Assembly: GCA_965204725.1 (NCBI GenBank)
Contig: OZ242005.1
Span: 704,001-768,000, forward strand
Source: Candidatus Latescibacterota bacterium
GTDB taxonomy: Bacteria; Latescibacterota; UBA2968; UBA8231
Direction: 5' to 3'
Length of the DNA: 64,000 bases
Positions 1-64,000 of the stretch are shown piece by piece (the stretch's first letter is position 1; each line of letters starts with the position of its first letter). Under the pieces are notes generated by a model that was given only the letters and a program-made list of their open reading frames with translations, ran no database searches and had not been told where the DNA came from. Made by a program: the position numbers and the translations under genes.

Positions 1-12
1 CTGCTGGACAAG

Positions 13-789
13 GTGTTCGGCGTCTCCGCGGACAAGGACCAACCATCGCGGTCGATCCATCTCGCAGACTGGCTCTTGCGCGGCGGCTTTCCCGAGCCGC
101 GGGTCAACCCGCAGGTAGATCGACAACTCTGGTTTGGCAGCTATGTCCAAACCTACCTCGAACGCAACGTGCGCAACCTAGCCCAGATCGCCGACTTGGG
201 CGCTTTTACCCGCTTCCTCATGATCGTTGGCGCCCGCACCGGCACCACGCTCAACATGACCGAACTCAGCCGCGAAGTCGGCGTCAGCAACCCGACGATC
301 AAGCGCTGGCTTTCCGTGCTGGAGACCAGCCAGATCATTTACCTACTACCCCCCTACTACCGCAACTTGGGCAAACGCCTACGCAAAAGCCCCAAGCTCT
401 ACCTGATTGACTCTGGCTTGGCGACTTTCTTCCTCGGCCTCCACACACCCGAATCGGTGATCCAAGGCCCCAGTCTAGGGGCACTCGTAGAAACGGCCGT
501 CGTGGGCGAGTGGCTAAAAACCTGTCGGCAACAGGGCGAAAAACCGAACCTGTACTATTGGCAATCGAACACCATCGCCGAAGTCGATCTCGTCATTGAG
601 CGCGGCGGAGTACTCTACGGCATCGAGGTCAAGGCTACGGCCACTCCCACGCCAAACCACGCTGCGGGCCTCGCACGCTGGCTCAGTCTCGTCGGCTCGC
701 AAGCACACGGCGTCCTAGCCTGCCGCGTCGATGCGCCCCACGCTTTGCGACCGGGCATTCGCGCCGTTCCTTGGCACCTTGCTTGGTAG
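13..789 (+). CDS. AAA-family ATP-binding protein with C-terminal DUF4143 domain (5' part outside window)
   Basis: GGFP, YLERNVR, KSPKLYLIDSGL and EVDLVI...GIEVK motifs typical of AAA_14/DUF4143 proteins; frame probably begins before the window. Confidence 0.85.
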   Translation: MFGVSADKDQPSRSIHLADWLLRGGFPEPRVNPQVDRQLWFGSYVQTYLERNVRNLAQIADLGAFTRFLMIVGARTGTTLNMTELSREVGVSNPTIKRWLSVLETSQIIYLLPPYYRNLGKRLRKSPKLYLIDSGLATFFLGLHTPESVIQGPSLGALVETAVVGEWLKTCRQQGEKPNLYYWQSNTIAEVDLVIERGGVLYGIEVKATATPTPNHAAGLARWLSLVGSQAHGVLACRVDAPHALRPGIRAVPWHLAW

Positions 790-831
790 CTCTTCTTCCT
801 TGACAGCACCTCTGTAAGGGCTTCTTATCGT
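737..831 (+). repeat. ~95 bp direct repeat, copy 1 (3' end of AAA gene plus downstream TTGACA region)
   Basis: Near-identical to 5257-5351; about 8 mismatches, all transitions. Confidence 0.9.
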
Positions 832-901
832 GTTGGTGGGCAAAGAGGCCAAGCAGCATCTCAGTTGACGCGCTGAACGCCCTATTGCGAGGAGGTATCC
901 G

Positions 902-2977
902 ATGATACGCTCGATTGCCGCCGCATTCACAGCAGCATGGTTGATCTTTGGAGCGCAAAGCGGCTACGGACAGCCGCCGCTTGAAGAGGGCAAGATATAC
1001 TGGACAGCCTCGGCGTCGGGCATCCACCGCTCTAGCTTGGATGGCTCCAATGTCGAACGGCTCGTCACTCCAGATTTGAGGGCGCCAGACAAGATCGCTC
1101 TCGATGTAGCAGGGGGGAAGATATACTGGACGGACATAGAGATGGCTGGCATCCATCGGTCCGACCTAGACGGCTCCAACACCGAAACTCTCGTGGAAGG
1201 ATATAACCTCTCAAGATCAAGATGGTTCTGGACAATAGACATCACTCTGGATGTAGCAAGAGGCAAAATATACTGGACGACGGAAATCTCACACGGGGAC
1301 TATCTTTCTTTTCTTGTCGAACGGTCCGATCTAGACGGCTCCAACGTCGAAATCCTCTTTGACGGATTGAATGGTATAGGAGACAGTGCTCTGGATCTGG
1401 TCAGAGGCAAAGTGTACTGGACGAACGGATATATCTTTTGGGCCGATCTCGGCGGCCATGATTATGATGCAAAATTTATCCCATCAAGTGCTTCTACAAG
1501 TGCTTATAGCATTGCCCTCGATGTGGACAGCGGCAAAATGTACTGGACTAATCCGGGCGCTCAGACAATCCAGCGAGCCGACCTCAACGGCCAAAACATC
1601 GAAGAGACCCTCACGGTATCAGATGGCTATCCCCAAGAAATCATCCTCCTCGATGTGGACGGTGGCAAACTATACTGGACCAATCCGGGCACTCAGACGA
1701 TTCAGCGGGCTGGCCTCAACGGCCAAAACGCCGAACACTTCTTCGACTTAGGCCAACTCCATCTCACGGGATCGCTAGCAGACATCGCCCTCGATTTAGA
1801 CGGGGGCAAGATATATTGGACGGACTCTGAGACAGGGGATCGGAGCGACTGGGCGACAGGGACGATTCAGCGAGCGGACTTGGATGGCCAAAACCGCGAA
1901 GTCCTATTCGATCCAATCGTGCGAAGACCACACGGCATTGCCCTCGATGTGGACAAAATGTACTGGAGCGACTCGAAATCGGGTTCCATCCAACGGGCTA
2001 ACCTCGATGGCTCAGGCATGGAAGTTCTCGTAACCGGATTGGATGAGCCGATGGGCATTGCCTTGACAGCCGGGCGCAAAATCTATTGGGCTGACTCGGG
2101 AACAGGGAAAATTCAGGCGGCAAACAGGGATGGCTCCAACGTCAAAGATATCCTTACAGGTTTGAGCTATCCCCGAGATATTGCCCTTGATGCAGTCCGG
2201 GGCAAGATGTACTGGAGGGAGTTCTACTTCAAAGAAAGGGTGGAGCACACCATTCAGCGAGCGGACTTGGATGGGTCCAATGTCGAAGCAGTCGTCCCGA
2301 AGTTGGCTTCAACTAGCTACGGGGGAGACGTCGCTCTCGATGAACTAGCGGGTAAGCTCTACTGGATATACCCAGATGGTAAAGCGATTCAACGAGCGGA
2401 CTTAGATGGGTCCAACATCGAAGATATCGCCACTATTCCTCAAGGTGCGTGGAATTACTACACAGCCTTCGCTCTGGACCCAATCGGAAACAAACTATAC
2501 TGGTCAATCTTGTACGAAACAAATAAGGTAGGAGGATGGGGTGTCATGGTATGGGCGGAAGAAATCTTCCGGTCCAACTTGGACGGCTCCAACGTTGAGC
2601 AAATAGGGAAAGTGCCTATAGGGAGTCCAACGGACATCGCCCTATACATCCCCCACCCGACCTCAATCTCAACGCCCAGCACCACGCCGGCGATACCAAC
2701 CACCAGCGGCCTAGACCCTAATTTCCCCAACCCCTTCAACGCCCACACCCAGATCGCCTACCGCCTCGCCGCGCCCGGTCCGGTGCGCCTAGCAATCTAC
2801 AACGTCTTAGGCCAGCCCGTGCGTGTGCTAGTGAACCAGTTCCAGCCTGCCGGTTTCTACCAAGTCCCTTGGGACGCCCGCGACCAACAGGGCACTGCGC
2901 TGGCGGTCGGTGTCTATCTCACGCGCCTGCGCCACCCCGATGGAACGCAGACCCGGCGATTGCTCTATCTCAAGTAG
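902..2977 (+). CDS. Secreted YWTD/LDL-receptor class B beta-propeller repeat protein with C-terminal FlgD-Ig/T9SS-like sorting domain
   Basis: Signal peptide; many IALD..GKIYWTD / RADLDGSN repeats; C-terminal PNFPNPFN...WDARD...LLYLK; GGAGG RBS. Confidence 0.9.
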   Translation: MIRSIAAAFTAAWLIFGAQSGYGQPPLEEGKIYWTASASGIHRSSLDGSNVERLVTPDLRAPDKIALDVAGGKIYWTDIEMAGIHRSDLDGSNTETLVEGYNLSRSRWFWTIDITLDVARGKIYWTTEISHGDYLSFLVERSDLDGSNVEILFDGLNGIGDSALDLVRGKVYWTNGYIFWADLGGHDYDAKFIPSSASTSAYSIALDVDSGKMYWTNPGAQTIQRADLNGQNIEETLTVSDGYPQEIILLDVDGGKLYWTNPGTQTIQRAGLNGQNAEHFFDLGQLHLTGSLADIALDLDGGKIYWTDSETGDRSDWATGTIQRADLDGQNREVLFDPIVRRPHGIALDVDKMYWSDSKSGSIQRANLDGSGMEVLVTGLDEPMGIALTAGRKIYWADSGTGKIQAANRDGSNVKDILTGLSYPRDIALDAVRGKMYWREFYFKERVEHTIQRADLDGSNVEAVVPKLASTSYGGDVALDELAGKLYWIYPDGKAIQRADLDGSNIEDIATIPQGAWNYYTAFALDPIGNKLYWSILYETNKVGGWGVMVWAEEIFRSNLDGSNVEQIGKVPIGSPTDIALYIPHPTSISTPSTTPAIPTTSGLDPNFPNPFNAHTQIAYRLAAPGPVRLAIYNVLGQPVRVLVNQFQPAGFYQVPWDARDQQGTALAVGVYLTRLRHPDGTQTRRLLYLK

Positions 2978-3031
2978 CCAGCCGAAAGCCTCAGTTGACG
3001 CGCTGAATGGCCTGTTGCGAGGAGGTATCCG

Positions 3032-5083
3032 ATGATACGCTCAATTGCCAACCGGAAAGCAATTGCCGCCGCATTCACAGCGGCATGGTTGATCTTGGGA
3101 GCGCAAAGCGGCTACGGACAGCCGCCGCTTGAGGAGGGGAAGATATACTGGACGAACTCGGAGTGGGGCATCTATCGATCTAGCTTGGATGGCTCAACTG
3201 TCGAACCGCTCGTCATCCCGGATTTGAGGGGGCCAGGAAAAATCGCTCTCGATGTAGCAGGGGGGAAGATATACTGGACGGACAGAGAGTTGGATGGCAT
3301 CCATCGGTCCGACCTAGATGGCTCCAACACCGAAACCCTTGTGGAAGGATATGGCCCCCCAGGATGGGCTTGGATAATAGACATCACTCTGGATGTAGCA
3401 AGAGGGAAAATATACTGGACGACGGAAATCTCACACGGGGACTATAATTCTTTTCTCGTCGAACGGTCCGATCTAGACGGCTCCAACGCCGAAACCCTCT
3501 TTTCTGAATTGAATGGTATAAGAGATAGTGCCCTAGATCTGGTCAGAGGCAAAGTGTACTGGGCGTGGACAGTCGGAACTATTGCTTGGGCCGATTTCGG
3601 CGGCCATTTTCAGGATGCAAAATATATCCCATCAAGTGCTTCTAGTATTGCCCTCGACGTGGACGGTGGCAAAATGTACTGGACCAATCCAGACACCCAG
3701 ACAATCCAGCGAGCCGATCTCAACGGCCAAAACATCGAAGAGACCCTCACGGTATCAGATGGCTATCCCGAAGAAATCATCCTCCTTGATGTGGACAGCG
3801 GCAAAATGTACTGGACCAATCCGGGCACTCAGGCGATTCAGCGGGCCGACCTCAACGGCCAAAACGCCGAACACTTCTTCGACTTAGGCCAACTCCATCT
3901 TACAGGACAGCTAGCAGACATCGCCCTCGATTTAGACGGAGGCAAGGTATATTGGACGGACTCTGAGACAGAGCAGAACGACTGGGGGACAGGGACGATT
4001 CAGCGGGCGGACTTGGACGGCCAAAACCGCGAGGTTTTGTTCGACCCAATCGTGAGAAGACCATACGGCATTGCCCTCGATGTGGACAAAATGTACTGGA
4101 GCGACTCGATAGCGGGTTCCATCCAACGGGCCAACCTCGACGGCTCAAGCATGGAAGTTCTCGTCACCGGATTGGATGAGCCGACAGGCATTGCCTTGAC
4201 AGCCGGGAACAAAATCTACTGGGCCGACTCGGGAACAGGGAAAATTCAGGCGGCGGACTTGGACGGTTCACAGGTCGAGGATATCGTCACCGGATTGGAT
4301 CGTCCATGCGCCATCGCCTTAGACCGGGGCCGTTCTAAAATTTATTGGTCGGAATGGGAGACGATTCAACGGGCCAACCTCAATGGCTCGCAGGTCGAAG
4401 AAATCGCATCAGTGGACAGCTGGCCCCCTCTAGCGGCTATCGCCTTGGACGAGGATAGTTCCAAAATTTACTGGTCGGACGAATCCGTCATTTTCCGCGC
4501 CAACTTGGATGGCTCACATACCGAAAGGTTCAATGTCCTTGATTGGACACATTCGATAAAAGCCCTCGCCTTATATCCCGTTGGAAGAAGGATATACTGG
4601 ACGAGCTTGTTCCGGCCGCCCTCCATCGATTGGAATGCTCCTGCACCAGTGTATTCGCAAATTTTCCGCTCTAACTTGGATGGTTCCAATGTCGAGCGAA
4701 TCCAATCCATGAATACATGGTGGCACTGGGGCCCCACCGGCATCGCCCTATACATCCCCCACCCAACCTCGATCTCAACGCCCAGCACCACGCCAGCGAT
4801 ACCAACCACCAGCGGCCTAGACCCCAATTTCCCCAACCCCTTCAACGCCCACACCCAGATCGCCTACCGCCTCGCCACCCCCGGCCCGGTGCGCCTAGCA
4901 ATCTACAACGTCTTGGGCCAACCCGTGCGTGTGCTGGTAAACCAGTTCCAGCCCGCCGGCTTCTACCAAGTCCCTTGGGACGCCCGCGACCAACAGGGCA
5001 CTGCGCTGGCGGCCGGCGTCTATCTCACGCGCCTGCGCTATCCCGATGGAGCGCAGACCCGGCGGTTGCTCTATCTCAAGTAG
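3032..5083 (+). CDS. Tandem paralogue YWTD/LDLR-B repeat protein with FlgD-Ig/T9SS-like CTD
   Basis: Same architecture and near-identical leader and CTD DNA as 902-2977. Confidence 0.9.
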   Translation: MIRSIANRKAIAAAFTAAWLILGAQSGYGQPPLEEGKIYWTNSEWGIYRSSLDGSTVEPLVIPDLRGPGKIALDVAGGKIYWTDRELDGIHRSDLDGSNTETLVEGYGPPGWAWIIDITLDVARGKIYWTTEISHGDYNSFLVERSDLDGSNAETLFSELNGIRDSALDLVRGKVYWAWTVGTIAWADFGGHFQDAKYIPSSASSIALDVDGGKMYWTNPDTQTIQRADLNGQNIEETLTVSDGYPEEIILLDVDSGKMYWTNPGTQAIQRADLNGQNAEHFFDLGQLHLTGQLADIALDLDGGKVYWTDSETEQNDWGTGTIQRADLDGQNREVLFDPIVRRPYGIALDVDKMYWSDSIAGSIQRANLDGSSMEVLVTGLDEPTGIALTAGNKIYWADSGTGKIQAADLDGSQVEDIVTGLDRPCAIALDRGRSKIYWSEWETIQRANLNGSQVEEIASVDSWPPLAAIALDEDSSKIYWSDESVIFRANLDGSHTERFNVLDWTHSIKALALYPVGRRIYWTSLFRPPSIDWNAPAPVYSQIFRSNLDGSNVERIQSMNTWWHWGPTGIALYIPHPTSISTPSTTPAIPTTSGLDPNFPNPFNAHTQIAYRLATPGPVRLAIYNVLGQPVRVLVNQFQPAGFYQVPWDARDQQGTALAAGVYLTRLRYPDGAQTRRLLYLK

Positions 5084-5099
5084 CCAGCCGAAAGCGACG

Positions 5100-5192
5100 C
5101 CTTCTCTGCTGTTGCCGCTGCGTCCGGGATCGAGGGCGTCCCGCCCTCGACGAGGGCAAGATGCCCTCGACCATTTGGAAGATTGACCGCTG
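5100..5192 (+). repeat. Dispersed REP-like palindromic repeat family A (GAGGGC-N5-GCCCTC hairpins), double-hairpin copy
   Basis: GTTGCCGCTGCGTCCGGGATCGAGGGCGTCCCGCCCTCGA-CGAGGGCAAGATGCCCTCGA; related copies at ~21947, ~55601 and ~62982. Confidence 0.8.
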
Positions 5193-5256
5193 CGCCGAGA
5201 ATTCGGCCCTTCCCATCGCTACCTCTCGCTCGAACGCCCCGATGTCCGGGCGCGTG

Positions 5257-5351
5257 CCCACGCTTTGCGACCGGGCATTCGCGCCGTCCCTTGGCACCTT
5301 ACTTGGTAGCTCTCCTCCCTTGACAGCACCTTCGTAAAGACTTCTTATCGT
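5257..5351 (+). repeat. ~95 bp direct repeat, copy 2
   Basis: Matches 737-831. Confidence 0.9.
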
Positions 5352-5400
5352 TCTGCTCCGTACGCACTGCCGCGGCGGAGAACAGCAAGGAGCACGAGCA

Positions 5401-6201
5401 ATGGAACGAGCAATGACCGAGCGCGAGATCGAGGCCGTCCTGCGGGAGGTTACAGACGAGGAGGTCACCTTCTACCACGAATACGGCTGGGTTATGATGC
5501 CGCGGCTCGTCGCTCCAGAGTTCGCCGCCGAGCTCCTGCGCGTCGGACGGGAGTGGGCCGAGCGCAACCGCGAGGAGATTGGCCCCGGCAAGCCGGTCGC
5601 CGGCCTCGCTCGGAACCAAGAGACCGAACCGTTTCGTTCATTCATGTTCAGCGAGCGCATGGCGCAAAACGCGACCCGCCTCGTCAACAGAAAGCGGCTC
5701 AAGGGCGTGGATGTTCCGCTCCGCTACCGCATAGATCTCCTCCTAAACAGGCGTCCCGGAGCAGCCGGGTCCACCTATCACCAAGACTCGTCCGAGCATG
5801 GCTCCGACCGGGTCGGCGAGCTCCAGTTCTGGCTCGCGCTGGCAGAAGTCCCCCCCGAGAGGGGTGCCATGCGGTTCGTCAGCCGCTCCCACCGCGAAGG
5901 GCCGCTCGGCTCGGTGTTCAACGACGACCAAGGCGATCTGCTCAAGCAGTTCCCGAATCTTACGTCCGTGCTCGAACTCTCGCCGCCCTTGCACTACCAA
6001 CCGGGCGACTGCACTGTGCATCACGGCTACACCGTCCACGGAGGCCCGGCCAACACCACCGACGAGCCGCGCTGGTCGTACCTGTTCTCGTACAGCCCGG
6101 CCGACACCCGCTACTGGAACGGCAGCGCCAGCAACTGGGGCAGCGAGCGAAAGCGCTTGGGCGACTCGCACAATCCCATCGTATCCGAGGCCAGCCCATG
6201 A
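5401..6201 (+). CDS. Phytanoyl-CoA dioxygenase (PhyH) family Fe(II)/2OG oxygenase
   Basis: HQD motif, WLAL...GAMRFV..SH, PGDCTVHHGYTVHGG..N...R. Confidence 0.85.
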   Translation: MERAMTEREIEAVLREVTDEEVTFYHEYGWVMMPRLVAPEFAAELLRVGREWAERNREEIGPGKPVAGLARNQETEPFRSFMFSERMAQNATRLVNRKRLKGVDVPLRYRIDLLLNRRPGAAGSTYHQDSSEHGSDRVGELQFWLALAEVPPERGAMRFVSRSHREGPLGSVFNDDQGDLLKQFPNLTSVLELSPPLHYQPGDCTVHHGYTVHGGPANTTDEPRWSYLFSYSPADTRYWNGSASNWGSERKRLGDSHNPIVSEASP

Positions 6202-6923
6202 ACCTCAAAGGGCACATCGCGGTCGTCACCGGCGCCAGCCGCGGCATCGGGCGGGCCATCGCAGACGCGCTAAAGGCGCACGGCCTAGCCGTTGCAACCG
6301 TCGCACGTCGCTCGGCGCAATTTGCGGCCGATGTCTCGGACCCGGCCGATGTGGACCGCCTCAAAACCGCGGTCGAAGCCGAGCTCGGCCGGCCCACTGT
6401 TCTCGTCAATGCCGCCGGGGTCTTCGGCCCGATCTCCCTCGTACAGGACAGCGACCCCGCCAAATGGGTCGAAACGCTTATGATTGATGCGGTAGGCCCC
6501 TATCTCGTATCCCGCGCCTTCCTAAGCGGCATGCTGGACGCAGGATGGGGCCGGATCGTCAGCCTTTCGTCTGCGGCGTCGCTGCACCCGCCCGGACCGC
6601 TAAACAGTGCCTACGGCACGGCCAAGGTCGCGCTCAACCAATTCACCCGACACCTTGCGGCCGAGCTAGCGGGGACGGGCGTCACCGCCAACGTCATCCA
6701 TCCCGGCGACGTCAAGACCGCAATGTGGGCAGATATTCGCGACAAAAAGGACGCCATCGGCGAAAGCGGCTACGACCGCTGGGTGGCGTGGGTGGAGAAA
6801 ACAGGTGGGGACCCGCCGGAGAAGGCGGCCCAACTCGTGCTCGACATCCTCGCAAGCGACATCAACGGACGCTTTCTCTGGATCGACGATCCGCTTCAGA
6901 CGCCGATCCCGAGCTGGGATTAG
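6198..6923 (+). CDS. SDR family NAD(P)-dependent oxidoreductase
   Basis: TGASRGIG, VNAAG, YGTAK; ATG overlaps the upstream stop (ATGA). Confidence 0.9.
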   Translation: MNLKGHIAVVTGASRGIGRAIADALKAHGLAVATVARRSAQFAADVSDPADVDRLKTAVEAELGRPTVLVNAAGVFGPISLVQDSDPAKWVETLMIDAVGPYLVSRAFLSGMLDAGWGRIVSLSSAASLHPPGPLNSAYGTAKVALNQFTRHLAAELAGTGVTANVIHPGDVKTAMWADIRDKKDAIGESGYDRWVAWVEKTGGDPPEKAAQLVLDILASDINGRFLWIDDPLQTPIPSWD

Positions 6924-6947
6924 GACAGCGTAAGTAGGAGCAGTGCG

Positions 6948-7089
6948 GATCGATCTCAGAGGCTGTCTGAAAACCCACCTTGGGGCCTGTTGAACACGCC
7001 GTAGAGACAGGATCCGTCATTCCCGCGCAAGAACGTCACCCCGTGCCCCGACACGGGGCGGGAATCCAGCCGGGATCGTTTAGACGCAA
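6948..7089 (+). repeat. Palindromic repeat family B (GTCATTCCCGC...GCGGGAATCC) / MITE-like element with nested hairpin
   Basis: Core 6989-7089 matches 27734-27807; 6948-6974 is an imperfect inverted match to 27813-27839. Confidence 0.75.
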
Positions 7090-7106
7090 AGGACGACCAC
7101 CAGAAC

Positions 7107-8318
7107 ATGACCCCTCACTATCCTTCCCTCTACTTGCGTCCCAACAGCGAGCGCACCGTGCGCAACGGCCATCCTTGGGTCTTTTCCGGTGCGGTTGAAC
7201 GCCCTCCTCGGGACGCCGACACCGGCGATATCGTCGATGTCTTTGACGCGCACGAGCGTTTTGTCTGTCGCGGGTTTTACAATCAACGCTCGCTGATCCG
7301 GGTGCGCAGCCTCACCCAAGACCCCAGCCGCTCCATTGACTCGGCCTTCTTCACTGAGCGCATCGCCCAAGCCATTGCCCTCCGCCGCAGCACCGGCCTA
7401 GCCGCCCACACCAACGCCCTGCGCCTAGTCCACGGCGAAAGCGACGGCCTGCCCGGGCTAATCGCCGACGACTACGCCGACTACCTAGTGGTACAGTTCC
7501 ACACCGCCGGCATGGAAAAGCAACGCCCCGTCATCCTCGACGCGCTCCAATCCCTGCTCGCCCCCCGCAGCCTGTACGAACGCAGCGATGTGGGCACCCG
7601 CCGCGCCGAGGGGCTGGCCGACCGCCCCACCGGCCTGCTCGCCGGCCAAGCACCGCCCGAATTCGTCGAAATCGAAGAGCACGGCACGCGCCTTTACGCC
7701 GATCTCTATCGCGGCCAGAAAACCGGCTTCTTTCTCGACCAGCGCGCCAACCGCTTCTATCTCCAGCAACTCGCCCGTGGCCAGCGCGTGCTCAACCTCT
7801 TTTCCTATTCGAGCGGCTTTTCCGCCCACGCCCTCAAAGGCGGTGCCGCCCGCACCCTCGACGTCGATATATCGCCCCAAGTCGTGCCCGCCGCCCGCCG
7901 CGCCCTCGCGGCCAATCGCCCCCAAGGTGCTCACTCCGACCTCTTGATCGCCGATGTCTTTCCCTTTGTAGAAGAACTAGCCGAGCGCGGCCCCCGCTTC
8001 GATGTCGTCGTCTGCGATCCCCCGTCGCTGATGCGGAAACGCAGCCAGCACAAACAGGCCATGGGCGTCTATACCAAACTCAATCGCAACGCCCTGCGCT
8101 TAATCGCCGATGGCGGCCTGCTGGTGACCGCCTCGTGCTCAGCGCGGATTTCCCAAGAGGACTTTTTCCAAATCGTCCGCCGCGCCGCGGCCGGTGCCCG
8201 GGTCCGCACCCGCCTCCTCGCCTACAACCTGCACCCCGCCGATCACCCAATAGACCCCGCCTTCCCCGACGGCCGCTACCTCAAGTGCATCTTCGCCCGC
8301 GTCCAGCGTCAGTCTTGA
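7107..8318 (+). CDS. rlmI: RlmI-like class I SAM-dependent rRNA methyltransferase
   Basis: N-terminal GHPWVF PUA domain, HGESDGLPGL, GQKTGFFLDQR, VLNLFSY, DPP, YLK. Confidence 0.85.
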   Translation: MTPHYPSLYLRPNSERTVRNGHPWVFSGAVERPPRDADTGDIVDVFDAHERFVCRGFYNQRSLIRVRSLTQDPSRSIDSAFFTERIAQAIALRRSTGLAAHTNALRLVHGESDGLPGLIADDYADYLVVQFHTAGMEKQRPVILDALQSLLAPRSLYERSDVGTRRAEGLADRPTGLLAGQAPPEFVEIEEHGTRLYADLYRGQKTGFFLDQRANRFYLQQLARGQRVLNLFSYSSGFSAHALKGGAARTLDVDISPQVVPAARRALAANRPQGAHSDLLIADVFPFVEELAERGPRFDVVVCDPPSLMRKRSQHKQAMGVYTKLNRNALRLIADGGLLVTASCSARISQEDFFQIVRRAAAGARVRTRLLAYNLHPADHPIDPAFPDGRYLKCIFARVQRQS

Positions 8319-8430
8319 TGCTGCTGGGCGAAAGGCATATCTCCGTTGTAATATGTCAACCTGACAACGAGTGACATCCCTGTAATCTTCTATAACCAAT
8401 AGACAAAACCCTTTACTAAGGAGAACTGAT

Positions 8431-9123
8431 ATGGCTGAACAACAGCACGAAATGGCAAGCCAATCTAGCACCACTGAAGCACCAGCGGGTACGGGAAAGG
8501 AAGGCATCGTGTACTTGCTGACTAACCCCGCTATGGAGGGATATGTAAAAATTGGGATGACTGGAGGTACTTCTGTCCAAGAGGTCAAAAAGCGAATGAA
8601 ACAATTGGACAGCACAGGTGTGCCACGAGCATTTTACTGCGAATATGCAGCCTTGGTTGAAAACTACGAAAAGGTGGAAAGTGCCTTACACGTAGCGTTT
8701 GGCGATTACCGGGTCCGCCGAAATCGAGAATTTTTCGAGGGTATTGATCCATTCCGTGTAAAAGCAATTCTAAAACTACATGAAAAGAAAGATGTAACGC
8801 CAGATCCTGCCGACATGGCTAAGGACACGGGTAAGGATGAGGTAGAACGCCCCTCTAGAGCAGAAAATTTTAAATTCACAATGGCAAAAGTGCCTATTGG
8901 GGCGATTTTAGAGTGGACTGATGACCCGAACATAACTTGCGAAGTCGTGGACGAGAATAATCGCGTTAAATATGGAGAAAAGGAAAGCACCATCTCCGGC
9001 TTGGCAAAAGAGCTCAAGAATATCCCGTCTGCAAGGGGGTCTCTTTATTGGATGTACGAAGGCGAAACCTTGCAAGAACGGCGTGAGCACTTTGAGCGCG
9101 CGGAAGCAAGCGACGATAGCTAG
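8431..9123 (+). CDS. GIY-YIG (T5orf172-like) nuclease family protein
   Basis: GIVYLLTNPAMEGYVKIGMT, TGVP, E..LH..F...RV...REFF; AT-richer than flanks. Confidence 0.85.
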   Translation: MAEQQHEMASQSSTTEAPAGTGKEGIVYLLTNPAMEGYVKIGMTGGTSVQEVKKRMKQLDSTGVPRAFYCEYAALVENYEKVESALHVAFGDYRVRRNREFFEGIDPFRVKAILKLHEKKDVTPDPADMAKDTGKDEVERPSRAENFKFTMAKVPIGAILEWTDDPNITCEVVDENNRVKYGEKESTISGLAKELKNIPSARGSLYWMYEGETLQERREHFERAEASDDS

Positions 9124-9224
9124 CCTCGTCGCCTGCTCTGTCTTCGCGACCAATGCAACGACCTCACACCCCGGTGGATTGATCTGGCACGTCGCGCATA
9201 ATTCGCGAACGCGGAGGGCTAAAA

Positions 9225-9473
9225 ATGGAAGCTACGTCTGTAGAAAAAGAAATTCTCGACGAGATTCATAAATTGGAAAAAGGCCGACAAGCAGAGGTGC
9301 TGGAATTCGTGCGTTCGTTAGCAAAGTCCGAGATGACAGGCGTACCCGGCAAGACGCTGCTGCGCTTTGCCGGCACAATAGATAGAGCAGACTTGGACAA
9401 GATGGCTAAAGCGATCCAAGCCGATTGCGAGAACGTAAATTCCAAGTGGTCGCCCCTTTTCAAGGAGGCCTAG
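9225..9473 (+). CDS. Small DUF2281-like putative antitoxin (no adjacent toxin)
   Basis: L...Q.EVLEFVRSL...GVPGKTLLRFAGTI...D...M..AI...CE pattern recalled from antitoxins that precede PIN toxins. Confidence 0.55.
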   Translation: MEATSVEKEILDEIHKLEKGRQAEVLEFVRSLAKSEMTGVPGKTLLRFAGTIDRADLDKMAKAIQADCENVNSKWSPLFKEA

Positions 9474-11237
9474 ATGAAACGGATAATCACACTCATTTTC
9501 CTGTCGGCAACGCTGGGGCAAGCCAACGACGAAATCACCATTGAGTTGCCGAGTGGGGTGCCGCTAGAAATGGTGTGGATCGAACCGGGCAGCTTCACTA
9601 TGGGATGGCTGCCGAGAGAAGTGACGATCTCTCAGGGCTTCTACTTAAGCAAGTACGAGATCACCCAAGAGCAATGGCAGGCGGTCATGGGCACCGCGCC
9701 GTGGTCGTCTGCGCCGAGCGGCTACCAAGGCCCAAGACATCCTGCCTTCGGCCTTACTTGGTACGATGCACAGGCATTTGCCCAGAGGCTAAACGACCAC
9801 TTTGGCGAGGACGCCTATCGCCTGCCCACCGAAGCTGAATGGGAGTATGCCTGCCGGGCGGGCACGACGACGCGCTGGTTCTTTGGAGATGACGAGAGCC
9901 TGCTGGCATCTTATGCGTGGTACGGAGCCAACGCCGCGGATGCCGGAGTTCAGCCCGTTGGCGCGAAACTTCCCAACCCTTGGGGGCTGTTTGACATGTA
10001 CGGAAACACTGATGAGTGGGTACACGACTGGTATGATTATAATTTCCACGATGGTACGCCGCAGACAGATCCGTCAGGTCCTATATCGGGCCACTACCGC
10101 ATACTACGAGGTGGAAGCTACGCCCATGATGCTTTTATCGCGTCGTCGGATTACTCTAGGTATGGGAATAGTGGCTACACCAACGGTATGCGTCTTCTCA
10201 AGGGAGTGCCGCTCAACATAGTCATCCCCGAGCGCATTCCCTTTCCCCAAAATAGTTCAGGCCCATTTTTCCCGGTCCACGAGGGCAATATCTGGATTAT
10301 GGCGTCTCATAGACATAGCTGGGGCCCGCCTAGCGTGGATACCACCGCCTATGTATTGGAGAGTCAGATCATTGAGGGGAAACAGTACTGGAGTATGGGG
10401 TTAATCGGAGAGCCTTTCCGCGTGGACGAGAGCGGTGATATCTGGTTTCGGAAAAATTCGTACTTCTCAGAAGAAATGCGTTACCTCTTACAGTACATAG
10501 ACGAGCATCCCGAACTGCGAGAGTCTCAGTACTACCAACAGTCTTCTTTATTCAAAAATTCAGATCCCGACCAAAAGGATTTCCTAATCTACGACTTCGA
10601 TGATGTCGTTGTCGTCCCTGAGTTGGATCCAGACTCGCCGACTTGGGACATAGATTTGCGATTCGAGGACCTGCTGTATGACTTCTTGATTGTACGGAAG
10701 GTTGGCGAACCTGCCCCAGACCAGCGATTGTTTGGAGTTCCGGGACCCGAGTGGGGCACCACGCAGACCTTTCAACGCGGTATAGGCATTATTAGAACCC
10801 GTACGACAGGTTCACTCTTCCCCAGCACGACGGACAGTGAACTAATATGGGCGCGTATTGATGGCAAGGAATACGGCTTGCATCCCGGACCCGGCTACCT
10901 TGGCTATCGAGAGGTCATAACGGCGGTCGCGTCTCCTGAGCTAAAATCCGCCCAGCCAGCCACCAGCGGCCTATCGCCCAATTTTCCCAACCCCTTCAAC
11001 GCCAGCACCCAAATCGCCTACGACATAGCCGCCCCCGGCCCAGTACGGCTGACAATCTACAACACCTTGGGCCAACCTGTGCGGACGCTCGTAGATCAGT
11101 TCCAAGCTGTCGGCTCGCACCAAGTCCGCTGGGACGCCCGCGACCAACAAGGCGCGGCCTTGGCGGCCGGGGTCTATCTCGTGCGTCTGCGCTATCCCGG
11201 CGGCGAGCAAACCCGGCGACTGCTCTTGCTCAAATAG
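9474..11237 (+). CDS. Secreted FGE-sulfatase (SUMF1-like) domain protein with FlgD-Ig/T9SS-like CTD
   Basis: Signal peptide; PGSFTMG, YRLPTEAEWEYACRAG, PNPWGLFDMYGN..EW, RGGS; CTD PNFPNPFN...LLLLK. Confidence 0.9.
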   Translation: MKRIITLIFLSATLGQANDEITIELPSGVPLEMVWIEPGSFTMGWLPREVTISQGFYLSKYEITQEQWQAVMGTAPWSSAPSGYQGPRHPAFGLTWYDAQAFAQRLNDHFGEDAYRLPTEAEWEYACRAGTTTRWFFGDDESLLASYAWYGANAADAGVQPVGAKLPNPWGLFDMYGNTDEWVHDWYDYNFHDGTPQTDPSGPISGHYRILRGGSYAHDAFIASSDYSRYGNSGYTNGMRLLKGVPLNIVIPERIPFPQNSSGPFFPVHEGNIWIMASHRHSWGPPSVDTTAYVLESQIIEGKQYWSMGLIGEPFRVDESGDIWFRKNSYFSEEMRYLLQYIDEHPELRESQYYQQSSLFKNSDPDQKDFLIYDFDDVVVVPELDPDSPTWDIDLRFEDLLYDFLIVRKVGEPAPDQRLFGVPGPEWGTTQTFQRGIGIIRTRTTGSLFPSTTDSELIWARIDGKEYGLHPGPGYLGYREVITAVASPELKSAQPATSGLSPNFPNPFNASTQIAYDIAAPGPVRLTIYNTLGQPVRTLVDQFQAVGSHQVRWDARDQQGAALAAGVYLVRLRYPGGEQTRRLLLLK

Positions 11238-11480
11238 CCGCCCAACCCGCGTCTTTTACCCGTCTTGACACCGCCGCGCAAAACGCCATCAGTTCCAAGC
11301 TGTCGGCTCGCACCAAGTCCGCTGGGACGCCCGCGACCAACAAGGCGCGGCCTTGGCGGCCGGGGTCTATCTCGTGCGCCTGCGCTATCCCGGCGGCGAG
11401 CAAACCCGGCGACTGCTCTTGCTCAAATAGCCGCCCAACCCGCGTCTTTTGCCCATCTTGACACCACCGCGCAAAACGCC
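11095..11480 (+). repeat. 193 bp tandem duplication (CTD tail plus promoter region)
   Basis: 11095-11287 repeated at 11288-11480 with 4 mismatches. Confidence 0.92.
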
Positions 11481-11486
11481 TATCCT
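11458..11486 (+). promoter_or_regulatory. Sigma70-type promoter for uvrC
   Basis: TTGACA-N17-TATCCT. Confidence 0.65.
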
Positions 11487-11518
11487 CGTGGCCTTATGTC
11501 AACCTGCATCCCCTTCTG

Positions 11519-13369
11519 ATGAAAGATCTCTCCGAAGATCTACGCCTCAAACTCGACGCCCTGCCCACCGAATCCGGCGTCTATATTATGAAAAGGCGCG
11601 ACGGGCAAATAATCTACATCGGCAAGGCCAAAAACCTGCGCGACCGGGTGCGCTCGTACTTTCGCACCTCGGGCAGCGATGGCCGGCGTCAGTTCAAGGC
11701 CCTAGTCCGCAACATCGCCGACATCGACTACATCGTAACGGGTAGCGAGCAGGAGGCCCTCATCCTCGAAGCCACCCAAATCCGCACCCACAAACCGCGC
11801 TACAACATCCTGCTCAAAGACGACAAGAAATACCCCTATATCCGCATCACCGCCGAGCCGTTTCCCCGCATCTTCGCCACCCGCGACGTGGTCCGCGACG
11901 GCTCGCGCTACCTCGGCCCGTACAGCAACGTCCGCGCCATGCACACCACCCTCGACATGCTGCGCAAGGTCTTTCCCATCCGCTCTTGCAACGCCGCGTT
12001 GCCCTCCGACAAGGTGCCGCTGTGCCTCGAATACCACATCAAGCGCTGCGAAGGCCCCTGCGAAAACCTCGTCTCGGCTTCCGACTACCGCAAAACCGTC
12101 GAGCGGGCCGTGCGCTTTTTACGCGGCCAAAACGCCGAAGTAACCCGCGAGTTGCAAAAGCGCATGGCCGAGGCCGCCGCAGACATGCGCTATGAGAAAG
12201 CAGCCCGCTACCGCGACCAAATCCAAGCGCTAGAGTCCATGCGCGCCCGTCAGAAAGTCGTCCTCGACGCCCCGGTGGACCGCGACGTCCTCGGCATGGC
12301 CCGCAGCGACGACGAAGCCTGTTGCAGCGTCCTCGAAGTCCGCGAGGGCCGCCTGCTCGGCAAAAAGCACCACTTCCTCGGCGGGGTCATGGAGTCCGCC
12401 GACGGGGAAATCCTCTCGGCCTTTGCGCGCCAGTTCTATCTGCAAAGCGACTTTGTCCCGCCCGAGATCCACCTACCAGCCCAGCCGACGGACGCCGACG
12501 CAATGGCGGCTTGGCTGTCGCAAAAGGCCAGCGGCAAGGTCGAGTTGGCAACCCCCCAGCGCGGGGCCAAGGCGCAGATGCTAGACATGGCCGCCAAAAA
12601 CGCCGCCCAAATGCTCGCCGAACGCCAGCACAAGCGCGAGATGAAGCGCGACCGCATCCCCCAATCGGTCTATGCCCTCCAGCGCGACTTGCAGCTAGCG
12701 GCGCCGCCCCGCCGCATCGAAGGCATTGACATCTCCACCTTCCAAGGCGCCCACCCGGTCGGCTCGGTGGTCTGCTTTATCGACGGCCGGGCCAAGCGCA
12801 GCCAGTACCGCTACTTCAAAATCCGCGACCTCGCCCAACCCGACGACTACGCTTCCATCTACCAAGTGGTCTATCGCCGCTGCCGCGGCCTAGCCGAGCG
12901 CAATGAAGCCCAGCCCGACTTGCTGCTCATCGACGGCGGGCCGGGCCAACTCGCCAGCGCGGTCGCCGCCCTGCACGCGCTCGATATGGCAGACCAACCC
13001 GTCGTCGGCCTCGCCAAGCGCTTTGAAGAAGTCTTTCTGCCGGGCCAGCGCGAGCCGCTGCTGCTGCCCAAGACCTCGGCCAGCCTGCGCCTGTTGCAGA
13101 TGCTGCGCGACGAAGCGCACCGCTTCGCGCTCAAAAACCATCGCCAGCAACGCACCAAGAGCGCGTTTAGCTCGGCCTTAGATCGCATCCCCGGCATTGG
13201 CCCGCAAAAGCGCAAGGCCCTGCTCGTGGCCTTTGGCTCGGTCAAGCGCGTCGCGGCCGCGCCGGCCGAGCAAATCGCCGCCCTTCCCGGCTTTAGCCGC
13301 AAGCAGGCCGACGCCTTGCTGGCCCATCTCAACGGCCCGGATCATGGCCCGCCCGAAATCCACTCCTGA
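11519..13369 (+). CDS. uvrC: Excinuclease ABC subunit C
   Basis: LP..SGVY...IYIGKAKNLR, KPRYNILLKDDKKYPY, RIEGIDIS, PDLLLIDGG, RDEAHRFA, HhH IPGIG. Confidence 0.97.
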   Translation: MKDLSEDLRLKLDALPTESGVYIMKRRDGQIIYIGKAKNLRDRVRSYFRTSGSDGRRQFKALVRNIADIDYIVTGSEQEALILEATQIRTHKPRYNILLKDDKKYPYIRITAEPFPRIFATRDVVRDGSRYLGPYSNVRAMHTTLDMLRKVFPIRSCNAALPSDKVPLCLEYHIKRCEGPCENLVSASDYRKTVERAVRFLRGQNAEVTRELQKRMAEAAADMRYEKAARYRDQIQALESMRARQKVVLDAPVDRDVLGMARSDDEACCSVLEVREGRLLGKKHHFLGGVMESADGEILSAFARQFYLQSDFVPPEIHLPAQPTDADAMAAWLSQKASGKVELATPQRGAKAQMLDMAAKNAAQMLAERQHKREMKRDRIPQSVYALQRDLQLAAPPRRIEGIDISTFQGAHPVGSVVCFIDGRAKRSQYRYFKIRDLAQPDDYASIYQVVYRRCRGLAERNEAQPDLLLIDGGPGQLASAVAALHALDMADQPVVGLAKRFEEVFLPGQREPLLLPKTSASLRLLQMLRDEAHRFALKNHRQQRTKSAFSSALDRIPGIGPQKRKALLVAFGSVKRVAAAPAEQIAALPGFSRKQADALLAHLNGPDHGPPEIHS

Positions 13370-14270
13370 GCACCCGCTGCCAAAGGCTTTAGCCCTTTCC
13401 CGCGAGCACTTCCTCCAAGCCATGGAGCGCGACAAGGGGCTGGCGGCCAATACCCTCGACGCCTATCGCCGCGACCTCAACCGCTATCTACACCACCTGT
13501 CCGCCCAAGGCGTCGAGCGCGTAGAAGCCGTCCAACACCAGCACATCGCCCACTTGCTCCACTCGCTGAACGACGCCGGCCTGACCCCTTCCACCATGGC
13601 CCGCAACCTCACCTCGATAAAGCGCTTCCACCAGTACTTATTGCTCCAAGGGGCGGCGTCCCACAACCCGGCCGAACACCTCGATCCGCCCAAGCTCGAG
13701 CGCCGCCTGCCCGATGTGCTAGCGGTCGAGGAAATCTCCGCTCTCCTCGCCGCACCCGACCCGGACGAGCCGCTGGGCCAGCGCGACCGGGCCATCCTCG
13801 CCGTGCTCTACGCCACGGGGATTCGCGTCTCCGAGCTGACCACGCTGCAACAGGCCGCCCTGCTGCTGGGGCGGGGCCTCGTCCGCATCTGCGGCCGGCG
13901 CGAGCGCATCGTGCCCATCGCGCACAAAGACATCCGCACGCTCAAACGCTACCTGCGTCAGGGCCGCCCCCACCTCGCCCGCCCCGACTCGACCGACCAC
14001 GTCTTTCTCAACGCCCAAGGCGGCGCGCTCTCGCGCATGAGCGTGTGGAAGATCATCAAAACGGCCGGCGACAAAGCGCGCATTGGCAAGGCGATCAGCC
14101 CCCACACCCTGCGCCACTCCTTTGCCACGCATCTGTTGGAAGGCGGCGCAAACCTCCGCGCCGTGCAGGAGCTATTGGGACACGCCGACATCTCCACCAC
14201 TCAGATCTACACGCACCTCGACCTCAGCTATCTCAAAGAGGTCCACAAGACCTATCATCCCCGAGGCTAA
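13344..14270 (+). CDS. xerD: XerD-like tyrosine recombinase
   Basis: NTLDAYRRDL, LP.VL, YATGIRVSEL, SPHTLRHSFATHLLEGGA, LLGHADISTTQIYTH, HPRG end; start uncertain. Confidence 0.8.
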   Translation: MARPKSTPEHPLPKALALSREHFLQAMERDKGLAANTLDAYRRDLNRYLHHLSAQGVERVEAVQHQHIAHLLHSLNDAGLTPSTMARNLTSIKRFHQYLLLQGAASHNPAEHLDPPKLERRLPDVLAVEEISALLAAPDPDEPLGQRDRAILAVLYATGIRVSELTTLQQAALLLGRGLVRICGRRERIVPIAHKDIRTLKRYLRQGRPHLARPDSTDHVFLNAQGGALSRMSVWKIIKTAGDKARIGKAISPHTLRHSFATHLLEGGANLRAVQELLGHADISTTQIYTHLDLSYLKEVHKTYHPRG

Positions 14271-15011
14271 ATGGAGTCGCCGCTCGTCGTCGCCACCGGA
14301 CTCGACAAGTGCTTCCCCTCCGGGGTCCAAGCCCTGCACGACCTCAACTTGGCAATTAGCCGCGGTCAATTCGTCTCCATCGTCGGTCCTTCCGGCTGCG
14401 GCAAATCCACCTTCCTCCGCCTCGTGGCCGGGCTCGACGCGCCCACCAGCGGCCAGTTGCGCGTCGGCGACCACGACCCGCTCGGCCTCGCCTTTGTCTT
14501 CCAAGACGCCACGCTGCTGCCTTGGCGCTCGGTCGCCCGCAACATCACCCTCCCCCTAGAGCTGCGCCGCGCAGCCGACGACGCGCACGTCGCCCAGACC
14601 CTGGCGCTGGTCGGCCTAACCGACTTTGCCGCGGCGTACCCGGCCCAACTTTCCGGCGGCATGCGGATGCGGGTCTCCATTGCCCGCGCACTGGTGACTC
14701 GCCCCCAGATCCTGCTCCTCGACGAGCCTTTTGGCGCGCTCGACGAAATCACCCGCCAGCGGCTCAACGAGGAGTTGTCGCGCCTGTGGCAGGAAGATCG
14801 CTGGACCGGCCTCTTTGTCACGCACAACGTCTCCGAAGCCGTTTTCCTCAGCCAGCGGGTCCTCGTGCTGAGTGCGCGGCCCGGCCGCATCCTCGCCGAC
14901 ATTCCCATCCCGTTTCCCTATCCGCGCTCGCCGTACCTGCGCAGCGCTCCTGAGTTCATCCGCCTAGCCCAAGGGATTTCGCGCCAACTCGCCCGCGCCG
15001 ACGACCCATGA
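14271..15011 (+). CDS. NitT/TauT family ABC transporter ATP-binding protein
   Basis: GPSGCGKST, LSGGMRMR, LLLDEPFGALD, TH. Confidence 0.92.
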   Translation: MESPLVVATGLDKCFPSGVQALHDLNLAISRGQFVSIVGPSGCGKSTFLRLVAGLDAPTSGQLRVGDHDPLGLAFVFQDATLLPWRSVARNITLPLELRRAADDAHVAQTLALVGLTDFAAAYPAQLSGGMRMRVSIARALVTRPQILLLDEPFGALDEITRQRLNEELSRLWQEDRWTGLFVTHNVSEAVFLSQRVLVLSARPGRILADIPIPFPYPRSPYLRSAPEFIRLAQGISRQLARADDP

Positions 15012-15790
15012 ACCGACTGCGCTCCCTCGCGGCCAACGCCCTGCCGCCGCTGCTTTTTTTCGCCTTGGTCCTGTGCGCTTGGCAAGGCGCGGTCTCGCTC
15101 TTGGCGATCGAGCCTTTCCTACTGCCCGGCCCCTTGCTCGTGGCCCAAGCCATCGCCGACAACTGGCCGCGCCTGCTGTCGGCTACCTTGCTGACGGCCG
15201 TGGGCGCGCTCTTGGGCTTTGTCCTCAGCTTTGCCTTTGGCTTCTTGGTCGCCTTGCTGTTTTCCCAGTCGCGCCTCATCGAGCGCAGCCTCTACCCGTA
15301 TGCGATCTTCTTGCAAACCATGCCCATCGTCGCCATCGCGCCCCTGATCATCCTGTGGATCGGCTACGGTCTGCAAGGCGTGGTGGCCGTCTCCTTCATC
15401 ATCGCCCTCTTCCCGATCATCGCCAATACCACCGACGGCCTAACCCGCGTCGATTCCCACATCCTCGATTTCTTCGCGCTCAACAAGGCCAGCCGCTGGC
15501 AGGTGCTGTTCAAGCTCCGCGTCCCCGCCGCCGTCCCCCAGATGCTCGTCGGCGCTCGCATCTCCAGCGGCCTGTCGGTCATCGGCGCGATTGTCGGCGA
15601 GTTCTTCGCCGGCTACGGCACCGAGGACTTTGGCCTCGGCTACTTGATCATCCTCACCAACGGCCAAGCCAAAACCGACTACCTCTTCGCCTGCATTTTG
15701 TTTTGCACGTTGCTCGGCTTGGGGCTGTTTACCGCCGTGGGCAGCTTGAGCACCTTCTTGCTCAGACGCTGGACGGGGGGGGCAGAGTAG
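15008..15790 (+). CDS. NitT/TauT family ABC transporter permease
   Basis: Multiple TM helices, P.VAIAPL..LW.G, K.R.P.A.P, GAIVGEF. Confidence 0.9.
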   Translation: MNRLRSLAANALPPLLFFALVLCAWQGAVSLLAIEPFLLPGPLLVAQAIADNWPRLLSATLLTAVGALLGFVLSFAFGFLVALLFSQSRLIERSLYPYAIFLQTMPIVAIAPLIILWIGYGLQGVVAVSFIIALFPIIANTTDGLTRVDSHILDFFALNKASRWQVLFKLRVPAAVPQMLVGARISSGLSVIGAIVGEFFAGYGTEDFGLGYLIILTNGQAKTDYLFACILFCTLLGLGLFTAVGSLSTFLLRRWTGGAE

Positions 15791-15851
15791 ATTGGGCGTG
15801 GGGCGTGGGTATCGAGAGCGCGGAGAGAAACAACTGGAATAGACGGTTTCA

Positions 15852-15900
15852 AGCCGTAAGCTACCTTGCTACGTAAGCAGCCGTAAGCTAACTTGCTACG
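15852..15900 (+). repeat. Two 22 bp direct repeats with 27 bp period upstream of the WG gene (possible operator)
   Basis: AGCCGTAAGCTA(C/A)CTTGCTACG twice. Confidence 0.6.
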
Positions 15901-15936
15901 CATATACCCTAAAACCCAAACGAGAAGGATACGACC

Positions 15937-16698
15937 ATGCGCTCCATACTATGCGCTCTGATGTGCTTGACCCTGCTTGTTTCGCGCTCTAACGCTGAAG
16001 TTGACCAAGCTGACCCTGAAAAGTTGGCGCGCGTAAAGATCGGCGGTAGGTATGGATTCATTAACACGAAAGGACGCTACATCATTAACCCACAGTTTGA
16101 CGACGCTTTATGGTTTTCGGAGGGCTTAGCTCTTGTAAAGATCGGAGACAAGTGGGGGTTTATTGACACGAAAGGGGCGATCGTCATCAACCCCCAATTC
16201 GACGGCCCTTGGTGGTTTTCGGAAGGGTTGGCGCGTGTAAAGATCGGAGACAAGTGGGGGTTTATTGACACGAAAGGGGCAATCGTCATTAACCCCCAAT
16301 TCGACGAGGCTTGGTGGTTTTCGGAAGGGTTGGCGCATGTAAAGATCGGAGACAAGTGGGGGTTTATTGACACGAAAGGGGCAATCGTCATCAACCCACA
16401 GTTCGACGACGCTCTGAGGTTTTCAGAAGGGTTAGCGCGTGTAAAGATCGGAGACAAGTGGGGGTTTATTGACGCGAAAGGGGCAATCGTCATCAACCCA
16501 CAGTTCGACGACGGTTCGGGGTTTTCGGAAGGATTAGCGGGTGTAAAGATTGGAGATACGTGGGGGTTTATTGACGCGAAAGGGGCAATCGTCATCAACC
16601 CACAGTTCGACGACGCTGGGCCGTTTAAAACTGACGACGCTGACCTGTTTGAACTGATGAGCCGCATATTTCGGATTGCTCAGGATCAGCGGGAGTAG
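15937..16698 (+). CDS. Secreted WG-repeat protein (about six 34-aa repeats)
   Basis: FSEGLA.VKIGDKWGFID.KG.IVINPQFD repeated with a 102 bp DNA period; signal peptide. Confidence 0.92.
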   Translation: MRSILCALMCLTLLVSRSNAEVDQADPEKLARVKIGGRYGFINTKGRYIINPQFDDALWFSEGLALVKIGDKWGFIDTKGAIVINPQFDGPWWFSEGLARVKIGDKWGFIDTKGAIVINPQFDEAWWFSEGLAHVKIGDKWGFIDTKGAIVINPQFDDALRFSEGLARVKIGDKWGFIDAKGAIVINPQFDDGSGFSEGLAGVKIGDTWGFIDAKGAIVINPQFDDAGPFKTDDADLFELMSRIFRIAQDQRE

Positions 16699-16700
16699 CG

Positions 16701-16838
16701 ATCGGCGGCAAGTGGGAACTCATTGATAAAGCTACGATGGAAAACCACGGTTTTGTGAATTGCGACAAAGAATGGTGGCACTATACGCTTAAAGACGAAC
16801 CTTATCCAGATACATACTTTGATTTTCCTGTAAGGTGA
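16701..16838 (+). pseudogene. C-terminal fragment of VanX/DdpX D-Ala-D-Ala dipeptidase (M15) fused to a WG-repeat remnant
   Basis: Translates IGGKWELIDKAT-MENHGFVNCDKEWWHYTLKDEPYPDTYFDFPVR*; EWWHY..DEPYP..YFDFPV is the VanX C-terminus. Confidence 0.8.
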
Positions 16839-16999
16839 TGGACGTTATGCGGTCGGCAGCCTCATGGAACCGACCCCTTGGTACGCTCTAACGCCTAACG
16901 GACGGTACGCCGCTTTTGTCCCCAACGACCCACGCCTGTATCCTTTTCGCTACACGCCAACGCCGCCGATCCCCAGCCCGCCCCTATGAGCCGCCGCCG

Positions 17000-17014
17000 T
17001 GGCACGATTCTTGC
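17000..17014 (+). promoter_or_regulatory. Sigma54 -24/-12 promoter upstream of Rpn gene
   Basis: TGGCACGATTCTTGC, a consensus match with GG-N10-GC spacing. Confidence 0.65.
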
Positions 17015-17060
17015 CGGTTGTGGATACCATCCCACCCCACCCGCAACCAAGGCAGGACCC

Positions 17061-17972
17061 ATGGCCGAATTCGATTCCATCGCCAAACACCTCATCCACA
17101 CCTATCCTGCAGACTTCGCCCGCTTCGCCCTCCAACAAGACGACATCCAAGTCCTCGGCGTCGTCGATACCGAGCAGCCCACCGCCGAAACCCACCGCAC
17201 CGACAGCCTCATTCGCGTCCACGTCGGCGGCGAGGAGGTGCTGGTCCACCACGAGTTCCAAACCACCGACAGCAAACCCCCCATGCCGCGCCGCATGATC
17301 GGCTACATCGGACGCGGCATTGAGCAACACAACCGGCCGATCTATTCCAACGTCATCTATCTCCGCCCAGACGCTGGCCGGAATGATCCGGGGCACTATG
17401 TCCAAGAGCGGCACGGCTACCGCGTATTAGTGCAATACAAGGTCATTCGGCTGATCGAGATCGACGGCCAACGCATCCTCGACGCGGGACCTTCGGGCTT
17501 GCTGCCGTTTGCGCCGCTGATGCAGCCGCCCGCAGGCGTCGATGCCGAGGGCTGGTTGCGCCAGTGCGTCAACCGAGCGCAACAGGTGCCGATGGACGAG
17601 AGCCGCAAAGCCAATTATCTAGCCGATCTTGCGATGTTGAGCGGGTTGGTGTATAACTTAGAGACGATTATGACCATCATTGAGGAGGAGACCATGTACG
17701 AGTCGTCGGTAGCGCAGTATTTCACGGAAAAGGGGATTAAGCAGGGCATTGAGCAGGGCATTGAGCAGGGCATTGAGCGAGGCGGCCGAGAACGCGCTAT
17801 TGAGGATCTGCTCGAAGTGCTAGAGATTCGCTTTGGGTTGGCTGGGTCGGACCCGTTGGCCGCCCGCATTGAGGCCACCGACGATGTGCAGCGTCTCAGG
17901 CAGTTGTTTCGGGCAGCCATACAGGTGCCCAGCCTTGAAGCCTTTAGGCTCCTGTTAGACCAAGCCGAGTAG
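17061..17972 (+). CDS. Rpn/YhgA-like (PD-(D/E)XK) recombination-promoting nuclease / putative transposase family protein
   Basis: FDSIAK.L, R.DSL...HHEFQT...MPRRM..Y, LLPFAPLM, GIEQ repeats, LEIRFG C-terminus. Confidence 0.85.
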   Translation: MAEFDSIAKHLIHTYPADFARFALQQDDIQVLGVVDTEQPTAETHRTDSLIRVHVGGEEVLVHHEFQTTDSKPPMPRRMIGYIGRGIEQHNRPIYSNVIYLRPDAGRNDPGHYVQERHGYRVLVQYKVIRLIEIDGQRILDAGPSGLLPFAPLMQPPAGVDAEGWLRQCVNRAQQVPMDESRKANYLADLAMLSGLVYNLETIMTIIEEETMYESSVAQYFTEKGIKQGIEQGIEQGIERGGRERAIEDLLEVLEIRFGLAGSDPLAARIEATDDVQRLRQLFRAAIQVPSLEAFRLLLDQAE

Positions 17973-18093
17973 GGCACCGCATAATATCGTTCCCAACCCG
18001 TTCAATCCTTCCACTCGGCGAGGAACTCAAGCGCGTCTTGCTGGCCGGACGCCTATATCCACGCCGTCCGCTATGCCAGCGAGCCAATAGTAG

Positions 18094-18432
18094 TCAGATA
18101 AACTTGCTCGGAGGGACCGCAAAAATCAGCGCGAGTCTTTTCGCCATGTTCTTGCTAATAGGACGCGAGCCCCGTTCCATATTGGAAATGTGCTGCCGAG
18201 GGAGGCCGCCTAGCTTTTCGCCCAACTGCGCTTGAGTCCAGCCGCGATTATCCCGATAAATTTTGAGATTATCGCCGGGCGTCATGCTCGATTTTATTTG
18301 GCGATACCATTCCGTCGCAAAGACGTTTGCGAGTTCATCGCCAAATTCTTCTTTGAGAACGGAAATGAGTTTGGGCGGAATGTCCCCTTGAATCTGGAGC
18401 TCAATACGGGGCGTTTTCACGACTGCCTGCAT
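18094..18432 (-). CDS. XRE-family HTH protein (HigA-like antitoxin)
   Basis: MQAVVKTP... LKIYRDNRGWTQAQLGEKLG...ISNMERGSRPI; GAGG RBS. Confidence 0.8.
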   Translation of the reverse strand: MQAVVKTPRIELQIQGDIPPKLISVLKEEFGDELANVFATEWYRQIKSSMTPGDNLKIYRDNRGWTQAQLGEKLGGLPRQHISNMERGSRPISKNMAKRLALIFAVPPSKFI

Positions 18433-18484
18433 AATAGACCTCGATAAGGACGGGGAGGCTACGCTTGACGACGACCTCATACAT
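18401..18484 (-). pseudogene. Internally deleted RelE-like toxin remnant (27 aa)
   Basis: MYEVVVKRSLPVLIEVYYAGSRENAPY*; IEVYYAG..E.APY is recalled as a RelE-like toxin C-terminus; overlaps the antitoxin start. Confidence 0.6.
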
Positions 18485-18506
18485 ACAGAAGTAAAGTAAC
18501 TGAAAA

Positions 18507-18933
18507 ATGAATTCAAAGCGCGAAATGACTGCCGAGGTTTTGGCGCGGCTCTTCCAAGAGCGCAGCCAGAGCCGCGTCATTCGCTTCGACGAATCAGTGG
18601 TGCCCCGCACCTCGCCAGATGACCTCGACGAGGAGTTGACGCGCCGGTTTTTCCGCGAAGACGCCGAACTGACCGAGGATACTTTGCACAAGCTCCGCAT
18701 CGTCGCTGGCGACGAGGACGGCGTCGCACACCTCACGCTCGCGGGCGTTCTATTCCCTGTTGGCGCGTTGCCCAGCCCCGGCCGATCTTGGACGGACGCA
18801 CTTGATGGATCGGCGCGGCGACGGCGTACCGATTATCCGCGCCGAGTGCCAACGGCTCGCAGGTCGCCTCCCCGAGTATAGCCTGATTGACGACAGCGAG
18901 CTGCTGTTGGTAATTTGGGAAGCCTTGCCTTAA
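18507..18933 (+). pseudogene. Fragmented AlbA_2/RecG-C (HATPase_c_4) ATP-binding protein
   Basis: Middle piece SKREMTAEVLARLFQERSQSRVIRFDE joined out of frame to C-terminal piece LMDRRGDGVPII..E...L.GR.PEY.LIDDSEL.LVIW*. Confidence 0.65.
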
Positions 18934-19028
18934 GCGGCCGTCTCAACATCCCGACGCTCTGAGGATACTTCGCCAGAGGCGACAGCCGCTCAGGGTTTTC
19001 ATAAACTTCTAAACCACGGAGTCTCATT

Positions 19029-19994
19029 ATGCTACCGGCCTACGCACTTTTAGTTGGTCTCCTACTAACCGCCTGCGCCGCTGAACGAGAAGCACCCCCA
19101 GCCGAAGCCCTGCCCAAGGTCCAACTCGCGCTCAACTGGTTCCCAGAAGCCGAACACGGCGGCCTATACGCGGCGGCCGTCCACGGCTACTATGAAGAAG
19201 GCGGCGTTGAGGTCGAAATCCTCGGCGGCGGCCCGGACGCGCCGGTCGTCCAGCGCGTGGCTACCGGCGCGGTCGCCTTTGGCATAGTCAACGCCGACGA
19301 CATCCTCTATGCCCGCGCCCAACAAATCCCCGTGGTCGCGCTCATGGCTTCCTACCAGATCAGCCCGCACTGCATCATGGTTCACCAGAGCGCGGGTATC
19401 GACTCCATCTCGCAAATCAAAAACATCACCTTGGCCCTAGCCCAACGCCCGGCCTTCTCGCACTATCTGCGCTGGAAATACTCATTTGAGGGCGTCACCA
19501 TCGTCCCCTACCCCGGCAACGTGGCTCAATTCCTCGCCGACGAGAATTTCGCCCAGCAGGGCTACGTCTTCAGCGAGCCTTTTGTCGCCAAAGCCAAGGG
19601 GGCCGACCCCAAGGCCCTGCTCGTAGCCGACACCGGCTTCAACCCCTATGCCAGTGTGCTCATCACCACGCAAGAGCGCGTCGCGGCCGCGCCCGAACTC
19701 GTCGGTGCCGTAGTCCGCGCCAGCGTCAAAGGCTGGGAGCAATACCTCGCCGCGCCCGAGGAGACCAACCGACATATCAACGCGCTCAACCCCGAGATGG
19801 GTATGGACATTCTCGCCTATGGCGCGGCCGAATCCATCGCCATGATTCTCGACCCGGTCGCCCAACAAAACGGCCTCGGCAGCATGACCCTGCAACGCTG
19901 GCAGGAGCTATTGGACCAAATGGTGACCGTCGGCCTAATCAAAGACGGCGTCGTCCAAGCCGCAGCGGTCTTCACCAACCGCTTCTTACCCTAG
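19029..19994 (+). CDS. NMT1/THI5-like ABC transporter substrate-binding lipoprotein
   Basis: LTAC lipobox, LNWFPEAEHGGLY.A...GYY, QGYVFSEP. Confidence 0.88.
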   Translation: MLPAYALLVGLLLTACAAEREAPPAEALPKVQLALNWFPEAEHGGLYAAAVHGYYEEGGVEVEILGGGPDAPVVQRVATGAVAFGIVNADDILYARAQQIPVVALMASYQISPHCIMVHQSAGIDSISQIKNITLALAQRPAFSHYLRWKYSFEGVTIVPYPGNVAQFLADENFAQQGYVFSEPFVAKAKGADPKALLVADTGFNPYASVLITTQERVAAAPELVGAVVRASVKGWEQYLAAPEETNRHINALNPEMGMDILAYGAAESIAMILDPVAQQNGLGSMTLQRWQELLDQMVTVGLIKDGVVQAAAVFTNRFLP

Positions 19995-19997
19995 CCC

Positions 19998-20798
19998 TTG
20001 GCCTTTTTGCAGGACATCGCGCTCGGCCGCTACATCGCGCTCGATTCGCCGATTCACCGCCTCGACCCGCGCACCAAGTTGGGGGCCGTTTTCGCGCTGA
20101 CGCTGGCGGCCTTTGCAGCACCCAATGCCCTCGCCCTGCTGCTACTTGGGGCCTTCCTGCTTTTGGCCACCGTTTTGGCGCGGGTGCCTTTGGGCCTCAT
20201 GCTGCGCCAGCTCAAAACCTTTGCTTGGCTCTTCCTGTTCACCTTTGGCCTCCACGCGCTGCTCACGCCGGGCCGAGCTGTCTTGTCGTGGCCCTTTTCC
20301 GAGCACGTTCTGACGGCCGAGGGCCTGCGCTTGGGTGCCTTCTTTACTGCGCGGCTGGCCGCGGCCATCGTCGCCGCCACGCTCTTGACCCTGACCACCG
20401 CGCCGATGGAGATAACCAGCGGCCTCCAGCGCTTCTTCAGTCCCTTGCGCCGCTTCGGCTTTCCGGCGGGCGACATGGCGTTGATGATCGCCATGGCCCT
20501 GCGGTTTATTCCCGTCCTCCTCGACGAAGCCGAGCGCCTACACAAAGCCCAATTAGCGCGCGGAGCCGACTTTAGCGGCCCTTTTCTGCGCCGCATCAAA
20601 AGCCTCGTCCCCTTGCTCGTGCCCCTCCTCCTCGCGGCCTGTAGCCGGGCCGACCGCCTCGCCTTGGCTATGGAGAGCCAGTGTTACTCCTGCGGGACGG
20701 CGCGCACACACTATCGCCCGCTTCGCTTTGGCCGCGCCGACGGCCTAGCCGCCTTGGCCGCCCTCGGCTTGGTCGCGCTCGTGTATTATTTGCAGTAA
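19998..20798 (+). CDS. ecfT: ECF transporter transmembrane component T
   Basis: SPIHRLDPRTK, ALRFIP.L.DE, AQLARG, LA.AME. Confidence 0.9.
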   Translation: MAFLQDIALGRYIALDSPIHRLDPRTKLGAVFALTLAAFAAPNALALLLLGAFLLLATVLARVPLGLMLRQLKTFAWLFLFTFGLHALLTPGRAVLSWPFSEHVLTAEGLRLGAFFTARLAAAIVAATLLTLTTAPMEITSGLQRFFSPLRRFGFPAGDMALMIAMALRFIPVLLDEAERLHKAQLARGADFSGPFLRRIKSLVPLLVPLLLAACSRADRLALAMESQCYSCGTARTHYRPLRFGRADGLAALAALGLVALVYYLQ

Positions 20799-20801
20799 GC
20801 G

Positions 20802-21560
20802 ATGCGGACTCTGCGCTTGGTAATCGAATACGACGGCACCCACTTCGCCGGTTGGCAGAGCCAAAAGAGCGACCGCACCGTGCAAGACGCGCTCGAACAA
20901 GCCCTGCACATCCTGCTCAAAGAGCCAACTCGCCTCATCGGCGCGGGCCGCACGGACGCCGGCACCCATGCCTTCGGGCAGGTGGCTCATTTCCAGACGG
21001 AGGCCGCGCTGCCCGCCGACCGGCTGGTCCGCAGCCTCAACGGCCTATTGCCTCCAGACATTGCCGTGTACGCCGCCGACGAAGTCGCCGCCGACTTCCA
21101 CGCTCGCTACAGCGCGACCCGCAAGCGCTATCGCTACCGCATTCACCAAGGCAAGGCCGCAGTCAACCGCACTCAGGTGTGGACTTATTACTCAGCGCTG
21201 TCTTTGACGCCCATGGCGGCGGCGGCGCGCGCGCTCTGCGGCAACCGCGCTTTTGGGGCCTTTTGCAAACAAGACCCCGTCCCCGAACAGCAGACCTGCC
21301 ACGTCTTTGACGCGGGCTGGTCCGAACGCGGCCCCGAGCTGGTCTTTGAAATTGAGGCCAACCGCTTCCTCCGCCACATGGTGCGGATCCTCGTCGGCAC
21401 GATGGTTGAAATCGGCCGCGGCCGCCGACCGCCGACCGCCATCGCCGAGCTGCTCGCCAGCGGCGACCGCACGGCAGCCGGCGTCACAGCCCCGGCGCGC
21501 GGCCTTTGCCTGTTGTGGGTGGCATACCCCGATGGCCGACGCGGAAATGGGCGGACCTAA
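20802..21560 (+). CDS. truA: tRNA pseudouridine(38-40) synthase
   Basis: EYDGT.FAGWQ, GAGRTDAGTHA.GQ, FHARYSA, FLRHMVRI, TAPARGL. Confidence 0.96.
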   Translation: MRTLRLVIEYDGTHFAGWQSQKSDRTVQDALEQALHILLKEPTRLIGAGRTDAGTHAFGQVAHFQTEAALPADRLVRSLNGLLPPDIAVYAADEVAADFHARYSATRKRYRYRIHQGKAAVNRTQVWTYYSALSLTPMAAAARALCGNRAFGAFCKQDPVPEQQTCHVFDAGWSERGPELVFEIEANRFLRHMVRILVGTMVEIGRGRRPPTAIAELLASGDRTAAGVTAPARGLCLLWVAYPDGRRGNGRT

Positions 21561-21866
21561 ATGGGCAAGAAATTCCAGCGACGCCGCGAAAACTTTACCT
21601 GCGTACATTGTGGCTTCCCCGCGCAGGGCAATGGCTACACCAATCACTGCCCCGAATGCCTCTGGAGCCAACACGTCGATGTGAACCCAGGCGATCGCGC
21701 CGCGCACTGTCGCGGCTCAATGGAGCCGGTGGGATTTATCATCAAACGCGGCACTTATATCCTCATCCACCGCTGCACCGAGTGCGGCATTACCAAAAAG
21801 AATAAAGCCGCCAAAAACGACCGCTTTGACGCGCTCCTTCGCCTAGGCGGCAAACGGCCGGACTAG
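21561..21866 (+). CDS. RNHCP-domain zinc-binding protein
   Basis: F.C..CG...NHCPECLWS.HVD..PGDRA..C. Confidence 0.85.
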   Translation: MGKKFQRRRENFTCVHCGFPAQGNGYTNHCPECLWSQHVDVNPGDRAAHCRGSMEPVGFIIKRGTYILIHRCTECGITKKNKAAKNDRFDALLRLGGKRPD

Positions 21867-21890
21867 CCGCCCGGCGAGATAGCGATATAC

Positions 21891-21920
21891 TTGCAACAAT
21901 GGGTGTGATTATTATATAAT
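21891..21920 (+). promoter_or_regulatory. Sigma70-type promoter for the protease-pssA-tatA-gatA run
   Basis: TTGCAA-N18-TATAAT. Confidence 0.55.
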
Positions 21921-21946
21921 TTCCTAAGTGAACGACACTTACTTTG

Positions 21947-22005
21947 ATGCTGGTGTTGTCGCTGCGTCCGGGGCCGAGGGCAAGATGCCCTCGATCCTTG
22001 GAAGT
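21947..22005 (+). repeat. REP-like family A copy
   Basis: GTTGTCGCTGCGTCCGGGGCCGAGGGCAAGATGCCCTCGATCCTTGGAAG. Confidence 0.8.
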
Positions 22006-23135
22006 TGGCGAAATTCATTCCCCGAGGTCCAACCTTGCCCTTTATCTGGTCTCTCGCGCTGCTGGCATTGGCTCTGAGCCATGCCGGCGCGTCCATTAGC
22101 CAGTCGCGCCGCACAGCCGTAGTGCGGGCCGTAGAGCGGGTGCAGCCGGCGGTCGTCAGCCTCTACGTGCGCTACCGACAGCGCGTCTATAGCCTATACC
22201 GGCAGCGCGACCCGTACTGGAACTTTTTCTCGCCGTTCTACTTCGTGCCCCAAGATCAATACCGCACCTCCACCGGCTCGGGATTTATCGTCGATGGCGA
22301 GGGCTACATTCTCACCAATAGCCACGTCGTCGGCGATCCCCGTCATCTACAGAAAATCACAGCCTCGCTGCCCGCGCCCGACAGCCGCACCTTTGAGGTC
22401 CGCTACGTGGCCTCCGACTCCAACTTCGACCTCGCGATCCTCAAGGCCGATGAAGGCAACCTGCCGGTTGCGCCGCTGGGGACTTCGGGCGATATTCTGG
22501 TCGGCGAATGGGCCATTGCCATCGGCAACCCGTTCGACTTGGGGCCTACCGTCAGCATCGGCGTCGTCAGTGCCCTAGATCGCGACTTTCCCGAACCCCA
22601 AGGCGATTACTTCTATCTAGACATGATTCAGACCGATGCAGCCATTAATAGAGGCAATAGCGGCGGTCCCCTCGTCAATGCCGACGGCGAAGTCATCGGT
22701 ATCAACAGCTTCATCTACACCGGCAGCGAGTACGACAGCGGCTCCATCGGCATTGGCTTCGCCATTCCCATCGACACGGCCGCCAGCTTCCTAGAGGAAA
22801 TTCGCCAGCACGGCCAAGTGCGCCGCGCTTGGACCGGCATCCTAGCGGTCCAAGACATCACCCCGAATCTAGCGGAGTACCTACGGCTCGCTTCCACCGA
22901 CGGCGCCCTAGTCGTCCGAGTCGCTCGCGACAGTCCGGCCGAACTAGCCGGCCTCGAAAGCGGCGATGTGATCGTCGCGATCAACGACGAGCCGATCGCC
23001 AACGCCGACGAAGCCATCGACGTGCTGCGCGTCTTGCGCGTCGGCGAAGTCGCCACACTCAACGTGGTGCGCCACAACGAGCACTACACCCTAGACCTGA
23101 CCCTCGAAGAGCGTCCCCACCGGACGCGCCGCTAG
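22005..23135 (+). CDS. HtrA/DegP-family trypsin-like serine protease with one PDZ domain
   Basis: GSGFI...ILTNSHVV, DLAIL, QTDAAINRGNSGGPLVN, PDZ; start uncertain. Confidence 0.92.
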   Translation: MAKFIPRGPTLPFIWSLALLALALSHAGASISQSRRTAVVRAVERVQPAVVSLYVRYRQRVYSLYRQRDPYWNFFSPFYFVPQDQYRTSTGSGFIVDGEGYILTNSHVVGDPRHLQKITASLPAPDSRTFEVRYVASDSNFDLAILKADEGNLPVAPLGTSGDILVGEWAIAIGNPFDLGPTVSIGVVSALDRDFPEPQGDYFYLDMIQTDAAINRGNSGGPLVNADGEVIGINSFIYTGSEYDSGSIGIGFAIPIDTAASFLEEIRQHGQVRRAWTGILAVQDITPNLAEYLRLASTDGALVVRVARDSPAELAGLESGDVIVAINDEPIANADEAIDVLRVLRVGEVATLNVVRHNEHYTLDLTLEERPHRTRR

Positions 23136-23153
23136 CGACAGAAGGATGCGAAA

Positions 23154-23849
23154 ATGAGGCAGTTCATACCCAACGCGTTCACCATCGGCAACTTGTTCTG
23201 CGGGTTCCTCGCCCTGCACTACGCCTTCAACGGCAGCTACGTGCCAGCCGCTTGGCTCATCTTCTTGGGCGCGGTACTCGACAAAATGGACGGCCAACTC
23301 GCCCGGGTCATGGGGCGCGACTCCCAGTTTGGGCTCCACTTTGACTCCATCGTCGATGCCTGCACCTTTGGCGTTGTACCGGCTGCCATCATCTATCAGG
23401 CTCACCTGCCAACCGGCTGGGGGCTGGCGCTGGCCTTTGCGTTTCTGCTGTGTGGGGCCATGCGTCTGGCCCGCTTCAACGCGCTTAGCCTAGCCGGCGA
23501 GCGCGGCGAATTTTACATGGGGTTGGCCATTCCCACGGCTGCGGTCTGCCTCACCCAATACGTGGTCTTTGTCAAAGCCTGGCCCATCCCCCACGCCACG
23601 CCGCTGGCCGTGCTCCTGATTTTGGTGCTGTCCTTCCTGATGGTTAGTCGGCTCGCGTACGACAGCGTTCCCAACTTTCGCGGCACCTCCCTCAGCGACC
23701 GCTTCAAGCAGCTTTACTTCATCACCACGATCGGGCTGATCATTTACGACGGCATCTTTTTCTTTCCCATGATCCTCGTGTATGTCCTATCCGGGCCTTG
23801 TCGCTGGGTCTTCCGGCTTTTGCACGACGACGTCACGCAACACGCCTGA
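23154..23849 (+). CDS. pssA: CDP-diacylglycerol--serine O-phosphatidyltransferase
   Basis: PNAFTIGNLFCG, D..DG.LAR...S.FG..FDS..D...FGVVP, RLARFN. Confidence 0.9.
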   Translation: MRQFIPNAFTIGNLFCGFLALHYAFNGSYVPAAWLIFLGAVLDKMDGQLARVMGRDSQFGLHFDSIVDACTFGVVPAAIIYQAHLPTGWGLALAFAFLLCGAMRLARFNALSLAGERGEFYMGLAIPTAAVCLTQYVVFVKAWPIPHATPLAVLLILVLSFLMVSRLAYDSVPNFRGTSLSDRFKQLYFITTIGLIIYDGIFFFPMILVYVLSGPCRWVFRLLHDDVTQHA

Positions 23850-23855
23850 GTTATC

Positions 23856-24137
23856 ATGACGCACGACAAGCCCCTCAGCCACCTCATCCTCATCCTCTTC
23901 ACCTGTATGATCGGCGCCAACCTCGTCGGCGAGTTCCTGCGGTTCCTCCTCATCGGCCTAGTCGGCCCCGACACCATCGTCGAGCTCGCCCTCTTGCGCT
24001 ACGTGGAGTATTCCATTGGGCCGCACATGCTCAACCTCATCATCCTGTCCTTTTCGTTTGAGCTGTCGCTAAAGTTCAACTTAATCACTATGTTGGGACT
24101 CTTCGTCGGCTGGTACTACTTCCGCCACAGCTACTAA
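23856..24137 (+). CDS. DUF4321-like small membrane protein
   Basis: IG.NLVGE...P..LNL..LSFSF.L.L.FNL..LG pattern. Confidence 0.65.
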   Translation: MTHDKPLSHLILILFTCMIGANLVGEFLRFLLIGLVGPDTIVELALLRYVEYSIGPHMLNLIILSFSFELSLKFNLITMLGLFVGWYYFRHSY

Positions 24138-24161
24138 AAACATCTTTCGGGAGATGGAGCC

Positions 24162-24398
24162 ATGTTCGGTATGGGCCATTGGGAAATACTCATAATTTTC
24201 GTCGTCATTCTGCTCATCTTCGGCGCCAAGCGCATCCCCGAGATGGCGCAGGGCTTAGGCAAGGGCATCCGCGAGTTCCGCACCGCCATGCGCGACGTGC
24301 AGGACGAAATCGAGGCCCCCAAGCAACCCACTCAGCCCACGGCCCCTCCGGCCCAGACCGAGGCTCAGTCCAACGACAAAGACCAAGCCGCCTCCTAG
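24162..24398 (+). CDS. tatA: Twin-arginine translocase TatA/TatE
   Basis: G..EILII..VILLIFG.K.IPE....LGKGIREF. Confidence 0.95.
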   Translation: MFGMGHWEILIIFVVILLIFGAKRIPEMAQGLGKGIREFRTAMRDVQDEIEAPKQPTQPTAPPAQTEAQSNDKDQAAS

Positions 24399-24407
24399 CC
24401 TCCTAAC

Positions 24408-25853
24408 ATGGCGCTCAACCAAGCCACGGCCCACGAACTCAGCGCTCGCCTGCAACGACGGGAAATCACCGCCCGCCAGCTCGTGGAGGCCGCGCTCGAC
24501 CGCATCGGCGCAATTGACGGCCAAATCAACGCGTTCATCAGCGTAGAGGCCGAGGGCGCGCTAGCGCATGCCGACGACATTGACCAGCGGCGCGCAGCGG
24601 GCGCGGCTTTGGGGGGGTTGGCAGGCATTCCCTTGGCGCTCAAGGACGTCCTCTGCGTCCGCGGCGGGCGCACCACCTGCGGCTCGAAAATCCTCGAACA
24701 CTTCATTGCGCCCTACGACGCGACGGCCGTCGAGCGGCTGCGCATCGCCGACGCCATCTTCATCGGCAAGACCAACATGGACGAGTTCGCCATGGGCTCG
24801 TCCTGTGAAAACTCCTATTTCGGCCCCACCTTAAACCCCTGCGACCCCGAGCGGGTGCCGGGGGGCTCCAGCGGCGGCTCAGCCGCGGCCGTAGCGGCCG
24901 ACGAGACCATCCTCGCCCTCGGCTCAGACACCGGCGGCTCCGTGCGCCAACCAGCGAGCTACTGCGGAGTCGTCGGCCTCAAGCCCACCTACGGCCGCGT
25001 CTCGCGCTACGGGCTTATAGCCTACGCTTCTTCGCTCGACCAAATCGGCCCGGTGACCAAAGACGTCGAAGACGCCGCCCTCCTGCTCCAAGCCATTGCT
25101 GGGCACGATCCCCGCGACTCAACTTCGAGCACCGCACCCGTGCCCGACTATCGGGCCGCGCTCAAAGGGACTATCTGCGGCCTGAAAGTGGGCTTGGCCC
25201 GCGAGCACTTTCCCGCCGCGCTCGACGCGGAAGTAGCCGCGGCCGCTCAAGATGCAGCCAACGCCCTCGTGGATGCCGGGGCCGAGCTGGTGGAGGTCCA
25301 GCTACCGGTGGCCGGCCACCCTGAATACTGCATCAGTACCTATTACATCATCGCCATGGCCGAGGCATCGGCCAATCTGGCGCGCTACGACGGCGTCAAA
25401 TACGGCTATCGCGCCGAGGGCAGTGCCGACCTGCAAGCGATGTATTTGCAGACGCGCAGCGAGGGCTTTGGCGCCGAGGTACAGCGCCGCATCATGCTCG
25501 GCACCTACGCCCTGAGTGCCGGCTATTACGACGCGTACTACCGCAAGGCCCAACAGGTACGCACCCTGATCCGCGAGGACTTTGCCCGCGCTTTTACCTC
25601 CTGCGACATCCTGATCTCGCCGGTGGCCCCAACCCCCGCCTTCCGCCTCGGCGAACAGCTCGACGACCCCTTGCAGATGTACCTCAACGACATCTACACG
25701 GCCTCGGTCAATCTCGCCGGGATTCCGGCCATATCCGTGCCCTTTGCCCACAACCGCGCGGCCTTGCCCATTGGCGTCCAGCTGTTGGCCCCCCCTCTCA
25801 AAGAGGCTCGCCTGCTGCGCACAGCCCATGCCCTAGAGCGGGCAGCCGCCTGA
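24408..25853 (+). CDS. gatA: Asp/Glu-tRNA amidotransferase subunit A
   Basis: [58 protein letters not shown]. Confidence 0.97.
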
Positions 25854-25878
25854 AATAGCAAACACCGGAGATCAAACC

Positions 25879-26808
25879 ATGAGATACTGCGCCCTCGCGG
25901 CCTGCATCTTCCTTTCGACCTGCTGGACGCCCGTTGCGGCGATCAACCCCAACGCCGGCACCACGGGATTCAACTTTCTCAAAATCGGCGTTGGCACCCG
26001 CGCGGCCGCGCTCGGTGGGGCCTATGCGGCCGTGTCTGGCAACATCGAGGCATCGGCTTGGAATCCCGCCGGGCTTTTCGGCTTAGACGAGCGCACGGCC
26101 GCGCTGGCTTACAACAGCTATTTCTTAGATTCTCAAGCCGGCTTTGCCTCCATCGCCGTCCCCAAGGGGTCGCGCGTCCACGCCCTGAGCGTCCAATACG
26201 TCTCCCACGGCGACTTGCTGCACACCGACTTGGAAGGGCGCGATTTGGGGACCTTTTCGGCCACCGATCTGGCCGCTTATCTGTCCATCGCCCAACAACT
26301 CGGGCCAGACTGGCTGGCCATTGGCGCGAATCTAAAAGCCGTCTATTCAAACATGGCCGAGTTTTCTGCGGACGCTTATCTCGCTGATCTCGGCCTCCTC
26401 GTCCGCGCCCCAATCGCGGGCACGACCCTCGGCGCGGCCATCGCCAATTTAGGTTTTGTGCGCTCGGGCTATACGGCCGGTTTCAAGGACTCGCTTCCGG
26501 TACACATCCGCTTGGGGGCGGCCCATCGCCTCGCGCACCTGCCGGTGCCCGCGCTCTTGGTCGCCGATTTCAACTTGCCCAACGACAACGACTCCTATCT
26601 GGCCTTCGGCCTCGAAGTCCAGCTTGCCGAGGGGCTTTACATCCGGCCCGGTTACAGCACCCAACAAATCGGCAGTCAAGACGAGGAGCCGGTGGGCCTG
26701 AGTGCCGGGGCCGGCTTGGCCATGCGCCGCTATGCGGTTGATTACGCCTACTCGTCCTTGCCCGATTTGGGCCAAGTCCATCGGGTATCGATCATCGGCA
26801 CCTTTTGA
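25879..26808 (+). CDS. PorV/PorQ-family outer-membrane beta-barrel
   Basis: Signal peptide; FLKIGVG.RAAALGGA...WNPAGL; C-terminal DYAY...DLG..HR.S..F. Confidence 0.8.
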   Translation: MRYCALAACIFLSTCWTPVAAINPNAGTTGFNFLKIGVGTRAAALGGAYAAVSGNIEASAWNPAGLFGLDERTAALAYNSYFLDSQAGFASIAVPKGSRVHALSVQYVSHGDLLHTDLEGRDLGTFSATDLAAYLSIAQQLGPDWLAIGANLKAVYSNMAEFSADAYLADLGLLVRAPIAGTTLGAAIANLGFVRSGYTAGFKDSLPVHIRLGAAHRLAHLPVPALLVADFNLPNDNDSYLAFGLEVQLAEGLYIRPGYSTQQIGSQDEEPVGLSAGAGLAMRRYAVDYAYSSLPDLGQVHRVSIIGTF

Positions 26809-26815
26809 GCGCACC

Positions 26816-27730
26816 ATGCCCGGCCTCCGCTCGGACCAACTCGCATTCTTCCACGCCGAGGGCTACGTTCACGTGCCCGACGCCTTGGCCCCCGCAGACT
26901 TGGATCCAGTCCAAGAGGAGCTGGAGGCAATCGTCGAGCGAGCGGCCCAACGCCTGCTGGCGGCTGGCAAAATAGAGCGCGACTATGCGGAGTTGCCGTT
27001 TGCCCAGCGCCTGATTCCCCTCGCCAAAGCCGACGCCAGCGCCCCGGCCGGCATCAACTTCCCCGCTAATCTGGGCCCCAACATCTTCGCCTTTTTGCAC
27101 AACCCCCGGCTGCTCGATCTGGTCGAATCCCTCATTGGGCCGGAAATCTACGCCAACTCCTGCCAGCACATCCGCGCCAAAGTCCCGGCCAGCGACGAGT
27201 ACGCCGGCGCCTTCTCGCAAAACGAATGGGCGCGCTCAACGGCTTGGCACCAAGACCTCGGTGTGTTGCTGCCCGAAGCCGATGACACCCTCGTCGTCAC
27301 CACTTGGATCCCCCTAGTCGATGCCGACGAGGAAAACGGCACCCTGATGATTTACCCTCGCTGCCACCGAGAGCCGTTGCGCCGGCACGTGCGCCCCCCG
27401 GCCGACCAAGGCGGCAGTTTCACCGTCGCCCCCGAAGAACTGCCGCCTTGGGACCCAATCGCCATCCCGGTCCAACGCGGCGGGCTGATCGCCATTCACT
27501 GCCGCACCCCGCACGGCAGCCAACCCAACCGCTCAGACGCGATCCGCTGGAGCATGGACTTGCGCTGGAACGACGCCCGCAAGCCCAACGGTCGGCCCCA
27601 CCTGCCGGGCCTTTTCGTCCGCAGCCAAGAAAGCCCCGAACTCGTGGTGCGCGACCGCGAGGAGTGGCTGACGGCTTGGAAATTCGCCCGCGTCTCCAGC
27701 CGCGGAGCCCGCACCTACCGCTGGACCTGA
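26816..27730 (+). CDS. Phytanoyl-CoA dioxygenase (PhyH) family protein
   Basis: F...GY, WHQD, WIPL.DA.EENG.L..P..H, HGS.PN.S..IRWSMDLR. Confidence 0.85.
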   Translation: MPGLRSDQLAFFHAEGYVHVPDALAPADLDPVQEELEAIVERAAQRLLAAGKIERDYAELPFAQRLIPLAKADASAPAGINFPANLGPNIFAFLHNPRLLDLVESLIGPEIYANSCQHIRAKVPASDEYAGAFSQNEWARSTAWHQDLGVLLPEADDTLVVTTWIPLVDADEENGTLMIYPRCHREPLRRHVRPPADQGGSFTVAPEELPPWDPIAIPVQRGGLIAIHCRTPHGSQPNRSDAIRWSMDLRWNDARKPNGRPHLPGLFVRSQESPELVVRDREEWLTAWKFARVSSRGARTYRWT

Positions 27731-27733
27731 GAG

Positions 27734-27839
27734 GTTGAACAAGCCGTAGAGCCGGGATCCGTCATTCCCGCGAACGCGGGAATCCAGCCGGGATCGGTTA
27801 GACGCAAGGGACGTTTTCAGACCGCTTCTGAGAACGATC
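27734..27839 (+). repeat. Palindromic repeat family B / MITE-like element, second copy
   Basis: GTCATTCCCGCGAACGCGGGAATCCAGCCGGGATCG core shared with 6989-7089. Confidence 0.75.
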
Positions 27840-27890
27840 ACGGCCCGCCTCTAGGCGTCCCAGCGGCGTTACCCGCAGTCTGCATCGCTG

Positions 27891-27998
27891 TGTCCCAAAT
27901 GGGGCATTGTAGCCGAGTGCGGCCGAGCGCGGCCTTTTCATAACCCTTTGTTCCTAAAGAAATAACGGCTTAGCCGCCAGCTTGGCCCACTCTTTGCA
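27891..27998 (+). promoter_or_regulatory. Sigma54 promoter with candidate enhancer palindrome and IHF-like site
   Basis: TGTCCCAAATGGGGCA (27891-27906), TAACCCTTTGTT (27941-27952), TGGCCCACTCTTTGCA (27983-27998). Confidence 0.6.
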
Positions 27999-28009
27999 GG
28001 AGCAGGGGC

Positions 28010-31000
28010 ATGGCCCGTATCTTGCCCCTCGTCATTTTGCTTGGGTTTGCCTCCCTAGCCGAAGCCAGCGTCGTCATCAGCGAAGTGCTCGCTGATCCGC
28101 CTTCAGGGGCGGCTGGCGACGCCAACCAAGATGGCCTGCGCCACACCTATCAGGACGAATTCATCGAACTATACAACGCCGGTTCAGCATCCGTCGATAT
28201 AAGCAACTGGCGGCTGGGCGACAGCGGGTCGCTGAACACCCACTTCCAATTCCCGTCTGGCGCAGTGATCGCCCCCGGCTCGTACGTCGTCCTCTTCGGC
28301 GGCGGTACGCCAGCGGGATTCACCGTCCCCGTCTATACCGATGGCGGGCGCATTGGCGACGGACTGAAAAACAGCGGCGAGAAAATCAGCCTGACCGACG
28401 CCAACGGCACGGAGGTCGCCAGCGTCTCGCACGACACTTGGCCCAAAGACCAGTCTATCGTCCGCAATCCACCCGGCAGCGGAGCGTTTGAACCCCACAA
28501 AACGGTCTCGTCAACTAGGGCACCCTTTTCGCCCGGCCGCGCCGTCAATGACTCGCCGCCTGAACCACCTGCCGAACCACCTGCCGAACCACCTGCCGAA
28601 CCACCTGCCGAACCACCTGCCGAACCGCCTGCCGAACCACCAACCGAACCCCAGACCCCCAGACCGGACTATCTCCTCTTCATCAGCGAAGTGCTCGCCG
28701 ATCCGCCTTTGGGGGCGGCTGGCGACGCCAATCAAGACGGCCAGCGCCACACCTCTCAAGACGAATTCGTCGAACTCTACAACGCCGGTTCAAATCCCAT
28801 CGACCTAAGCGGCTGGCGGTTGGGCGACAGCAATCAGCCGAACACCCACTTCCAATTTCCGTCCGGCGCGGTGATCGCCCCCGGCTCGTACGTCGTCCTC
28901 TTCGGCGGCGGCACACCAACGGGATTCGAGGTCCCCGTCTATACTGACGACGGAAAAATCGGCAACGGATTGACCAACAGCGGCGAGAAAGTTAGCCTGA
29001 CCGCCGCCAACGGCACGGAGATCGCCATCGTCTCGCACGACGATTGGCCCAAGAAGCAATCCCTCGTCCGCCATCCTCTCGACGGCGACGCGCTGGTCCC
29101 GCACAAAACCGCCTCAACGGTCAAGGCCCTCTTCTCGCCCGGGCGCACGCACATCATCCCCAAACCAGACTATCCCCTCTTCATCAGCGAGGTGCTCGCC
29201 GATCCGCCTTCGGGAGCGGCCGGCGACGCCAATAGAGACGGTCAGCGCGACTCCTATCAAGACGAATTCATCGAACTATACAACGCCGGGGCGGTTGCCA
29301 TCTCCTTGGCTGGCTGGCGGCTGGGCGACAGCAAGCCGCTGAACACCCACTTCCAATTCCCGCCCGGCGCGGCAATCGCCGGACATTCGTACGTCGTCCT
29401 CTTTGGCGGCGGCACGCCAACGGGATTCACGACCCCCGTCTATACCGACGACGGGCGCATTGGCAACGGCCTGACCAACAAGGGCGAGAAAATCAGCCTG
29501 ACCGACGTCAACGGCCACGAGATCGCCATTGTCTCGCACGACGATTGGCCCAAAGACCAGTCCTTCGTCCGCATCCCATCGGCGGGCGGCGCGCTGATCC
29601 CGCACAAAACCGCCTCGCCGACCGGAGCACCCTTCTCGCCCGGACACGCCGCGGACACGCGGCCGGTCATCACCTATCCCCTCTTCATCAGCGAGGTACT
29701 CGCCGATCCGCCTTCAGGAGCGGCCGGCGACGCCAATCGAGACGGCCGGCACGACCCCTACGAAGACGAGTTCATCGAACTATACAACGCCGGGCCCGTG
29801 CCCATCGCCCTCGCTGGCTGGCGGTTGGGCGACGCGGGGACGCTCAGCGATTACTTTCGCTTTCCGCGCAACGCCGTCATGGCCCCGCGCTCGTACCTCG
29901 TCCTCTTTGGCGGCGGCAAGCCCTCGGGGTTCACCATCCCCGTCTATACTGACGACGGACGCATTGGCAACGGCCTGCGAAACAGCGGCGAGTCGATCCA
30001 CCTAATCAACGATCACGGCCATGAGGCCGCGTCCCTCTTCCAATCCACTTGGCCCGCCGCCCAATCCCTCACCCGCGTCCCAGTCGCAGGGGGTACGCTA
30101 GTCCCGCACAAAACCGCCTCGCCGACCGAGGCTCCCTTCTCGCCCGGACACGCCCCCGCAATGCGGCCGGTCATCGCTCATGCCCTCTTCATCAGCGAGG
30201 TGCTCACCGACCCGCCTGAGAGACCGGCCGGCGACGCCAATCGAGACGGGCGGCACGATCCCTACGAAGACGAGTTCATCGAACTATACAACGCCGGGCC
30301 CGTGCCCATCGCCCTCGCCGGTTGGCGGTTGGGCGACGCGGGGACGCTCAACGATTACTTCCGCTTTCCGCGCAACGCCGTCATGGCCCCGCGCTCGTAC
30401 CTCGTCCTCTTTGGCGGCGGCAAGCCCTCGGGATTCACCATCCCCGTCTATACCGACGACGGGCGCATTGGCAACGGCCTGCAAAACAGCCGCGAGTCGA
30501 TTCACCTAATCGACGATCGCGGCGATGAGGTCGCGTCCATCTTTCAATCCACTTGGCCCGCTGCCCAATCCCTCACCCGCGTCCCAGCGGCGGGCGGCGC
30601 ATTAGTCCCGCACAAAACCGCCTCGCCCATCAGGGCACCCTTCTCGCCCGGACAAGCCCCAGAAACCCAGACTAAACCCACAAAGCCCAAACCGCCGCCC
30701 ATCCCCAAACCGATCTACGCCCTCTTCATCAGCGAGGTGCTCGCCGACCCGCCCGGCGACGCCAATCGAGACGGCCGGCACGACCCCTACGAGGACGAAT
30801 TCGTCGAACTATACAACGCCGGTCCAACCCCGGTCGATATAGGCGGCTGGCGGTTGGGCGACGCGGCCTCCCTCTTGTCTTACTTCCACTTCCCGGCCGG
30901 CGCGGTGATCGCCCCCGGCTCGTACGTCGTCCTCTTTGGCGGCGGCAGCCCGTCGGGATTCACCGTCCCCGTCTATACCGACGACGGACGCATCGGCAAC

Positions 31001-31489
31001 GGCCTGCAAAACAGCGGCGAAGCCATTCACCTGATCGACGCCACCGGCGATCTAATCGCCAGCCTCTCCCTGCCCACTTGGCCCGCCCGCCAGTCTATCG
31101 CCCGCCACCCACCCGACGGCGGCGCGTTGGTCCCGCACAAAACCGCCTCGCCGACCAGGGCACCCTTCTCGCCCGGACGAGCCAGCGAGCCAGCGGCCAA
31201 AACGCCCGGCCCGGCCTACTCCCTCCAAGTTTGGCCCAACCCCTTCAACGCAACCGCCCACCTCGGCTTCCACCTCAGCCAAGCCGCGACCATCCGCTTG
31301 GCGATCTACAATGTCCAAGGCCAACTCGTGCGCATACTGGTAGATGAGCCGCTCCACGCGGGCGTCCACCGGACGCTCTGGGATGGCCGCGACGAACTCG
31401 GCTATGCCGTGGGCACCGGCCCGTACTTCGCCCGCTTCCGCATCGCGCACCACGCCCCGCACTACGCCAAGCTCGTCCTCCTCCGCTAG
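28010..31489 (+). CDS. Secreted protein with six lamin-tail (LTD) domains and FlgD-Ig/T9SS-like CTD
   Basis: Six ISEVL.DPP...DAN.DG....DEF.ELYN...L.NSGE units; PNPFN...WDGRD...K.VLLR. Confidence 0.88.
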   Translation: MARILPLVILLGFASLAEASVVISEVLADPPSGAAGDANQDGLRHTYQDEFIELYNAGSASVDISNWRLGDSGSLNTHFQFPSGAVIAPGSYVVLFGGGTPAGFTVPVYTDGGRIGDGLKNSGEKISLTDANGTEVASVSHDTWPKDQSIVRNPPGSGAFEPHKTVSSTRAPFSPGRAVNDSPPEPPAEPPAEPPAEPPAEPPAEPPAEPPTEPQTPRPDYLLFISEVLADPPLGAAGDANQDGQRHTSQDEFVELYNAGSNPIDLSGWRLGDSNQPNTHFQFPSGAVIAPGSYVVLFGGGTPTGFEVPVYTDDGKIGNGLTNSGEKVSLTAANGTEIAIVSHDDWPKKQSLVRHPLDGDALVPHKTASTVKALFSPGRTHIIPKPDYPLFISEVLADPPSGAAGDANRDGQRDSYQDEFIELYNAGAVAISLAGWRLGDSKPLNTHFQFPPGAAIAGHSYVVLFGGGTPTGFTTPVYTDDGRIGNGLTNKGEKISLTDVNGHEIAIVSHDDWPKDQSFVRIPSAGGALIPHKTASPTGAPFSPGHAADTRPVITYPLFISEVLADPPSGAAGDANRDGRHDPYEDEFIELYNAGPVPIALAGWRLGDAGTLSDYFRFPRNAVMAPRSYLVLFGGGKPSGFTIPVYTDDGRIGNGLRNSGESIHLINDHGHEAASLFQSTWPAAQSLTRVPVAGGTLVPHKTASPTEAPFSPGHAPAMRPVIAHALFISEVLTDPPERPAGDANRDGRHDPYEDEFIELYNAGPVPIALAGWRLGDAGTLNDYFRFPRNAVMAPRSYLVLFGGGKPSGFTIPVYTDDGRIGNGLQNSRESIHLIDDRGDEVASIFQSTWPAAQSLTRVPAAGGALVPHKTASPIRAPFSPGQAPETQTKPTKPKPPPIPKPIYALFISEVLADPPGDANRDGRHDPYEDEFVELYNAGPTPVDIGGWRLGDAASLLSYFHFPAGAVIAPGSYVVLFGGGSPSGFTVPVYTDDGRIGNGLQNSGEAIHLIDATGDLIASLSLPTWPARQSIARHPPDGGALVPHKTASPTRAPFSPGRASEPAAKTPGPAYSLQVWPNPFNATAHLGFHLSQAATIRLAIYNVQGQLVRILVDEPLHAGVHRTLWDGRDELGYAVGTGPYFARFRIAHHAPHYAKLVLLR
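28562..28648 (+). repeat. 12 bp tandem repeat encoding an (EPPA)n linker
   Basis: GAACCACCTGCC about 7 times. Confidence 0.9.
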
Positions 31490-31582
31490 CCCTTATCGCT
31501 AACTATTGTCCAAGAGGTTGATGAGAGCTTAGAGAATGGGTAACATTCTTCCCGTAAGTTTCGTCAATCAGGAGGTCGTCTA

Positions 31583-31636
31583 ATGCCTAAGAAAATACTT
31601 CGAGAAAGGTCTCTCGTTCGCGAAGGTCATGCGTAG
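31583..31636 (+). pseudogene. 17-codon mini-ORF coupled to the methyltransferase (possible deleted partner gene)
   Basis: GGAGG RBS, MPKKILRERSLVREGHA*, TAGTG stop/start overlap. Confidence 0.4.
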
Positions 31637-32634
31637 TGAACTGGCGACACGATCAAATGCTGCTATTCGACTCCGAAGCGACGACGCCCCTAGTGCAGAA
31701 CAGGAAGGCAGAGTTTCTGGTCGCCCTCAAAAGCACTGGCAAACTTGACTACAAGAGGTATCTGGGTTCGCCACTTCGATATGCAGGCGGCAAGAGCCTT
31801 GCAGTCGGGTACGTCGTAGAACGCCTGCCGGAAGGGTTGGAGCGGCTCGTTTCGCCGTTCATCGGCGGGGGATCTGTGGAAGTTGCCTGCGCCCGCGAGT
31901 TGGGCATGGAGGTGGTGGCATACGACGTGTTCGACATCCTCTGCAACTATTGGCGCGTACAACTGCGGAACGCCAACGCCCTCTACCAGCGGTTGCAGAA
32001 GTTCAAACCCAACCGTCAAACGTTCACCCGCGTGAAACGCCGCCTATCGGCGCATTGGCAGGAGGACGACCGTCTGGACCGCTACGATCTCGCCGCGCAC
32101 TACTACTTCAACTCCAATACGTCGTACGGTCCGCACTTTCTCGGGTGGCCTTCCGACATTTACCTAAATGCCAAGCGCTATCAGACCATGATCGAGAAAG
32201 TGCGCGACTTTCGGGCAGCAACGCTTTCCGTTCAGTGCTTCAGCTTTGAGGAAGCGATCAAACGCCATCTGAACGACTTTCTCTACTGTGATCCACCGTA
32301 CTATCTGGAAGAGGGAAAGACCTTTGTCGGCATGTATCCGCACCGGAACTTCCCGATTCACCACAAGGGGTTCCGGCACGATCTGCTGCGCGACCTTCTC
32401 CTGTCTCACAAGGGCGGCTTCGTGCTCTCCTACAACGACTGCGATACAATTCGGCAATGGTACTCCGACTGCGAAATGACGACCCCTACATGGCAGTACA
32501 CATTCGGGCAGGGAGATACGCGGATCGGCGTAAACCGGGAAAAGCTCAACGGAGGGTCGCACGTCAAGGCATCGCACGAACTGTTGATCTGGAGACATCC
32601 GCGAGACTTGGGGGCGTCAGGTCAGTTTTGGTAG
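31636..32634 (+). CDS. D12-class (Dam-like) N6-adenine DNA methyltransferase, orphan
   Basis: SPLRYAGGKS, SPFIGGGS, DFLYCDPPY, LSYND, ELLI. Confidence 0.92.
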   Translation: MNWRHDQMLLFDSEATTPLVQNRKAEFLVALKSTGKLDYKRYLGSPLRYAGGKSLAVGYVVERLPEGLERLVSPFIGGGSVEVACARELGMEVVAYDVFDILCNYWRVQLRNANALYQRLQKFKPNRQTFTRVKRRLSAHWQEDDRLDRYDLAAHYYFNSNTSYGPHFLGWPSDIYLNAKRYQTMIEKVRDFRAATLSVQCFSFEEAIKRHLNDFLYCDPPYYLEEGKTFVGMYPHRNFPIHHKGFRHDLLRDLLLSHKGGFVLSYNDCDTIRQWYSDCEMTTPTWQYTFGQGDTRIGVNREKLNGGSHVKASHELLIWRHPRDLGASGQFW

Positions 32635-33080
32635 GCGTGCTTAAACTCGTGCAATAAGGCCCGCATCTTTTCCACCTGCTCCAAATCCACCGTCTGCTTA
32701 CACTGCATAGCTCCTCGGAGCATCTTGTGCAAAAGCACCAACTTGCCGGTGTATGCGGCCACCGCCTCGGCTCCTTCTTCCACTTCCTTGAGCCGCTGGG
32801 TCATAAAATACTGGGCGACGACGTGCTGGATTTTGTTGGCGTGCTCTTCCTTGTTGGCGACCCACCGCGCTAGCTGGTTCGCGCTTTGGGCGTCGGTCTG
32901 GCCCGCCAGCGCAGCGATCTGCACCATGGACTTCTCAATGGTGGTGAGGTCTTCCTCAATCGCGGCAAAACGCGCATCGTCCCCATACACGCCGCAGGGA
33001 ATCTCGCAGTGCGCCAACAGCGGCGCGGCCGCAGCCAAAAGACTAAAGGCGATCGGGAGCAGCAATTTTCTACTCTTCAC
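32622..33080 (-). CDS. sodN: Nickel superoxide dismutase with signal peptide
   Basis: Ni-hook HCEIPCGVY directly after a hydrophobic leader; KEEHA; AAGGAGG before GTG at 33080. Confidence 0.92.
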   Translation of the reverse strand: MKSRKLLLPIAFSLLAAAAPLLAHCEIPCGVYGDDARFAAIEEDLTTIEKSMVQIAALAGQTDAQSANQLARWVANKEEHANKIQHVVAQYFMTQRLKEVEEGAEAVAAYTGKLVLLHKMLRGAMQCKQTVDLEQVEKMRALLHEFKHAYQN

Positions 33081-33163
33081 AAGGGCCTCCTTGGCAAAAT
33101 GGTCCGTGAATGTCGGCAAGGCATTATAGGGCGATTTCGACGGCCGGGCAATTTCGACCGGCT

Positions 33164-34261
33164 CTAATCGCGCCAAGTGCGCGAGTCTGCGCGGATGAGC
33201 CAGCGGTTGATCGCGCCGTCCGCGTCCAAATCGGTGATTTCCTCTAGCTGCGCCTCAAACTGGTGGTCGGTCACTTGGAGGACCGGCGGCCAGCGAAAGT
33301 GCTGCAAGACCCGCGCCGCCATGCCGAGCGAGTCTAAGCTGGACGCATAGCGACCGTGGGCGCGGCGAAAATTCTGTTGGCGATAGTAAATTCCGCGCAA
33401 GACGCGCTTGGCCTCCTCGGCCACGGCCGGACGAAAGGGCACCTTTTGCCGCCCGACGACCTCGGCGGCAAACTGCACGAACCCCCACTTTTCTGGGTAG
33501 TGCATGTCAATCAGCCCTTGCGGCGACCAGACCCAGTTGTCTGGGCTGCGGCCCTCTATCTTGACGTACTTACCTACATCGTCGGCCAAGGCCCATTGCA
33601 CCCGCGAAAAATTGATCCGCCATTGATCGCCGTCCATCGGCGGCACCTTTTTGTTCGTGGCCTCGGCCAGTACGGCCCACGGCAAGGCCATTTCCACCGA
33701 CCAACCTTGGTCCTCGTCGCTGGGGTCGTTGATGCTGCCCCACACGCGCACGGCCGTTTGCAGGCCGGCGATGTCCCAAGCCCCTATAAAGGGACCGCCG
33801 TCGCGGTAGGGCTTGACCATCAACAAATCCCACTCCGTGCCGAGGGCATTGATCTCAAACTCGTAGTACTGATGCGTATCGCCGTCGGGGTCGATAAAGA
33901 CCTCGAAGTCGTTTTCTTGGTATATCGTCGCATCGCGCCGGGCGATGGTAGCCCACACGTGGGGCTCCTCCAAGTCAGCGGCTATATACAAATAGTCGTC
34001 GTCCCACAGCATCTTGGCCCGCGTCAGCAGGCGCGGCGCAGGCCGACGCTCGCCCTCAATATCGACAAAAGGCGCGGTCCAATCCGCCCGCTGCCAAGAC
34101 GGCTCGTCGAGGTTGCCGTCAATGTCGATGGCCCCGGCCGTGCGATGCGCCACATAGGTCCGCGGCTCAATGCTTTCTACGTAGTCGATGTCAAAGCGCG
34201 GTTGCCCCTCGGCGGCAGGGGCCATCAACAAGGCCGCGCCCAACAAAGCCCAGTGCAACAT
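33164..34261 (-). CDS. Secreted CBM9-like (DOMON) sugar-binding domain protein
   Basis: IDGNLDE..W, LWDD.YLY, NDFEVFIDPDGD...YYEFEINA, WRINFSRV, NWVWSPQG. Confidence 0.85.
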   Translation of the reverse strand: MLHWALLGAALLMAPAAEGQPRFDIDYVESIEPRTYVAHRTAGAIDIDGNLDEPSWQRADWTAPFVDIEGERRPAPRLLTRAKMLWDDDYLYIAADLEEPHVWATIARRDATIYQENDFEVFIDPDGDTHQYYEFEINALGTEWDLLMVKPYRDGGPFIGAWDIAGLQTAVRVWGSINDPSDEDQGWSVEMALPWAVLAEATNKKVPPMDGDQWRINFSRVQWALADDVGKYVKIEGRSPDNWVWSPQGLIDMHYPEKWGFVQFAAEVVGRQKVPFRPAVAEEAKRVLRGIYYRQQNFRRAHGRYASSLDSLGMAARVLQHFRWPPVLQVTDHQFEAQLEEITDLDADGAINRWLIRADSRTWRD

Positions 34262-34350
34262 GTCTCCTCCTTTGCATTGCCTCAATATACAACTTTGCGC
34301 TACCTTTTGACGCCACCGCATTGACAACTCACCCTAAACAGGCACACGCC

Positions 34351-34674
34351 ATGACCGACAAAATGGCCCTCTACAAGAGCGGCATGACCAAATTCGCCCA
34401 GCAAGACTTTGCCGAGGCCCTAGACGATCTCGCCCAAGCCATCGCCCTCGACCCGCAATTTGCCGATGCCTACCAAGCCATGGCGCATTGCCACGAGAAG
34501 CTGGGCGACCTCGATCAAGCGCTCAGCGCGGCGCAAAAGGCCGCCGAGCACCATCCCGACGACTTCCTCGTCCACACCAGCCTCTCCATGTTCTACCAGC
34601 GCAAAGGCATGATCGCCGAGGCCGAAAGAGAAAAGGCCATCGCAGCCAAGCTGCAAATGGAAAACCCCCGGTAA
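34351..34674 (+). CDS. Small tetratricopeptide-repeat protein
   Basis: AIALDPQFADAY; HTSLSMFYQRKGMI.EAE. Confidence 0.8.
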   Translation: MTDKMALYKSGMTKFAQQDFAEALDDLAQAIALDPQFADAYQAMAHCHEKLGDLDQALSAAQKAAEHHPDDFLVHTSLSMFYQRKGMIAEAEREKAIAAKLQMENPR

Positions 34675-34678
34675 GCTC

Positions 34679-35716
34679 GTGCAACTCGGCCCGCACCAAG
34701 TCAGCCCCTTGCGGGAAGACATGCCCATCCTCACTCTAGCGCCGATGGCCGGGGTGAGCAACTGGGTTTTCCGCCTGATATGCGCCCGCCTCGGCGCTCG
34801 GCTGGTCGGGGTCGAATTTATCAACTGCCGCGCCATCGGCATCCGCTCGCGCAAGAGCCTCCAGATGCTCGACTTTTCCGACGCGCAAATCTATGCCGAC
34901 ACCGGCATCTCGCTGCTGGCCGCGCAAATCTACGGCAACGACATCGACCTCATCGCCAATGGGGCGCGGGAGTTTGAGCGGCGCGGGGCGCAGGTGGTGG
35001 ATATCAACTTCGGGTGTTCCGTACCCAAGATCGTCGCCAAAGGCTGCGGCGCAGCGTATTTGCGCGATCTCGACCGGCTCTACCAAGCCGTTGAACGCAC
35101 CGTCAAAGCCGTGTCGGTTCCGGTCATCGTCAAGACGCGCCTCGGCTGGGACGAGGATCAGATCAACATCCTCGAAGTGGTGCGCCGCTGCGAGGACGCC
35201 GGCGCCCAAGCCGTGGCCATCCACGCCCGCACGGTCGTACAAAAATACAAGGGCCGCGCCAACTGGCACTGGATCGGCCGCGCGGTCGCAGCCTCCGCGC
35301 TGCCCATCATCGGCAACGGCGATGTGCTCACCCTTAGCGACGCCCGCCTCATGCAGCGGGAAACAGGCTGTGCTGCGGTCATGGTCGGGCGGGCGGCCTT
35401 GGCCAATCCTTGGCTCTTTTCTGGCCGCAGCGGCGCGACCCTCGCCGAGCGCATCCACTTGGCGCTGGAGCAGCTGCGCCTGATGGCCGCGTACAAAGGC
35501 GAGCGCGCCGGCGTCCGCGAGACGCGCAAGCACCTCGCGCTCTACTTCAAGAGCCTGCCCCGCGCCTCCGCGCTGCGCCGCCGCCTGCTGACGACCGCTT
35601 CTCTGGCCGAGTTGGCCGAGCTCCTCGCCGCGTGGCAAGAGCCCGCCGAAGCCGAAGCCGATCTCACCTTGTCGGCCGCCGAAGCCGAAGCCCTCGCATG
35701 GGGCGGGAACGGGTAG
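34679..35716 (+). CDS. dusB: tRNA-dihydrouridine synthase (DusB-like)
   Basis: LAPMAGV, DINFGC, VK.RLGWD, HART, GNGDV, MVGRA. Confidence 0.88.
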   Translation: MQLGPHQVSPLREDMPILTLAPMAGVSNWVFRLICARLGARLVGVEFINCRAIGIRSRKSLQMLDFSDAQIYADTGISLLAAQIYGNDIDLIANGAREFERRGAQVVDINFGCSVPKIVAKGCGAAYLRDLDRLYQAVERTVKAVSVPVIVKTRLGWDEDQINILEVVRRCEDAGAQAVAIHARTVVQKYKGRANWHWIGRAVAASALPIIGNGDVLTLSDARLMQRETGCAAVMVGRAALANPWLFSGRSGATLAERIHLALEQLRLMAAYKGERAGVRETRKHLALYFKSLPRASALRRRLLTTASLAELAELLAAWQEPAEAEADLTLSAAEAEALAWGGNG

Positions 35717-35763
35717 TGCTACAACTTCGCGTCCATTTCACTGGCATCCCTGATTGAATCGCA

Positions 35764-36105
35764 CTACTCGCTAATCCTGCTTTCGTCGTTGCCCTCGTCC
35801 GAGAAGTTCGTTATTGCGACTTCGCCTGCTGGGAACTCGGCGACGATCTTCAGCCGTCCGCCCAATGCTTCAATGTAGGAGCGAAGGGTCGAGACGTACA
35901 TATCCGTCCGCCGTTCCATCTTGGCGATGGCAGGTTGGTTCACCGCCAAGGTTTCGCCCAGCGCCTTTTGGGTCATAACCTGTGCCTGCCGTAGCTCGTG
36001 CAGCGGCATGGCGGCCCGCAATTCGGCCTTTTTCGCCTCAATGCGCTCGCGGCGCTCCGGCGTTAAGTCTTTGGTCAACTCACGAAAGGGACGGCGACCG
36101 CTCAT
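35764..36105 (-). CDS. XRE HTH antitoxin (HigA-like)
   Basis: L.ELR....TQ..L...L.V.Q..IAKMERR.DMYVSTLRSYIEALGG.L. Confidence 0.88.
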   Translation of the reverse strand: MSGRRPFRELTKDLTPERRERIEAKKAELRAAMPLHELRQAQVMTQKALGETLAVNQPAIAKMERRTDMYVSTLRSYIEALGGRLKIVAEFPAGEVAITNFSDEGNDESRISE

Positions 36106-36464
36106 GGGATTAATCCTTCCTTTTGCAAAGTTTTGAGATGCTCATCGTACAGTTTGTCAGCCATCGGCACGTACTGGTCGTAAAACCGATCGTTGCCTGT
36201 CTTGTCACCCCCAATCAACAGGATCGCTACTCGTCGCGGATCAAAGGCATAGAAGACGCGAATTGGCCGACCGCTGCTTTGTACCCTAAGCTCGCGCAGA
36301 TGTCCGTGGCGTGAACTCTGCATACCCGATGAATAGGGATACGGTAGGTGAGGGCCGTGCTCTAGGAGCAACTCAACCGTGGCGATAATGTCGTCCTGTT
36401 CGCTCTCTGAAAGCCCATCCCACCATTCGCCAAATTCGTCCGTATATTCAGCCTGCCAAGTCAT
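36102..36464 (-). CDS. RelE/ParE-family (Gp49-like, HigB) toxin
   Basis: W..EYTDEF.EWW, GP.L..P, LRELRVQ, YAFDP.R.AILLIGGDKTG. Confidence 0.9.
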   Translation of the reverse strand: MTWQAEYTDEFGEWWDGLSESEQDDIIATVELLLEHGPHLPYPYSSGMQSSRHGHLRELRVQSSGRPIRVFYAFDPRRVAILLIGGDKTGNDRFYDQYVPMADKLYDEHLKTLQKEGLIP

Positions 36465-36478
36465 GCTGACAATCAATA

Positions 36479-36496
36479 TATTCCATTAAAGGAATA
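36479..36496. promoter_or_regulatory. Palindromic operator overlapping the toxin-antitoxin promoter
   Basis: TATTCC-N6-GGAATA immediately upstream of the toxin. Confidence 0.55.
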
Positions 36497-36627
36497 CAAG
36501 CAACGAGACGCATCTGTATTCTAACGCTATCCCGGCTTGACCTGTGTGATATGGAAACTACCTTCGATCGCTTGAATGTCTGCCCGCTTTGCGGTCGCAA
36601 CGCAACAACGTAAATCGCGAGTGCCCT

Positions 36628-37848
36628 ATGAAAATCAAATCTATCGACCTCGTCCGCGTCGAGCGGCCCGACGGCCCTTCGCTCCGCGGCCGTTCCCAAG
36701 CCGGCTCGACGCTCTCCGCTTCAGCCGCGCCCGCCCAGCAGAGCCAATCCCGCCGCAAGGCTTGGCCGACCGAAATCGAAGTGGCTAACCCTATGTCGCG
36801 CTTTCCGCGCTTCAAGCCGCGGCGTCAGCTTTACGCCGCCCGGCAATGGCCCGGCTTTGCGGTCAAAGTAACAGCCGAGGACGGCACTTGGGGCTTGGGC
36901 ACGACGGCGGGCCGGCCGGTCGCAGCCGTGATCGAAGACGCCTTCGCCCATATCCTCATCGGCGAGGACTGCCTAGCCATTGACAAGCTGTGGGACCTGA
37001 TGTTCCGCGTCTCCAAACCCTTCGGCACCGTCGGCATCGCCACCGTCGCCATCAGCGCCGTGGACTTGGCCCTGTGGGATCTGGCCGGCAAGCTGCAACA
37101 AAAGCCTGTGTACCAGCTCATCGGCGGCCCGGCGCGGGAGCGCATTTTTACCTACGCCACGGGCGACGACGTCGATTGGTACCGCGAGTTGGGCTTCAAA
37201 GCCTTCAAACTCCCCTGCCAATACGGCCCGGCCGATGGCCTGTGGGGCCTCGACCAAAACGAGCGGCGGGTAGCCGAAGTCCGCGCCTTGATCGGCTCCG
37301 ACTGCGAGCTCATGCTCGACTGCTACATGGCCTTTGACGTCGAATACAGCGTCCGCCTAGCCGAGCGTCTCCGACCCTACAAGTTGCGCTGGCTGGAGGA
37401 GTGTTTGATCCCCGAAGACGTCAAAGGGCACCTCAAACTCAAAGAACGCCTGCCGTGGCAAACGCTGGCCAGCGGCGAGCACTTCTACACGCCCTATCCC
37501 TACCAACCGCTCATTGAGCACCGCGCCCTCGACGTGCTACAACCCGATATTCACTGGGTCGGTGGGCTGACCGCCTGTATCAAGATCTGCCGTCTAGCCG
37601 AGGCCGCTGGCCTTGAAGTCTGCCTCCACGGCGGCGGGCGCGACCCGTACGGCCAGCACTTGACCTGGGCCATGCCCAATACGCCTTGGGGCGAATACTA
37701 CATCGGCTCAGACCCGGGGATTCCGCTGGAGGAAGTAGCCGAGCCGGGGGCGCTGGTGCCCCAAGACAGCTATCTGGAATTTGTGCCGTGCGGACCGGGA
37801 TTCGATCTAGGAATCGAGGAGGATTGGCTGGTGCCGTTCCGGGCCTAG
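36628..37848 (+). CDS. Mandelate racemase/enolase-superfamily dehydratase (L-rhamnonate dehydratase-like)
   Basis: ANPMS, AISAVDLALWDL, YATG, LMLDCYM, WLEE, GEH, QPDI.W.GG. Confidence 0.82.
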   Translation: MKIKSIDLVRVERPDGPSLRGRSQAGSTLSASAAPAQQSQSRRKAWPTEIEVANPMSRFPRFKPRRQLYAARQWPGFAVKVTAEDGTWGLGTTAGRPVAAVIEDAFAHILIGEDCLAIDKLWDLMFRVSKPFGTVGIATVAISAVDLALWDLAGKLQQKPVYQLIGGPARERIFTYATGDDVDWYRELGFKAFKLPCQYGPADGLWGLDQNERRVAEVRALIGSDCELMLDCYMAFDVEYSVRLAERLRPYKLRWLEECLIPEDVKGHLKLKERLPWQTLASGEHFYTPYPYQPLIEHRALDVLQPDIHWVGGLTACIKICRLAEAAGLEVCLHGGGRDPYGQHLTWAMPNTPWGEYYIGSDPGIPLEEVAEPGALVPQDSYLEFVPCGPGFDLGIEEDWLVPFRA

Positions 37849-37947
37849 GCCGCTTATGGGCTGCGTTTGGGCAATTGATTGCTTACCATTATTTTATTGC
37901 GAGCCTAATAAGCGGCCCTCGTTTGCGTCCTACGGAAAAGAGCCATC

Positions 37948-39981
37948 ATGCGCCGTGCCACTATCGTCCTGTTCACCCTAATTTGCGCGCAAGACGCCAC
38001 CGCCCAGATCGCCCACTGGCAGCTCGGCGGCAGCGGCCTAGCTTGGAGCGCAAACGACACGACCCGCCTCTTCATCGACTTCGCCACCACGCCCGGGGCC
38101 ATCCAGCCCACATACTTCACGCTCGACGAGACGGTTTTCTCCCACATCGACAACTGGGCCTTCTGGCGCGACCCCAGCGACCGCGTCTTCGACTACCTAG
38201 ACGGCGAAACCCCCCGAATGTGGAAGTGGAATCACGGCGTACCCGACCCCTCGGAAAACGGCTCTTGGCTCATTGACGGCGACCCTATCACTTACAACCC
38301 GCCCAAAGCCGACCGCATAGAAAAAGAAACCTTCACCATGGATTTGGGCGTTTTGGTGCCAGCCGTGGCCTTCGGCTTTATCCCGCCCAGCGAGGGCTTC
38401 CGCTCCGACGGCACCCCCCTGCAAACCGACTTCGTCCCCGCCTTTCAGGTGACTGCGGCCGTGGCGCCCGAGCCGCCCGTGCTCGAGGGGAACGTCAACC
38501 CGCTCTCCACCGTCATCGCCGACGTCAACTCCAATTTTGAACCGCGGGTGCGCATCGACTTTACCCGTCAGTACCTGCGCTTCTTTCGCTACCGCCGGAC
38601 GCTCTCGCTGCTAGACGAGGACGCCCAAGCCAAGAGCGGCAATGTCGCCATCGCCCTCATCGGCTCGATCAGCGAGTTCCAGCTCTTTGCCCAAGGAGTG
38701 CCCCAGCAGGCCATCTACAAGACCCAGATAACCCACCTCGGCGAACCGGTGAATTTCGGGCGGCTGTTCTGGCGGGCCACGAAATTCCGCATGGTCGATG
38801 GGACTGCGGTGGAAACTCCAGACGCGGCGGCCCAAATCAAGGTTGAGGTGCGCACCGGCCTAGACGACGACCCGGCCGTCTATCACGAATACATGGACAC
38901 CGGGCTAGAGCGCGTGGTGGAGCGCGATCACTACGAAAACGCCCTCCGCACTCGGTTTGTGCGCATCACGGCCGCGTCCGACCTGAGCGAACGCCAGCCC
39001 AAGCCGGGGGTCCGCGCGTCCATTGGCTACGATTCCGATCACTGGACTTTCTGGTCGGCCCCCTTTGTCGAATCGGGCCAACCGCTCAACCTGCGCAACG
39101 GAACCTATTTGCAGGTCCGCGTCGCCATGGAAAGCGATTCCTTCGACGATTTCGTGCGCCTCGACTCGTTGTGGGTCGAGACCGCGCCGCTGTTGGCCGC
39201 GACCGTGCGCGGCGAAGTGGCCGCCCTAGACGACCCACAGCCCGTCAGCGGGATTACCCAAGTCCCCTTGGGCGAAGCCATCGAATTCGTCTATGACCTC
39301 CAAGCCGATTTCACAGCGGTGGATGCCCCCGGCTTCGACCTATTGCGCCTGCGCACGGGGCACCAAACCGAGCTCAAGAGCCTGCAACTCGGCCCAAGCC
39401 GCCGAGAAACCGCGCCCGCCGCGGTCACCCCAGAGCCGGAGGGCTTGCTCATCCACCTGCCCGAGCGCATCACCCGCGCCAATAACCCGCCGATTCGCCT
39501 CGTCTTTGCAACGGAGATATTTGAATTTGCGACCACTTTCCAGAGCGAAGTCCTAGACAGCCAACGCGACCTTCTGCCGCAACCTGTCGTCGGTGCCGAT
39601 GTCGGCGAGGCCCTCTCGACCAACAGCCTGCGTGTGCTCGGCACCACCGAGCAAGAAACCGCTTTTATCCAGAACCTGACCTTTTCCTCGCCGGTCTTTT
39701 CGCCCAACGGCGACGGCATCCACGACGAATTGCGCGTCGCCTATTCGCTGTTCCGCCTGCCCGCAGCCGTGCCGGTCGTCCTCGCAGTCTATCGCCTCGA
39801 TGGCCGGCGCGTGGCCTCCATTGAGGCCGGCTTGCAAAACGCTGGCCCGCAGAGCCTGCGCTGGGATGGCCGCGACGAAACGGGCCGGCTCCTGCTGCCC
39901 GGCCTCTACCTGACCACCTTAACCCTGCGCTCGGAATTTGCCGCCAAGCCCCAGTTCCACCCTTTGGGGATCGCGTACTAA
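37948..39981 (+). CDS. Secreted protein with C-terminal FlgD-Ig / type B-like CTD
   Basis: Signal peptide; FSPNGDGIHD...WDGRD...PGLY...IAY. Confidence 0.75.
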   Translation: MRRATIVLFTLICAQDATAQIAHWQLGGSGLAWSANDTTRLFIDFATTPGAIQPTYFTLDETVFSHIDNWAFWRDPSDRVFDYLDGETPRMWKWNHGVPDPSENGSWLIDGDPITYNPPKADRIEKETFTMDLGVLVPAVAFGFIPPSEGFRSDGTPLQTDFVPAFQVTAAVAPEPPVLEGNVNPLSTVIADVNSNFEPRVRIDFTRQYLRFFRYRRTLSLLDEDAQAKSGNVAIALIGSISEFQLFAQGVPQQAIYKTQITHLGEPVNFGRLFWRATKFRMVDGTAVETPDAAAQIKVEVRTGLDDDPAVYHEYMDTGLERVVERDHYENALRTRFVRITAASDLSERQPKPGVRASIGYDSDHWTFWSAPFVESGQPLNLRNGTYLQVRVAMESDSFDDFVRLDSLWVETAPLLAATVRGEVAALDDPQPVSGITQVPLGEAIEFVYDLQADFTAVDAPGFDLLRLRTGHQTELKSLQLGPSRRETAPAAVTPEPEGLLIHLPERITRANNPPIRLVFATEIFEFATTFQSEVLDSQRDLLPQPVVGADVGEALSTNSLRVLGTTEQETAFIQNLTFSSPVFSPNGDGIHDELRVAYSLFRLPAAVPVVLAVYRLDGRRVASIEAGLQNAGPQSLRWDGRDETGRLLLPGLYLTTLTLRSEFAAKPQFHPLGIAY

Positions 39982-41427
39982 GTGAGCCGCCTGCCCCAAC
40001 TTCTGCTCGTGTTGGCTATCGCGCTGGCGGCTTTTGCCTACGGCGGCCTCGTCGTCCGCTACAAGCTATTCCCCTTCTCGGTTGTCTCCGACGGCGTAAA
40101 AACCTTGCGGACTATGTACGAGGTACATAAGAAAATTGATGATGGCCGATTCGCGCACTTCGCCGCAGTGCCGCCGGACAGCGCGGCCTCCAACCGCTTC
40201 GAGTTCGTACAAGGCGATGCCCTCAGCGGGCCGGTTCTGTGGCAGGGCGGACGCTACCAGTTCCTCGAGTATTGCCCCGACGAGGGATGCCTAGCGGTAG
40301 AGTACACCGCCACCGGCCAAGTCGCCCACGCCTACCCGTTCCTCCTCGATGAACTGGAACAGGCGGCAAACGCTGCCCGCTCGGACGAATTCCCGTACGG
40401 ACTATCCCCCTCCTTTTCTTTCGCTAGGGATGTTCATCTGATAGGCATATCGCGCTACGCAAATGGCGACCTGCTGGCGGTTTTTCATCAGGACGCGGCT
40501 TTCCCCTATGGTGCGGGCGTTGCGCGGGTCGATCGCGACGGGCATCCGGTCTGGTTCCGGCGCGACTACAGCCATCACTGGCCGCATATCGGAAACGACG
40601 GCGTCGCGCTGGTGCCCGGCATGTTGGCCAGCAGCGAGTCCATAGCTTTTGAGCGAGGACGAAGGACCATCGCGATCAAGTGCCCCAAGGGCAAAACGCA
40701 TCTCGACGCGATCGGCATTATCGACGGGAACGGACAGCTCCTAAAGCGCATCAACCTGATCGACGCCTTGCGCGACTCTCCATTCGCGCTCATCATCCAA
40801 TCCACCTCGAAGCTAAAAAATCCTACGGCCTCTCATACGGCTTCTCCGTGTGACCCTCTTCACCTCAACTTCGTCCACCGGCTTCGCGACGACGCTGGCG
40901 GGACGTGGGGCCTCGCGCCGGGCGACCTCGTAGCGTCCCTGCGCAACCTAAGCGCCTTCGCTATCCTCGATGGCGAATCCGGCCGCGTCAAGCGGCTGGT
41001 CCGGGGGAGTTTCTTGTACCAACACAGCGTCCAGCACCTGACGGGATCGACCTTTCTGATGTTCGACAATCACGGCGGCGATGCGGTTCACGGCCCCTCG
41101 CGGCTGCTGATGATCGACCTCGCCGACAGCCGGGAGACGACCCTCTTTCCCAACGACCAGACGCCCGAACCCCTGCGGCACCTGTTCTCCCACGACCAAA
41201 GCACCATCGACATCTCACCGGATCGCCAACGGGCGATGGTCGTATTCACCCGGCAGGGCATAGCCGTTGAGGTGTGCCTTGCCGATGGCGCGGTGCTCAA
41301 CGTTTTTCATTCTCTGCACGATGTGTCGAGCTTGGAGCAATTTCCCAAAGATCGGCAGCAAAGAGCCGCCGTATTCGAGATGAGCGGACTTTCATACATC
41401 CACAATCAAGGAGGAACGAGTCAATGA
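39982..41427 (+). CDS. Arylsulfotransferase (ASST)-family protein, copy 1
   Basis: N-terminal TM anchor; HHW, DPLHLN, LVASLRN, QHS, FDN motifs. Confidence 0.8.
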   Translation: MSRLPQLLLVLAIALAAFAYGGLVVRYKLFPFSVVSDGVKTLRTMYEVHKKIDDGRFAHFAAVPPDSAASNRFEFVQGDALSGPVLWQGGRYQFLEYCPDEGCLAVEYTATGQVAHAYPFLLDELEQAANAARSDEFPYGLSPSFSFARDVHLIGISRYANGDLLAVFHQDAAFPYGAGVARVDRDGHPVWFRRDYSHHWPHIGNDGVALVPGMLASSESIAFERGRRTIAIKCPKGKTHLDAIGIIDGNGQLLKRINLIDALRDSPFALIIQSTSKLKNPTASHTASPCDPLHLNFVHRLRDDAGGTWGLAPGDLVASLRNLSAFAILDGESGRVKRLVRGSFLYQHSVQHLTGSTFLMFDNHGGDAVHGPSRLLMIDLADSRETTLFPNDQTPEPLRHLFSHDQSTIDISPDRQRAMVVFTRQGIAVEVCLADGAVLNVFHSLHDVSSLEQFPKDRQQRAAVFEMSGLSYIHNQGGTSQ

Positions 41428-41609
41428 ACGAAGAAAGCATCGTCATGGCCTATATTGGCCCCGGAGCGGGCTTGGCGTCCATCGGGGCCTTGCTGACCCT
41501 AATAGGGGCTGGGCTGCTAATGGTATCGGGGTTTATCTGGTATCCAGCCAAGCGCATACTACAGAAGTGGAGGGAGAGGCGTGCCGCAAAAAAGAACGCC
41601 CCCCGATAA
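41424..41609 (+). CDS. Small membrane protein with AYIGPG motif
   Basis: MNEESIVMAYIGPGAG + TM helix + WYP + basic tail; AAGGAGG RBS, ATGA overlap. Confidence 0.7.
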   Translation: MNEESIVMAYIGPGAGLASIGALLTLIGAGLLMVSGFIWYPAKRILQKWRERRAAKKNAPR

Positions 41610-41645
41610 GACCTATCTACGCTTCGTGCGATACATCGGAAAGAG

Positions 41646-43076
41646 ATGAATCGCCTACCCCAACTCCTGTTCGTGTTGGCCCTTGCGCTGGCGATCTTTG
41701 CCTACGGCTATCTGAGTCGCCACTACAAGCTATTCCCCTTCTCGGCCATCCACAACGGCGTAAAGACCTTGCGGACTCTGCACGAGCTACATACGAGAAA
41801 GGACAACGGCCGATTCGCGCACTTTGCCGCGGTGCCGCCGGGCAGCGCGGCCTCCCACCGCTTCGAGTTCGTGGCCAGCGATGCCCTCAGCGGCCCGGTT
41901 CTGTGGCACGGCGGACGCTACCAGTTCCTCGAGTATTGCCCCGACGGAGGATGCCTAGCGGTAGAGTTCACAGCCACCGGCCAAGTCGCCCACGCCTACC
42001 CGTTCCGCTTCGATGAACTCGAACAGGCGTCAAACGCTGCCAGCTTCGACGAATTCCCCTACGAGCTATCCCCCGCCTCCTCTTTCGCTAGGGATACTAG
42101 TATAGCGGGCATATCGCGATACATGAACGGCGACCTGCTAGTGGTTTTCCGAACCACTGCGTTCCCGTTTGGTGCGGGCGTTGCGCGGATCGACCGCGCC
42201 GGGCATCCCGTCTGGTTCCGGCGCGACTACAGCCACCACTGGCCGCATCTCGAAGAAGACGGCGTCGCGCTAGTGCCCGGCATGTTGGTCGGTAGCGAGT
42301 CCATATCCTTTGAGCGAGGACCAAAGACCATCACGATTAAGTGCCGCGAGGGCCGACCGTACCTCGACGCGATTAGCACTATCGACGAGGATGGACGGCT
42401 TCTAAGGCGCATCAACCTGATCGACGCCTTGCGCGATTCTCCATTCGCGCACATCATGCAATCCACCTCGGATACAAATTACCGTCTTGCCGCGCCGTGT
42501 GACCCCCTTCACCTCAACTTCGTCCACCGGCTTCGGGACGACGCCGGCGGGACGTGGGGCCTCGCGCCGGGCGACCTCGTGGCGTCCCTACGCAACCTAA
42601 GCGCATTCGCTATCCTCGATGGCGAATCCGGCCGCGTCAAGCGGCTGGTTCGGGGCAGCTTCTTCTATCAACACAGCGTCCAGCACTTAACGGGATCAAC
42701 CTTCCTGATGTTCGACAACTGGGGCGGCGATGGGGTTTACGGCCCCTCGCGGCTGCTGATGATCAACCTCGCCGACAGCCGGGAGACGACCGTCTTTCCC
42801 AACGATAAGACGCCCGAATCCCTGCGAAACCTGTTCTCCGACAAACAAGGCACCATCGACATCTCGCCCGACCGTCAACGGGCGATGGTCGTATTCTTCC
42901 AGCAGGGCGTGACCGTTGAGGTGCGCCTCGCCGACGGCGCGGTGCTGAATGTCTTTCGTTCTCTGCACGATGTGTCGAGCTTGGAGCAATTTCCCGAAGA
43001 GCGGCAGCAAAGATCCGCCGTATTCACGATGAGCGGACTTTACTACATCCACGATCAAGGAGGAGCGAGTAGGTGA
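41646..43076 (+). CDS. Arylsulfotransferase-family protein, copy 2
   Basis: Same motifs; high identity to neighbours. Confidence 0.8.
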   Translation: MNRLPQLLFVLALALAIFAYGYLSRHYKLFPFSAIHNGVKTLRTLHELHTRKDNGRFAHFAAVPPGSAASHRFEFVASDALSGPVLWHGGRYQFLEYCPDGGCLAVEFTATGQVAHAYPFRFDELEQASNAASFDEFPYELSPASSFARDTSIAGISRYMNGDLLVVFRTTAFPFGAGVARIDRAGHPVWFRRDYSHHWPHLEEDGVALVPGMLVGSESISFERGPKTITIKCREGRPYLDAISTIDEDGRLLRRINLIDALRDSPFAHIMQSTSDTNYRLAAPCDPLHLNFVHRLRDDAGGTWGLAPGDLVASLRNLSAFAILDGESGRVKRLVRGSFFYQHSVQHLTGSTFLMFDNWGGDGVYGPSRLLMINLADSRETTVFPNDKTPESLRNLFSDKQGTIDISPDRQRAMVVFFQQGVTVEVRLADGAVLNVFRSLHDVSSLEQFPEERQQRSAVFTMSGLYYIHDQGGASR

Positions 43077-44557
43077 ATCGCCTACCCCAACTTCTGCTTG
43101 TGTTGGCTCTTATGCTGGCGGCCTTTGCCTACGGCGGCCTTGTCGTCCGCTATAAGCTATTCCCCTTCTCGGTCCTCGCCGACGGCCTAAAGACCTTGCG
43201 GACTATGTACGAGGTACATAAGGAAATTGACGCCGGCCAATTCGCGCACTTCGCCGCGGTGCCGCCGGACAGCGCGGCCTCTAACCGCTTCGAGTTCTTG
43301 GCCGGCGATGCCCTCAGCGGGCCGATTCTGTGGCACGGCGGACGCTACCAGTTCCTCGAGTATTGCCCCGACTGGGGATGCCTAGCGGTAGAATACACGG
43401 CCACTGGCCAAGTCGCCCACGCCTACCCGTTCCGCCCCGATGAACTCGAACAGGCGGCAACCGCTGCCCAATCCGACGAATTCTCCTACGAGCTATCCCC
43501 CGCCTTCTCTTTCGTCAGGGATGTTGTTGTGGCAGCCATATCGCGCTACGCGAATGGCGACCTGCTGGTGGTTTTTCGCCATAGCACTGCGTTCCCTTAT
43601 GGTGCGGGCGTTGCGCGGATCGACCGCACCGGGCATCCGGTCTGGTTCCGGCGCGACTACAGCCACCACTGGCCGCATCTCGAAGAAGACGGCATCGCGC
43701 TGGTGCCCGGCCTGTTGGTCGGCAGCGAGTCCATAGCCTTTGAGCGAGCACAAAAGACCATCACGATTAAGTGCCACGAGAGCCGACCGTACCTCGACGC
43801 GATTAGCACTATCGACGAGGATGGACGGCTTCTAAGGCGCATCAACCTGATCGACGCCTTGCGCGATTCTCCATTCGCGCCCATCATGCAATCTACCTCG
43901 GAACCCAAACGCCATCTTGACGAGCTGCGTGACCCCCTTGACCTCAACTTCGTTCGCAGGCTTCGGGACGACGCGCTGTGCGACCCTCTTCACCTCAACT
44001 TTGTCCACCGGCTTCGGGACGACGCCGGCGGGGCATGGGGCCTCGCGCCGGGCGACCTCGTGGCGTCCCTGCGCAATCTAAGCGCATTCGCTGTCCTCGA
44101 TGGCGAATCCGGCCGCGTCAAGCGGCTGGTTCGGGGGAGTTTCTTCTATCAACACAGCGTCTATCACCTAACGGGATCGACCTTCCTGATGTTCGACAAC
44201 TGGGGCGGCGATGGGGTTCACGGCCCCTCGCGGCTGCTGATGATCGACCTCGCCGACGGCCGGGAGACGACCGTCTTTCCCAACGATAAGACGCCCGCAC
44301 CCCTGCGAAACCTGTTCTCCGACAGAGAAGGCAATATCGACATCTCGCCCGACCGCCAACGGGCGATGGTCGCATTCACCAAGGAGGGCGTGGCTGTCGA
44401 GGTGCGCCTCGCCGACGGCGCGGTGCTGAATGTCTTTCATTCCCTGCACGGTGTGTCGAGCTTGGAGCAGTTCCCCGAGGAGCGAAAGCAAAGAGCGGCT
44501 GTATTCGAGATGAGAGGAATTTACTACATCCGCAATCAAGGAGGAGCGAGTAGGTGA
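43073..44557 (+). CDS. Arylsulfotransferase-family protein, copy 3 (17-aa internal duplication)
   Basis: Same motifs; GTGA overlap. Confidence 0.8.
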   Translation: MNRLPQLLLVLALMLAAFAYGGLVVRYKLFPFSVLADGLKTLRTMYEVHKEIDAGQFAHFAAVPPDSAASNRFEFLAGDALSGPILWHGGRYQFLEYCPDWGCLAVEYTATGQVAHAYPFRPDELEQAATAAQSDEFSYELSPAFSFVRDVVVAAISRYANGDLLVVFRHSTAFPYGAGVARIDRTGHPVWFRRDYSHHWPHLEEDGIALVPGLLVGSESIAFERAQKTITIKCHESRPYLDAISTIDEDGRLLRRINLIDALRDSPFAPIMQSTSEPKRHLDELRDPLDLNFVRRLRDDALCDPLHLNFVHRLRDDAGGAWGLAPGDLVASLRNLSAFAVLDGESGRVKRLVRGSFFYQHSVYHLTGSTFLMFDNWGGDGVHGPSRLLMIDLADGRETTVFPNDKTPAPLRNLFSDREGNIDISPDRQRAMVAFTKEGVAVEVRLADGAVLNVFHSLHGVSSLEQFPEERKQRAAVFEMRGIYYIRNQGGASR

Positions 44558-45990
44558 ATCGCCTACCCCAACTCCTGCTTGTGTTGGCTATCGCGCTGGC
44601 GTCGTTTGCCTACGGCGGCCTTGTCGTCCACTACAAGCTATTCCCCTTCCCGGTCCTCTCCGACAGCCTAAAGACCTTGCGGACTATGCACGAGCTACAT
44701 TTTACGAGAAAGGACGACGGCCGATTCTTACATTTCGCCGCGGTGCCGCCGGACAGCGCGGCTTCCCACCGCTTCCAATTCCTACAAGGCGATGCCCTCA
44801 GCGGCCCGGTTCTGTGGCACGGCGGACGCAACCAGTTCCTCGAGCATTGCCCCGACGGGGGATGCCTAGCGGTAGAATACACCGCCACCGGCCAAGTCGC
44901 CCATGCCTATCCGTTCCGCAACGATGAACTGGAGCAGGCGGCCGACGCTGCAAGCTCCGACGAATTCCCCTACGAGTTATCCCCCGTCGCCTCTTTCGCT
45001 AGGGATGCTAGTACGATGGGCATGTCGCGATACATGAACGGCGACCTGCTGGTGGTTTTTCAACAGTACGCTGCTTTCCCGTTTGGTGCGGGCGTTGCGC
45101 GGATCGACCGCGCCGGGCATCCGGTGTGGTTCCGGCGCGACTACAGCCACCACTGGCCGCATCTCGAAGAAGACGGCGTCGCGCTGGTGCCCGGCCTGTT
45201 GGTCGGCAGCGAGTCCATAGCCTTTGAGCGAGCACGAAAGACCATCACGATTAAGTGCCGCACGAGCCGACCGTACCTCGACGCGATCGGCATTATCGAC
45301 GGCAGTGGACGGCTTCTAAGGCGCGTCAACCTGATCGACGCCTTGCGCGATTCTCCATTCGTCCATCTCCTGCAATCCACCTCGGAACCCAAACGCCGTC
45401 TTGACGCGCTGTGTGACCCCCTTCACCTCAACTTCGTTCACCGGCTTCGAGCCGACGCCGGCGGAACGTGGGGCCTCGCGCCGGGCGATCTCGTGGCGTC
45501 CCTACGCAACCTCAGTGCCTTCGCTATCCTCGATGGCGAATCCGGCCGTGTCAAACGGATGGTTCGGGGGAGTTTCTTCTATCAACACAGCGTCCAGCAC
45601 CTGACGGGATCGACCTTCCTGATGTTCGACAACTGGGGCGGCGATGGGGTTCACGGCCCCTCGCGGCTGCTGATGATCGACCTCGCCGACGGCCGGGAGA
45701 CGACCGTCTTTCCCAACGACCAGACGCCCCAATCCCTGCGCAACCTGTTCTCCGAGGACCAAGGCACAATCGACATCTCGCCCGACCGCCAACGGGCGGT
45801 GGTCGCATTCACCGAGGCGGGCATGGCTGTCGAGGTGCGCCTTGCCGACGGCGCAGTGCTGAATGTCTTTCATTCCCTCCACGATGTGTCGAGCTTGGAG
45901 CAGTTCCCCGAACAACGAAAGCAAAGAGCAGCCGTATTCGAGATGAGAGGGCTTTACTACATCCGCAATCAAGGAGGAGCGAGTAGATGA
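44554..45990 (+). CDS. Arylsulfotransferase-family protein, copy 4
   Basis: Same motifs; GTGA overlap. Confidence 0.8.
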   Translation: MNRLPQLLLVLAIALASFAYGGLVVHYKLFPFPVLSDSLKTLRTMHELHFTRKDDGRFLHFAAVPPDSAASHRFQFLQGDALSGPVLWHGGRNQFLEHCPDGGCLAVEYTATGQVAHAYPFRNDELEQAADAASSDEFPYELSPVASFARDASTMGMSRYMNGDLLVVFQQYAAFPFGAGVARIDRAGHPVWFRRDYSHHWPHLEEDGVALVPGLLVGSESIAFERARKTITIKCRTSRPYLDAIGIIDGSGRLLRRVNLIDALRDSPFVHLLQSTSEPKRRLDALCDPLHLNFVHRLRADAGGTWGLAPGDLVASLRNLSAFAILDGESGRVKRMVRGSFFYQHSVQHLTGSTFLMFDNWGGDGVHGPSRLLMIDLADGRETTVFPNDQTPQSLRNLFSEDQGTIDISPDRQRAVVAFTEAGMAVEVRLADGAVLNVFHSLHDVSSLEQFPEQRKQRAAVFEMRGLYYIRNQGGASR

Positions 45991-47420
45991 ATCGCCTACC
46001 CCAACTCCTGCTTGTGTTGGCTGTCGCGCTGGCGTCCTTTGCCTACGGCCTCTTTGTCGTCCGCTACAAGCTATTCCCCTTCTCGGTCCTCTCCGACGGT
46101 CTAAAGACCTCGAACACTCTGTACGAGTCAAGTATGAAAAAGAATTACGGCCGATTCGTACACTTCGCCGCGGTGCCGCCGGACAGCGCGGCCTCCAACC
46201 GCTTCGAGTTCGCACAAGGCGATGCCCTTAGCGGGCCGGTTCTGTGGCACGGCGGACGCTACCAGTTCCTCGAGCATTGCCCTGACTGGGGATGCCTAGC
46301 AGTAGAGTTCACGGCCACCGGCCAAGTCGCCCACGCCTATCCGTACCGCCTCAATGAACTGGAGCAGGCGGCCGACGATGCCCTCTCCGACGAATTCCCC
46401 TACGAGCTACCCCCCACCTTCTCTTTCGCTAGGGATGCTAGTGCGATGGGTATGTCGCGATACATGAACGGCGACCTGCTGGTGATTTTTCGACATAGCA
46501 CTGCTTTCCCCTATGGTGCGGGCGTTGCGAGGATTGACCGCGATGGGCATCCGGTCTGGTTCCGGCGCGACTACAGCCACCACTGGCCGCATATCGACGA
46601 CGACGGCGTCGCGCTGGTGCCCGGCGAACAGGTTGGCAGCGAGTCTATATCTTTTGAGCGAGCGCGAAGGACCATCACGCTCAAATGCCGCACGAGCCGA
46701 CCGTATATCGAGGAGATCAGGACTATCGACGGGAATGGACGGCTCCTAAAGCGCCTCAACCTGCTCGACGTCCTGCGCGATTCTCCATTCGCGCACATCA
46801 TGCAATCTGCCTCGGCACCAGCATGGTATCTTGATGGGCCGTGTGATCCCCTTCACCTCAACTTCGTTCACCGGCTCCGCGACGACGCGGGCGGGACATG
46901 GGGCCTCGCGCCGGGCGACCTCGTGGCGTCCCTACGGAACCTAAGCGCATTCGCTATCCTCGATGGCGAATCCGGCCGCGTCAAGCGGCTGGTTAGGGGA
47001 AGTTTCCTCTATCAACATAGCGTCCAGCACCTGACGGGATCGACCTTCCTGATGTTCGACAATTACGGCGGCGATGGGGTTCACGGCCCCTCAAGGCTGC
47101 TCATGATCGACCTCGCCGACGGCCGGGAGACGACCGTCTTTCCCAACGATAAGACGCCCCAACCCCTGCGAAACCTGTTCTCCGACGACCAAGGCGATAT
47201 CGACATCTCGCCTGACCGCCAACGGGCGCTGGTCGCATTCACGAGGGAGGGCGTGGCCGTTGAGGTGCGCCTTGCCGACGGCGCGGTGCTGAATGTCTTC
47301 CATTCCCTCCACGATGTGTCGAGCTTGGAGCAGTTCCCCGAACAGCGGCAACAAAGAGCCGCCGTATTTAAGATGGGAGGGCTTTACTACATCCGCAATC
47401 AAGGAGGAACGAGTAGATGA
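45987..47420 (+). CDS. Arylsulfotransferase-family protein, copy 5
   Basis: Same motifs; ATGA overlap. Confidence 0.8.
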   Translation: MNRLPQLLLVLAVALASFAYGLFVVRYKLFPFSVLSDGLKTSNTLYESSMKKNYGRFVHFAAVPPDSAASNRFEFAQGDALSGPVLWHGGRYQFLEHCPDWGCLAVEFTATGQVAHAYPYRLNELEQAADDALSDEFPYELPPTFSFARDASAMGMSRYMNGDLLVIFRHSTAFPYGAGVARIDRDGHPVWFRRDYSHHWPHIDDDGVALVPGEQVGSESISFERARRTITLKCRTSRPYIEEIRTIDGNGRLLKRLNLLDVLRDSPFAHIMQSASAPAWYLDGPCDPLHLNFVHRLRDDAGGTWGLAPGDLVASLRNLSAFAILDGESGRVKRLVRGSFLYQHSVQHLTGSTFLMFDNYGGDGVHGPSRLLMIDLADGRETTVFPNDKTPQPLRNLFSDDQGDIDISPDRQRALVAFTREGVAVEVRLADGAVLNVFHSLHDVSSLEQFPEQRQQRAAVFKMGGLYYIRNQGGTSR

Positions 47421-48835
47421 GTCGCCTACCCCAACTCCTGCTCGTGTTGGCCCTTGCGCTGGCGGCCTTTGCCTACGGCTATCTTAGTCGCCACTACAAG
47501 CTATTCCCCTTCTCGGCCATCCACAACGGCGTAAAGACCTTGCGGACTCTACACAAGCTAAGTATGAGAAAGGACGACGGCCGATTCGCGCACTTCGCCG
47601 CGGTGCCGCCAGACAGCGCGGCCTCCAACCGCTTCGAGTTCGTACAAGGCGATGCCATCAACGACCCGATTCTGTGGCAAGGCGGACGCTATCAGTTCCT
47701 TGAGTATTGCCCCGACTGGGGGTGCCTAGCGGTAGAATACACCGCCACCGGCCAAGTCGCCCATGCCTACCCGTTCCGCAGCGATGAGCTGGAGCAGGCG
47801 GCAGACGCTGCCCGCTCCGACGAATTCCCCTACGAGCTATCCCCCGCCGCCTCTTTCGTCAGGGATGTTAATGTGGCAGCCATGTCGCGCTACGCAAACG
47901 GCGACCTGCTGGTGGTTTTTTACCAAGACCCTGCTTTCCCCTATGGTGCGGGCGTTGCGCGGATCGACCGCGCCGGGCATCCCGTCTGGTTCCGGCGCGA
48001 CTACAGCCACCACTGGCCGCATCTCGAAGAAGACGGCGTCGCGCTGGTGCCCGGCCTGTTGGTTGGCAGCGCGCCCATATCTTTTGAGCGAGCACGAAAG
48101 ACCATCACGATCAAGTGCCGCACAGGCCGACCGTATCTCGACGAGATCCGCACTATTGACGGGAGTGGACAGATCCTAAAGCGCCTCAACCTGATCGACG
48201 CCTTGCGCGACTCTCCATTCGCGCACATCATGCAATCTACCTCGGAACCAAATTACCGTCTTGACTCGCCGTGTGACCCTCTTCACCTCAACTTCGTTCA
48301 CCAGCTTCGAGACGACGCCGGCGGAACGTGGGGCCTCGCGCCGGGCGACCTCGTGGCGTCCCTACGCAACCTCAGTGCCTTCGCTATCCTCGATGGCGAA
48401 TCCGGCCGCGTCAAGCGGCTGGTACGCGGGAGTTTCTTGTATCAACACAGCGTCCAGCACCTGACGGGATCGACCTTCCTGATGTTTGACAACTGGGGCA
48501 GCGATGGGATTCACGGCCCCTCGCGGCTGCTGATGATCGACCTCGCCGACGGCCGGGAGACGACCGTCTTTCCCAACGACCAGACGCCCCAACCCCTGCG
48601 AAACCTATTCTCCCACGACCAAAGCACCATCGACATCTCGCCCGACCGCCAACGGGCGATGGTCGCATTCACCAAGGAGGGCGTGGCCGTAGAGGTGCGC
48701 CTCGCCGACGGCGCGGTGCTGAATGTCTTCCATTCCCTGCACGATGTGTCGAGCTTGGAGCAGTTCCCCGAGGAGCGAAAGCAAAGAGCGGCCGTATTCG
48801 AGATGAGAGGAATTTACTACATTCGCAGTAGATGA
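47417..48835 (+). CDS. Arylsulfotransferase-family protein, copy 6
   Basis: Same motifs; ATGA overlap. Confidence 0.8.
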   Translation: MSRLPQLLLVLALALAAFAYGYLSRHYKLFPFSAIHNGVKTLRTLHKLSMRKDDGRFAHFAAVPPDSAASNRFEFVQGDAINDPILWQGGRYQFLEYCPDWGCLAVEYTATGQVAHAYPFRSDELEQAADAARSDEFPYELSPAASFVRDVNVAAMSRYANGDLLVVFYQDPAFPYGAGVARIDRAGHPVWFRRDYSHHWPHLEEDGVALVPGLLVGSAPISFERARKTITIKCRTGRPYLDEIRTIDGSGQILKRLNLIDALRDSPFAHIMQSTSEPNYRLDSPCDPLHLNFVHQLRDDAGGTWGLAPGDLVASLRNLSAFAILDGESGRVKRLVRGSFLYQHSVQHLTGSTFLMFDNWGSDGIHGPSRLLMIDLADGRETTVFPNDQTPQPLRNLFSHDQSTIDISPDRQRAMVAFTKEGVAVEVRLADGAVLNVFHSLHDVSSLEQFPEERKQRAAVFEMRGIYYIRSR

Positions 48836-48884
48836 CGAGCAACGCATCGTCATGGCATCCATTCGCCTACTAAGGAGGCTTCCA

Positions 48885-51236
48885 ATGCAACGCGCAATAA
48901 TCGCCGGTCTCGTCCTGAGTGCCCCACTCGCGGCTGACATGCTCTCCTTCGACAGTGCCGAAGAATGGGCCCAATGGCAACAACCCTTTGGCTTGGTCCA
49001 AGTCGGCGAGCAGGGCCAGCTCGCGCTCGTCAAATTCCGCCGCGACATCAACCTCGTCGAGGACGCGCACCGCTTCGTCCACGAAACCCGCACCCGCGGC
49101 GATGCGGTCGCCGGGGGCCTCTGGCAAGCCGGTTCCAACGCGGCCGACGCTCCGCTGGCCATCGACGGCGATCCAACGACCTATTGGCAACCCAGTCCAG
49201 ACGACGCCCGCGAGGACTGGTTTATCACCATCGACTTAGGCCGCGCAGCCCTAGCCCGCGAGATTCGCCTGACATTCCCCGACCAAGAAGGCGCGCACCC
49301 GCTTCGCCAATTCCGCGTATTCACCACCTCGGGCGTACGCATCTCGGCCACCGACGATCTCTTCCTCTACCGCCCCGTCTTCCGCACCACGCGCCCCAAC
49401 GCCGAGTCCGAAATCGTCATCCCGCTGCGCTACGCCGGCCGCGACACGGCGATAGTGACGAACCCCGACTTGGATTTGACGCCCGCAGAGCGCAACCACT
49501 ACCAGTTGATCCAGTACATCCAAATCATTTCCGAAGAACAGAACGCCAACGCCGCCCTCGCCGAGATTGAGGTTATCGGCATCGGCGACAACATTGCCAT
49601 CGGCACCAGCCAACGCGGCAATTTCGTCGAAGGCGACGGCACCGGCTCCACCTTCAACCTCTTCGACGCCAACCTCAACACCAACAACACCGTCACCAGC
49701 TGCCGCGGCACCCTGTCGGAATGGGCCGAAGGCGGCACGTGGTTCCGCACGGACTTGGGCGCGACGTTCTTTATCGACGAGATGTTCATCTACTCCATGC
49801 AGCCAGACGAAGGCACCTTGGGGTTCACCATCTCGGGCACGGGACCGGGGCACACCCTGCTCTTTTCCGACGGCACACCGGCCACGGGCACGACCCCCCT
49901 CGTCGAAGTGCCCGAAAACGTCGATTACGAAGAGGTCTTCACCCATCTAGCCCCCAACGCCGACAACCTGCTTTACATGCGCTACCTGTTCGCGCCGCGC
50001 AAGGCCCGCTACTTGTTCTGGCACGGCGTGAGCTGTAGGGGCTGGGGCATCGTCAAGTGGGGCGAGATGCAACTGTTCTCTCCGGGGTATCCAGCGCAAG
50101 TCAAGTTGCAGTCCGACTTTATCAACCTCGGGGAGGAAGCCGGCGATGGGAGGCCCAAAGTCATCAAAGCCCTGCACTGGGACGCCGACCTGCCGCCGGG
50201 CACCCGGGTGCAGCTCCGCTCCCGCTCGGGCAACGCGCTCAGCGCGGAGTACACCTTTTACGACAAGAAGGGCGACAGGGTCACTGAGGAGAAGTGGAAG
50301 AGCTTGCCCAAGGTGATTAGAGGGCCTGTTGACTCGACCTTGGTCACGGGCGAGGACTGGAACGCGTTTAGCAATACCTACCAGTTCTCGGGCGAGCCTT
50401 TCAAATCGGCCAGCCCGCGCCGCTTCATCGTGCTGGAAATGATCCTCTCCACCGACGACCCGGCTGTCGCCCCGACCGTCCATTCGGTCTCGGTCGAGTT
50501 TGAGGATGCCCTAGTCCAAGGCGCGCGCGGCAGCGTCGCCCCCCGCGAGGCCAGCCCCAACCAAGACACGCGCTTCACCTATACCCTCTGGCCCGAGACC
50601 GACGAACTCGACCGGGGCTTCGATCTGCTGCGCTTCACCGTGTCCGAACCTATAGACCTACAGAGCGTCGCGGTGCGGGTCGGCGCGGAACAGGTCGTTC
50701 CGACCGCCTTGGACCTACAGGCCGATTCCCTGCTCATCGCATTGCCGCAGGTGGTCGCCGGCGACTCGCTGCAAGTGAGCTTTACGACCCGCCTGTTGCA
50801 AAACGCCACCGTCTTTGCCCTCGACCTGGGATTGAGCGAATCCCCGGGCCTGTGGCAGTCGGTCGAGGCGGCCGAGCGCCGCTCCAACATCGTCATGCTG
50901 CCCGAACTGACCAGCACCGGCCAGCTCATCAGCGACCTACAGCTTGCTTCTACGACCATAACCCCCAACGGCGACGGCATCAACGACCAGCTAGCGGTGC
51001 GATTCGTCGCCTTCAAGGTCGAGGGCCGCGAGCCGCAAGTGGAAGTATTCGACCTAGCCGGACGCCGAGTAGCAGTCCTCACCCCAAGCTCCGACAGCTC
51101 GCAACGCCTCTTCACTTGGGACGGCCGCGACGCCAACGGAGCGAGCGCCGCCCCCGGCCTATACGTCCTGCGCGTCAATCTAGACGCCGACGCCGGCAAC
51201 GACACCGCACTCCGCACCATCGCCGTAGCCTACTAA
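48885..51236 (+). CDS. Secreted discoidin-like domain protein with FlgD-Ig / type B-like CTD
   Basis: AAGGAGG RBS; AIDGDPTTYW...IDLG; ITPNGDGIND...WDGRD...PGLY...AVAY; paralogous to 37948-39981. Confidence 0.75.
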   Translation: MQRAIIAGLVLSAPLAADMLSFDSAEEWAQWQQPFGLVQVGEQGQLALVKFRRDINLVEDAHRFVHETRTRGDAVAGGLWQAGSNAADAPLAIDGDPTTYWQPSPDDAREDWFITIDLGRAALAREIRLTFPDQEGAHPLRQFRVFTTSGVRISATDDLFLYRPVFRTTRPNAESEIVIPLRYAGRDTAIVTNPDLDLTPAERNHYQLIQYIQIISEEQNANAALAEIEVIGIGDNIAIGTSQRGNFVEGDGTGSTFNLFDANLNTNNTVTSCRGTLSEWAEGGTWFRTDLGATFFIDEMFIYSMQPDEGTLGFTISGTGPGHTLLFSDGTPATGTTPLVEVPENVDYEEVFTHLAPNADNLLYMRYLFAPRKARYLFWHGVSCRGWGIVKWGEMQLFSPGYPAQVKLQSDFINLGEEAGDGRPKVIKALHWDADLPPGTRVQLRSRSGNALSAEYTFYDKKGDRVTEEKWKSLPKVIRGPVDSTLVTGEDWNAFSNTYQFSGEPFKSASPRRFIVLEMILSTDDPAVAPTVHSVSVEFEDALVQGARGSVAPREASPNQDTRFTYTLWPETDELDRGFDLLRFTVSEPIDLQSVAVRVGAEQVVPTALDLQADSLLIALPQVVAGDSLQVSFTTRLLQNATVFALDLGLSESPGLWQSVEAAERRSNIVMLPELTSTGQLISDLQLASTTITPNGDGINDQLAVRFVAFKVEGREPQVEVFDLAGRRVAVLTPSSDSSQRLFTWDGRDANGASAAPGLYVLRVNLDADAGNDTALRTIAVAY

Positions 51237-51270
51237 CCTCAACCTCTCAAAACAGTAAGGATAGGAATTC

Positions 51271-51594
51271 GTGCTAAATTATAAAGGTTATACGGGCCGC
51301 GTTGAGTTCGACGACGAGGCCGGCCTCTTTCACGGCGAGGTGCTTGACCTCAAAGACATCGTCACGTTTCAAGGGCGAACCGTTGAGGAACTGGAGCGAG
51401 CCTTTCGCGAATCAGTAGAGGAATACTTGGCCTTCTGCCAAGAGCGCGGCGAAGTACCGGATAAACCCTTTTCTGGCCGCTTAATGCTTCGTCTGCCGCC
51501 GGCGTTGCACCGCGAGATTTACGTGCGGGCACAGCGCAAAGGCAAGAGCCTGAATCAGTGGATTGCGGACCAATTATCAACCGCAGTGGAATGA
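51271..51594 (+). CDS. hicB: HicB-family antitoxin (no hicA adjacent)
   Basis: YKGY.G.VEFD....FHGEV....D.VTFQG, KPFSG...LR..P.LH, SLNQW. Confidence 0.88.
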   Translation: MLNYKGYTGRVEFDDEAGLFHGEVLDLKDIVTFQGRTVEELERAFRESVEEYLAFCQERGEVPDKPFSGRLMLRLPPALHREIYVRAQRKGKSLNQWIADQLSTAVE

Positions 51595-52193
51595 AAGCCG
51601 TCTCCCTCCCAGACGGCGACCTACGCTACGCCCCCGGGTTTTTGGCCCCTGCCGAGGCCGACCAGTTCATGCGGCAACTGTTGGACGGCATTGAGTGGCA
51701 GCAGCACCACGTCGTCGTCTTTGGCCGCTCGCTTCCCGCGCCGCGTCTTTCGGCGTGGCACGGGTCCGCAGCGGCGCACTACACTTATTCGGGGCTGGCG
51801 CTGGAGCCGCGCCCGTGGACCGCGCCGCTGCTGGCCCTCAAGACGCGAACCGAAGCCGCGGCCGCCAGCCCTTTCAACAGCGTCTTGCTCAACCAGTACC
51901 GCGACGGCCGCGACAGCATGGGCTGGCACAGCGACGACGAGCCAGAGCTGGGACCCAACCCGACGATCGCCTCGCTGAGCTTGGGCGGGACGCGGCGTTT
52001 CCTCTTGCGGCACAAGCACCGCGCCCATCCCTCGGTCGAAATCCCCCTCGGACACGGTGCGCTACTCATCATGCGCGGCCCAACCCAAACCTATTGGCAG
52101 CACCAAGTCCCCAAGACTCGACGCCCGTGCGCCCCGCGCCTCAACCTGACTTTTCGCCAAATCGTCGCCACTACAAAGGCAGACGCAAAATGA
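51591..52193 (+). CDS. AlkB-like Fe(II)/2OG dioxygenase (ALKBH2/3-like)
   Basis: PRLSAW, FNSVLLN.YRDG.DSMGWHSDDE, W.HQVPK, RLNLTFR. Confidence 0.92.
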   Translation: MKAVSLPDGDLRYAPGFLAPAEADQFMRQLLDGIEWQQHHVVVFGRSLPAPRLSAWHGSAAAHYTYSGLALEPRPWTAPLLALKTRTEAAAASPFNSVLLNQYRDGRDSMGWHSDDEPELGPNPTIASLSLGGTRRFLLRHKHRAHPSVEIPLGHGALLIMRGPTQTYWQHQVPKTRRPCAPRLNLTFRQIVATTKADAK

Positions 52194-52276
52194 CCCGCAC
52201 GGCCTATGTCTCCTATATGGCGCGCCGGATCGCGCAAATGGGCGGCTAAGTGGAGCATAGCATCCGTTGTTCCGCC

Positions 52277-53290
52277 ATGTCGATTCTACCGGGAAAAATT
52301 AGTGATTTTCTCAAGATCGCGGTGGCGGCTGCCGGGCGCGGCGACCTCCAAACGGTCCAAGCCGCATTGGCGCAAAAGCCCGCGTGGATCCGGCGCATCG
52401 GTTCGCACGGCCGCACCATGCTGTGGGAAGCCGCATACCGGGGACGGCTCGCCATGGTCAATTACCTGCTCGATCAAGGCGCGGACATCCACGCCTGCGG
52501 CTGCCACTTCACGCCCCTGCTCGTCGAAATCTCCCCCTACTGCGCCGCGCGGTACAAGTGCCACGACGCGGTCGCCGACCGGCTGTTAGCACGCGGCGGC
52601 ACGACCGACATCTACACCGCGGCCTTTCTCGGCGAGGGCGACGCGGTTGCCGACTACCTCAACCGGGAACCGAGGTTGGCAACGGCCGAGAAGGCGCAGC
52701 ACGATTCGAGTCGGCGCACGACGGTTTTGCACTACGCCGTAAGTGCCGGGCACCTCGACATCGTCGCGCTGCTGTTGGCGCGGGGGGCCGACCCGCGGCC
52801 GTACAGCGGCTGGCTGATTCGCTTTGCCGTGTGGCGGGACCGCGCCGACATCCTCAAAGCCTTGCTCGACGCCGGGGCCGATCCGACCCACGCCGAGGCC
52901 CCTCGTTGCGGCATCGTCAATGCCGAGATCATCGAGTTGTTGGCCGCTCGCGGCGTCGCCGTGGAGGTGGATCGCGCCGAGGGCGGCTGGCCGCCCCTCG
53001 TCTTTCAGGCGCGCGGCGACCGCGGCGGCAATGTCCAGCGCGTGCGCGACCTGCTCGATCTCGGGGCCGACGTCAACGTCAGGAACCACAAGGGCCAGAC
53101 GGCCTTGCATTGCGCGGCCAAAGCGGGATTCGAGCCAATCGTCGCCTTGTTGCTCGAGCGCGGGGCCGACGTCAACGCCAAAGACCACAAGGGCGCGACG
53201 CCGCTTGCGACCGCGTTCCGCTCAAAGATCAAAAACAAGGATCGGCTCGCCGCGGTCATCGGCCTCCTCACCGACGCGGGTGGCGCTTGA
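52277..53290 (+). CDS. Ankyrin-repeat protein
   Basis: G.T.LH.AA..G....V.LLL..GADVN repeats. Confidence 0.9.
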   Translation: MSILPGKISDFLKIAVAAAGRGDLQTVQAALAQKPAWIRRIGSHGRTMLWEAAYRGRLAMVNYLLDQGADIHACGCHFTPLLVEISPYCAARYKCHDAVADRLLARGGTTDIYTAAFLGEGDAVADYLNREPRLATAEKAQHDSSRRTTVLHYAVSAGHLDIVALLLARGADPRPYSGWLIRFAVWRDRADILKALLDAGADPTHAEAPRCGIVNAEIIELLAARGVAVEVDRAEGGWPPLVFQARGDRGGNVQRVRDLLDLGADVNVRNHKGQTALHCAAKAGFEPIVALLLERGADVNAKDHKGATPLATAFRSKIKNKDRLAAVIGLLTDAGGA

Positions 53291-53404
53291 GGGCTGGCTG
53301 GTATTGCGCCGCCTATACGCCCGCTGTATCTTGCCCCCCATGATTTTACGCATCCGCACTTTCGCCCAGTGCCTTATTCCCCCCTGCAAAGCACATCCCC
53401 TCGC

Positions 53405-54859
53405 ATGAACAAGGTAGAAATCCCGGCGGCCGAAGGCGTCTTTGCCCAGCCTTGGTCGCTGAAGAAACTCTTGGGTATGCTCGCTGTCTTCGGCCCGGCG
53501 GCCATCGTCGCCTCGGTCGCTATTGGCGCCGGCGAGACCATCGTCGTGGTGCGGGCCGGGGCTTGGGCTGGCTATGGCTTGTTGTGGATGGTCTTGCTGA
53601 GTTGCGTGGTCAAGGGCGTCTTCTTCACCTATCTGATTGGCCGCTATACGGCCGTTAGCGGCGAGCTGATCGGCCACCGCCTCGTGCGCCTGCCCGGGCC
53701 GCGGGGATGGCTGCTGTTGACCATCTTGCTCTTTGAGATGATCGGCGCGCCCCTAGCTTGGGTGCCCATCTCTAAGCCCTGCGGCGACCTGTTCCACTTC
53801 CTGCTGCGCGACCTGCTGCCCGCCAGCGAGGAAGAGGTCTTGTGGGAAAACGCCATAACCTCGGCCTTTATTGCCTTGGCCCTGCTCTTTGGCATCCGCC
53901 TGTCCTTTGAACGCCTCGAAAAGCAACAACTCATTATATGTGCAATCCTAGTCGCGGGCACCATCACCGGGACCCTTATCGTGCGTCCAGACTTGGGCGC
54001 GGCACTGTTGGGAACCTTTCGCTTTGGCGACCTACCGCCCTTCCCAGACTGGGCACCCGAGGACGCGGTCGCGCATCCGCTGTTGACGTTGGGCACCACC
54101 TTTGGCTACGTCGGTGGGTCCGTCATTGGCTACATCGCCTATGCCAACTGGGTCGGCCTGCACAAGTGGGGGATGACTGGCCACCGAGACATTGAGGCCA
54201 TTCGCGCACACGCCGCCCGCAGCGACGCCATTGACTACCTCCCCGACGACCCCCAGCAAGTTCGCCGCCTGCGGCAACGCGTCTCGCCGCTGCGCTGGGA
54301 CGTGGGGCTGGGGGCGCTGGTCCTCTTCATCGTCACCGGGGCCTTTATGGTTTCCGGGGCGGCCGTGCTCTTTCCGCTGGAGACCCGCTTTGAGGGCTGG
54401 AGCCTGCTGACGAACCAAGCCCACGTCTGGCGTCAGATTCATCCGAGCTTGGTGTGGATTTACTACGTCTGCATCCTCGCCGCGCTGTGGGGCACTTTGC
54501 AAGCCCTGCCCGAAATCTACGCCCGCGTGGCCCAAGAATTTCTCGCCGCCCGCTGGCCGGACCGCACGTGGGAGTACCAGGCGATCAAGCGCGTCATCTG
54601 CCTCTACATTTTCGCCGCGGCCATGCTCATCGTCTGGAACAACATCCCCTTCGACATCCTGACCCAGATCGCCGGTTTCCTCATCGCCAACCTAGCCATT
54701 GCGATAATGATGGCAGCAGCCATCTACCTCAACTTCAAGCTGCCCGCCTCCTACCGCACCCGCGCTTGGGTCCTCGGCGGCGCTGTGCTCTCGACCGTGG
54801 TGCTAATCGCCTCGGCCGTCGTCAGCGGTTGGGGTCTGCTGCAAAAATTGGGGGGCTAA
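53405..54859 (+). CDS. NRAMP/APC-like membrane transporter
   Basis: GPAAIVASVAIGAGE, GY.LLW, RYT..SGE; many TM helices. Confidence 0.75.
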   Translation: MNKVEIPAAEGVFAQPWSLKKLLGMLAVFGPAAIVASVAIGAGETIVVVRAGAWAGYGLLWMVLLSCVVKGVFFTYLIGRYTAVSGELIGHRLVRLPGPRGWLLLTILLFEMIGAPLAWVPISKPCGDLFHFLLRDLLPASEEEVLWENAITSAFIALALLFGIRLSFERLEKQQLIICAILVAGTITGTLIVRPDLGAALLGTFRFGDLPPFPDWAPEDAVAHPLLTLGTTFGYVGGSVIGYIAYANWVGLHKWGMTGHRDIEAIRAHAARSDAIDYLPDDPQQVRRLRQRVSPLRWDVGLGALVLFIVTGAFMVSGAAVLFPLETRFEGWSLLTNQAHVWRQIHPSLVWIYYVCILAALWGTLQALPEIYARVAQEFLAARWPDRTWEYQAIKRVICLYIFAAAMLIVWNNIPFDILTQIAGFLIANLAIAIMMAAAIYLNFKLPASYRTRAWVLGGAVLSTVVLIASAVVSGWGLLQKLGG

Positions 54860-54870
54860 CTCGCGCCGCG

Positions 54871-55545
54871 TCACTTGCCATCGATTAGCTCGGCCTTTTG
54901 CCAATACGCGGCAAAGTGCTGGCGCAGCCACGCCAGCGGCGAAAAGCGGAGCGCATTAAACCCCCCCCAAGACCAGCGCAACGGCCATTCTTGCCGACCA
55001 GTGAGCCGTTGGAAGAGCGCTTGACGCTCCTCGCCCGCCAACTCCTCTCCACTGCTAAGCCGCGCCAGTTCGCGCTCGTACGTCCCCTCGATGAGCATGC
55101 GGGCGTGCCGAGCGACCTTTTCCGGCTCCAGTACCGCCACCCGCGCACACACCATGCCGGCCTCGCGCCGCACAAAGGCACGAATGGGGGCCGACGGCCA
55201 AGCACCCTGATGCGCACGCGCCTCGCGGGCGATCGAGACCGGGTTCATCGCCCCATAAGTGCGGCAGATCAGCGGGCGCACCGGATAGATGGTACAGCTA
55301 TGGTCCGCGCCGAGAAAGGGACAGCGGCGGGGCCGCTCCTCGGTAAAACTCAGCAACTCTTGGCGACGCTGCGGGGAAAAATGCCGCTCCACATAGGCGA
55401 CGATGTAGAGATATTCGGCCCGGTAGAGCGGGAACATGGTGGCGTAGTAAGTGTCGAACTCCTCGTCCGTGAGCGCACAGCAATCGCCCGTACCAGCACA
55501 CCGCGTCGCCGGCACTTGACTGTAGAGCACCTCTAAATCGCGCAT
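54871..55545 (-). CDS. YkgJ-family cysteine-cluster protein
   Basis: C..TGDCC; CPFL....C.IY.VRP.ICR. Confidence 0.85.
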   Translation of the reverse strand: MRDLEVLYSQVPATRCAGTGDCCALTDEEFDTYYATMFPLYRAEYLYIVAYVERHFSPQRRQELLSFTEERPRRCPFLGADHSCTIYPVRPLICRTYGAMNPVSIAREARAHQGAWPSAPIRAFVRREAGMVCARVAVLEPEKVARHARMLIEGTYERELARLSSGEELAGEERQALFQRLTGRQEWPLRWSWGGFNALRFSPLAWLRQHFAAYWQKAELIDGK

Positions 55546-55600
55546 GAATCCTCTTGTACACTTTGAGCGGAACTACCTTAAACCCTTACTACACGACACC

Positions 55601-55669
55601 AGCGGTCAACCTTCCAAGGATTGAGGGCATCTTACCCGCGATCCCGGACGCAGCGGCAACACCAGAATC
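55601..55669 (-). repeat. REP-like family A copy
   Basis: Reverse complement reads GTTGCCGCTGCGTCCGGGATCGCGGGTAAGATGCCCTCAATCCTTGGAAGGTTGACCGCT. Confidence 0.8.
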
Positions 55670-55732
55670 CCACACTTGAACGAGGAGCGGTAAAATCGCC
55701 GCCAAGAATAACCCTGTCAAAGGCTCCATGCG

Positions 55733-56992
55733 CTAGCGCACCTTTGCAATCAACGCCGCGGCCCGCTGCCGTATCAGCAACTCGCTCGCCGGCGCGATCA
55801 TCTGCACACTCGGATAGAACTTGTAGGCTTGGTCGATCTCGTAGCCGCCGCGCGCGTACTCGTCGGCCGTGGGCACATAGCCAATGCAGCCATTGGCAAA
55901 GCCGCACAACACGGCTGGCCCATGCGCGGCCTCCAAGTCGAGCTGATATCGTGCAAAAAGCTCGCCTTCCACGCCCAAGAGCACGAGCGGGCCAAAGGCC
56001 AACGCCTGCATCTCAAAGGGCTGGACCCGAGCGCAGCCCGCACCAGCCCGCACCCATTTGCATAGAGACGCAGCCCAGTCGAGTTGCGCCTTGGGCACCT
56101 CACCGCCCCGCGCTAGACGCACCCGCAGGTGCCATTTGAGTTTCTCGGCCTCAGCGCGCCAGCGCGGCGGCAGGGGCCGCAGGGGCAAGTCCAACCGCTC
56201 GTGCGCCCAGCCCAAGGCCGAGGCCTCCACGGGCGCGGCCTCAGCCCGCCCCTCCAGCACGGCCCGACCCAACTCCTGCCCCAATTCTTCCATCGCGGCA
56301 AACGAGCCGTTGGCTACCCGCGGATTGACGTCGCCGCAGGCCCCATTTACGAATAGAGCCCGCCCGCCGGTCGCAGCCTCAACGCAGCGGGCTGCTTCCC
56401 CGGGGAAGTCGCCGCTGATCTGGTGATTGTCGCGGCCTAAGACCACCGGATGGCAAGCATGGCTAAAGATCGTGGCCTCGGCCCCGCGCTCGGCCGCAAA
56501 GCGCAATACATGCGCGTAGGGCACGACCTCGCCTTTGACGCTCTGCGGCCGGCGATTACGGCCTATCTGCACCTCGGGGCGCGCATAGTACAAGCGGCCC
56601 GGTCGGCTATCGCTGGCCGCAGCCACCACTGCCTCGACCACGGCGTCTGCAACCTGCGCCAAGTAGCGGCGGTCCATGCTGGTTAGGCCGCGGAAGGGGA
56701 GGGTCAGCGGGCCGGAGTGGGTGTGGGAAGCGCAGACCATGATGGCCGCGCCTGCAATACCCGTGGCGCACTCGATCCGATCGCGGATTGCCCGCACAAC
56801 ACCTGCGTCCAACCCCACCAAATCGACCGCGACGAGGACGACGAGCGACGCCCCTCGGCCGCAGACGAGGGCCTTGGCCATGAGGCGGTCGCGGATGTGC
56901 GTGGCTCCGGATCGCCGCCCCCAATACCCACCCATTGCAATGCCAATCGGCGGCGTGATGTCGGCGGCCGCCGCGCCAAAGTGCAAGGTCAC
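55733..56992 (-). CDS. Neutral/alkaline ceramidase N-terminal domain protein
   Basis: DITP, M.GY, SHTHSGP, ACHPV, SGDFPG, GACGDVNP, GYVPT...GGYE. Confidence 0.8.
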   Translation of the reverse strand: MTLHFGAAAADITPPIGIAMGGYWGRRSGATHIRDRLMAKALVCGRGASLVVLVAVDLVGLDAGVVRAIRDRIECATGIAGAAIMVCASHTHSGPLTLPFRGLTSMDRRYLAQVADAVVEAVVAAASDSRPGRLYYARPEVQIGRNRRPQSVKGEVVPYAHVLRFAAERGAEATIFSHACHPVVLGRDNHQISGDFPGEAARCVEAATGGRALFVNGACGDVNPRVANGSFAAMEELGQELGRAVLEGRAEAAPVEASALGWAHERLDLPLRPLPPRWRAEAEKLKWHLRVRLARGGEVPKAQLDWAASLCKWVRAGAGCARVQPFEMQALAFGPLVLLGVEGELFARYQLDLEAAHGPAVLCGFANGCIGYVPTADEYARGGYEIDQAYKFYPSVQMIAPASELLIRQRAAALIAKVR

Positions 56993-57510
56993 GGCCGCGG
57001 CCCCTCTCGCCAGCCGGCGGGCAGGACGACGAGCGCGGTCCCGGGGCGGCAGGCATTGTACAGCGCGCGCAAGTCAGCAGCCCCGATTTGCAGGTCCATA
57101 GCACCGCGACGACGCCAAGCCGGGCTAGCGTAGATCAGCAGCCCGCTCGCAAAGTACAGGGCACTGGTCGCCGCGGCATCGACGACCAAGTTCTGTTCCC
57201 AGTCGAAAGGGCTGGGCGTCAAACCGCGCCACGGGCTGCTGGGCCGATAGCGGCGCAACCGGGCCTTGAGCGGGGATTGCACCGGCGACCGCGCCCCCAG
57301 GGAGTCGGCCACCATCGGCACGCTCCGCAACAGGGCCTTCCCGTGCATCAGCCGCAACTCGGCCGCCCCCCGATCCACCAGCAAGTACGGCGCGTCCGCT
57401 TCAATGGCCTGCAACCAAGCCCGCAACGCAGCGTTGATATAAGCCAAGTCCCCAGCCGACGCCGCGCTCGCGCCGCAGACCAAGGCCCAAACCAGCACTA
57501 GGAGCCGCAT
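56989..57510 (-). CDS. Secreted hypothetical protein, degenerate L,D-transpeptidase-like
   Basis: PYLLVD....L.L..G..LLR resembles the neighbouring LDT; lacks HG...HGC. Confidence 0.45.
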   Translation of the reverse strand: MRLLVLVWALVCGASAASAGDLAYINAALRAWLQAIEADAPYLLVDRGAAELRLMHGKALLRSVPMVADSLGARSPVQSPLKARLRRYRPSSPWRGLTPSPFDWEQNLVVDAAATSALYFASGLLIYASPAWRRRGAMDLQIGAADLRALYNACRPGTALVVLPAGWREGPRP

Positions 57511-57519
57511 CGCTCAACG

Positions 57520-58140
57520 CTAGTAGATAAAGACCGGCCAGCCGATTTCGACCGTTTCGTAAAGATACTCCAGCTCCTCGTTGCCCATCCGTATGCAGCC
57601 GTGGGTGATGCTCTTGCCTAAGTTGATTTCAAAGAGGGTGCCGTGGATCATAAAATCCTTGAGAAAGTACAATGCGTACGCGCCCAAGACCCCGCGCTGG
57701 AACCGCCGCGGATCCTCGGCGAAAATGGGGATCTCCTCGTCGTTTTCGACGAAGAACCAAGTCGGCCGAGTCCACAGGGGATCGGCGACTTTGCGGCGGA
57801 TGGCAAAGCGGCCCTTGGGGGTGTCAAAAGTCCAGCGATGCCACCGCTTAGCCCCTTCGAGCTTGCGGCCACTGCCCGTTGCACAAGCGGCTTGGCGCAA
57901 CACCTGCTCCCCCTCGCGGAGCGCGATTAGATTGTCTTGGGTATTGATGACGAGGTAGGGCGTAGCTAGATCGTGGCCCTCAATAGCTTGCACCAGTTGC
58001 TGGTGCTCTACCGAGAGCGCGGACGCACCTGCGGCGGGCGGCCCCGACCACAGGACAAAAAAAAACAAAGCGGCCGAGAGTAACTCCCGGCCGCCTGTGG
58101 TTGGTGCTTGCAAGGGTGCGCTCAGATGCGCTCGTACCAA
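57520..58140 (-). CDS. L,D-transpeptidase (YkuD family)
   Basis: TPKG.F, P.W, IHGT....LG...THGCIRM. Confidence 0.9.
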   Translation of the reverse strand: MVRAHLSAPLQAPTTGGRELLSAALFFFVLWSGPPAAGASALSVEHQQLVQAIEGHDLATPYLVINTQDNLIALREGEQVLRQAACATGSGRKLEGAKRWHRWTFDTPKGRFAIRRKVADPLWTRPTWFFVENDEEIPIFAEDPRRFQRGVLGAYALYFLKDFMIHGTLFEINLGKSITHGCIRMGNEELEYLYETVEIGWPVFIY

Positions 58141-58745
58141 GGGCGCATCTTCTCGACCAGATCGTGGTATTTTTTTACGGCCACCATCACGCCGTCGGCG
58201 ATTGCGGTCGCCTTCTGATCCGCGCTATCGGCGAGGGACTCGGCATCGGAGAAATCCTCGCTGTTCACTGCGGCTTCGGCCGCTTCTATATCGGCTTCGG
58301 CCGTGCTTAACTCAGCGCGCAGTTCCTCAATATCGGCCTCCGTGCCCTTGCCCGCCGGCGCGTCCTCTAGGCTGGTATATGCGGCCGCGACCGCGTCGCG
58401 GGCCGCGGCAATCGCGGCTTGGGCCGACTCCCTCTGGCGTTTCTTTTCGGCTTGGGCCGACGACTCGGCCTGCATGGCTTTGCTCTTGGCATCGGCGATT
58501 TGGGTGCGCGCCTGCTCAAAGTCCTTCAAGAGGAAAAAGCGCTCGGCTTCGGTGTTGGTCGTGGCTTCGGCTTCGCTGTACGCACGCTGCGCGGACGAGT
58601 ACTCGTTGGCCGCAAAGCGCTCCGCACCGACGTCTCGGGCCGCGTCGAGGGCTTGCTTGGCCGCTTGTAGCTCGGCTGTGGGGGGGTCGTCACAGCCCGC
58701 CAAAACCGCGATGGCGATAAACAGCGCTATTGCCCGTATTTTCAT
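58122..58745 (-). CDS. DUF4398-like alanine-rich coiled-coil lipoprotein
   Basis: LAGC lipobox, PPTAEL.AAK.A...A...GAERFA. Confidence 0.7.
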   Translation of the reverse strand: MKIRAIALFIAIAVLAGCDDPPTAELQAAKQALDAARDVGAERFAANEYSSAQRAYSEAEATTNTEAERFFLLKDFEQARTQIADAKSKAMQAESSAQAEKKRQRESAQAAIAAARDAVAAAYTSLEDAPAGKGTEADIEELRAELSTAEADIEAAEAAVNSEDFSDAESLADSADQKATAIADGVMVAVKKYHDLVEKMRPWYERI

Positions 58746-58794
58746 GGTCCACCTTCCTGAGTTTGAACGTTCTGTACTCTCTAATATCTGAGAC

Positions 58795-58824
58795 AATCTA
58801 AAGGGAAGGACGGGAAATTGTCAA
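58795..58824 (-). promoter_or_regulatory. Sigma70-type promoter for the lipoprotein-LDT operon
   Basis: TTGACA-N18-TAGATT on the minus strand. Confidence 0.55.
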
Positions 58825-58860
58825 GCGCAAATCAGGGCGCGGCCGTGCGGCTTCGCCCCT

Positions 58861-59067
58861 TCAAAATTTCGCATTTTCTTCTTCGCCCGGCGCGAAATCC
58901 TCGTCTTCTTCCCCGGGCACTTCGTAGATCCACCCACAATTTGGACACAAGGGATATTCTGCATCCTCCCGGCGGGTTTGGCACTGGGGGCACCGCGGGC
59001 CAAAGGGCGACCAGAATTTTAGCACCACGACGACCAGCAGCAATACGGCGAACAAGGTGTAGAACAT
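58861..59067 (-). CDS. Small membrane-anchored zinc-ribbon protein
   Basis: N-terminal TM helix, CPQC...CPNCG, acidic tail; GAGG RBS. Confidence 0.6.
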   Translation of the reverse strand: MFYTLFAVLLLVVVVLKFWSPFGPRCPQCQTRREDAEYPLCPNCGWIYEVPGEEDEDFAPGEEENAKF

Positions 59068-59097
59068 CTGCTGCCTCCTCTGCGCTCGGCCGCGCCC

Positions 59098-59946
59098 TTA
59101 GCGGCCCTTCTTGGCGGCCTGGAGCTGGCGCAACTGGCGGCGGCGTCCCCAGCGGCTGCGCTTGACGCGCCGGCCCAAGGGCGGCCGCAGGGGGCCGTCG
59201 GCGACCAGCTCGTCGAGCACTCGATTGAGGCGGTCTGGCTGATTGGTGATGATCCCCTGCACTCCCATCGTCGCCAAGTCGCGCATGGCAATATCCTCGT
59301 CAACGGTCCAAGCCCAGACCGCAATGCCCCGCTTGCGGGTCTCTTCGAGGAAGGGCGGAGTCAGCACCGCGTACCACATCGCCAGCGCGTTGGCCCCCAC
59401 TTGCAGCACTTGGCGCACGAGGCGGCGCGCCCGCACCCGCGATGGCGTAGTCGGCAACTGGCCGACCAACAGCGCTGTGGGCAGGGTCGGCGCGAGCAAA
59501 TTGAGCCGCTGGACGGTTTGCGGATTGAACGCTTGCACCACGACGCGCTCAGCCGCATTCATCGCCTCAATCGCCTGCAGGACGCGCTCGGCAATGCCGT
59601 CGGCTTTGATCTCTATCAGCACGAGCGCTTGGTTCCGCGCTAAGTCGAGCACGTCTTCGAGCAGGGGCACGCGCTCGCCGGCGAAATCAGGGCTAAACCA
59701 GCGGCCCGCGTCGAGTTGGCGCACTTGGTCGCCCAACAGGTCGGCGACCAACCCGGTGCCATTGGTCGTCCGGTCGAGTGCCGAGTCGTGCAAGACTACG
59801 AGCTGGCCGTCACGGGTGGCGCGGACATCAATTTCGAGGATATCAACGCCGATCTGGAGGGCCTTTTCGCAAGCGGCCAGCGTGTTTTCAGGGGCCAGCC
59901 CCGGACCGGACGCGCCGCGATGGGCAATGCGCAGGGGGGTGATCAT
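59098..59946 (-). CDS. Glycerophosphodiester phosphodiesterase
   Basis: IAHRGAS..APENT, EIDV..T.DG.LV.LHD, IEIK, WTVD, GIITN.P. Confidence 0.93.
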   Translation of the reverse strand: MITPLRIAHRGASGPGLAPENTLAACEKALQIGVDILEIDVRATRDGQLVVLHDSALDRTTNGTGLVADLLGDQVRQLDAGRWFSPDFAGERVPLLEDVLDLARNQALVLIEIKADGIAERVLQAIEAMNAAERVVVQAFNPQTVQRLNLLAPTLPTALLVGQLPTTPSRVRARRLVRQVLQVGANALAMWYAVLTPPFLEETRKRGIAVWAWTVDEDIAMRDLATMGVQGIITNQPDRLNRVLDELVADGPLRPPLGRRVKRSRWGRRRQLRQLQAAKKGR

Positions 59947-59947
59947 C

Positions 59948-61156
59948 TCAAGCGCCGAATTTGTCGAGCCGCTGCGCGTGGGCCAACGCGAGGGCCATCA
60001 AGCTGGTCGCCGGCGCGATTCCGAGGCTGCCGACGCTGCAACCGCGCTCGGAAAATTCACTAGCCGCATCGGCCAACGCCCATCGGCTCGCTAGGACCGT
60101 GGGCACGGGGTGCCAACTGTGGCCCCGCATAATTGAGGGGGTCGAGTGATCGCCGGTGACGATGAGCACCTCGGGCTGTAGCGCCAGCACCCTCGGAATG
60201 TAGGTATCGACCTCCTCTAACAACCGCACCTTCAGGTCGAAATCGCCGTCTTCGCCGGCGCTGTCGGTTTTCTTTACGTGGACGTAGAAAAAGTCGTAGT
60301 CCGCGTAGCGGCTTTCGAGCAAGGCGAACTCGGAGGCGAGGTCCCAGCCGACCGCTTCGACATCCATGCCCACGGCCCCGGCCACGCCGCGGTACATGGG
60401 ATACCCGGCAATGCCCAGTGCTTTCAGCCCGTACGCCTCGTCCATCGACACCAACTCTGGGTAGCGGCCAAATCCCCGCAGCAACACCATGTTGGCCGGG
60501 TGCTCGTCGGCGAGCAAGGCGGCGGCTTGCGCTAGAAAGGCATTGGCCGCTTCGACTGTGCATTCCGAATCCGGCGCGAGGGCCGTCAGGGGCTTGGGCG
60601 GCACCCCGGTCACCTGCGGGTCCGAATCCGAGACTTGGTCGCCCAAGCCCGCGCCGCGAAACACCACGCCGGCGCGGTACTCCATCTCGGCGGCGACCTG
60701 CACCTCCACCTTGGGCACTGAGATCGCGCTCAACACTTCGCAGAGCTGGCGGCCTTTTTCCGTTGGGATGCGGCCGGCGCGGCGGTCGCTCACCCGGCCC
60801 GCAGCATCCACCGTACAAAAATTGAGGCGCGCCGCTATGTCGCCGCGAGCAAAATCCAACCCCAAGCCGAGGGCCGAAAGGGCGCCGCGACCGATTTGGC
60901 TTTGCCACGGATCGTAACCAAACAGGGCCAAGTGGGCCGGGCCGCTGCCCGGGGTAAAGCCGGCCCCCAAAGGCGACACCAAGCCGCAGAGGCCCCCTTG
61001 GGCCAGCGCGTCTAAGTTGGGCAACCGGGCCGTCTCTAGCTCGGACTTGCCCGTGGCCGGATGGGGCAACCCGCCCAAGCCATCGACGACCAAGAGGACG
61101 ATTTTGGCGTCGCTATCCCGGATGCACAATTCCTTGGTGTATTGGGAACTTATCAC
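59948..61156 (-). CDS. apgM: 2,3-bisphosphoglycerate-independent phosphoglycerate mutase (ApgM type)
   Basis: DGLGG, PGSGPAHLALFGYDP, DRRAGRI, HVKKTDSAGEDG, TGDHSTP, HSWHPVP. Confidence 0.88.
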   Translation of the reverse strand: MISSQYTKELCIRDSDAKIVLLVVDGLGGLPHPATGKSELETARLPNLDALAQGGLCGLVSPLGAGFTPGSGPAHLALFGYDPWQSQIGRGALSALGLGLDFARGDIAARLNFCTVDAAGRVSDRRAGRIPTEKGRQLCEVLSAISVPKVEVQVAAEMEYRAGVVFRGAGLGDQVSDSDPQVTGVPPKPLTALAPDSECTVEAANAFLAQAAALLADEHPANMVLLRGFGRYPELVSMDEAYGLKALGIAGYPMYRGVAGAVGMDVEAVGWDLASEFALLESRYADYDFFYVHVKKTDSAGEDGDFDLKVRLLEEVDTYIPRVLALQPEVLIVTGDHSTPSIMRGHSWHPVPTVLASRWALADAASEFSERGCSVGSLGIAPATSLMALALAHAQRLDKFGA

Positions 61157-61165
61157 GTGTGTATC

Positions 61166-62845
61166 CTAAGCAGTCGGCTCCGACAAGTGCAGGTCCTTAA
61201 TGACCATCTGCACGGCACCGTTGCCTGTGTAAGTGTCTGCCTCCAGCTCGAAAGCCGCGCTCAGCCGTGTGCCCGGCTGCACCTTGTCTGCGAGGGCTGG
61301 TTGGTTCCACCACAGCGCGGCACAGCGACGCCTACCCACCTCCAATTCCGCCTTAAAGTGGCGGCCATCGGAGCCGATTTGCCGCGACCCGACGACTCGG
61401 CAGTCTGCGAGGGCAAAAACCGGACGCCGGTGTCCGTTGCCAAAAGGCTCTAGCTCAGCGAGCTGCTTCACCGTGTCGAGCGTCAAATCAGTCGGCTCGA
61501 GCATCAGATCGATGTCCAAGACAGGTTGCAGGGCCTCGGCCCGAATGTGGGCGTTGGCGTGGTTAATCAGCGCGAGGCGAAAGCCCTCAAAGGCGTCAAT
61601 CGCGAGCGAAAACCCCGCGGCCGCTGGATGGCCGCCGTGCGTTTTTAAGTGTTCTTGGCAGGCGTGGATTCCCGCGCTGATGTCGTAGCCCGGGATGCTG
61701 CGGGCCGAGCCAACGCACAGCCCGTGATCGGCTCCTTGGGTACACACGACAGCCGGGCGGGCGTATTGTTCGCACAACTTGCTGGCCAGCAAGCCGACGA
61801 TCCCCATATTCCACTCCCCCAGCACCACGATGATGCGGTCCTCTACGTCCTCCTCCGGGCCGACTTGTTCCTCAACCTCCCGGATGCCCTCGCGCTGCCA
61901 AGCCTGCCGCTGGGAGTTGAGCTTGTTGAGTTCGTCGGCTAGCTGCGCGGCCTCCCCCTCGCTTTGGGAGCGCAAAAGCCGCAGCGCCAAATCGGGCGTT
62001 TTTAAGCGGCCAGCGACGTTGATCCGCGGCCCCAACCGGAAGCCCAAGCTGGCGGCATCGAGAGACTGATTTTGGGCGTTGGCCACCCGCTTGAGCGCGC
62101 ACAACCCGAGGCGTTTGGTGCGCTGGAGGATCTGCAGGCCGCGCTGGATAAACAGGCGATTTTCCCCCAGCACGGGCACGAGATCGGCCACCGTCCCCAA
62201 GGCCACCAAGTCGAGCAATTCGTTGAGATAGCGGCGGCGTTCCTCGCCAGCGAGAAAGGCTTCGCTGAGGGCCTGCACCAGCTTGAAGGTGACGCCGACG
62301 CCAGCCAAGCTCTTGAACGGATAGCCGCAATCGCGGCGATTGGGATTGACGATGGCAAGGGCACGCGGCAGTTCAGCGAGCTGCTGGTGGTGATCGACTA
62401 CGACTACTTCCACGCCGTGCGCCGCGGCCAACTCCAAGGCATCGTAGGCCGAAATACCATTGTCAACCGTGACGATGACGCGCGCCCCCATTGCGATGGC
62501 GCGCTCGACCCCGGGCGGCTTGAGACCGTATCCGTCCTTGTGGCGATCGGGTAAGAGGCCGTCGCAGTCGGCCCCCACGCGCTCGAGAAAGTCCATCAGC
62601 ACGGCGGTGGAGCAAACCCCATCGACGTCGTAGTCGCCGTACACGACGATTTTTTCGCGGGCGCGCACGGCCCGTTCTAGCCGCGCAACCGCCGTTGCCA
62701 TATCCTGCATTTGCTCCGGCGGGTGCAGGGCGTCGGGGCCGACGTGTAGCTCGGCGCGGGTCAGGCCGCGGCCGGCGAGCAGCGCGTCGATTAAGCTATC
62801 GTACGGGTCGTTGCGGAGGACATTCCAGACGGGGTAACGGCGCAT
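61166..62845 (-). CDS. recJ: Single-stranded-DNA exonuclease RecJ
   Basis: YGDYDVDG, TVDNG, DHH, GTVADLVP, PRIN.AGR, GSARS, GGH..AAG, LEPFG.G. Confidence 0.96.
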   Translation of the reverse strand: MRRYPVWNVLRNDPYDSLIDALLAGRGLTRAELHVGPDALHPPEQMQDMATAVARLERAVRAREKIVVYGDYDVDGVCSTAVLMDFLERVGADCDGLLPDRHKDGYGLKPPGVERAIAMGARVIVTVDNGISAYDALELAAAHGVEVVVVDHHQQLAELPRALAIVNPNRRDCGYPFKSLAGVGVTFKLVQALSEAFLAGEERRRYLNELLDLVALGTVADLVPVLGENRLFIQRGLQILQRTKRLGLCALKRVANAQNQSLDAASLGFRLGPRINVAGRLKTPDLALRLLRSQSEGEAAQLADELNKLNSQRQAWQREGIREVEEQVGPEEDVEDRIIVVLGEWNMGIVGLLASKLCEQYARPAVVCTQGADHGLCVGSARSIPGYDISAGIHACQEHLKTHGGHPAAAGFSLAIDAFEGFRLALINHANAHIRAEALQPVLDIDLMLEPTDLTLDTVKQLAELEPFGNGHRRPVFALADCRVVGSRQIGSDGRHFKAELEVGRRRCAALWWNQPALADKVQPGTRLSAAFELEADTYTGNGAVQMVIKDLHLSEPTA

Positions 62846-62888
62846 TGTACATTTACATCGTGGGAGTGGGTAGGACGCGGCTAAGACA

Positions 62889-62918
62889 ATAATATCAACC
62901 GCGGCAAAGCCCGGTCAA
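62889..62918 (-). promoter_or_regulatory. Sigma70-type promoter for the recJ operon
   Basis: TTGACC-N18-TATTAT on the minus strand. Confidence 0.5.
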
Positions 62919-62981
62919 GGCGACAGCACCGCGCTTGCCTAGACGCTAGTGTTGCGTACATTTGTCCGCCGTATTTTTCAA

Positions 62982-63040
62982 CCCAAGGATTGAGGGCGGG
63001 ACGCCCTCGGTCCCGGATTCAGCGGGAATAGCAGAAAAGG
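62982..63040 (-). repeat. REP-like family A copy
   Basis: Reverse complement reads CCTTTTCTGCTATTCCCGCTGAATCCGGGACCGAGGGCGTCCCGCCCTCAATCCTTGG, matching ~5100-5150. Confidence 0.75.
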
Positions 63041-63080
63041 CATACCTAAAGCAGGTGTCGCGTACCTACGTTTTTCAACT

Positions 63081-64000
63081 ATGACTCGAGCAAAGCATAT
63101 ATTCCTCATAGCCCTCCTCGGTCTCGCCGCGTTGCCCCACCCTGCGGCGGCCGGTCCCAATGCCGACGCCGAAATTTTCATCGGCCAAGAAGGCCCCTTC
63201 TGCGGGTTGGCCGCCAACAGCACCGTGGAGTTCAGCATCTCGGCGCGCAACATGAGCCAAGTGCGCCAAGTCCTATTCAAGTTTAGCTGGGAGCCAGCCC
63301 ACGCCATCGCCGCAGTCGCGGCCGCACTAGGCCAGACCACGAAAGCCCATTCCTTTGTCGCAATCCCCCCGATAGTAAAAGACCAGACCGCCGACTGGGG
63401 CAGCGCGACCCTCGGGGGGTCAGCAATTGAGGGCGAGGGTCATCTCGCGGACATGACGTTCACCTTGGCTGACTCCATCAGCTCCACCACGCCCATAGAC
63501 ATCTACCTCGACGTGGTGTCGCTCGGGCCTTCTTCTACCGAGCGCGACTTCATCCGGCCGCAAGTCGCGTTGTTGCGGAATTACTGCGACGCCGAGGGGC
63601 AGGCTCTGCCGGAGGGCATCTTCTTCCGCTGGGCCGAGCCAAACCACTCCTTTTCGGCCGCTGGGACCGGCGGCGTAGCCGATGGCAGCGATGGCGAAGT
63701 CCGCGTATCGGCGCGCCTGTTGTTACAGGCTGGGGCTTTCCGCGTCGGCGCGGCATTTACCTGGGACCTTACCAACACCGGCCCCGGCCCGGCCTACGCA
63801 TTTGCCAACGGCGAGGCCATCCTCATCCCGGCGGGCGCGACCCAACAGGTGACGACCACCAGCGACGAGCGCGGCCGGACCCACCTACTCCTCGACGCCG
63901 AACAGGAGACCGCGCTCGTTTTCACCACCTGTGCCGAAGGCTCGTGTGCTGAAAGCCAAGTGGAATGGGGGATTGCCACGTCCATCTCCGAGCCGTCCGG
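63081..64000 (+). CDS. Secreted hypothetical protein (3' end outside window)
   Basis: MTRAKHIFLIALLGLAALPHPAAA signal peptide; frame appears open to the window end; beta-rich. Confidence 0.7.
   Translation, partial: MTRAKHIFLIALLGLAALPHPAAAGPNADAEIFIGQEGPFCGLAANSTVEFSISARNMSQVRQVLFKFSWEPAHAIAAVAAALGQTTKAHSFVAIPPIVKDQTADWGSATLGGSAIEGEGHLADMTFTLADSISSTTPIDIYLDVVSLGPSSTERDFIRPQVALLRNYCDAEGQALPEGIFFRWAEPNHSFSAAGTGGVADGSDGEVRVSARLLLQAGAFRVGAAFTWDLTNTGPGPAYAFANGEAILIPAGATQQVTTTSDERGRTHLLLDAEQETALVFTTCAEGSCAESQVEWGIATSISEPS

Follow-up and report, generated by a model that had tools for sequence, protein, structure and literature searches.

Why would an uncultured Latescibacterota-like bacterium hold six closely similar genes side by side, and what has made them differ? 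The genes are neighbouring intact ORFs of 472-494 aa at positions 39982-48835, + strand, of the stretch of 64,000 nucleotides analysed here (the window). A first-pass annotation had described them as six intact paralogues of about 480 aa, membrane-anchored and related to arylsulfotransferases (ASST), and its count and coordinates proved exact. The copies, all on the + strand, are c1 (39982-41427; 481 aa, GTG start; ASST-like, a beta-propeller preceded by a membrane helix), c2 (41646-43076; 476 aa, ATG start), c3 (43073-44557; 494 aa, GTG start), c4 (44554-45990; 478 aa, GTG start; the copy chosen for modelling), c5 (45987-47420; 477 aa, ATG start) and c6 (47417-48835; 472 aa, ATG start). Any two of them are 78.6-84.3% identical as proteins and 84.8-89.4% as DNA. 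There is no seventh copy in the window, where a tblastn search with c4 retrieves c1-c6 only.

DNA similarity of 85-89% together with near-identical junctions could mislead an assembler into concatenating strain alleles of one or two genes. Such an artefact is very improbable here. The contig to which the proteins of the window map is 5,381,243 bases long, counterparts of different copies co-occur on contigs of other assemblies (53,866 and 190,051 bases), dS between the copies (0.15-0.33) is far above strain-level variation and every junction is a functional-looking overlap.

Translational coupling of c2-c6 had been claimed, and it is visible in four (A/G)TGA overlaps (GTGA at c2/c3 and c3/c4, ATGA at c4/c5 and c5/c6), with AAGGAGG 16 nt before each start. 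The motif in the 3' end of c2 (43057-43063, + strand), which stands 16 nt before the c3 start, is accompanied by others at 41408, 44538, 45971 and 47401; these junctions account for 5 of the 9 + strand AAGGAGG sites of the whole window. It is encoded by the QGG(A/T)S tail of the copies other than c6, which lacks that tail. Coupling is not confined to c2-c6, as had been supposed, since c1 is coupled too, not to c2 but to a 61-aa single-pass membrane ORF (41424-41609, + strand) whose ATG overlaps the c1 stop codon (ATGA) downstream of the AAGGAGG at 41408. This small ORF has 14 homologues, all of 38-63 aa, with 36 of 63 columns invariant, and in related loci small ORFs of the same type are again found downstream of ASST-like genes. 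Past c6, an ATGA overlap is followed by a match to the start of the 61-aa ORF (48832-48884, + strand); judging from the junction sequences, this stretch is probably homologous to that start and a vestige of its 5' end. A further AAGGAGG lies at 48872. Scans for promoters and terminators gave scores not above those of shuffled sequences, so it is the overlaps that point to an operon, with the genes probably forming a single, translationally coupled unit of expression.

A run of four 4-nt overlaps, each with a strong ribosome-binding site, is also what could be expected if the paralogues were subunits of one hetero-oligomeric enzyme whose stoichiometry is set by translational coupling, and the homodimer state of E. 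coli ASST, as given in the accessible text of PMC13426309, goes in the same direction. This arrangement is nevertheless improbable: a fixed set of subunits is not needed, because close relatives carry one or two copies at each locus, and single copies also stand alone.

Both flanking genes encode proteins with sorting domains. Upstream, a 677-aa secreted-type protein (37948-39981, + strand), whose stop codon directly abuts the c1 start, ends in a C-terminal FlgD-Ig (T9SS-like sorting) domain (Pfam FlgD_ig, 29 bits). Downstream, a 794-aa ORF (48852-51236, + strand) combines a discoidin (F5/8 type C) domain with a FlgD-Ig/CHU_C sorting domain, and the ATG at 48885, which follows the AAGGAGG at 48872, is its probable true start. 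The two proteins share 24% identity over 442 aa (E 1e-23) and are distant paralogues. They are 91.4% (677 aa) and 91.6% (794 aa) identical to their L003 counterparts.

What kind of enzyme the six genes encode was approached through fold and family. Scores against PF14269 are low, at 26-37 bits, and five of the six copies exceed the cut-off of 27 bits: c1 with 35.8, c2 with 37.1, c4 with 32.4, c5 with 36.4 and c6 with 32.3, c3 falling just under it with 26.1. PF05935 has no match among the array proteins. The AF2 model of c4 (pLDDT 94.7, pTM 0.92) consists of an N-terminal hydrophobic helix (residues 4-27), in agreement with the membrane anchor that had been proposed, a second helix and a beta-propeller. 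In Foldseek searches the top match is Cpz4 (E 2e-13, TM 0.48-0.50), followed by E. coli ASST (E 2e-11 to 8e-10), and other propellers come behind both (best E 2.7e-8); identity to the solved ASSTs is 11-17%, with TM about 0.46-0.50. The relationship to ASSTs thus stands at the level of fold, with PF14269 found in five of the six copies and two ASSTs as best solved matches. The motifs HHW, DPLHLN, QHS and FDN occur once each in every copy, as the annotation had it. Among 99 family members, H199, H200, H291, N293, Q344, H345, D359, N360, R371 and four Cys are near-invariant. Besides, a 51-nt unit is tandemly duplicated in c3 (43919-44025, + strand; 2.1 copies, 83% matches), which doubles 17 residues around DPLHLN and places D at the position of the motif's H in the first repeat; P0011, a relative of c3, carries this duplication as well, and both of its repeats read H.

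Cpz4, from caprazamycin biosynthesis in Streptomyces (PDB 9kf4, 9kf6), is a short ASST of PF14269 type and of similar size (472 aa), and it is the only solved protein that the family profile reaches by sequence (E 5.9e-6), with QH, FDN and SR aligned. However, its identity to the array proteins is only 16-17%, and it stands as one gene within an antibiotic cluster, whereas the array comprises six copies that are coupled and have a membrane helix; no biosynthetic cluster was seen around the six-copy array. According to the accessible part of PMC13426309, Cpz4 sulfates a sugar hydroxyl. The E. coli CFT073 enzyme (AssT/EcAST; PDB 3elq, 3ets, 3ett, 4p04-4p07) shares the beta-propeller catalytic domain, export and a histidine-rich active face, at 11-12% identity. 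The same part of PMC13426309 describes in it a sulfo-His436 with His252, His356, Asn358, Arg374 and Thr501. The H-x-N motif of the array appears to have the spacing of His356-x-Asn358, and the profile match to 3elq (E 0.68) covers chain residues 433-514, a range that contains His436 by its end coordinates only.

These matches also bear on a different reading, in which an ASST-like fold serves another chemistry, such as a different group transfer or hydrolysis on the same histidine-rich face. The remoteness of the solved ASSTs speaks for it, as do the missing NCBIfam match of c4 and an architecture unlike that of E. coli ASST, whose N-terminal beta-sandwich is absent and replaced by two N-terminal helices, one of them the membrane helix. 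On the other hand, the best structure and sequence matches are two solved sulfotransferases and not other propellers, and both the residues aligned with Cpz4 and, tentatively, the H-x-N spacing argue against it. Another chemistry is possible but doubtful.

As for the differences among the copies, segmental exchange of DNA had been claimed, and several lines of evidence agree with it. Of the 169 parsimony-informative sites, the biallelic ones between them display every one of the 25 possible splits. At 0.417, PHI lies below the mean of the permutations (0.551, sd 0.011), and none of the 2000 permutations reached it. Shared tracts of c2 with c3 and of c2 with c6 are significant (p 0.0005 each), and pS within shared tracts is 0-0.08 vs 0.15-0.24 elsewhere. 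No single congruent tree holds along the gene: nt 1-180 group c2 with c6 at a support of 100/100, a grouping that nt 181-1497 reject (p-AU 0.001, for groups named only once the trees had been seen). Six strings said to be specific to pairs of copies were all found, in exactly the pairs named. The variable blocks are present with small corrections, the FS block having five variable residues instead of six, and VF....AFP reading IF in c5 and having three variable residues in c2. Related to this, relatives in other assemblies show further swaps of blocks or cassettes: P0002 and P0004 are identical in three segments (60/60, 30/30 and 83/83 residues), whereas in residues 141-180 P0002 equals P0004 in 27/40 and c6 in 37/40.

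Since only six sequences were compared and the states per site are limited, convergent amino-acid selection or homoplasy might imitate a mosaic. That is hardly credible, given the PHI result and a synonymous divergence that collapses within shared tracts (0.0 differences in 28.3 sites for c2-c3, codons 234-272; 2.0 in 35.3 for c2-c6, codons 1-45). Through gene conversion or unequal recombination, the copies have repeatedly traded stretches of DNA with one another, and each gene is a mosaic as a result. Gene conversion among tandem paralogues is a general and well-known process that leads to mosaic or concerted evolution, and the incongruent segment trees, low-dS tracts and significant PHI of the array resemble it. 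Nothing programmed distinguishes the locus: no reverse transcriptase, silent cassettes or invertase adjoin the array.

When did the copies arise, and do they last? In a close relative the flanking proteins are 91-97% identical to those of the window and the locus has two copies, only 70-75% identical, so the array is a fast-evolving island. Values of dS are 0.22-0.26 for the flanks against the relative, 0.15-0.33 within the array and 0.40-0.51 between the window copies and the two of the relative; the copies arose about when this relative split off, or later. Individual copies persist, since four of the six have counterparts of 95.6-99.8% identity in other assemblies (c1, P0025 95.6%; c2, P0008 96.0%; c5, P0013 99.8%; c6, P0010 99.2% and P0009 97.5%), the counterpart of c3 being P0011 (87.2%). 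Several counterparts share a contig: that of 53,866 bases carries c1-, c2- and c6-like proteins and a fourth, and that of 190,051 bases c5- and c6-like proteins. The annotation had named host aromatics as an example of possible substrates; no link to a host was seen, and the relatives are environmental Latescibacterota-type genomes.

The annotation placed the variation in substrate-facing loops, which stands in part. Positions with at least three residue states make up 21/117 in the loops that bear the conserved His/Asn/Arg, 6/86 in opposite-face loops and 13/152 in strands, a modest enrichment on the active-site face (21/117 vs 19/238, p 0.007) with faces assigned by strand topology and not by 3D distances. 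But the most variable region, with the highest pN/pS (1.62), is the juxtamembrane helix 28-55, which varies at 20 of its 28 positions. The catalytic core is under purifying selection, which keeps the copies intact, while they diverge fast elsewhere: pN/pS is 0.08 in core residues 292-360, 0.38-0.67 for whole-gene pairs and 0.08-0.21 in flanking genes.

The same data could describe redundant duplicates drifting under relaxed constraint, with neutral gene conversion producing mosaics and no new specificities. Whole-gene pN/pS stays below 1, blocks that exceed 1 were selected post hoc, after they had been seen to vary, and the variable positions of the array coincide with those variable family-wide (Spearman 0.41), so evidence for adaptive diversification is weak; the copy number at the locus, two in the close relative vs six here, also fits drift. 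Against drift stand six intact copies with their constrained core, the persistence of four of them in other assemblies and the enrichment on the catalytic face, which leave it unlikely.

The reading that we favour, by a little over even chances, is a tandem expansion, specific to this lineage, of an exported enzyme with the ASST fold, coupled and segment-exchanging, with sulfuryl transfer as its probable, predicted chemistry. Each copy would carry, as modelled for c4, a hydrophobic signal-anchor helix, a second helix and a propeller, one face of which may present the conserved His/Asn/Arg set (HHW, DPLHLN, SLRN, QHS, FDN, SR). Transfer would be of ping-pong type through a sulfo-histidine (His345 in c4), with an aryl sulfate as donor and acceptors picked by the surrounding loops. 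Large PAPS-independent expansions with copy numbers varying between relatives are found in gut Sutterella, where strains of S. wadsworthensis have 8-17 annotated asst genes each according to the accessible part of PMC10932419; those are classical enzymes of about 600 aa with Sec or Tat signal peptides, and that part of the source describes no coupled tandem array or gene conversion, the terms 'tandem' and 'paralog' being absent from the paper. The swapping of DNA segments among the six copies is a tidy, though not unprecedented, case of enzyme-family diversification.

The array consists of six consecutive ORFs on the + strand, namely c1 (39982-41427), c2 (41646-43076), c3 (43073-44557), c4 (44554-45990), c5 (45987-47420) and c6 (47417-48835), whose products of 472-494 aa share 78.6-84.3% pairwise identity (84.8-89.4% at the DNA level). 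Six tandem paralogues had been proposed here by the first-pass annotation, and a tblastn search with c4 returns these six genes and no more in the 64 kb; the motifs and the pair-specific strings listed at that time are all found, with three small slips in block lengths. The translational coupling described for c2-c6 is also borne out, the overlaps being GTGA at c2/c3 and c3/c4, and ATGA at c4/c5 and c5/c6. The element AAGGAGG is located 16 nt upstream of each coupled start (c3-c6); nine such sites exist on the + strand of the whole window, and the five that lie at junctions of this kind belong to the starts of c3, c4, c5, c6 and a small ORF directly after c1. The C-terminal tail QGG(A/T)S(R/Q) is the mere translation of this ribosome-binding element: it is missing from c6, the last copy, and in two relatives a stop codon is placed ahead of it. 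The arrangement of the genes suggests that the array would be a single operon. Neither promoter-like sites (3 versus 3.6 +/- 1.7 in shuffled sequences) nor terminator-like sites (19 versus 14.2 +/- 4.3) are in excess, and searches of the window for tRNA, tmRNA and Rfam families gave none.

The small ORF (41424-41609) encodes a single-pass membrane protein of 61 aa with an acidic N-terminus, a GPGAG motif and a basic C-terminus; its ATG overlaps the stop codon of c1, to which it is translationally coupled. Its 14 homologues, all of them of 38-63 aa, occur in this lineage only, 36 of 63 columns are invariant in the alignment of 12 of them, and 6 of the 14 are on contigs that appear to carry ASST-like proteins too. 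In a related genome with four ASST-like loci (L001-L004), the small ORF is also present 3' of the single genes of L002 and L004, and it is decayed after the copy L001b. Vestiges of its 5' end follow c6 (48832-48884) and the second copy of L003 (11370-11420 of that locus). The complex predicted for c1 and the 61-aa protein scores 0.02, where the mark is 0.32; this speaks neither for nor against an interaction. NCBIfam contains no family for the small ORF or for c4.

The only Pfam family detected on the six products is PF14269 (Arylsulfotran_2), with 26.1-37.1 bits. The membership proposed by the first-pass annotation is confirmed in five copies (32.3-37.1 bits, at or above the gathering score of 27 bits), and c3, which carries a 17-aa duplication, remains below the cut-off with 26.1 bits. 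This duplication comes from a 51-nt tandem repeat (43919-44025) that doubles the region of the catalytic motif DPLHLN; the first repeat has D instead of the motif H, and P0011, a related protein from another assembly with the same duplication, keeps H in both repeats. The six relatives at L001-L004 reach 29.5-38.3 bits with PF14269. The family is a large one, with 1403 representatives at E <= 1e-3 in a library clustered at 50%, 213 of them at E <= 1e-30, and the look-alike clusters of the atlas, from Pseudomonadota, Bacteroidota and Planctomycetota, are all labelled ASST.

The AF2 model of c4 (pLDDT 94.7, pTM 0.92) has two helices in residues 1-51 (4-27 and 32-51), followed by a beta-propeller whose first strand starts at residue 58. 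In a Foldseek search against the PDB, ranks 1-11 contain only chains of Cpz4 or of E. coli ASST, with TM values of only 0.45-0.50 for the top matches: Cpz4 (9kf6/9kf4) comes first (E 2e-13 to 3e-13, TM 0.46-0.50), with E. coli ASST behind it at E 2e-11 to 8e-10, and the first other propeller appears at E 2.7e-8. The family profile reaches Cpz4 by sequence as well (E 5.9e-6), with QH, FDN and SR aligned. The match with E. coli ASST (3elq) has an E value of only 0.68 and pairs chain residues 433-514 with profile positions 337-409; judged from the match ends alone, these coordinates would put H345 of c4 at position 436. A profile of 12 close copies, restricted to their C-terminal halves, gave only chance-level matches (E >= 0.3) against the PDB sequences. 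A classical ASST with the architecture of the E. coli enzyme was considered and rejected, since that protein has a beta-sandwich and PF05935, whereas the window proteins lack both: PF05935 is absent at E <= 0.01 from the six copies in Pfam, and there is no N-terminal beta-sandwich before the propeller. Taken together, the Pfam, fold, profile and architecture results place c1-c6 in the short, PF14269-type ASST superfamily and not among the classical ASSTs.

The residues C99, C104, H199, H200, C235, C287, D288, H291, N293, Q344, H345, D359, N360 and R371 (c4 numbering) are near-invariant among 99 aligned members of the family. According to PMC13426309, E. coli ASST acts through the transient sulfation of His436, aided by His252, His356, Asn358, Arg374 and Thr501. 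The conserved candidates for sulfuryl binding in the array are HH 199-200, H291-x-N293, R318 and S370/R371, which are paired with the E. coli residues by motif and spacing only; as far as sequence goes, this mechanism agrees with the conserved H-x-N motif, with the arginine of SLRN and with the histidine of QH. On the basis of these residues and of the model, the six products would be sulfotransferases with the activity that marks the ASST superfamily, the PAPS-independent passage of sulfuryl groups from one phenolic or alcoholic substrate to another. The N-terminal hydrophobic helix (4-27 in the model) and the four near-invariant cysteines (C99, C104, C235 and C287) would be compatible with a putative extracytoplasmic location.

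The copies are mosaics of each other. Their 1413 ungapped columns contain 400 variable and 169 parsimony-informative sites, and the biallelic splits include all 25 of the 25 possible groupings, clustered along the gene. The PHI statistic is 0.417, which no permutation out of 2000 attains; the permuted data give 0.551 +/- 0.011. The longest runs shared by c2 and c3 (nt 715-810, 29 variable sites) and by c2 and c6 (nt 70-133, 23 sites) have p 0.0005 each; over the 15 pairs, this test gives p < 0.05 in six and not in nine. It had been claimed that the closest relative of each copy changes along the gene, and a nearest-neighbour scan agrees with it. Instead of one congruent tree along the gene, the segments yield trees that disagree: nt 1-180 groups c2 with c6 (support 100/100), nt 661-840 groups c2 with c3 (84/88), and nt 1321-1497 groups c1 with c2 (96/95) and c3 with c6 (82/84), while the whole-gene tree is unresolved (35/59). 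In AU tests of groups that were chosen after the trees were seen, c2+c6 is rejected by nt 181-1497 (p 0.001) and c1+c2 by nt 1-180 (p 0.0012). Within the shared tracts pS is 0-0.08, versus 0.15-0.24 over the remainder of the same pair. This collapse at synonymous sites indicates that DNA was copied, and convergence is therefore not the explanation.

The same pattern is observed among relatives from other assemblies. P0002 and P0004 are identical over three segments (60/60, 30/30 and 83/83 residues), but over residues 141-180 P0002 matches P0004 at only 27 of 40 positions and c6 at 37 of 40. Related to this, P0003 is equal to P0004 over residues 61-180 (80/80 plus 40/40) and to P0016 over residues 391-478 (88/88). 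Incongruence along the gene thus coexists with tracts of depressed synonymous divergence, the two signs by which gene conversion is recognised. That tandem paralogues undergo gene conversion is textbook knowledge, and no new mechanism of variation emerges from the array. Two specialised systems were also considered. A diversity-generating retroelement is rejected, because no reverse-transcriptase domain was found with Pfam in the 45 window proteins scanned. In silent-cassette systems of the pilE/pilS type, one expressed gene is accompanied by truncated, promoterless donor cassettes; such a system is rejected here as well, because all six copies have a start codon and an ORF of full length. Tandem Repeats Finder reports the 51-nt duplication of c3 alone over 39000-52000.

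Pairwise dN/dS among the copies is 0.38-0.67, versus 0.08-0.21 in four flanking genes. Along the protein, pN/pS is 1.62 in the juxtamembrane helix, 0.60 in the catalytic-face loops, 0.43 in the strands, 0.31 in the opposite-face loops and 0.08 in the core residues 292-360; the blocks 150-160, 399-408 and 419-424, picked because they are variable, have 1.3-1.6. The faces were assigned from the strand order of the model, that is, by topology and not by distance, the catalytic face being the class that holds all the conserved His, Asn and Arg residues (D-A loops, B-C loops and A-strand starts). The catalytic-face loops vary at 49 of 117 positions (21 with at least three states), the opposite-face loops at 24 of 86 (6) and the strands at 46 of 152 (13); when the first class is compared with the other two combined, p is 0.023 for any variation and 0.007 for at least three states. 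The most variable part is the helix 28-55, where 20 of 28 positions differ. The first-pass annotation had placed four variable blocks on substrate-facing loops; by the same topology, three of them are in face loops, and the fourth (RD......SRY) is an A-strand start beside the face. The variability among paralogues follows the family-wide variability (Spearman 0.41).

The six copies fall within one 36-row clade (support 93) of a 96-row tree (quick search, LG+G4; three matches shorter than 440 aa left out, seven more distant matches as outgroup), and each of them clusters with proteins of other assemblies. Their best non-self identities are 95.6% (c1), 96.0% (c2), 87.2% (c3), 85.0% (c4), 99.8% (c5) and 99.2% (c6). 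Since close counterparts exist elsewhere, several of them on one shared contig, the array is real and individual copies persist; an assembly artefact, in which strain alleles would have been concatenated, is rejected on the same grounds.

The only related genome in the searched collection is a Candidatus Latescibacterota MAG with six copies at its four loci (2, 1, 2 and 1). L003 is syntenic with the window, with Dus, an enolase-superfamily gene, a FlgD-Ig protein, two overlapping ASST-like genes and a discoidin protein; the other three loci have unrelated contexts. At L001, a DDE transposase fragment (PF13612, 9407-9952) is located between the two ASST-like copies. The flanking proteins of the window and of L003 are 91.4-96.5% identical, and the DNA about 91-92% up to 39991, versus 77-80% (DNA) and 70-75% (protein, c4 as query) for the ASST genes; the identity falls sharply at the array borders, 39991 and 48835. 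The dS values are 0.22-0.26 for the flanks, 0.40-0.51 between window and L003 copies, and 0.15-0.33 among c1-c6. The divergence of the array relative to its flanks therefore implies that the sets found at this site in the two genomes are not orthologous, and the drop in identity together with the presence of six versus two copies defines a hypervariable island between conserved genes. By these distances, the six-copy set expanded at about the time when the two genomes split, or after it, a date on which gene conversion bears by lowering the dS values.

The flanking proteins (677 aa, 37948-39981, and 794 aa, 48852-51236) are distantly paralogous, with 24% identity (E 1e-23). Each has a FlgD-Ig/T9SS-like domain at the C-terminus, the downstream one also a discoidin domain, and they belong to 'hypothetical' discoidin/FlgD-Ig families found most often in Latescibacterota and Gemmatimonadota. 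The 794-aa gene probably starts at 48885 instead of 48852: the ATG at 48885 has AAGGAGG upstream (48872) and opens a typical signal peptide. Elsewhere in the window there are a second tandem paralogue pair (902-2977 and 3032-5083; 691 and 683 aa), both members of which combine YWTD propeller repeats (LDL-receptor class B) with a FlgD-Ig domain at the C-terminus, and a 1159-aa protein (28010-31489) whose six lamin-tail domains (PF00932, 386 bits) are accompanied by a tail of the FlgD-Ig/T9SS type. The gene at 25879-26808 encodes an outer-membrane protein of the PorV/PorQ family (NF033709, 141.9 bits), and the one at 9474-11237 a protein that has both an FGE-sulfatase domain and a T9SS type A sorting domain. 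The PorV/PorQ gene, the type A sorting domain and the many FlgD-Ig tails point to a putative T9SS-like export system. The GC content, 0.616 window-wide, dips to 0.54-0.56 at 1-4000, 8001-10000 and 16001-18000, where there are a fragment of DUF4143, a gene with a T5orf172/MUG113 domain (8431-9123) and a weak match to the Rpn family of nucleases/transposases (16986-17972); these stretches may be mobile or foreign DNA.

The locus is a mosaic tandem array, documented in detail, of short, membrane-anchored ASSTs from an uncharacterised branch. The reading that we favour, in which we place slightly better than even confidence when its parts are taken jointly, is that c1-c6 would yield exported, membrane-tethered ASST-fold enzymes from one translationally coupled transcript, which would transfer sulfuryl groups probably via a sulfo-His345 intermediate; the ASST-like family grows and shrinks at this locus, and its members trade segments through gene conversion, a process that near-identical junctions and conserved cores would favour. 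The divergence of the copies may alter their specificity. A link to a host, whose aromatics had been put forward as an example of substrates, is not supported. A bolder proposal, which we hold to be improbable, is that the array and the dispersed genomic copies form a cassette-exchange repertoire in which active-face segments, such as residues 141-180 swapped between near-identical relatives, move between co-expressed paralogues of an 'enzyme island' under diversifying selection. If it were true, close strains would carry differing sets of exported sulfotransferase specificities; a possible driver would be the modification of the envelope or of T9SS-type surface proteins visible to phages or grazers.

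Multi-copy ASST families have already been published: strains of Sutterella wadsworthensis carry 8-17 asst genes each (PMC10932419). Searches of open-access full text returned no report of Latescibacterota ASST arrays or of gene conversion in ASST genes, and nothing on bacterial arrays in the literature that names PF14269/Arylsulfotran_2. PAPS-independent sulfotransferases are wanted as biocatalysts, and most of their natural substrates have yet to be identified (PMC13426309). Six close natural variants whose differences are concentrated in a few blocks offer a ready-made panel to map donor and acceptor specificity. Besides, the locus documents, for an uncultured phylum, how an enzyme family turns over fast: flanks that are 91-97% identical enclose two copies in one genome and six in the other, with a protein difference of about 25-30%.
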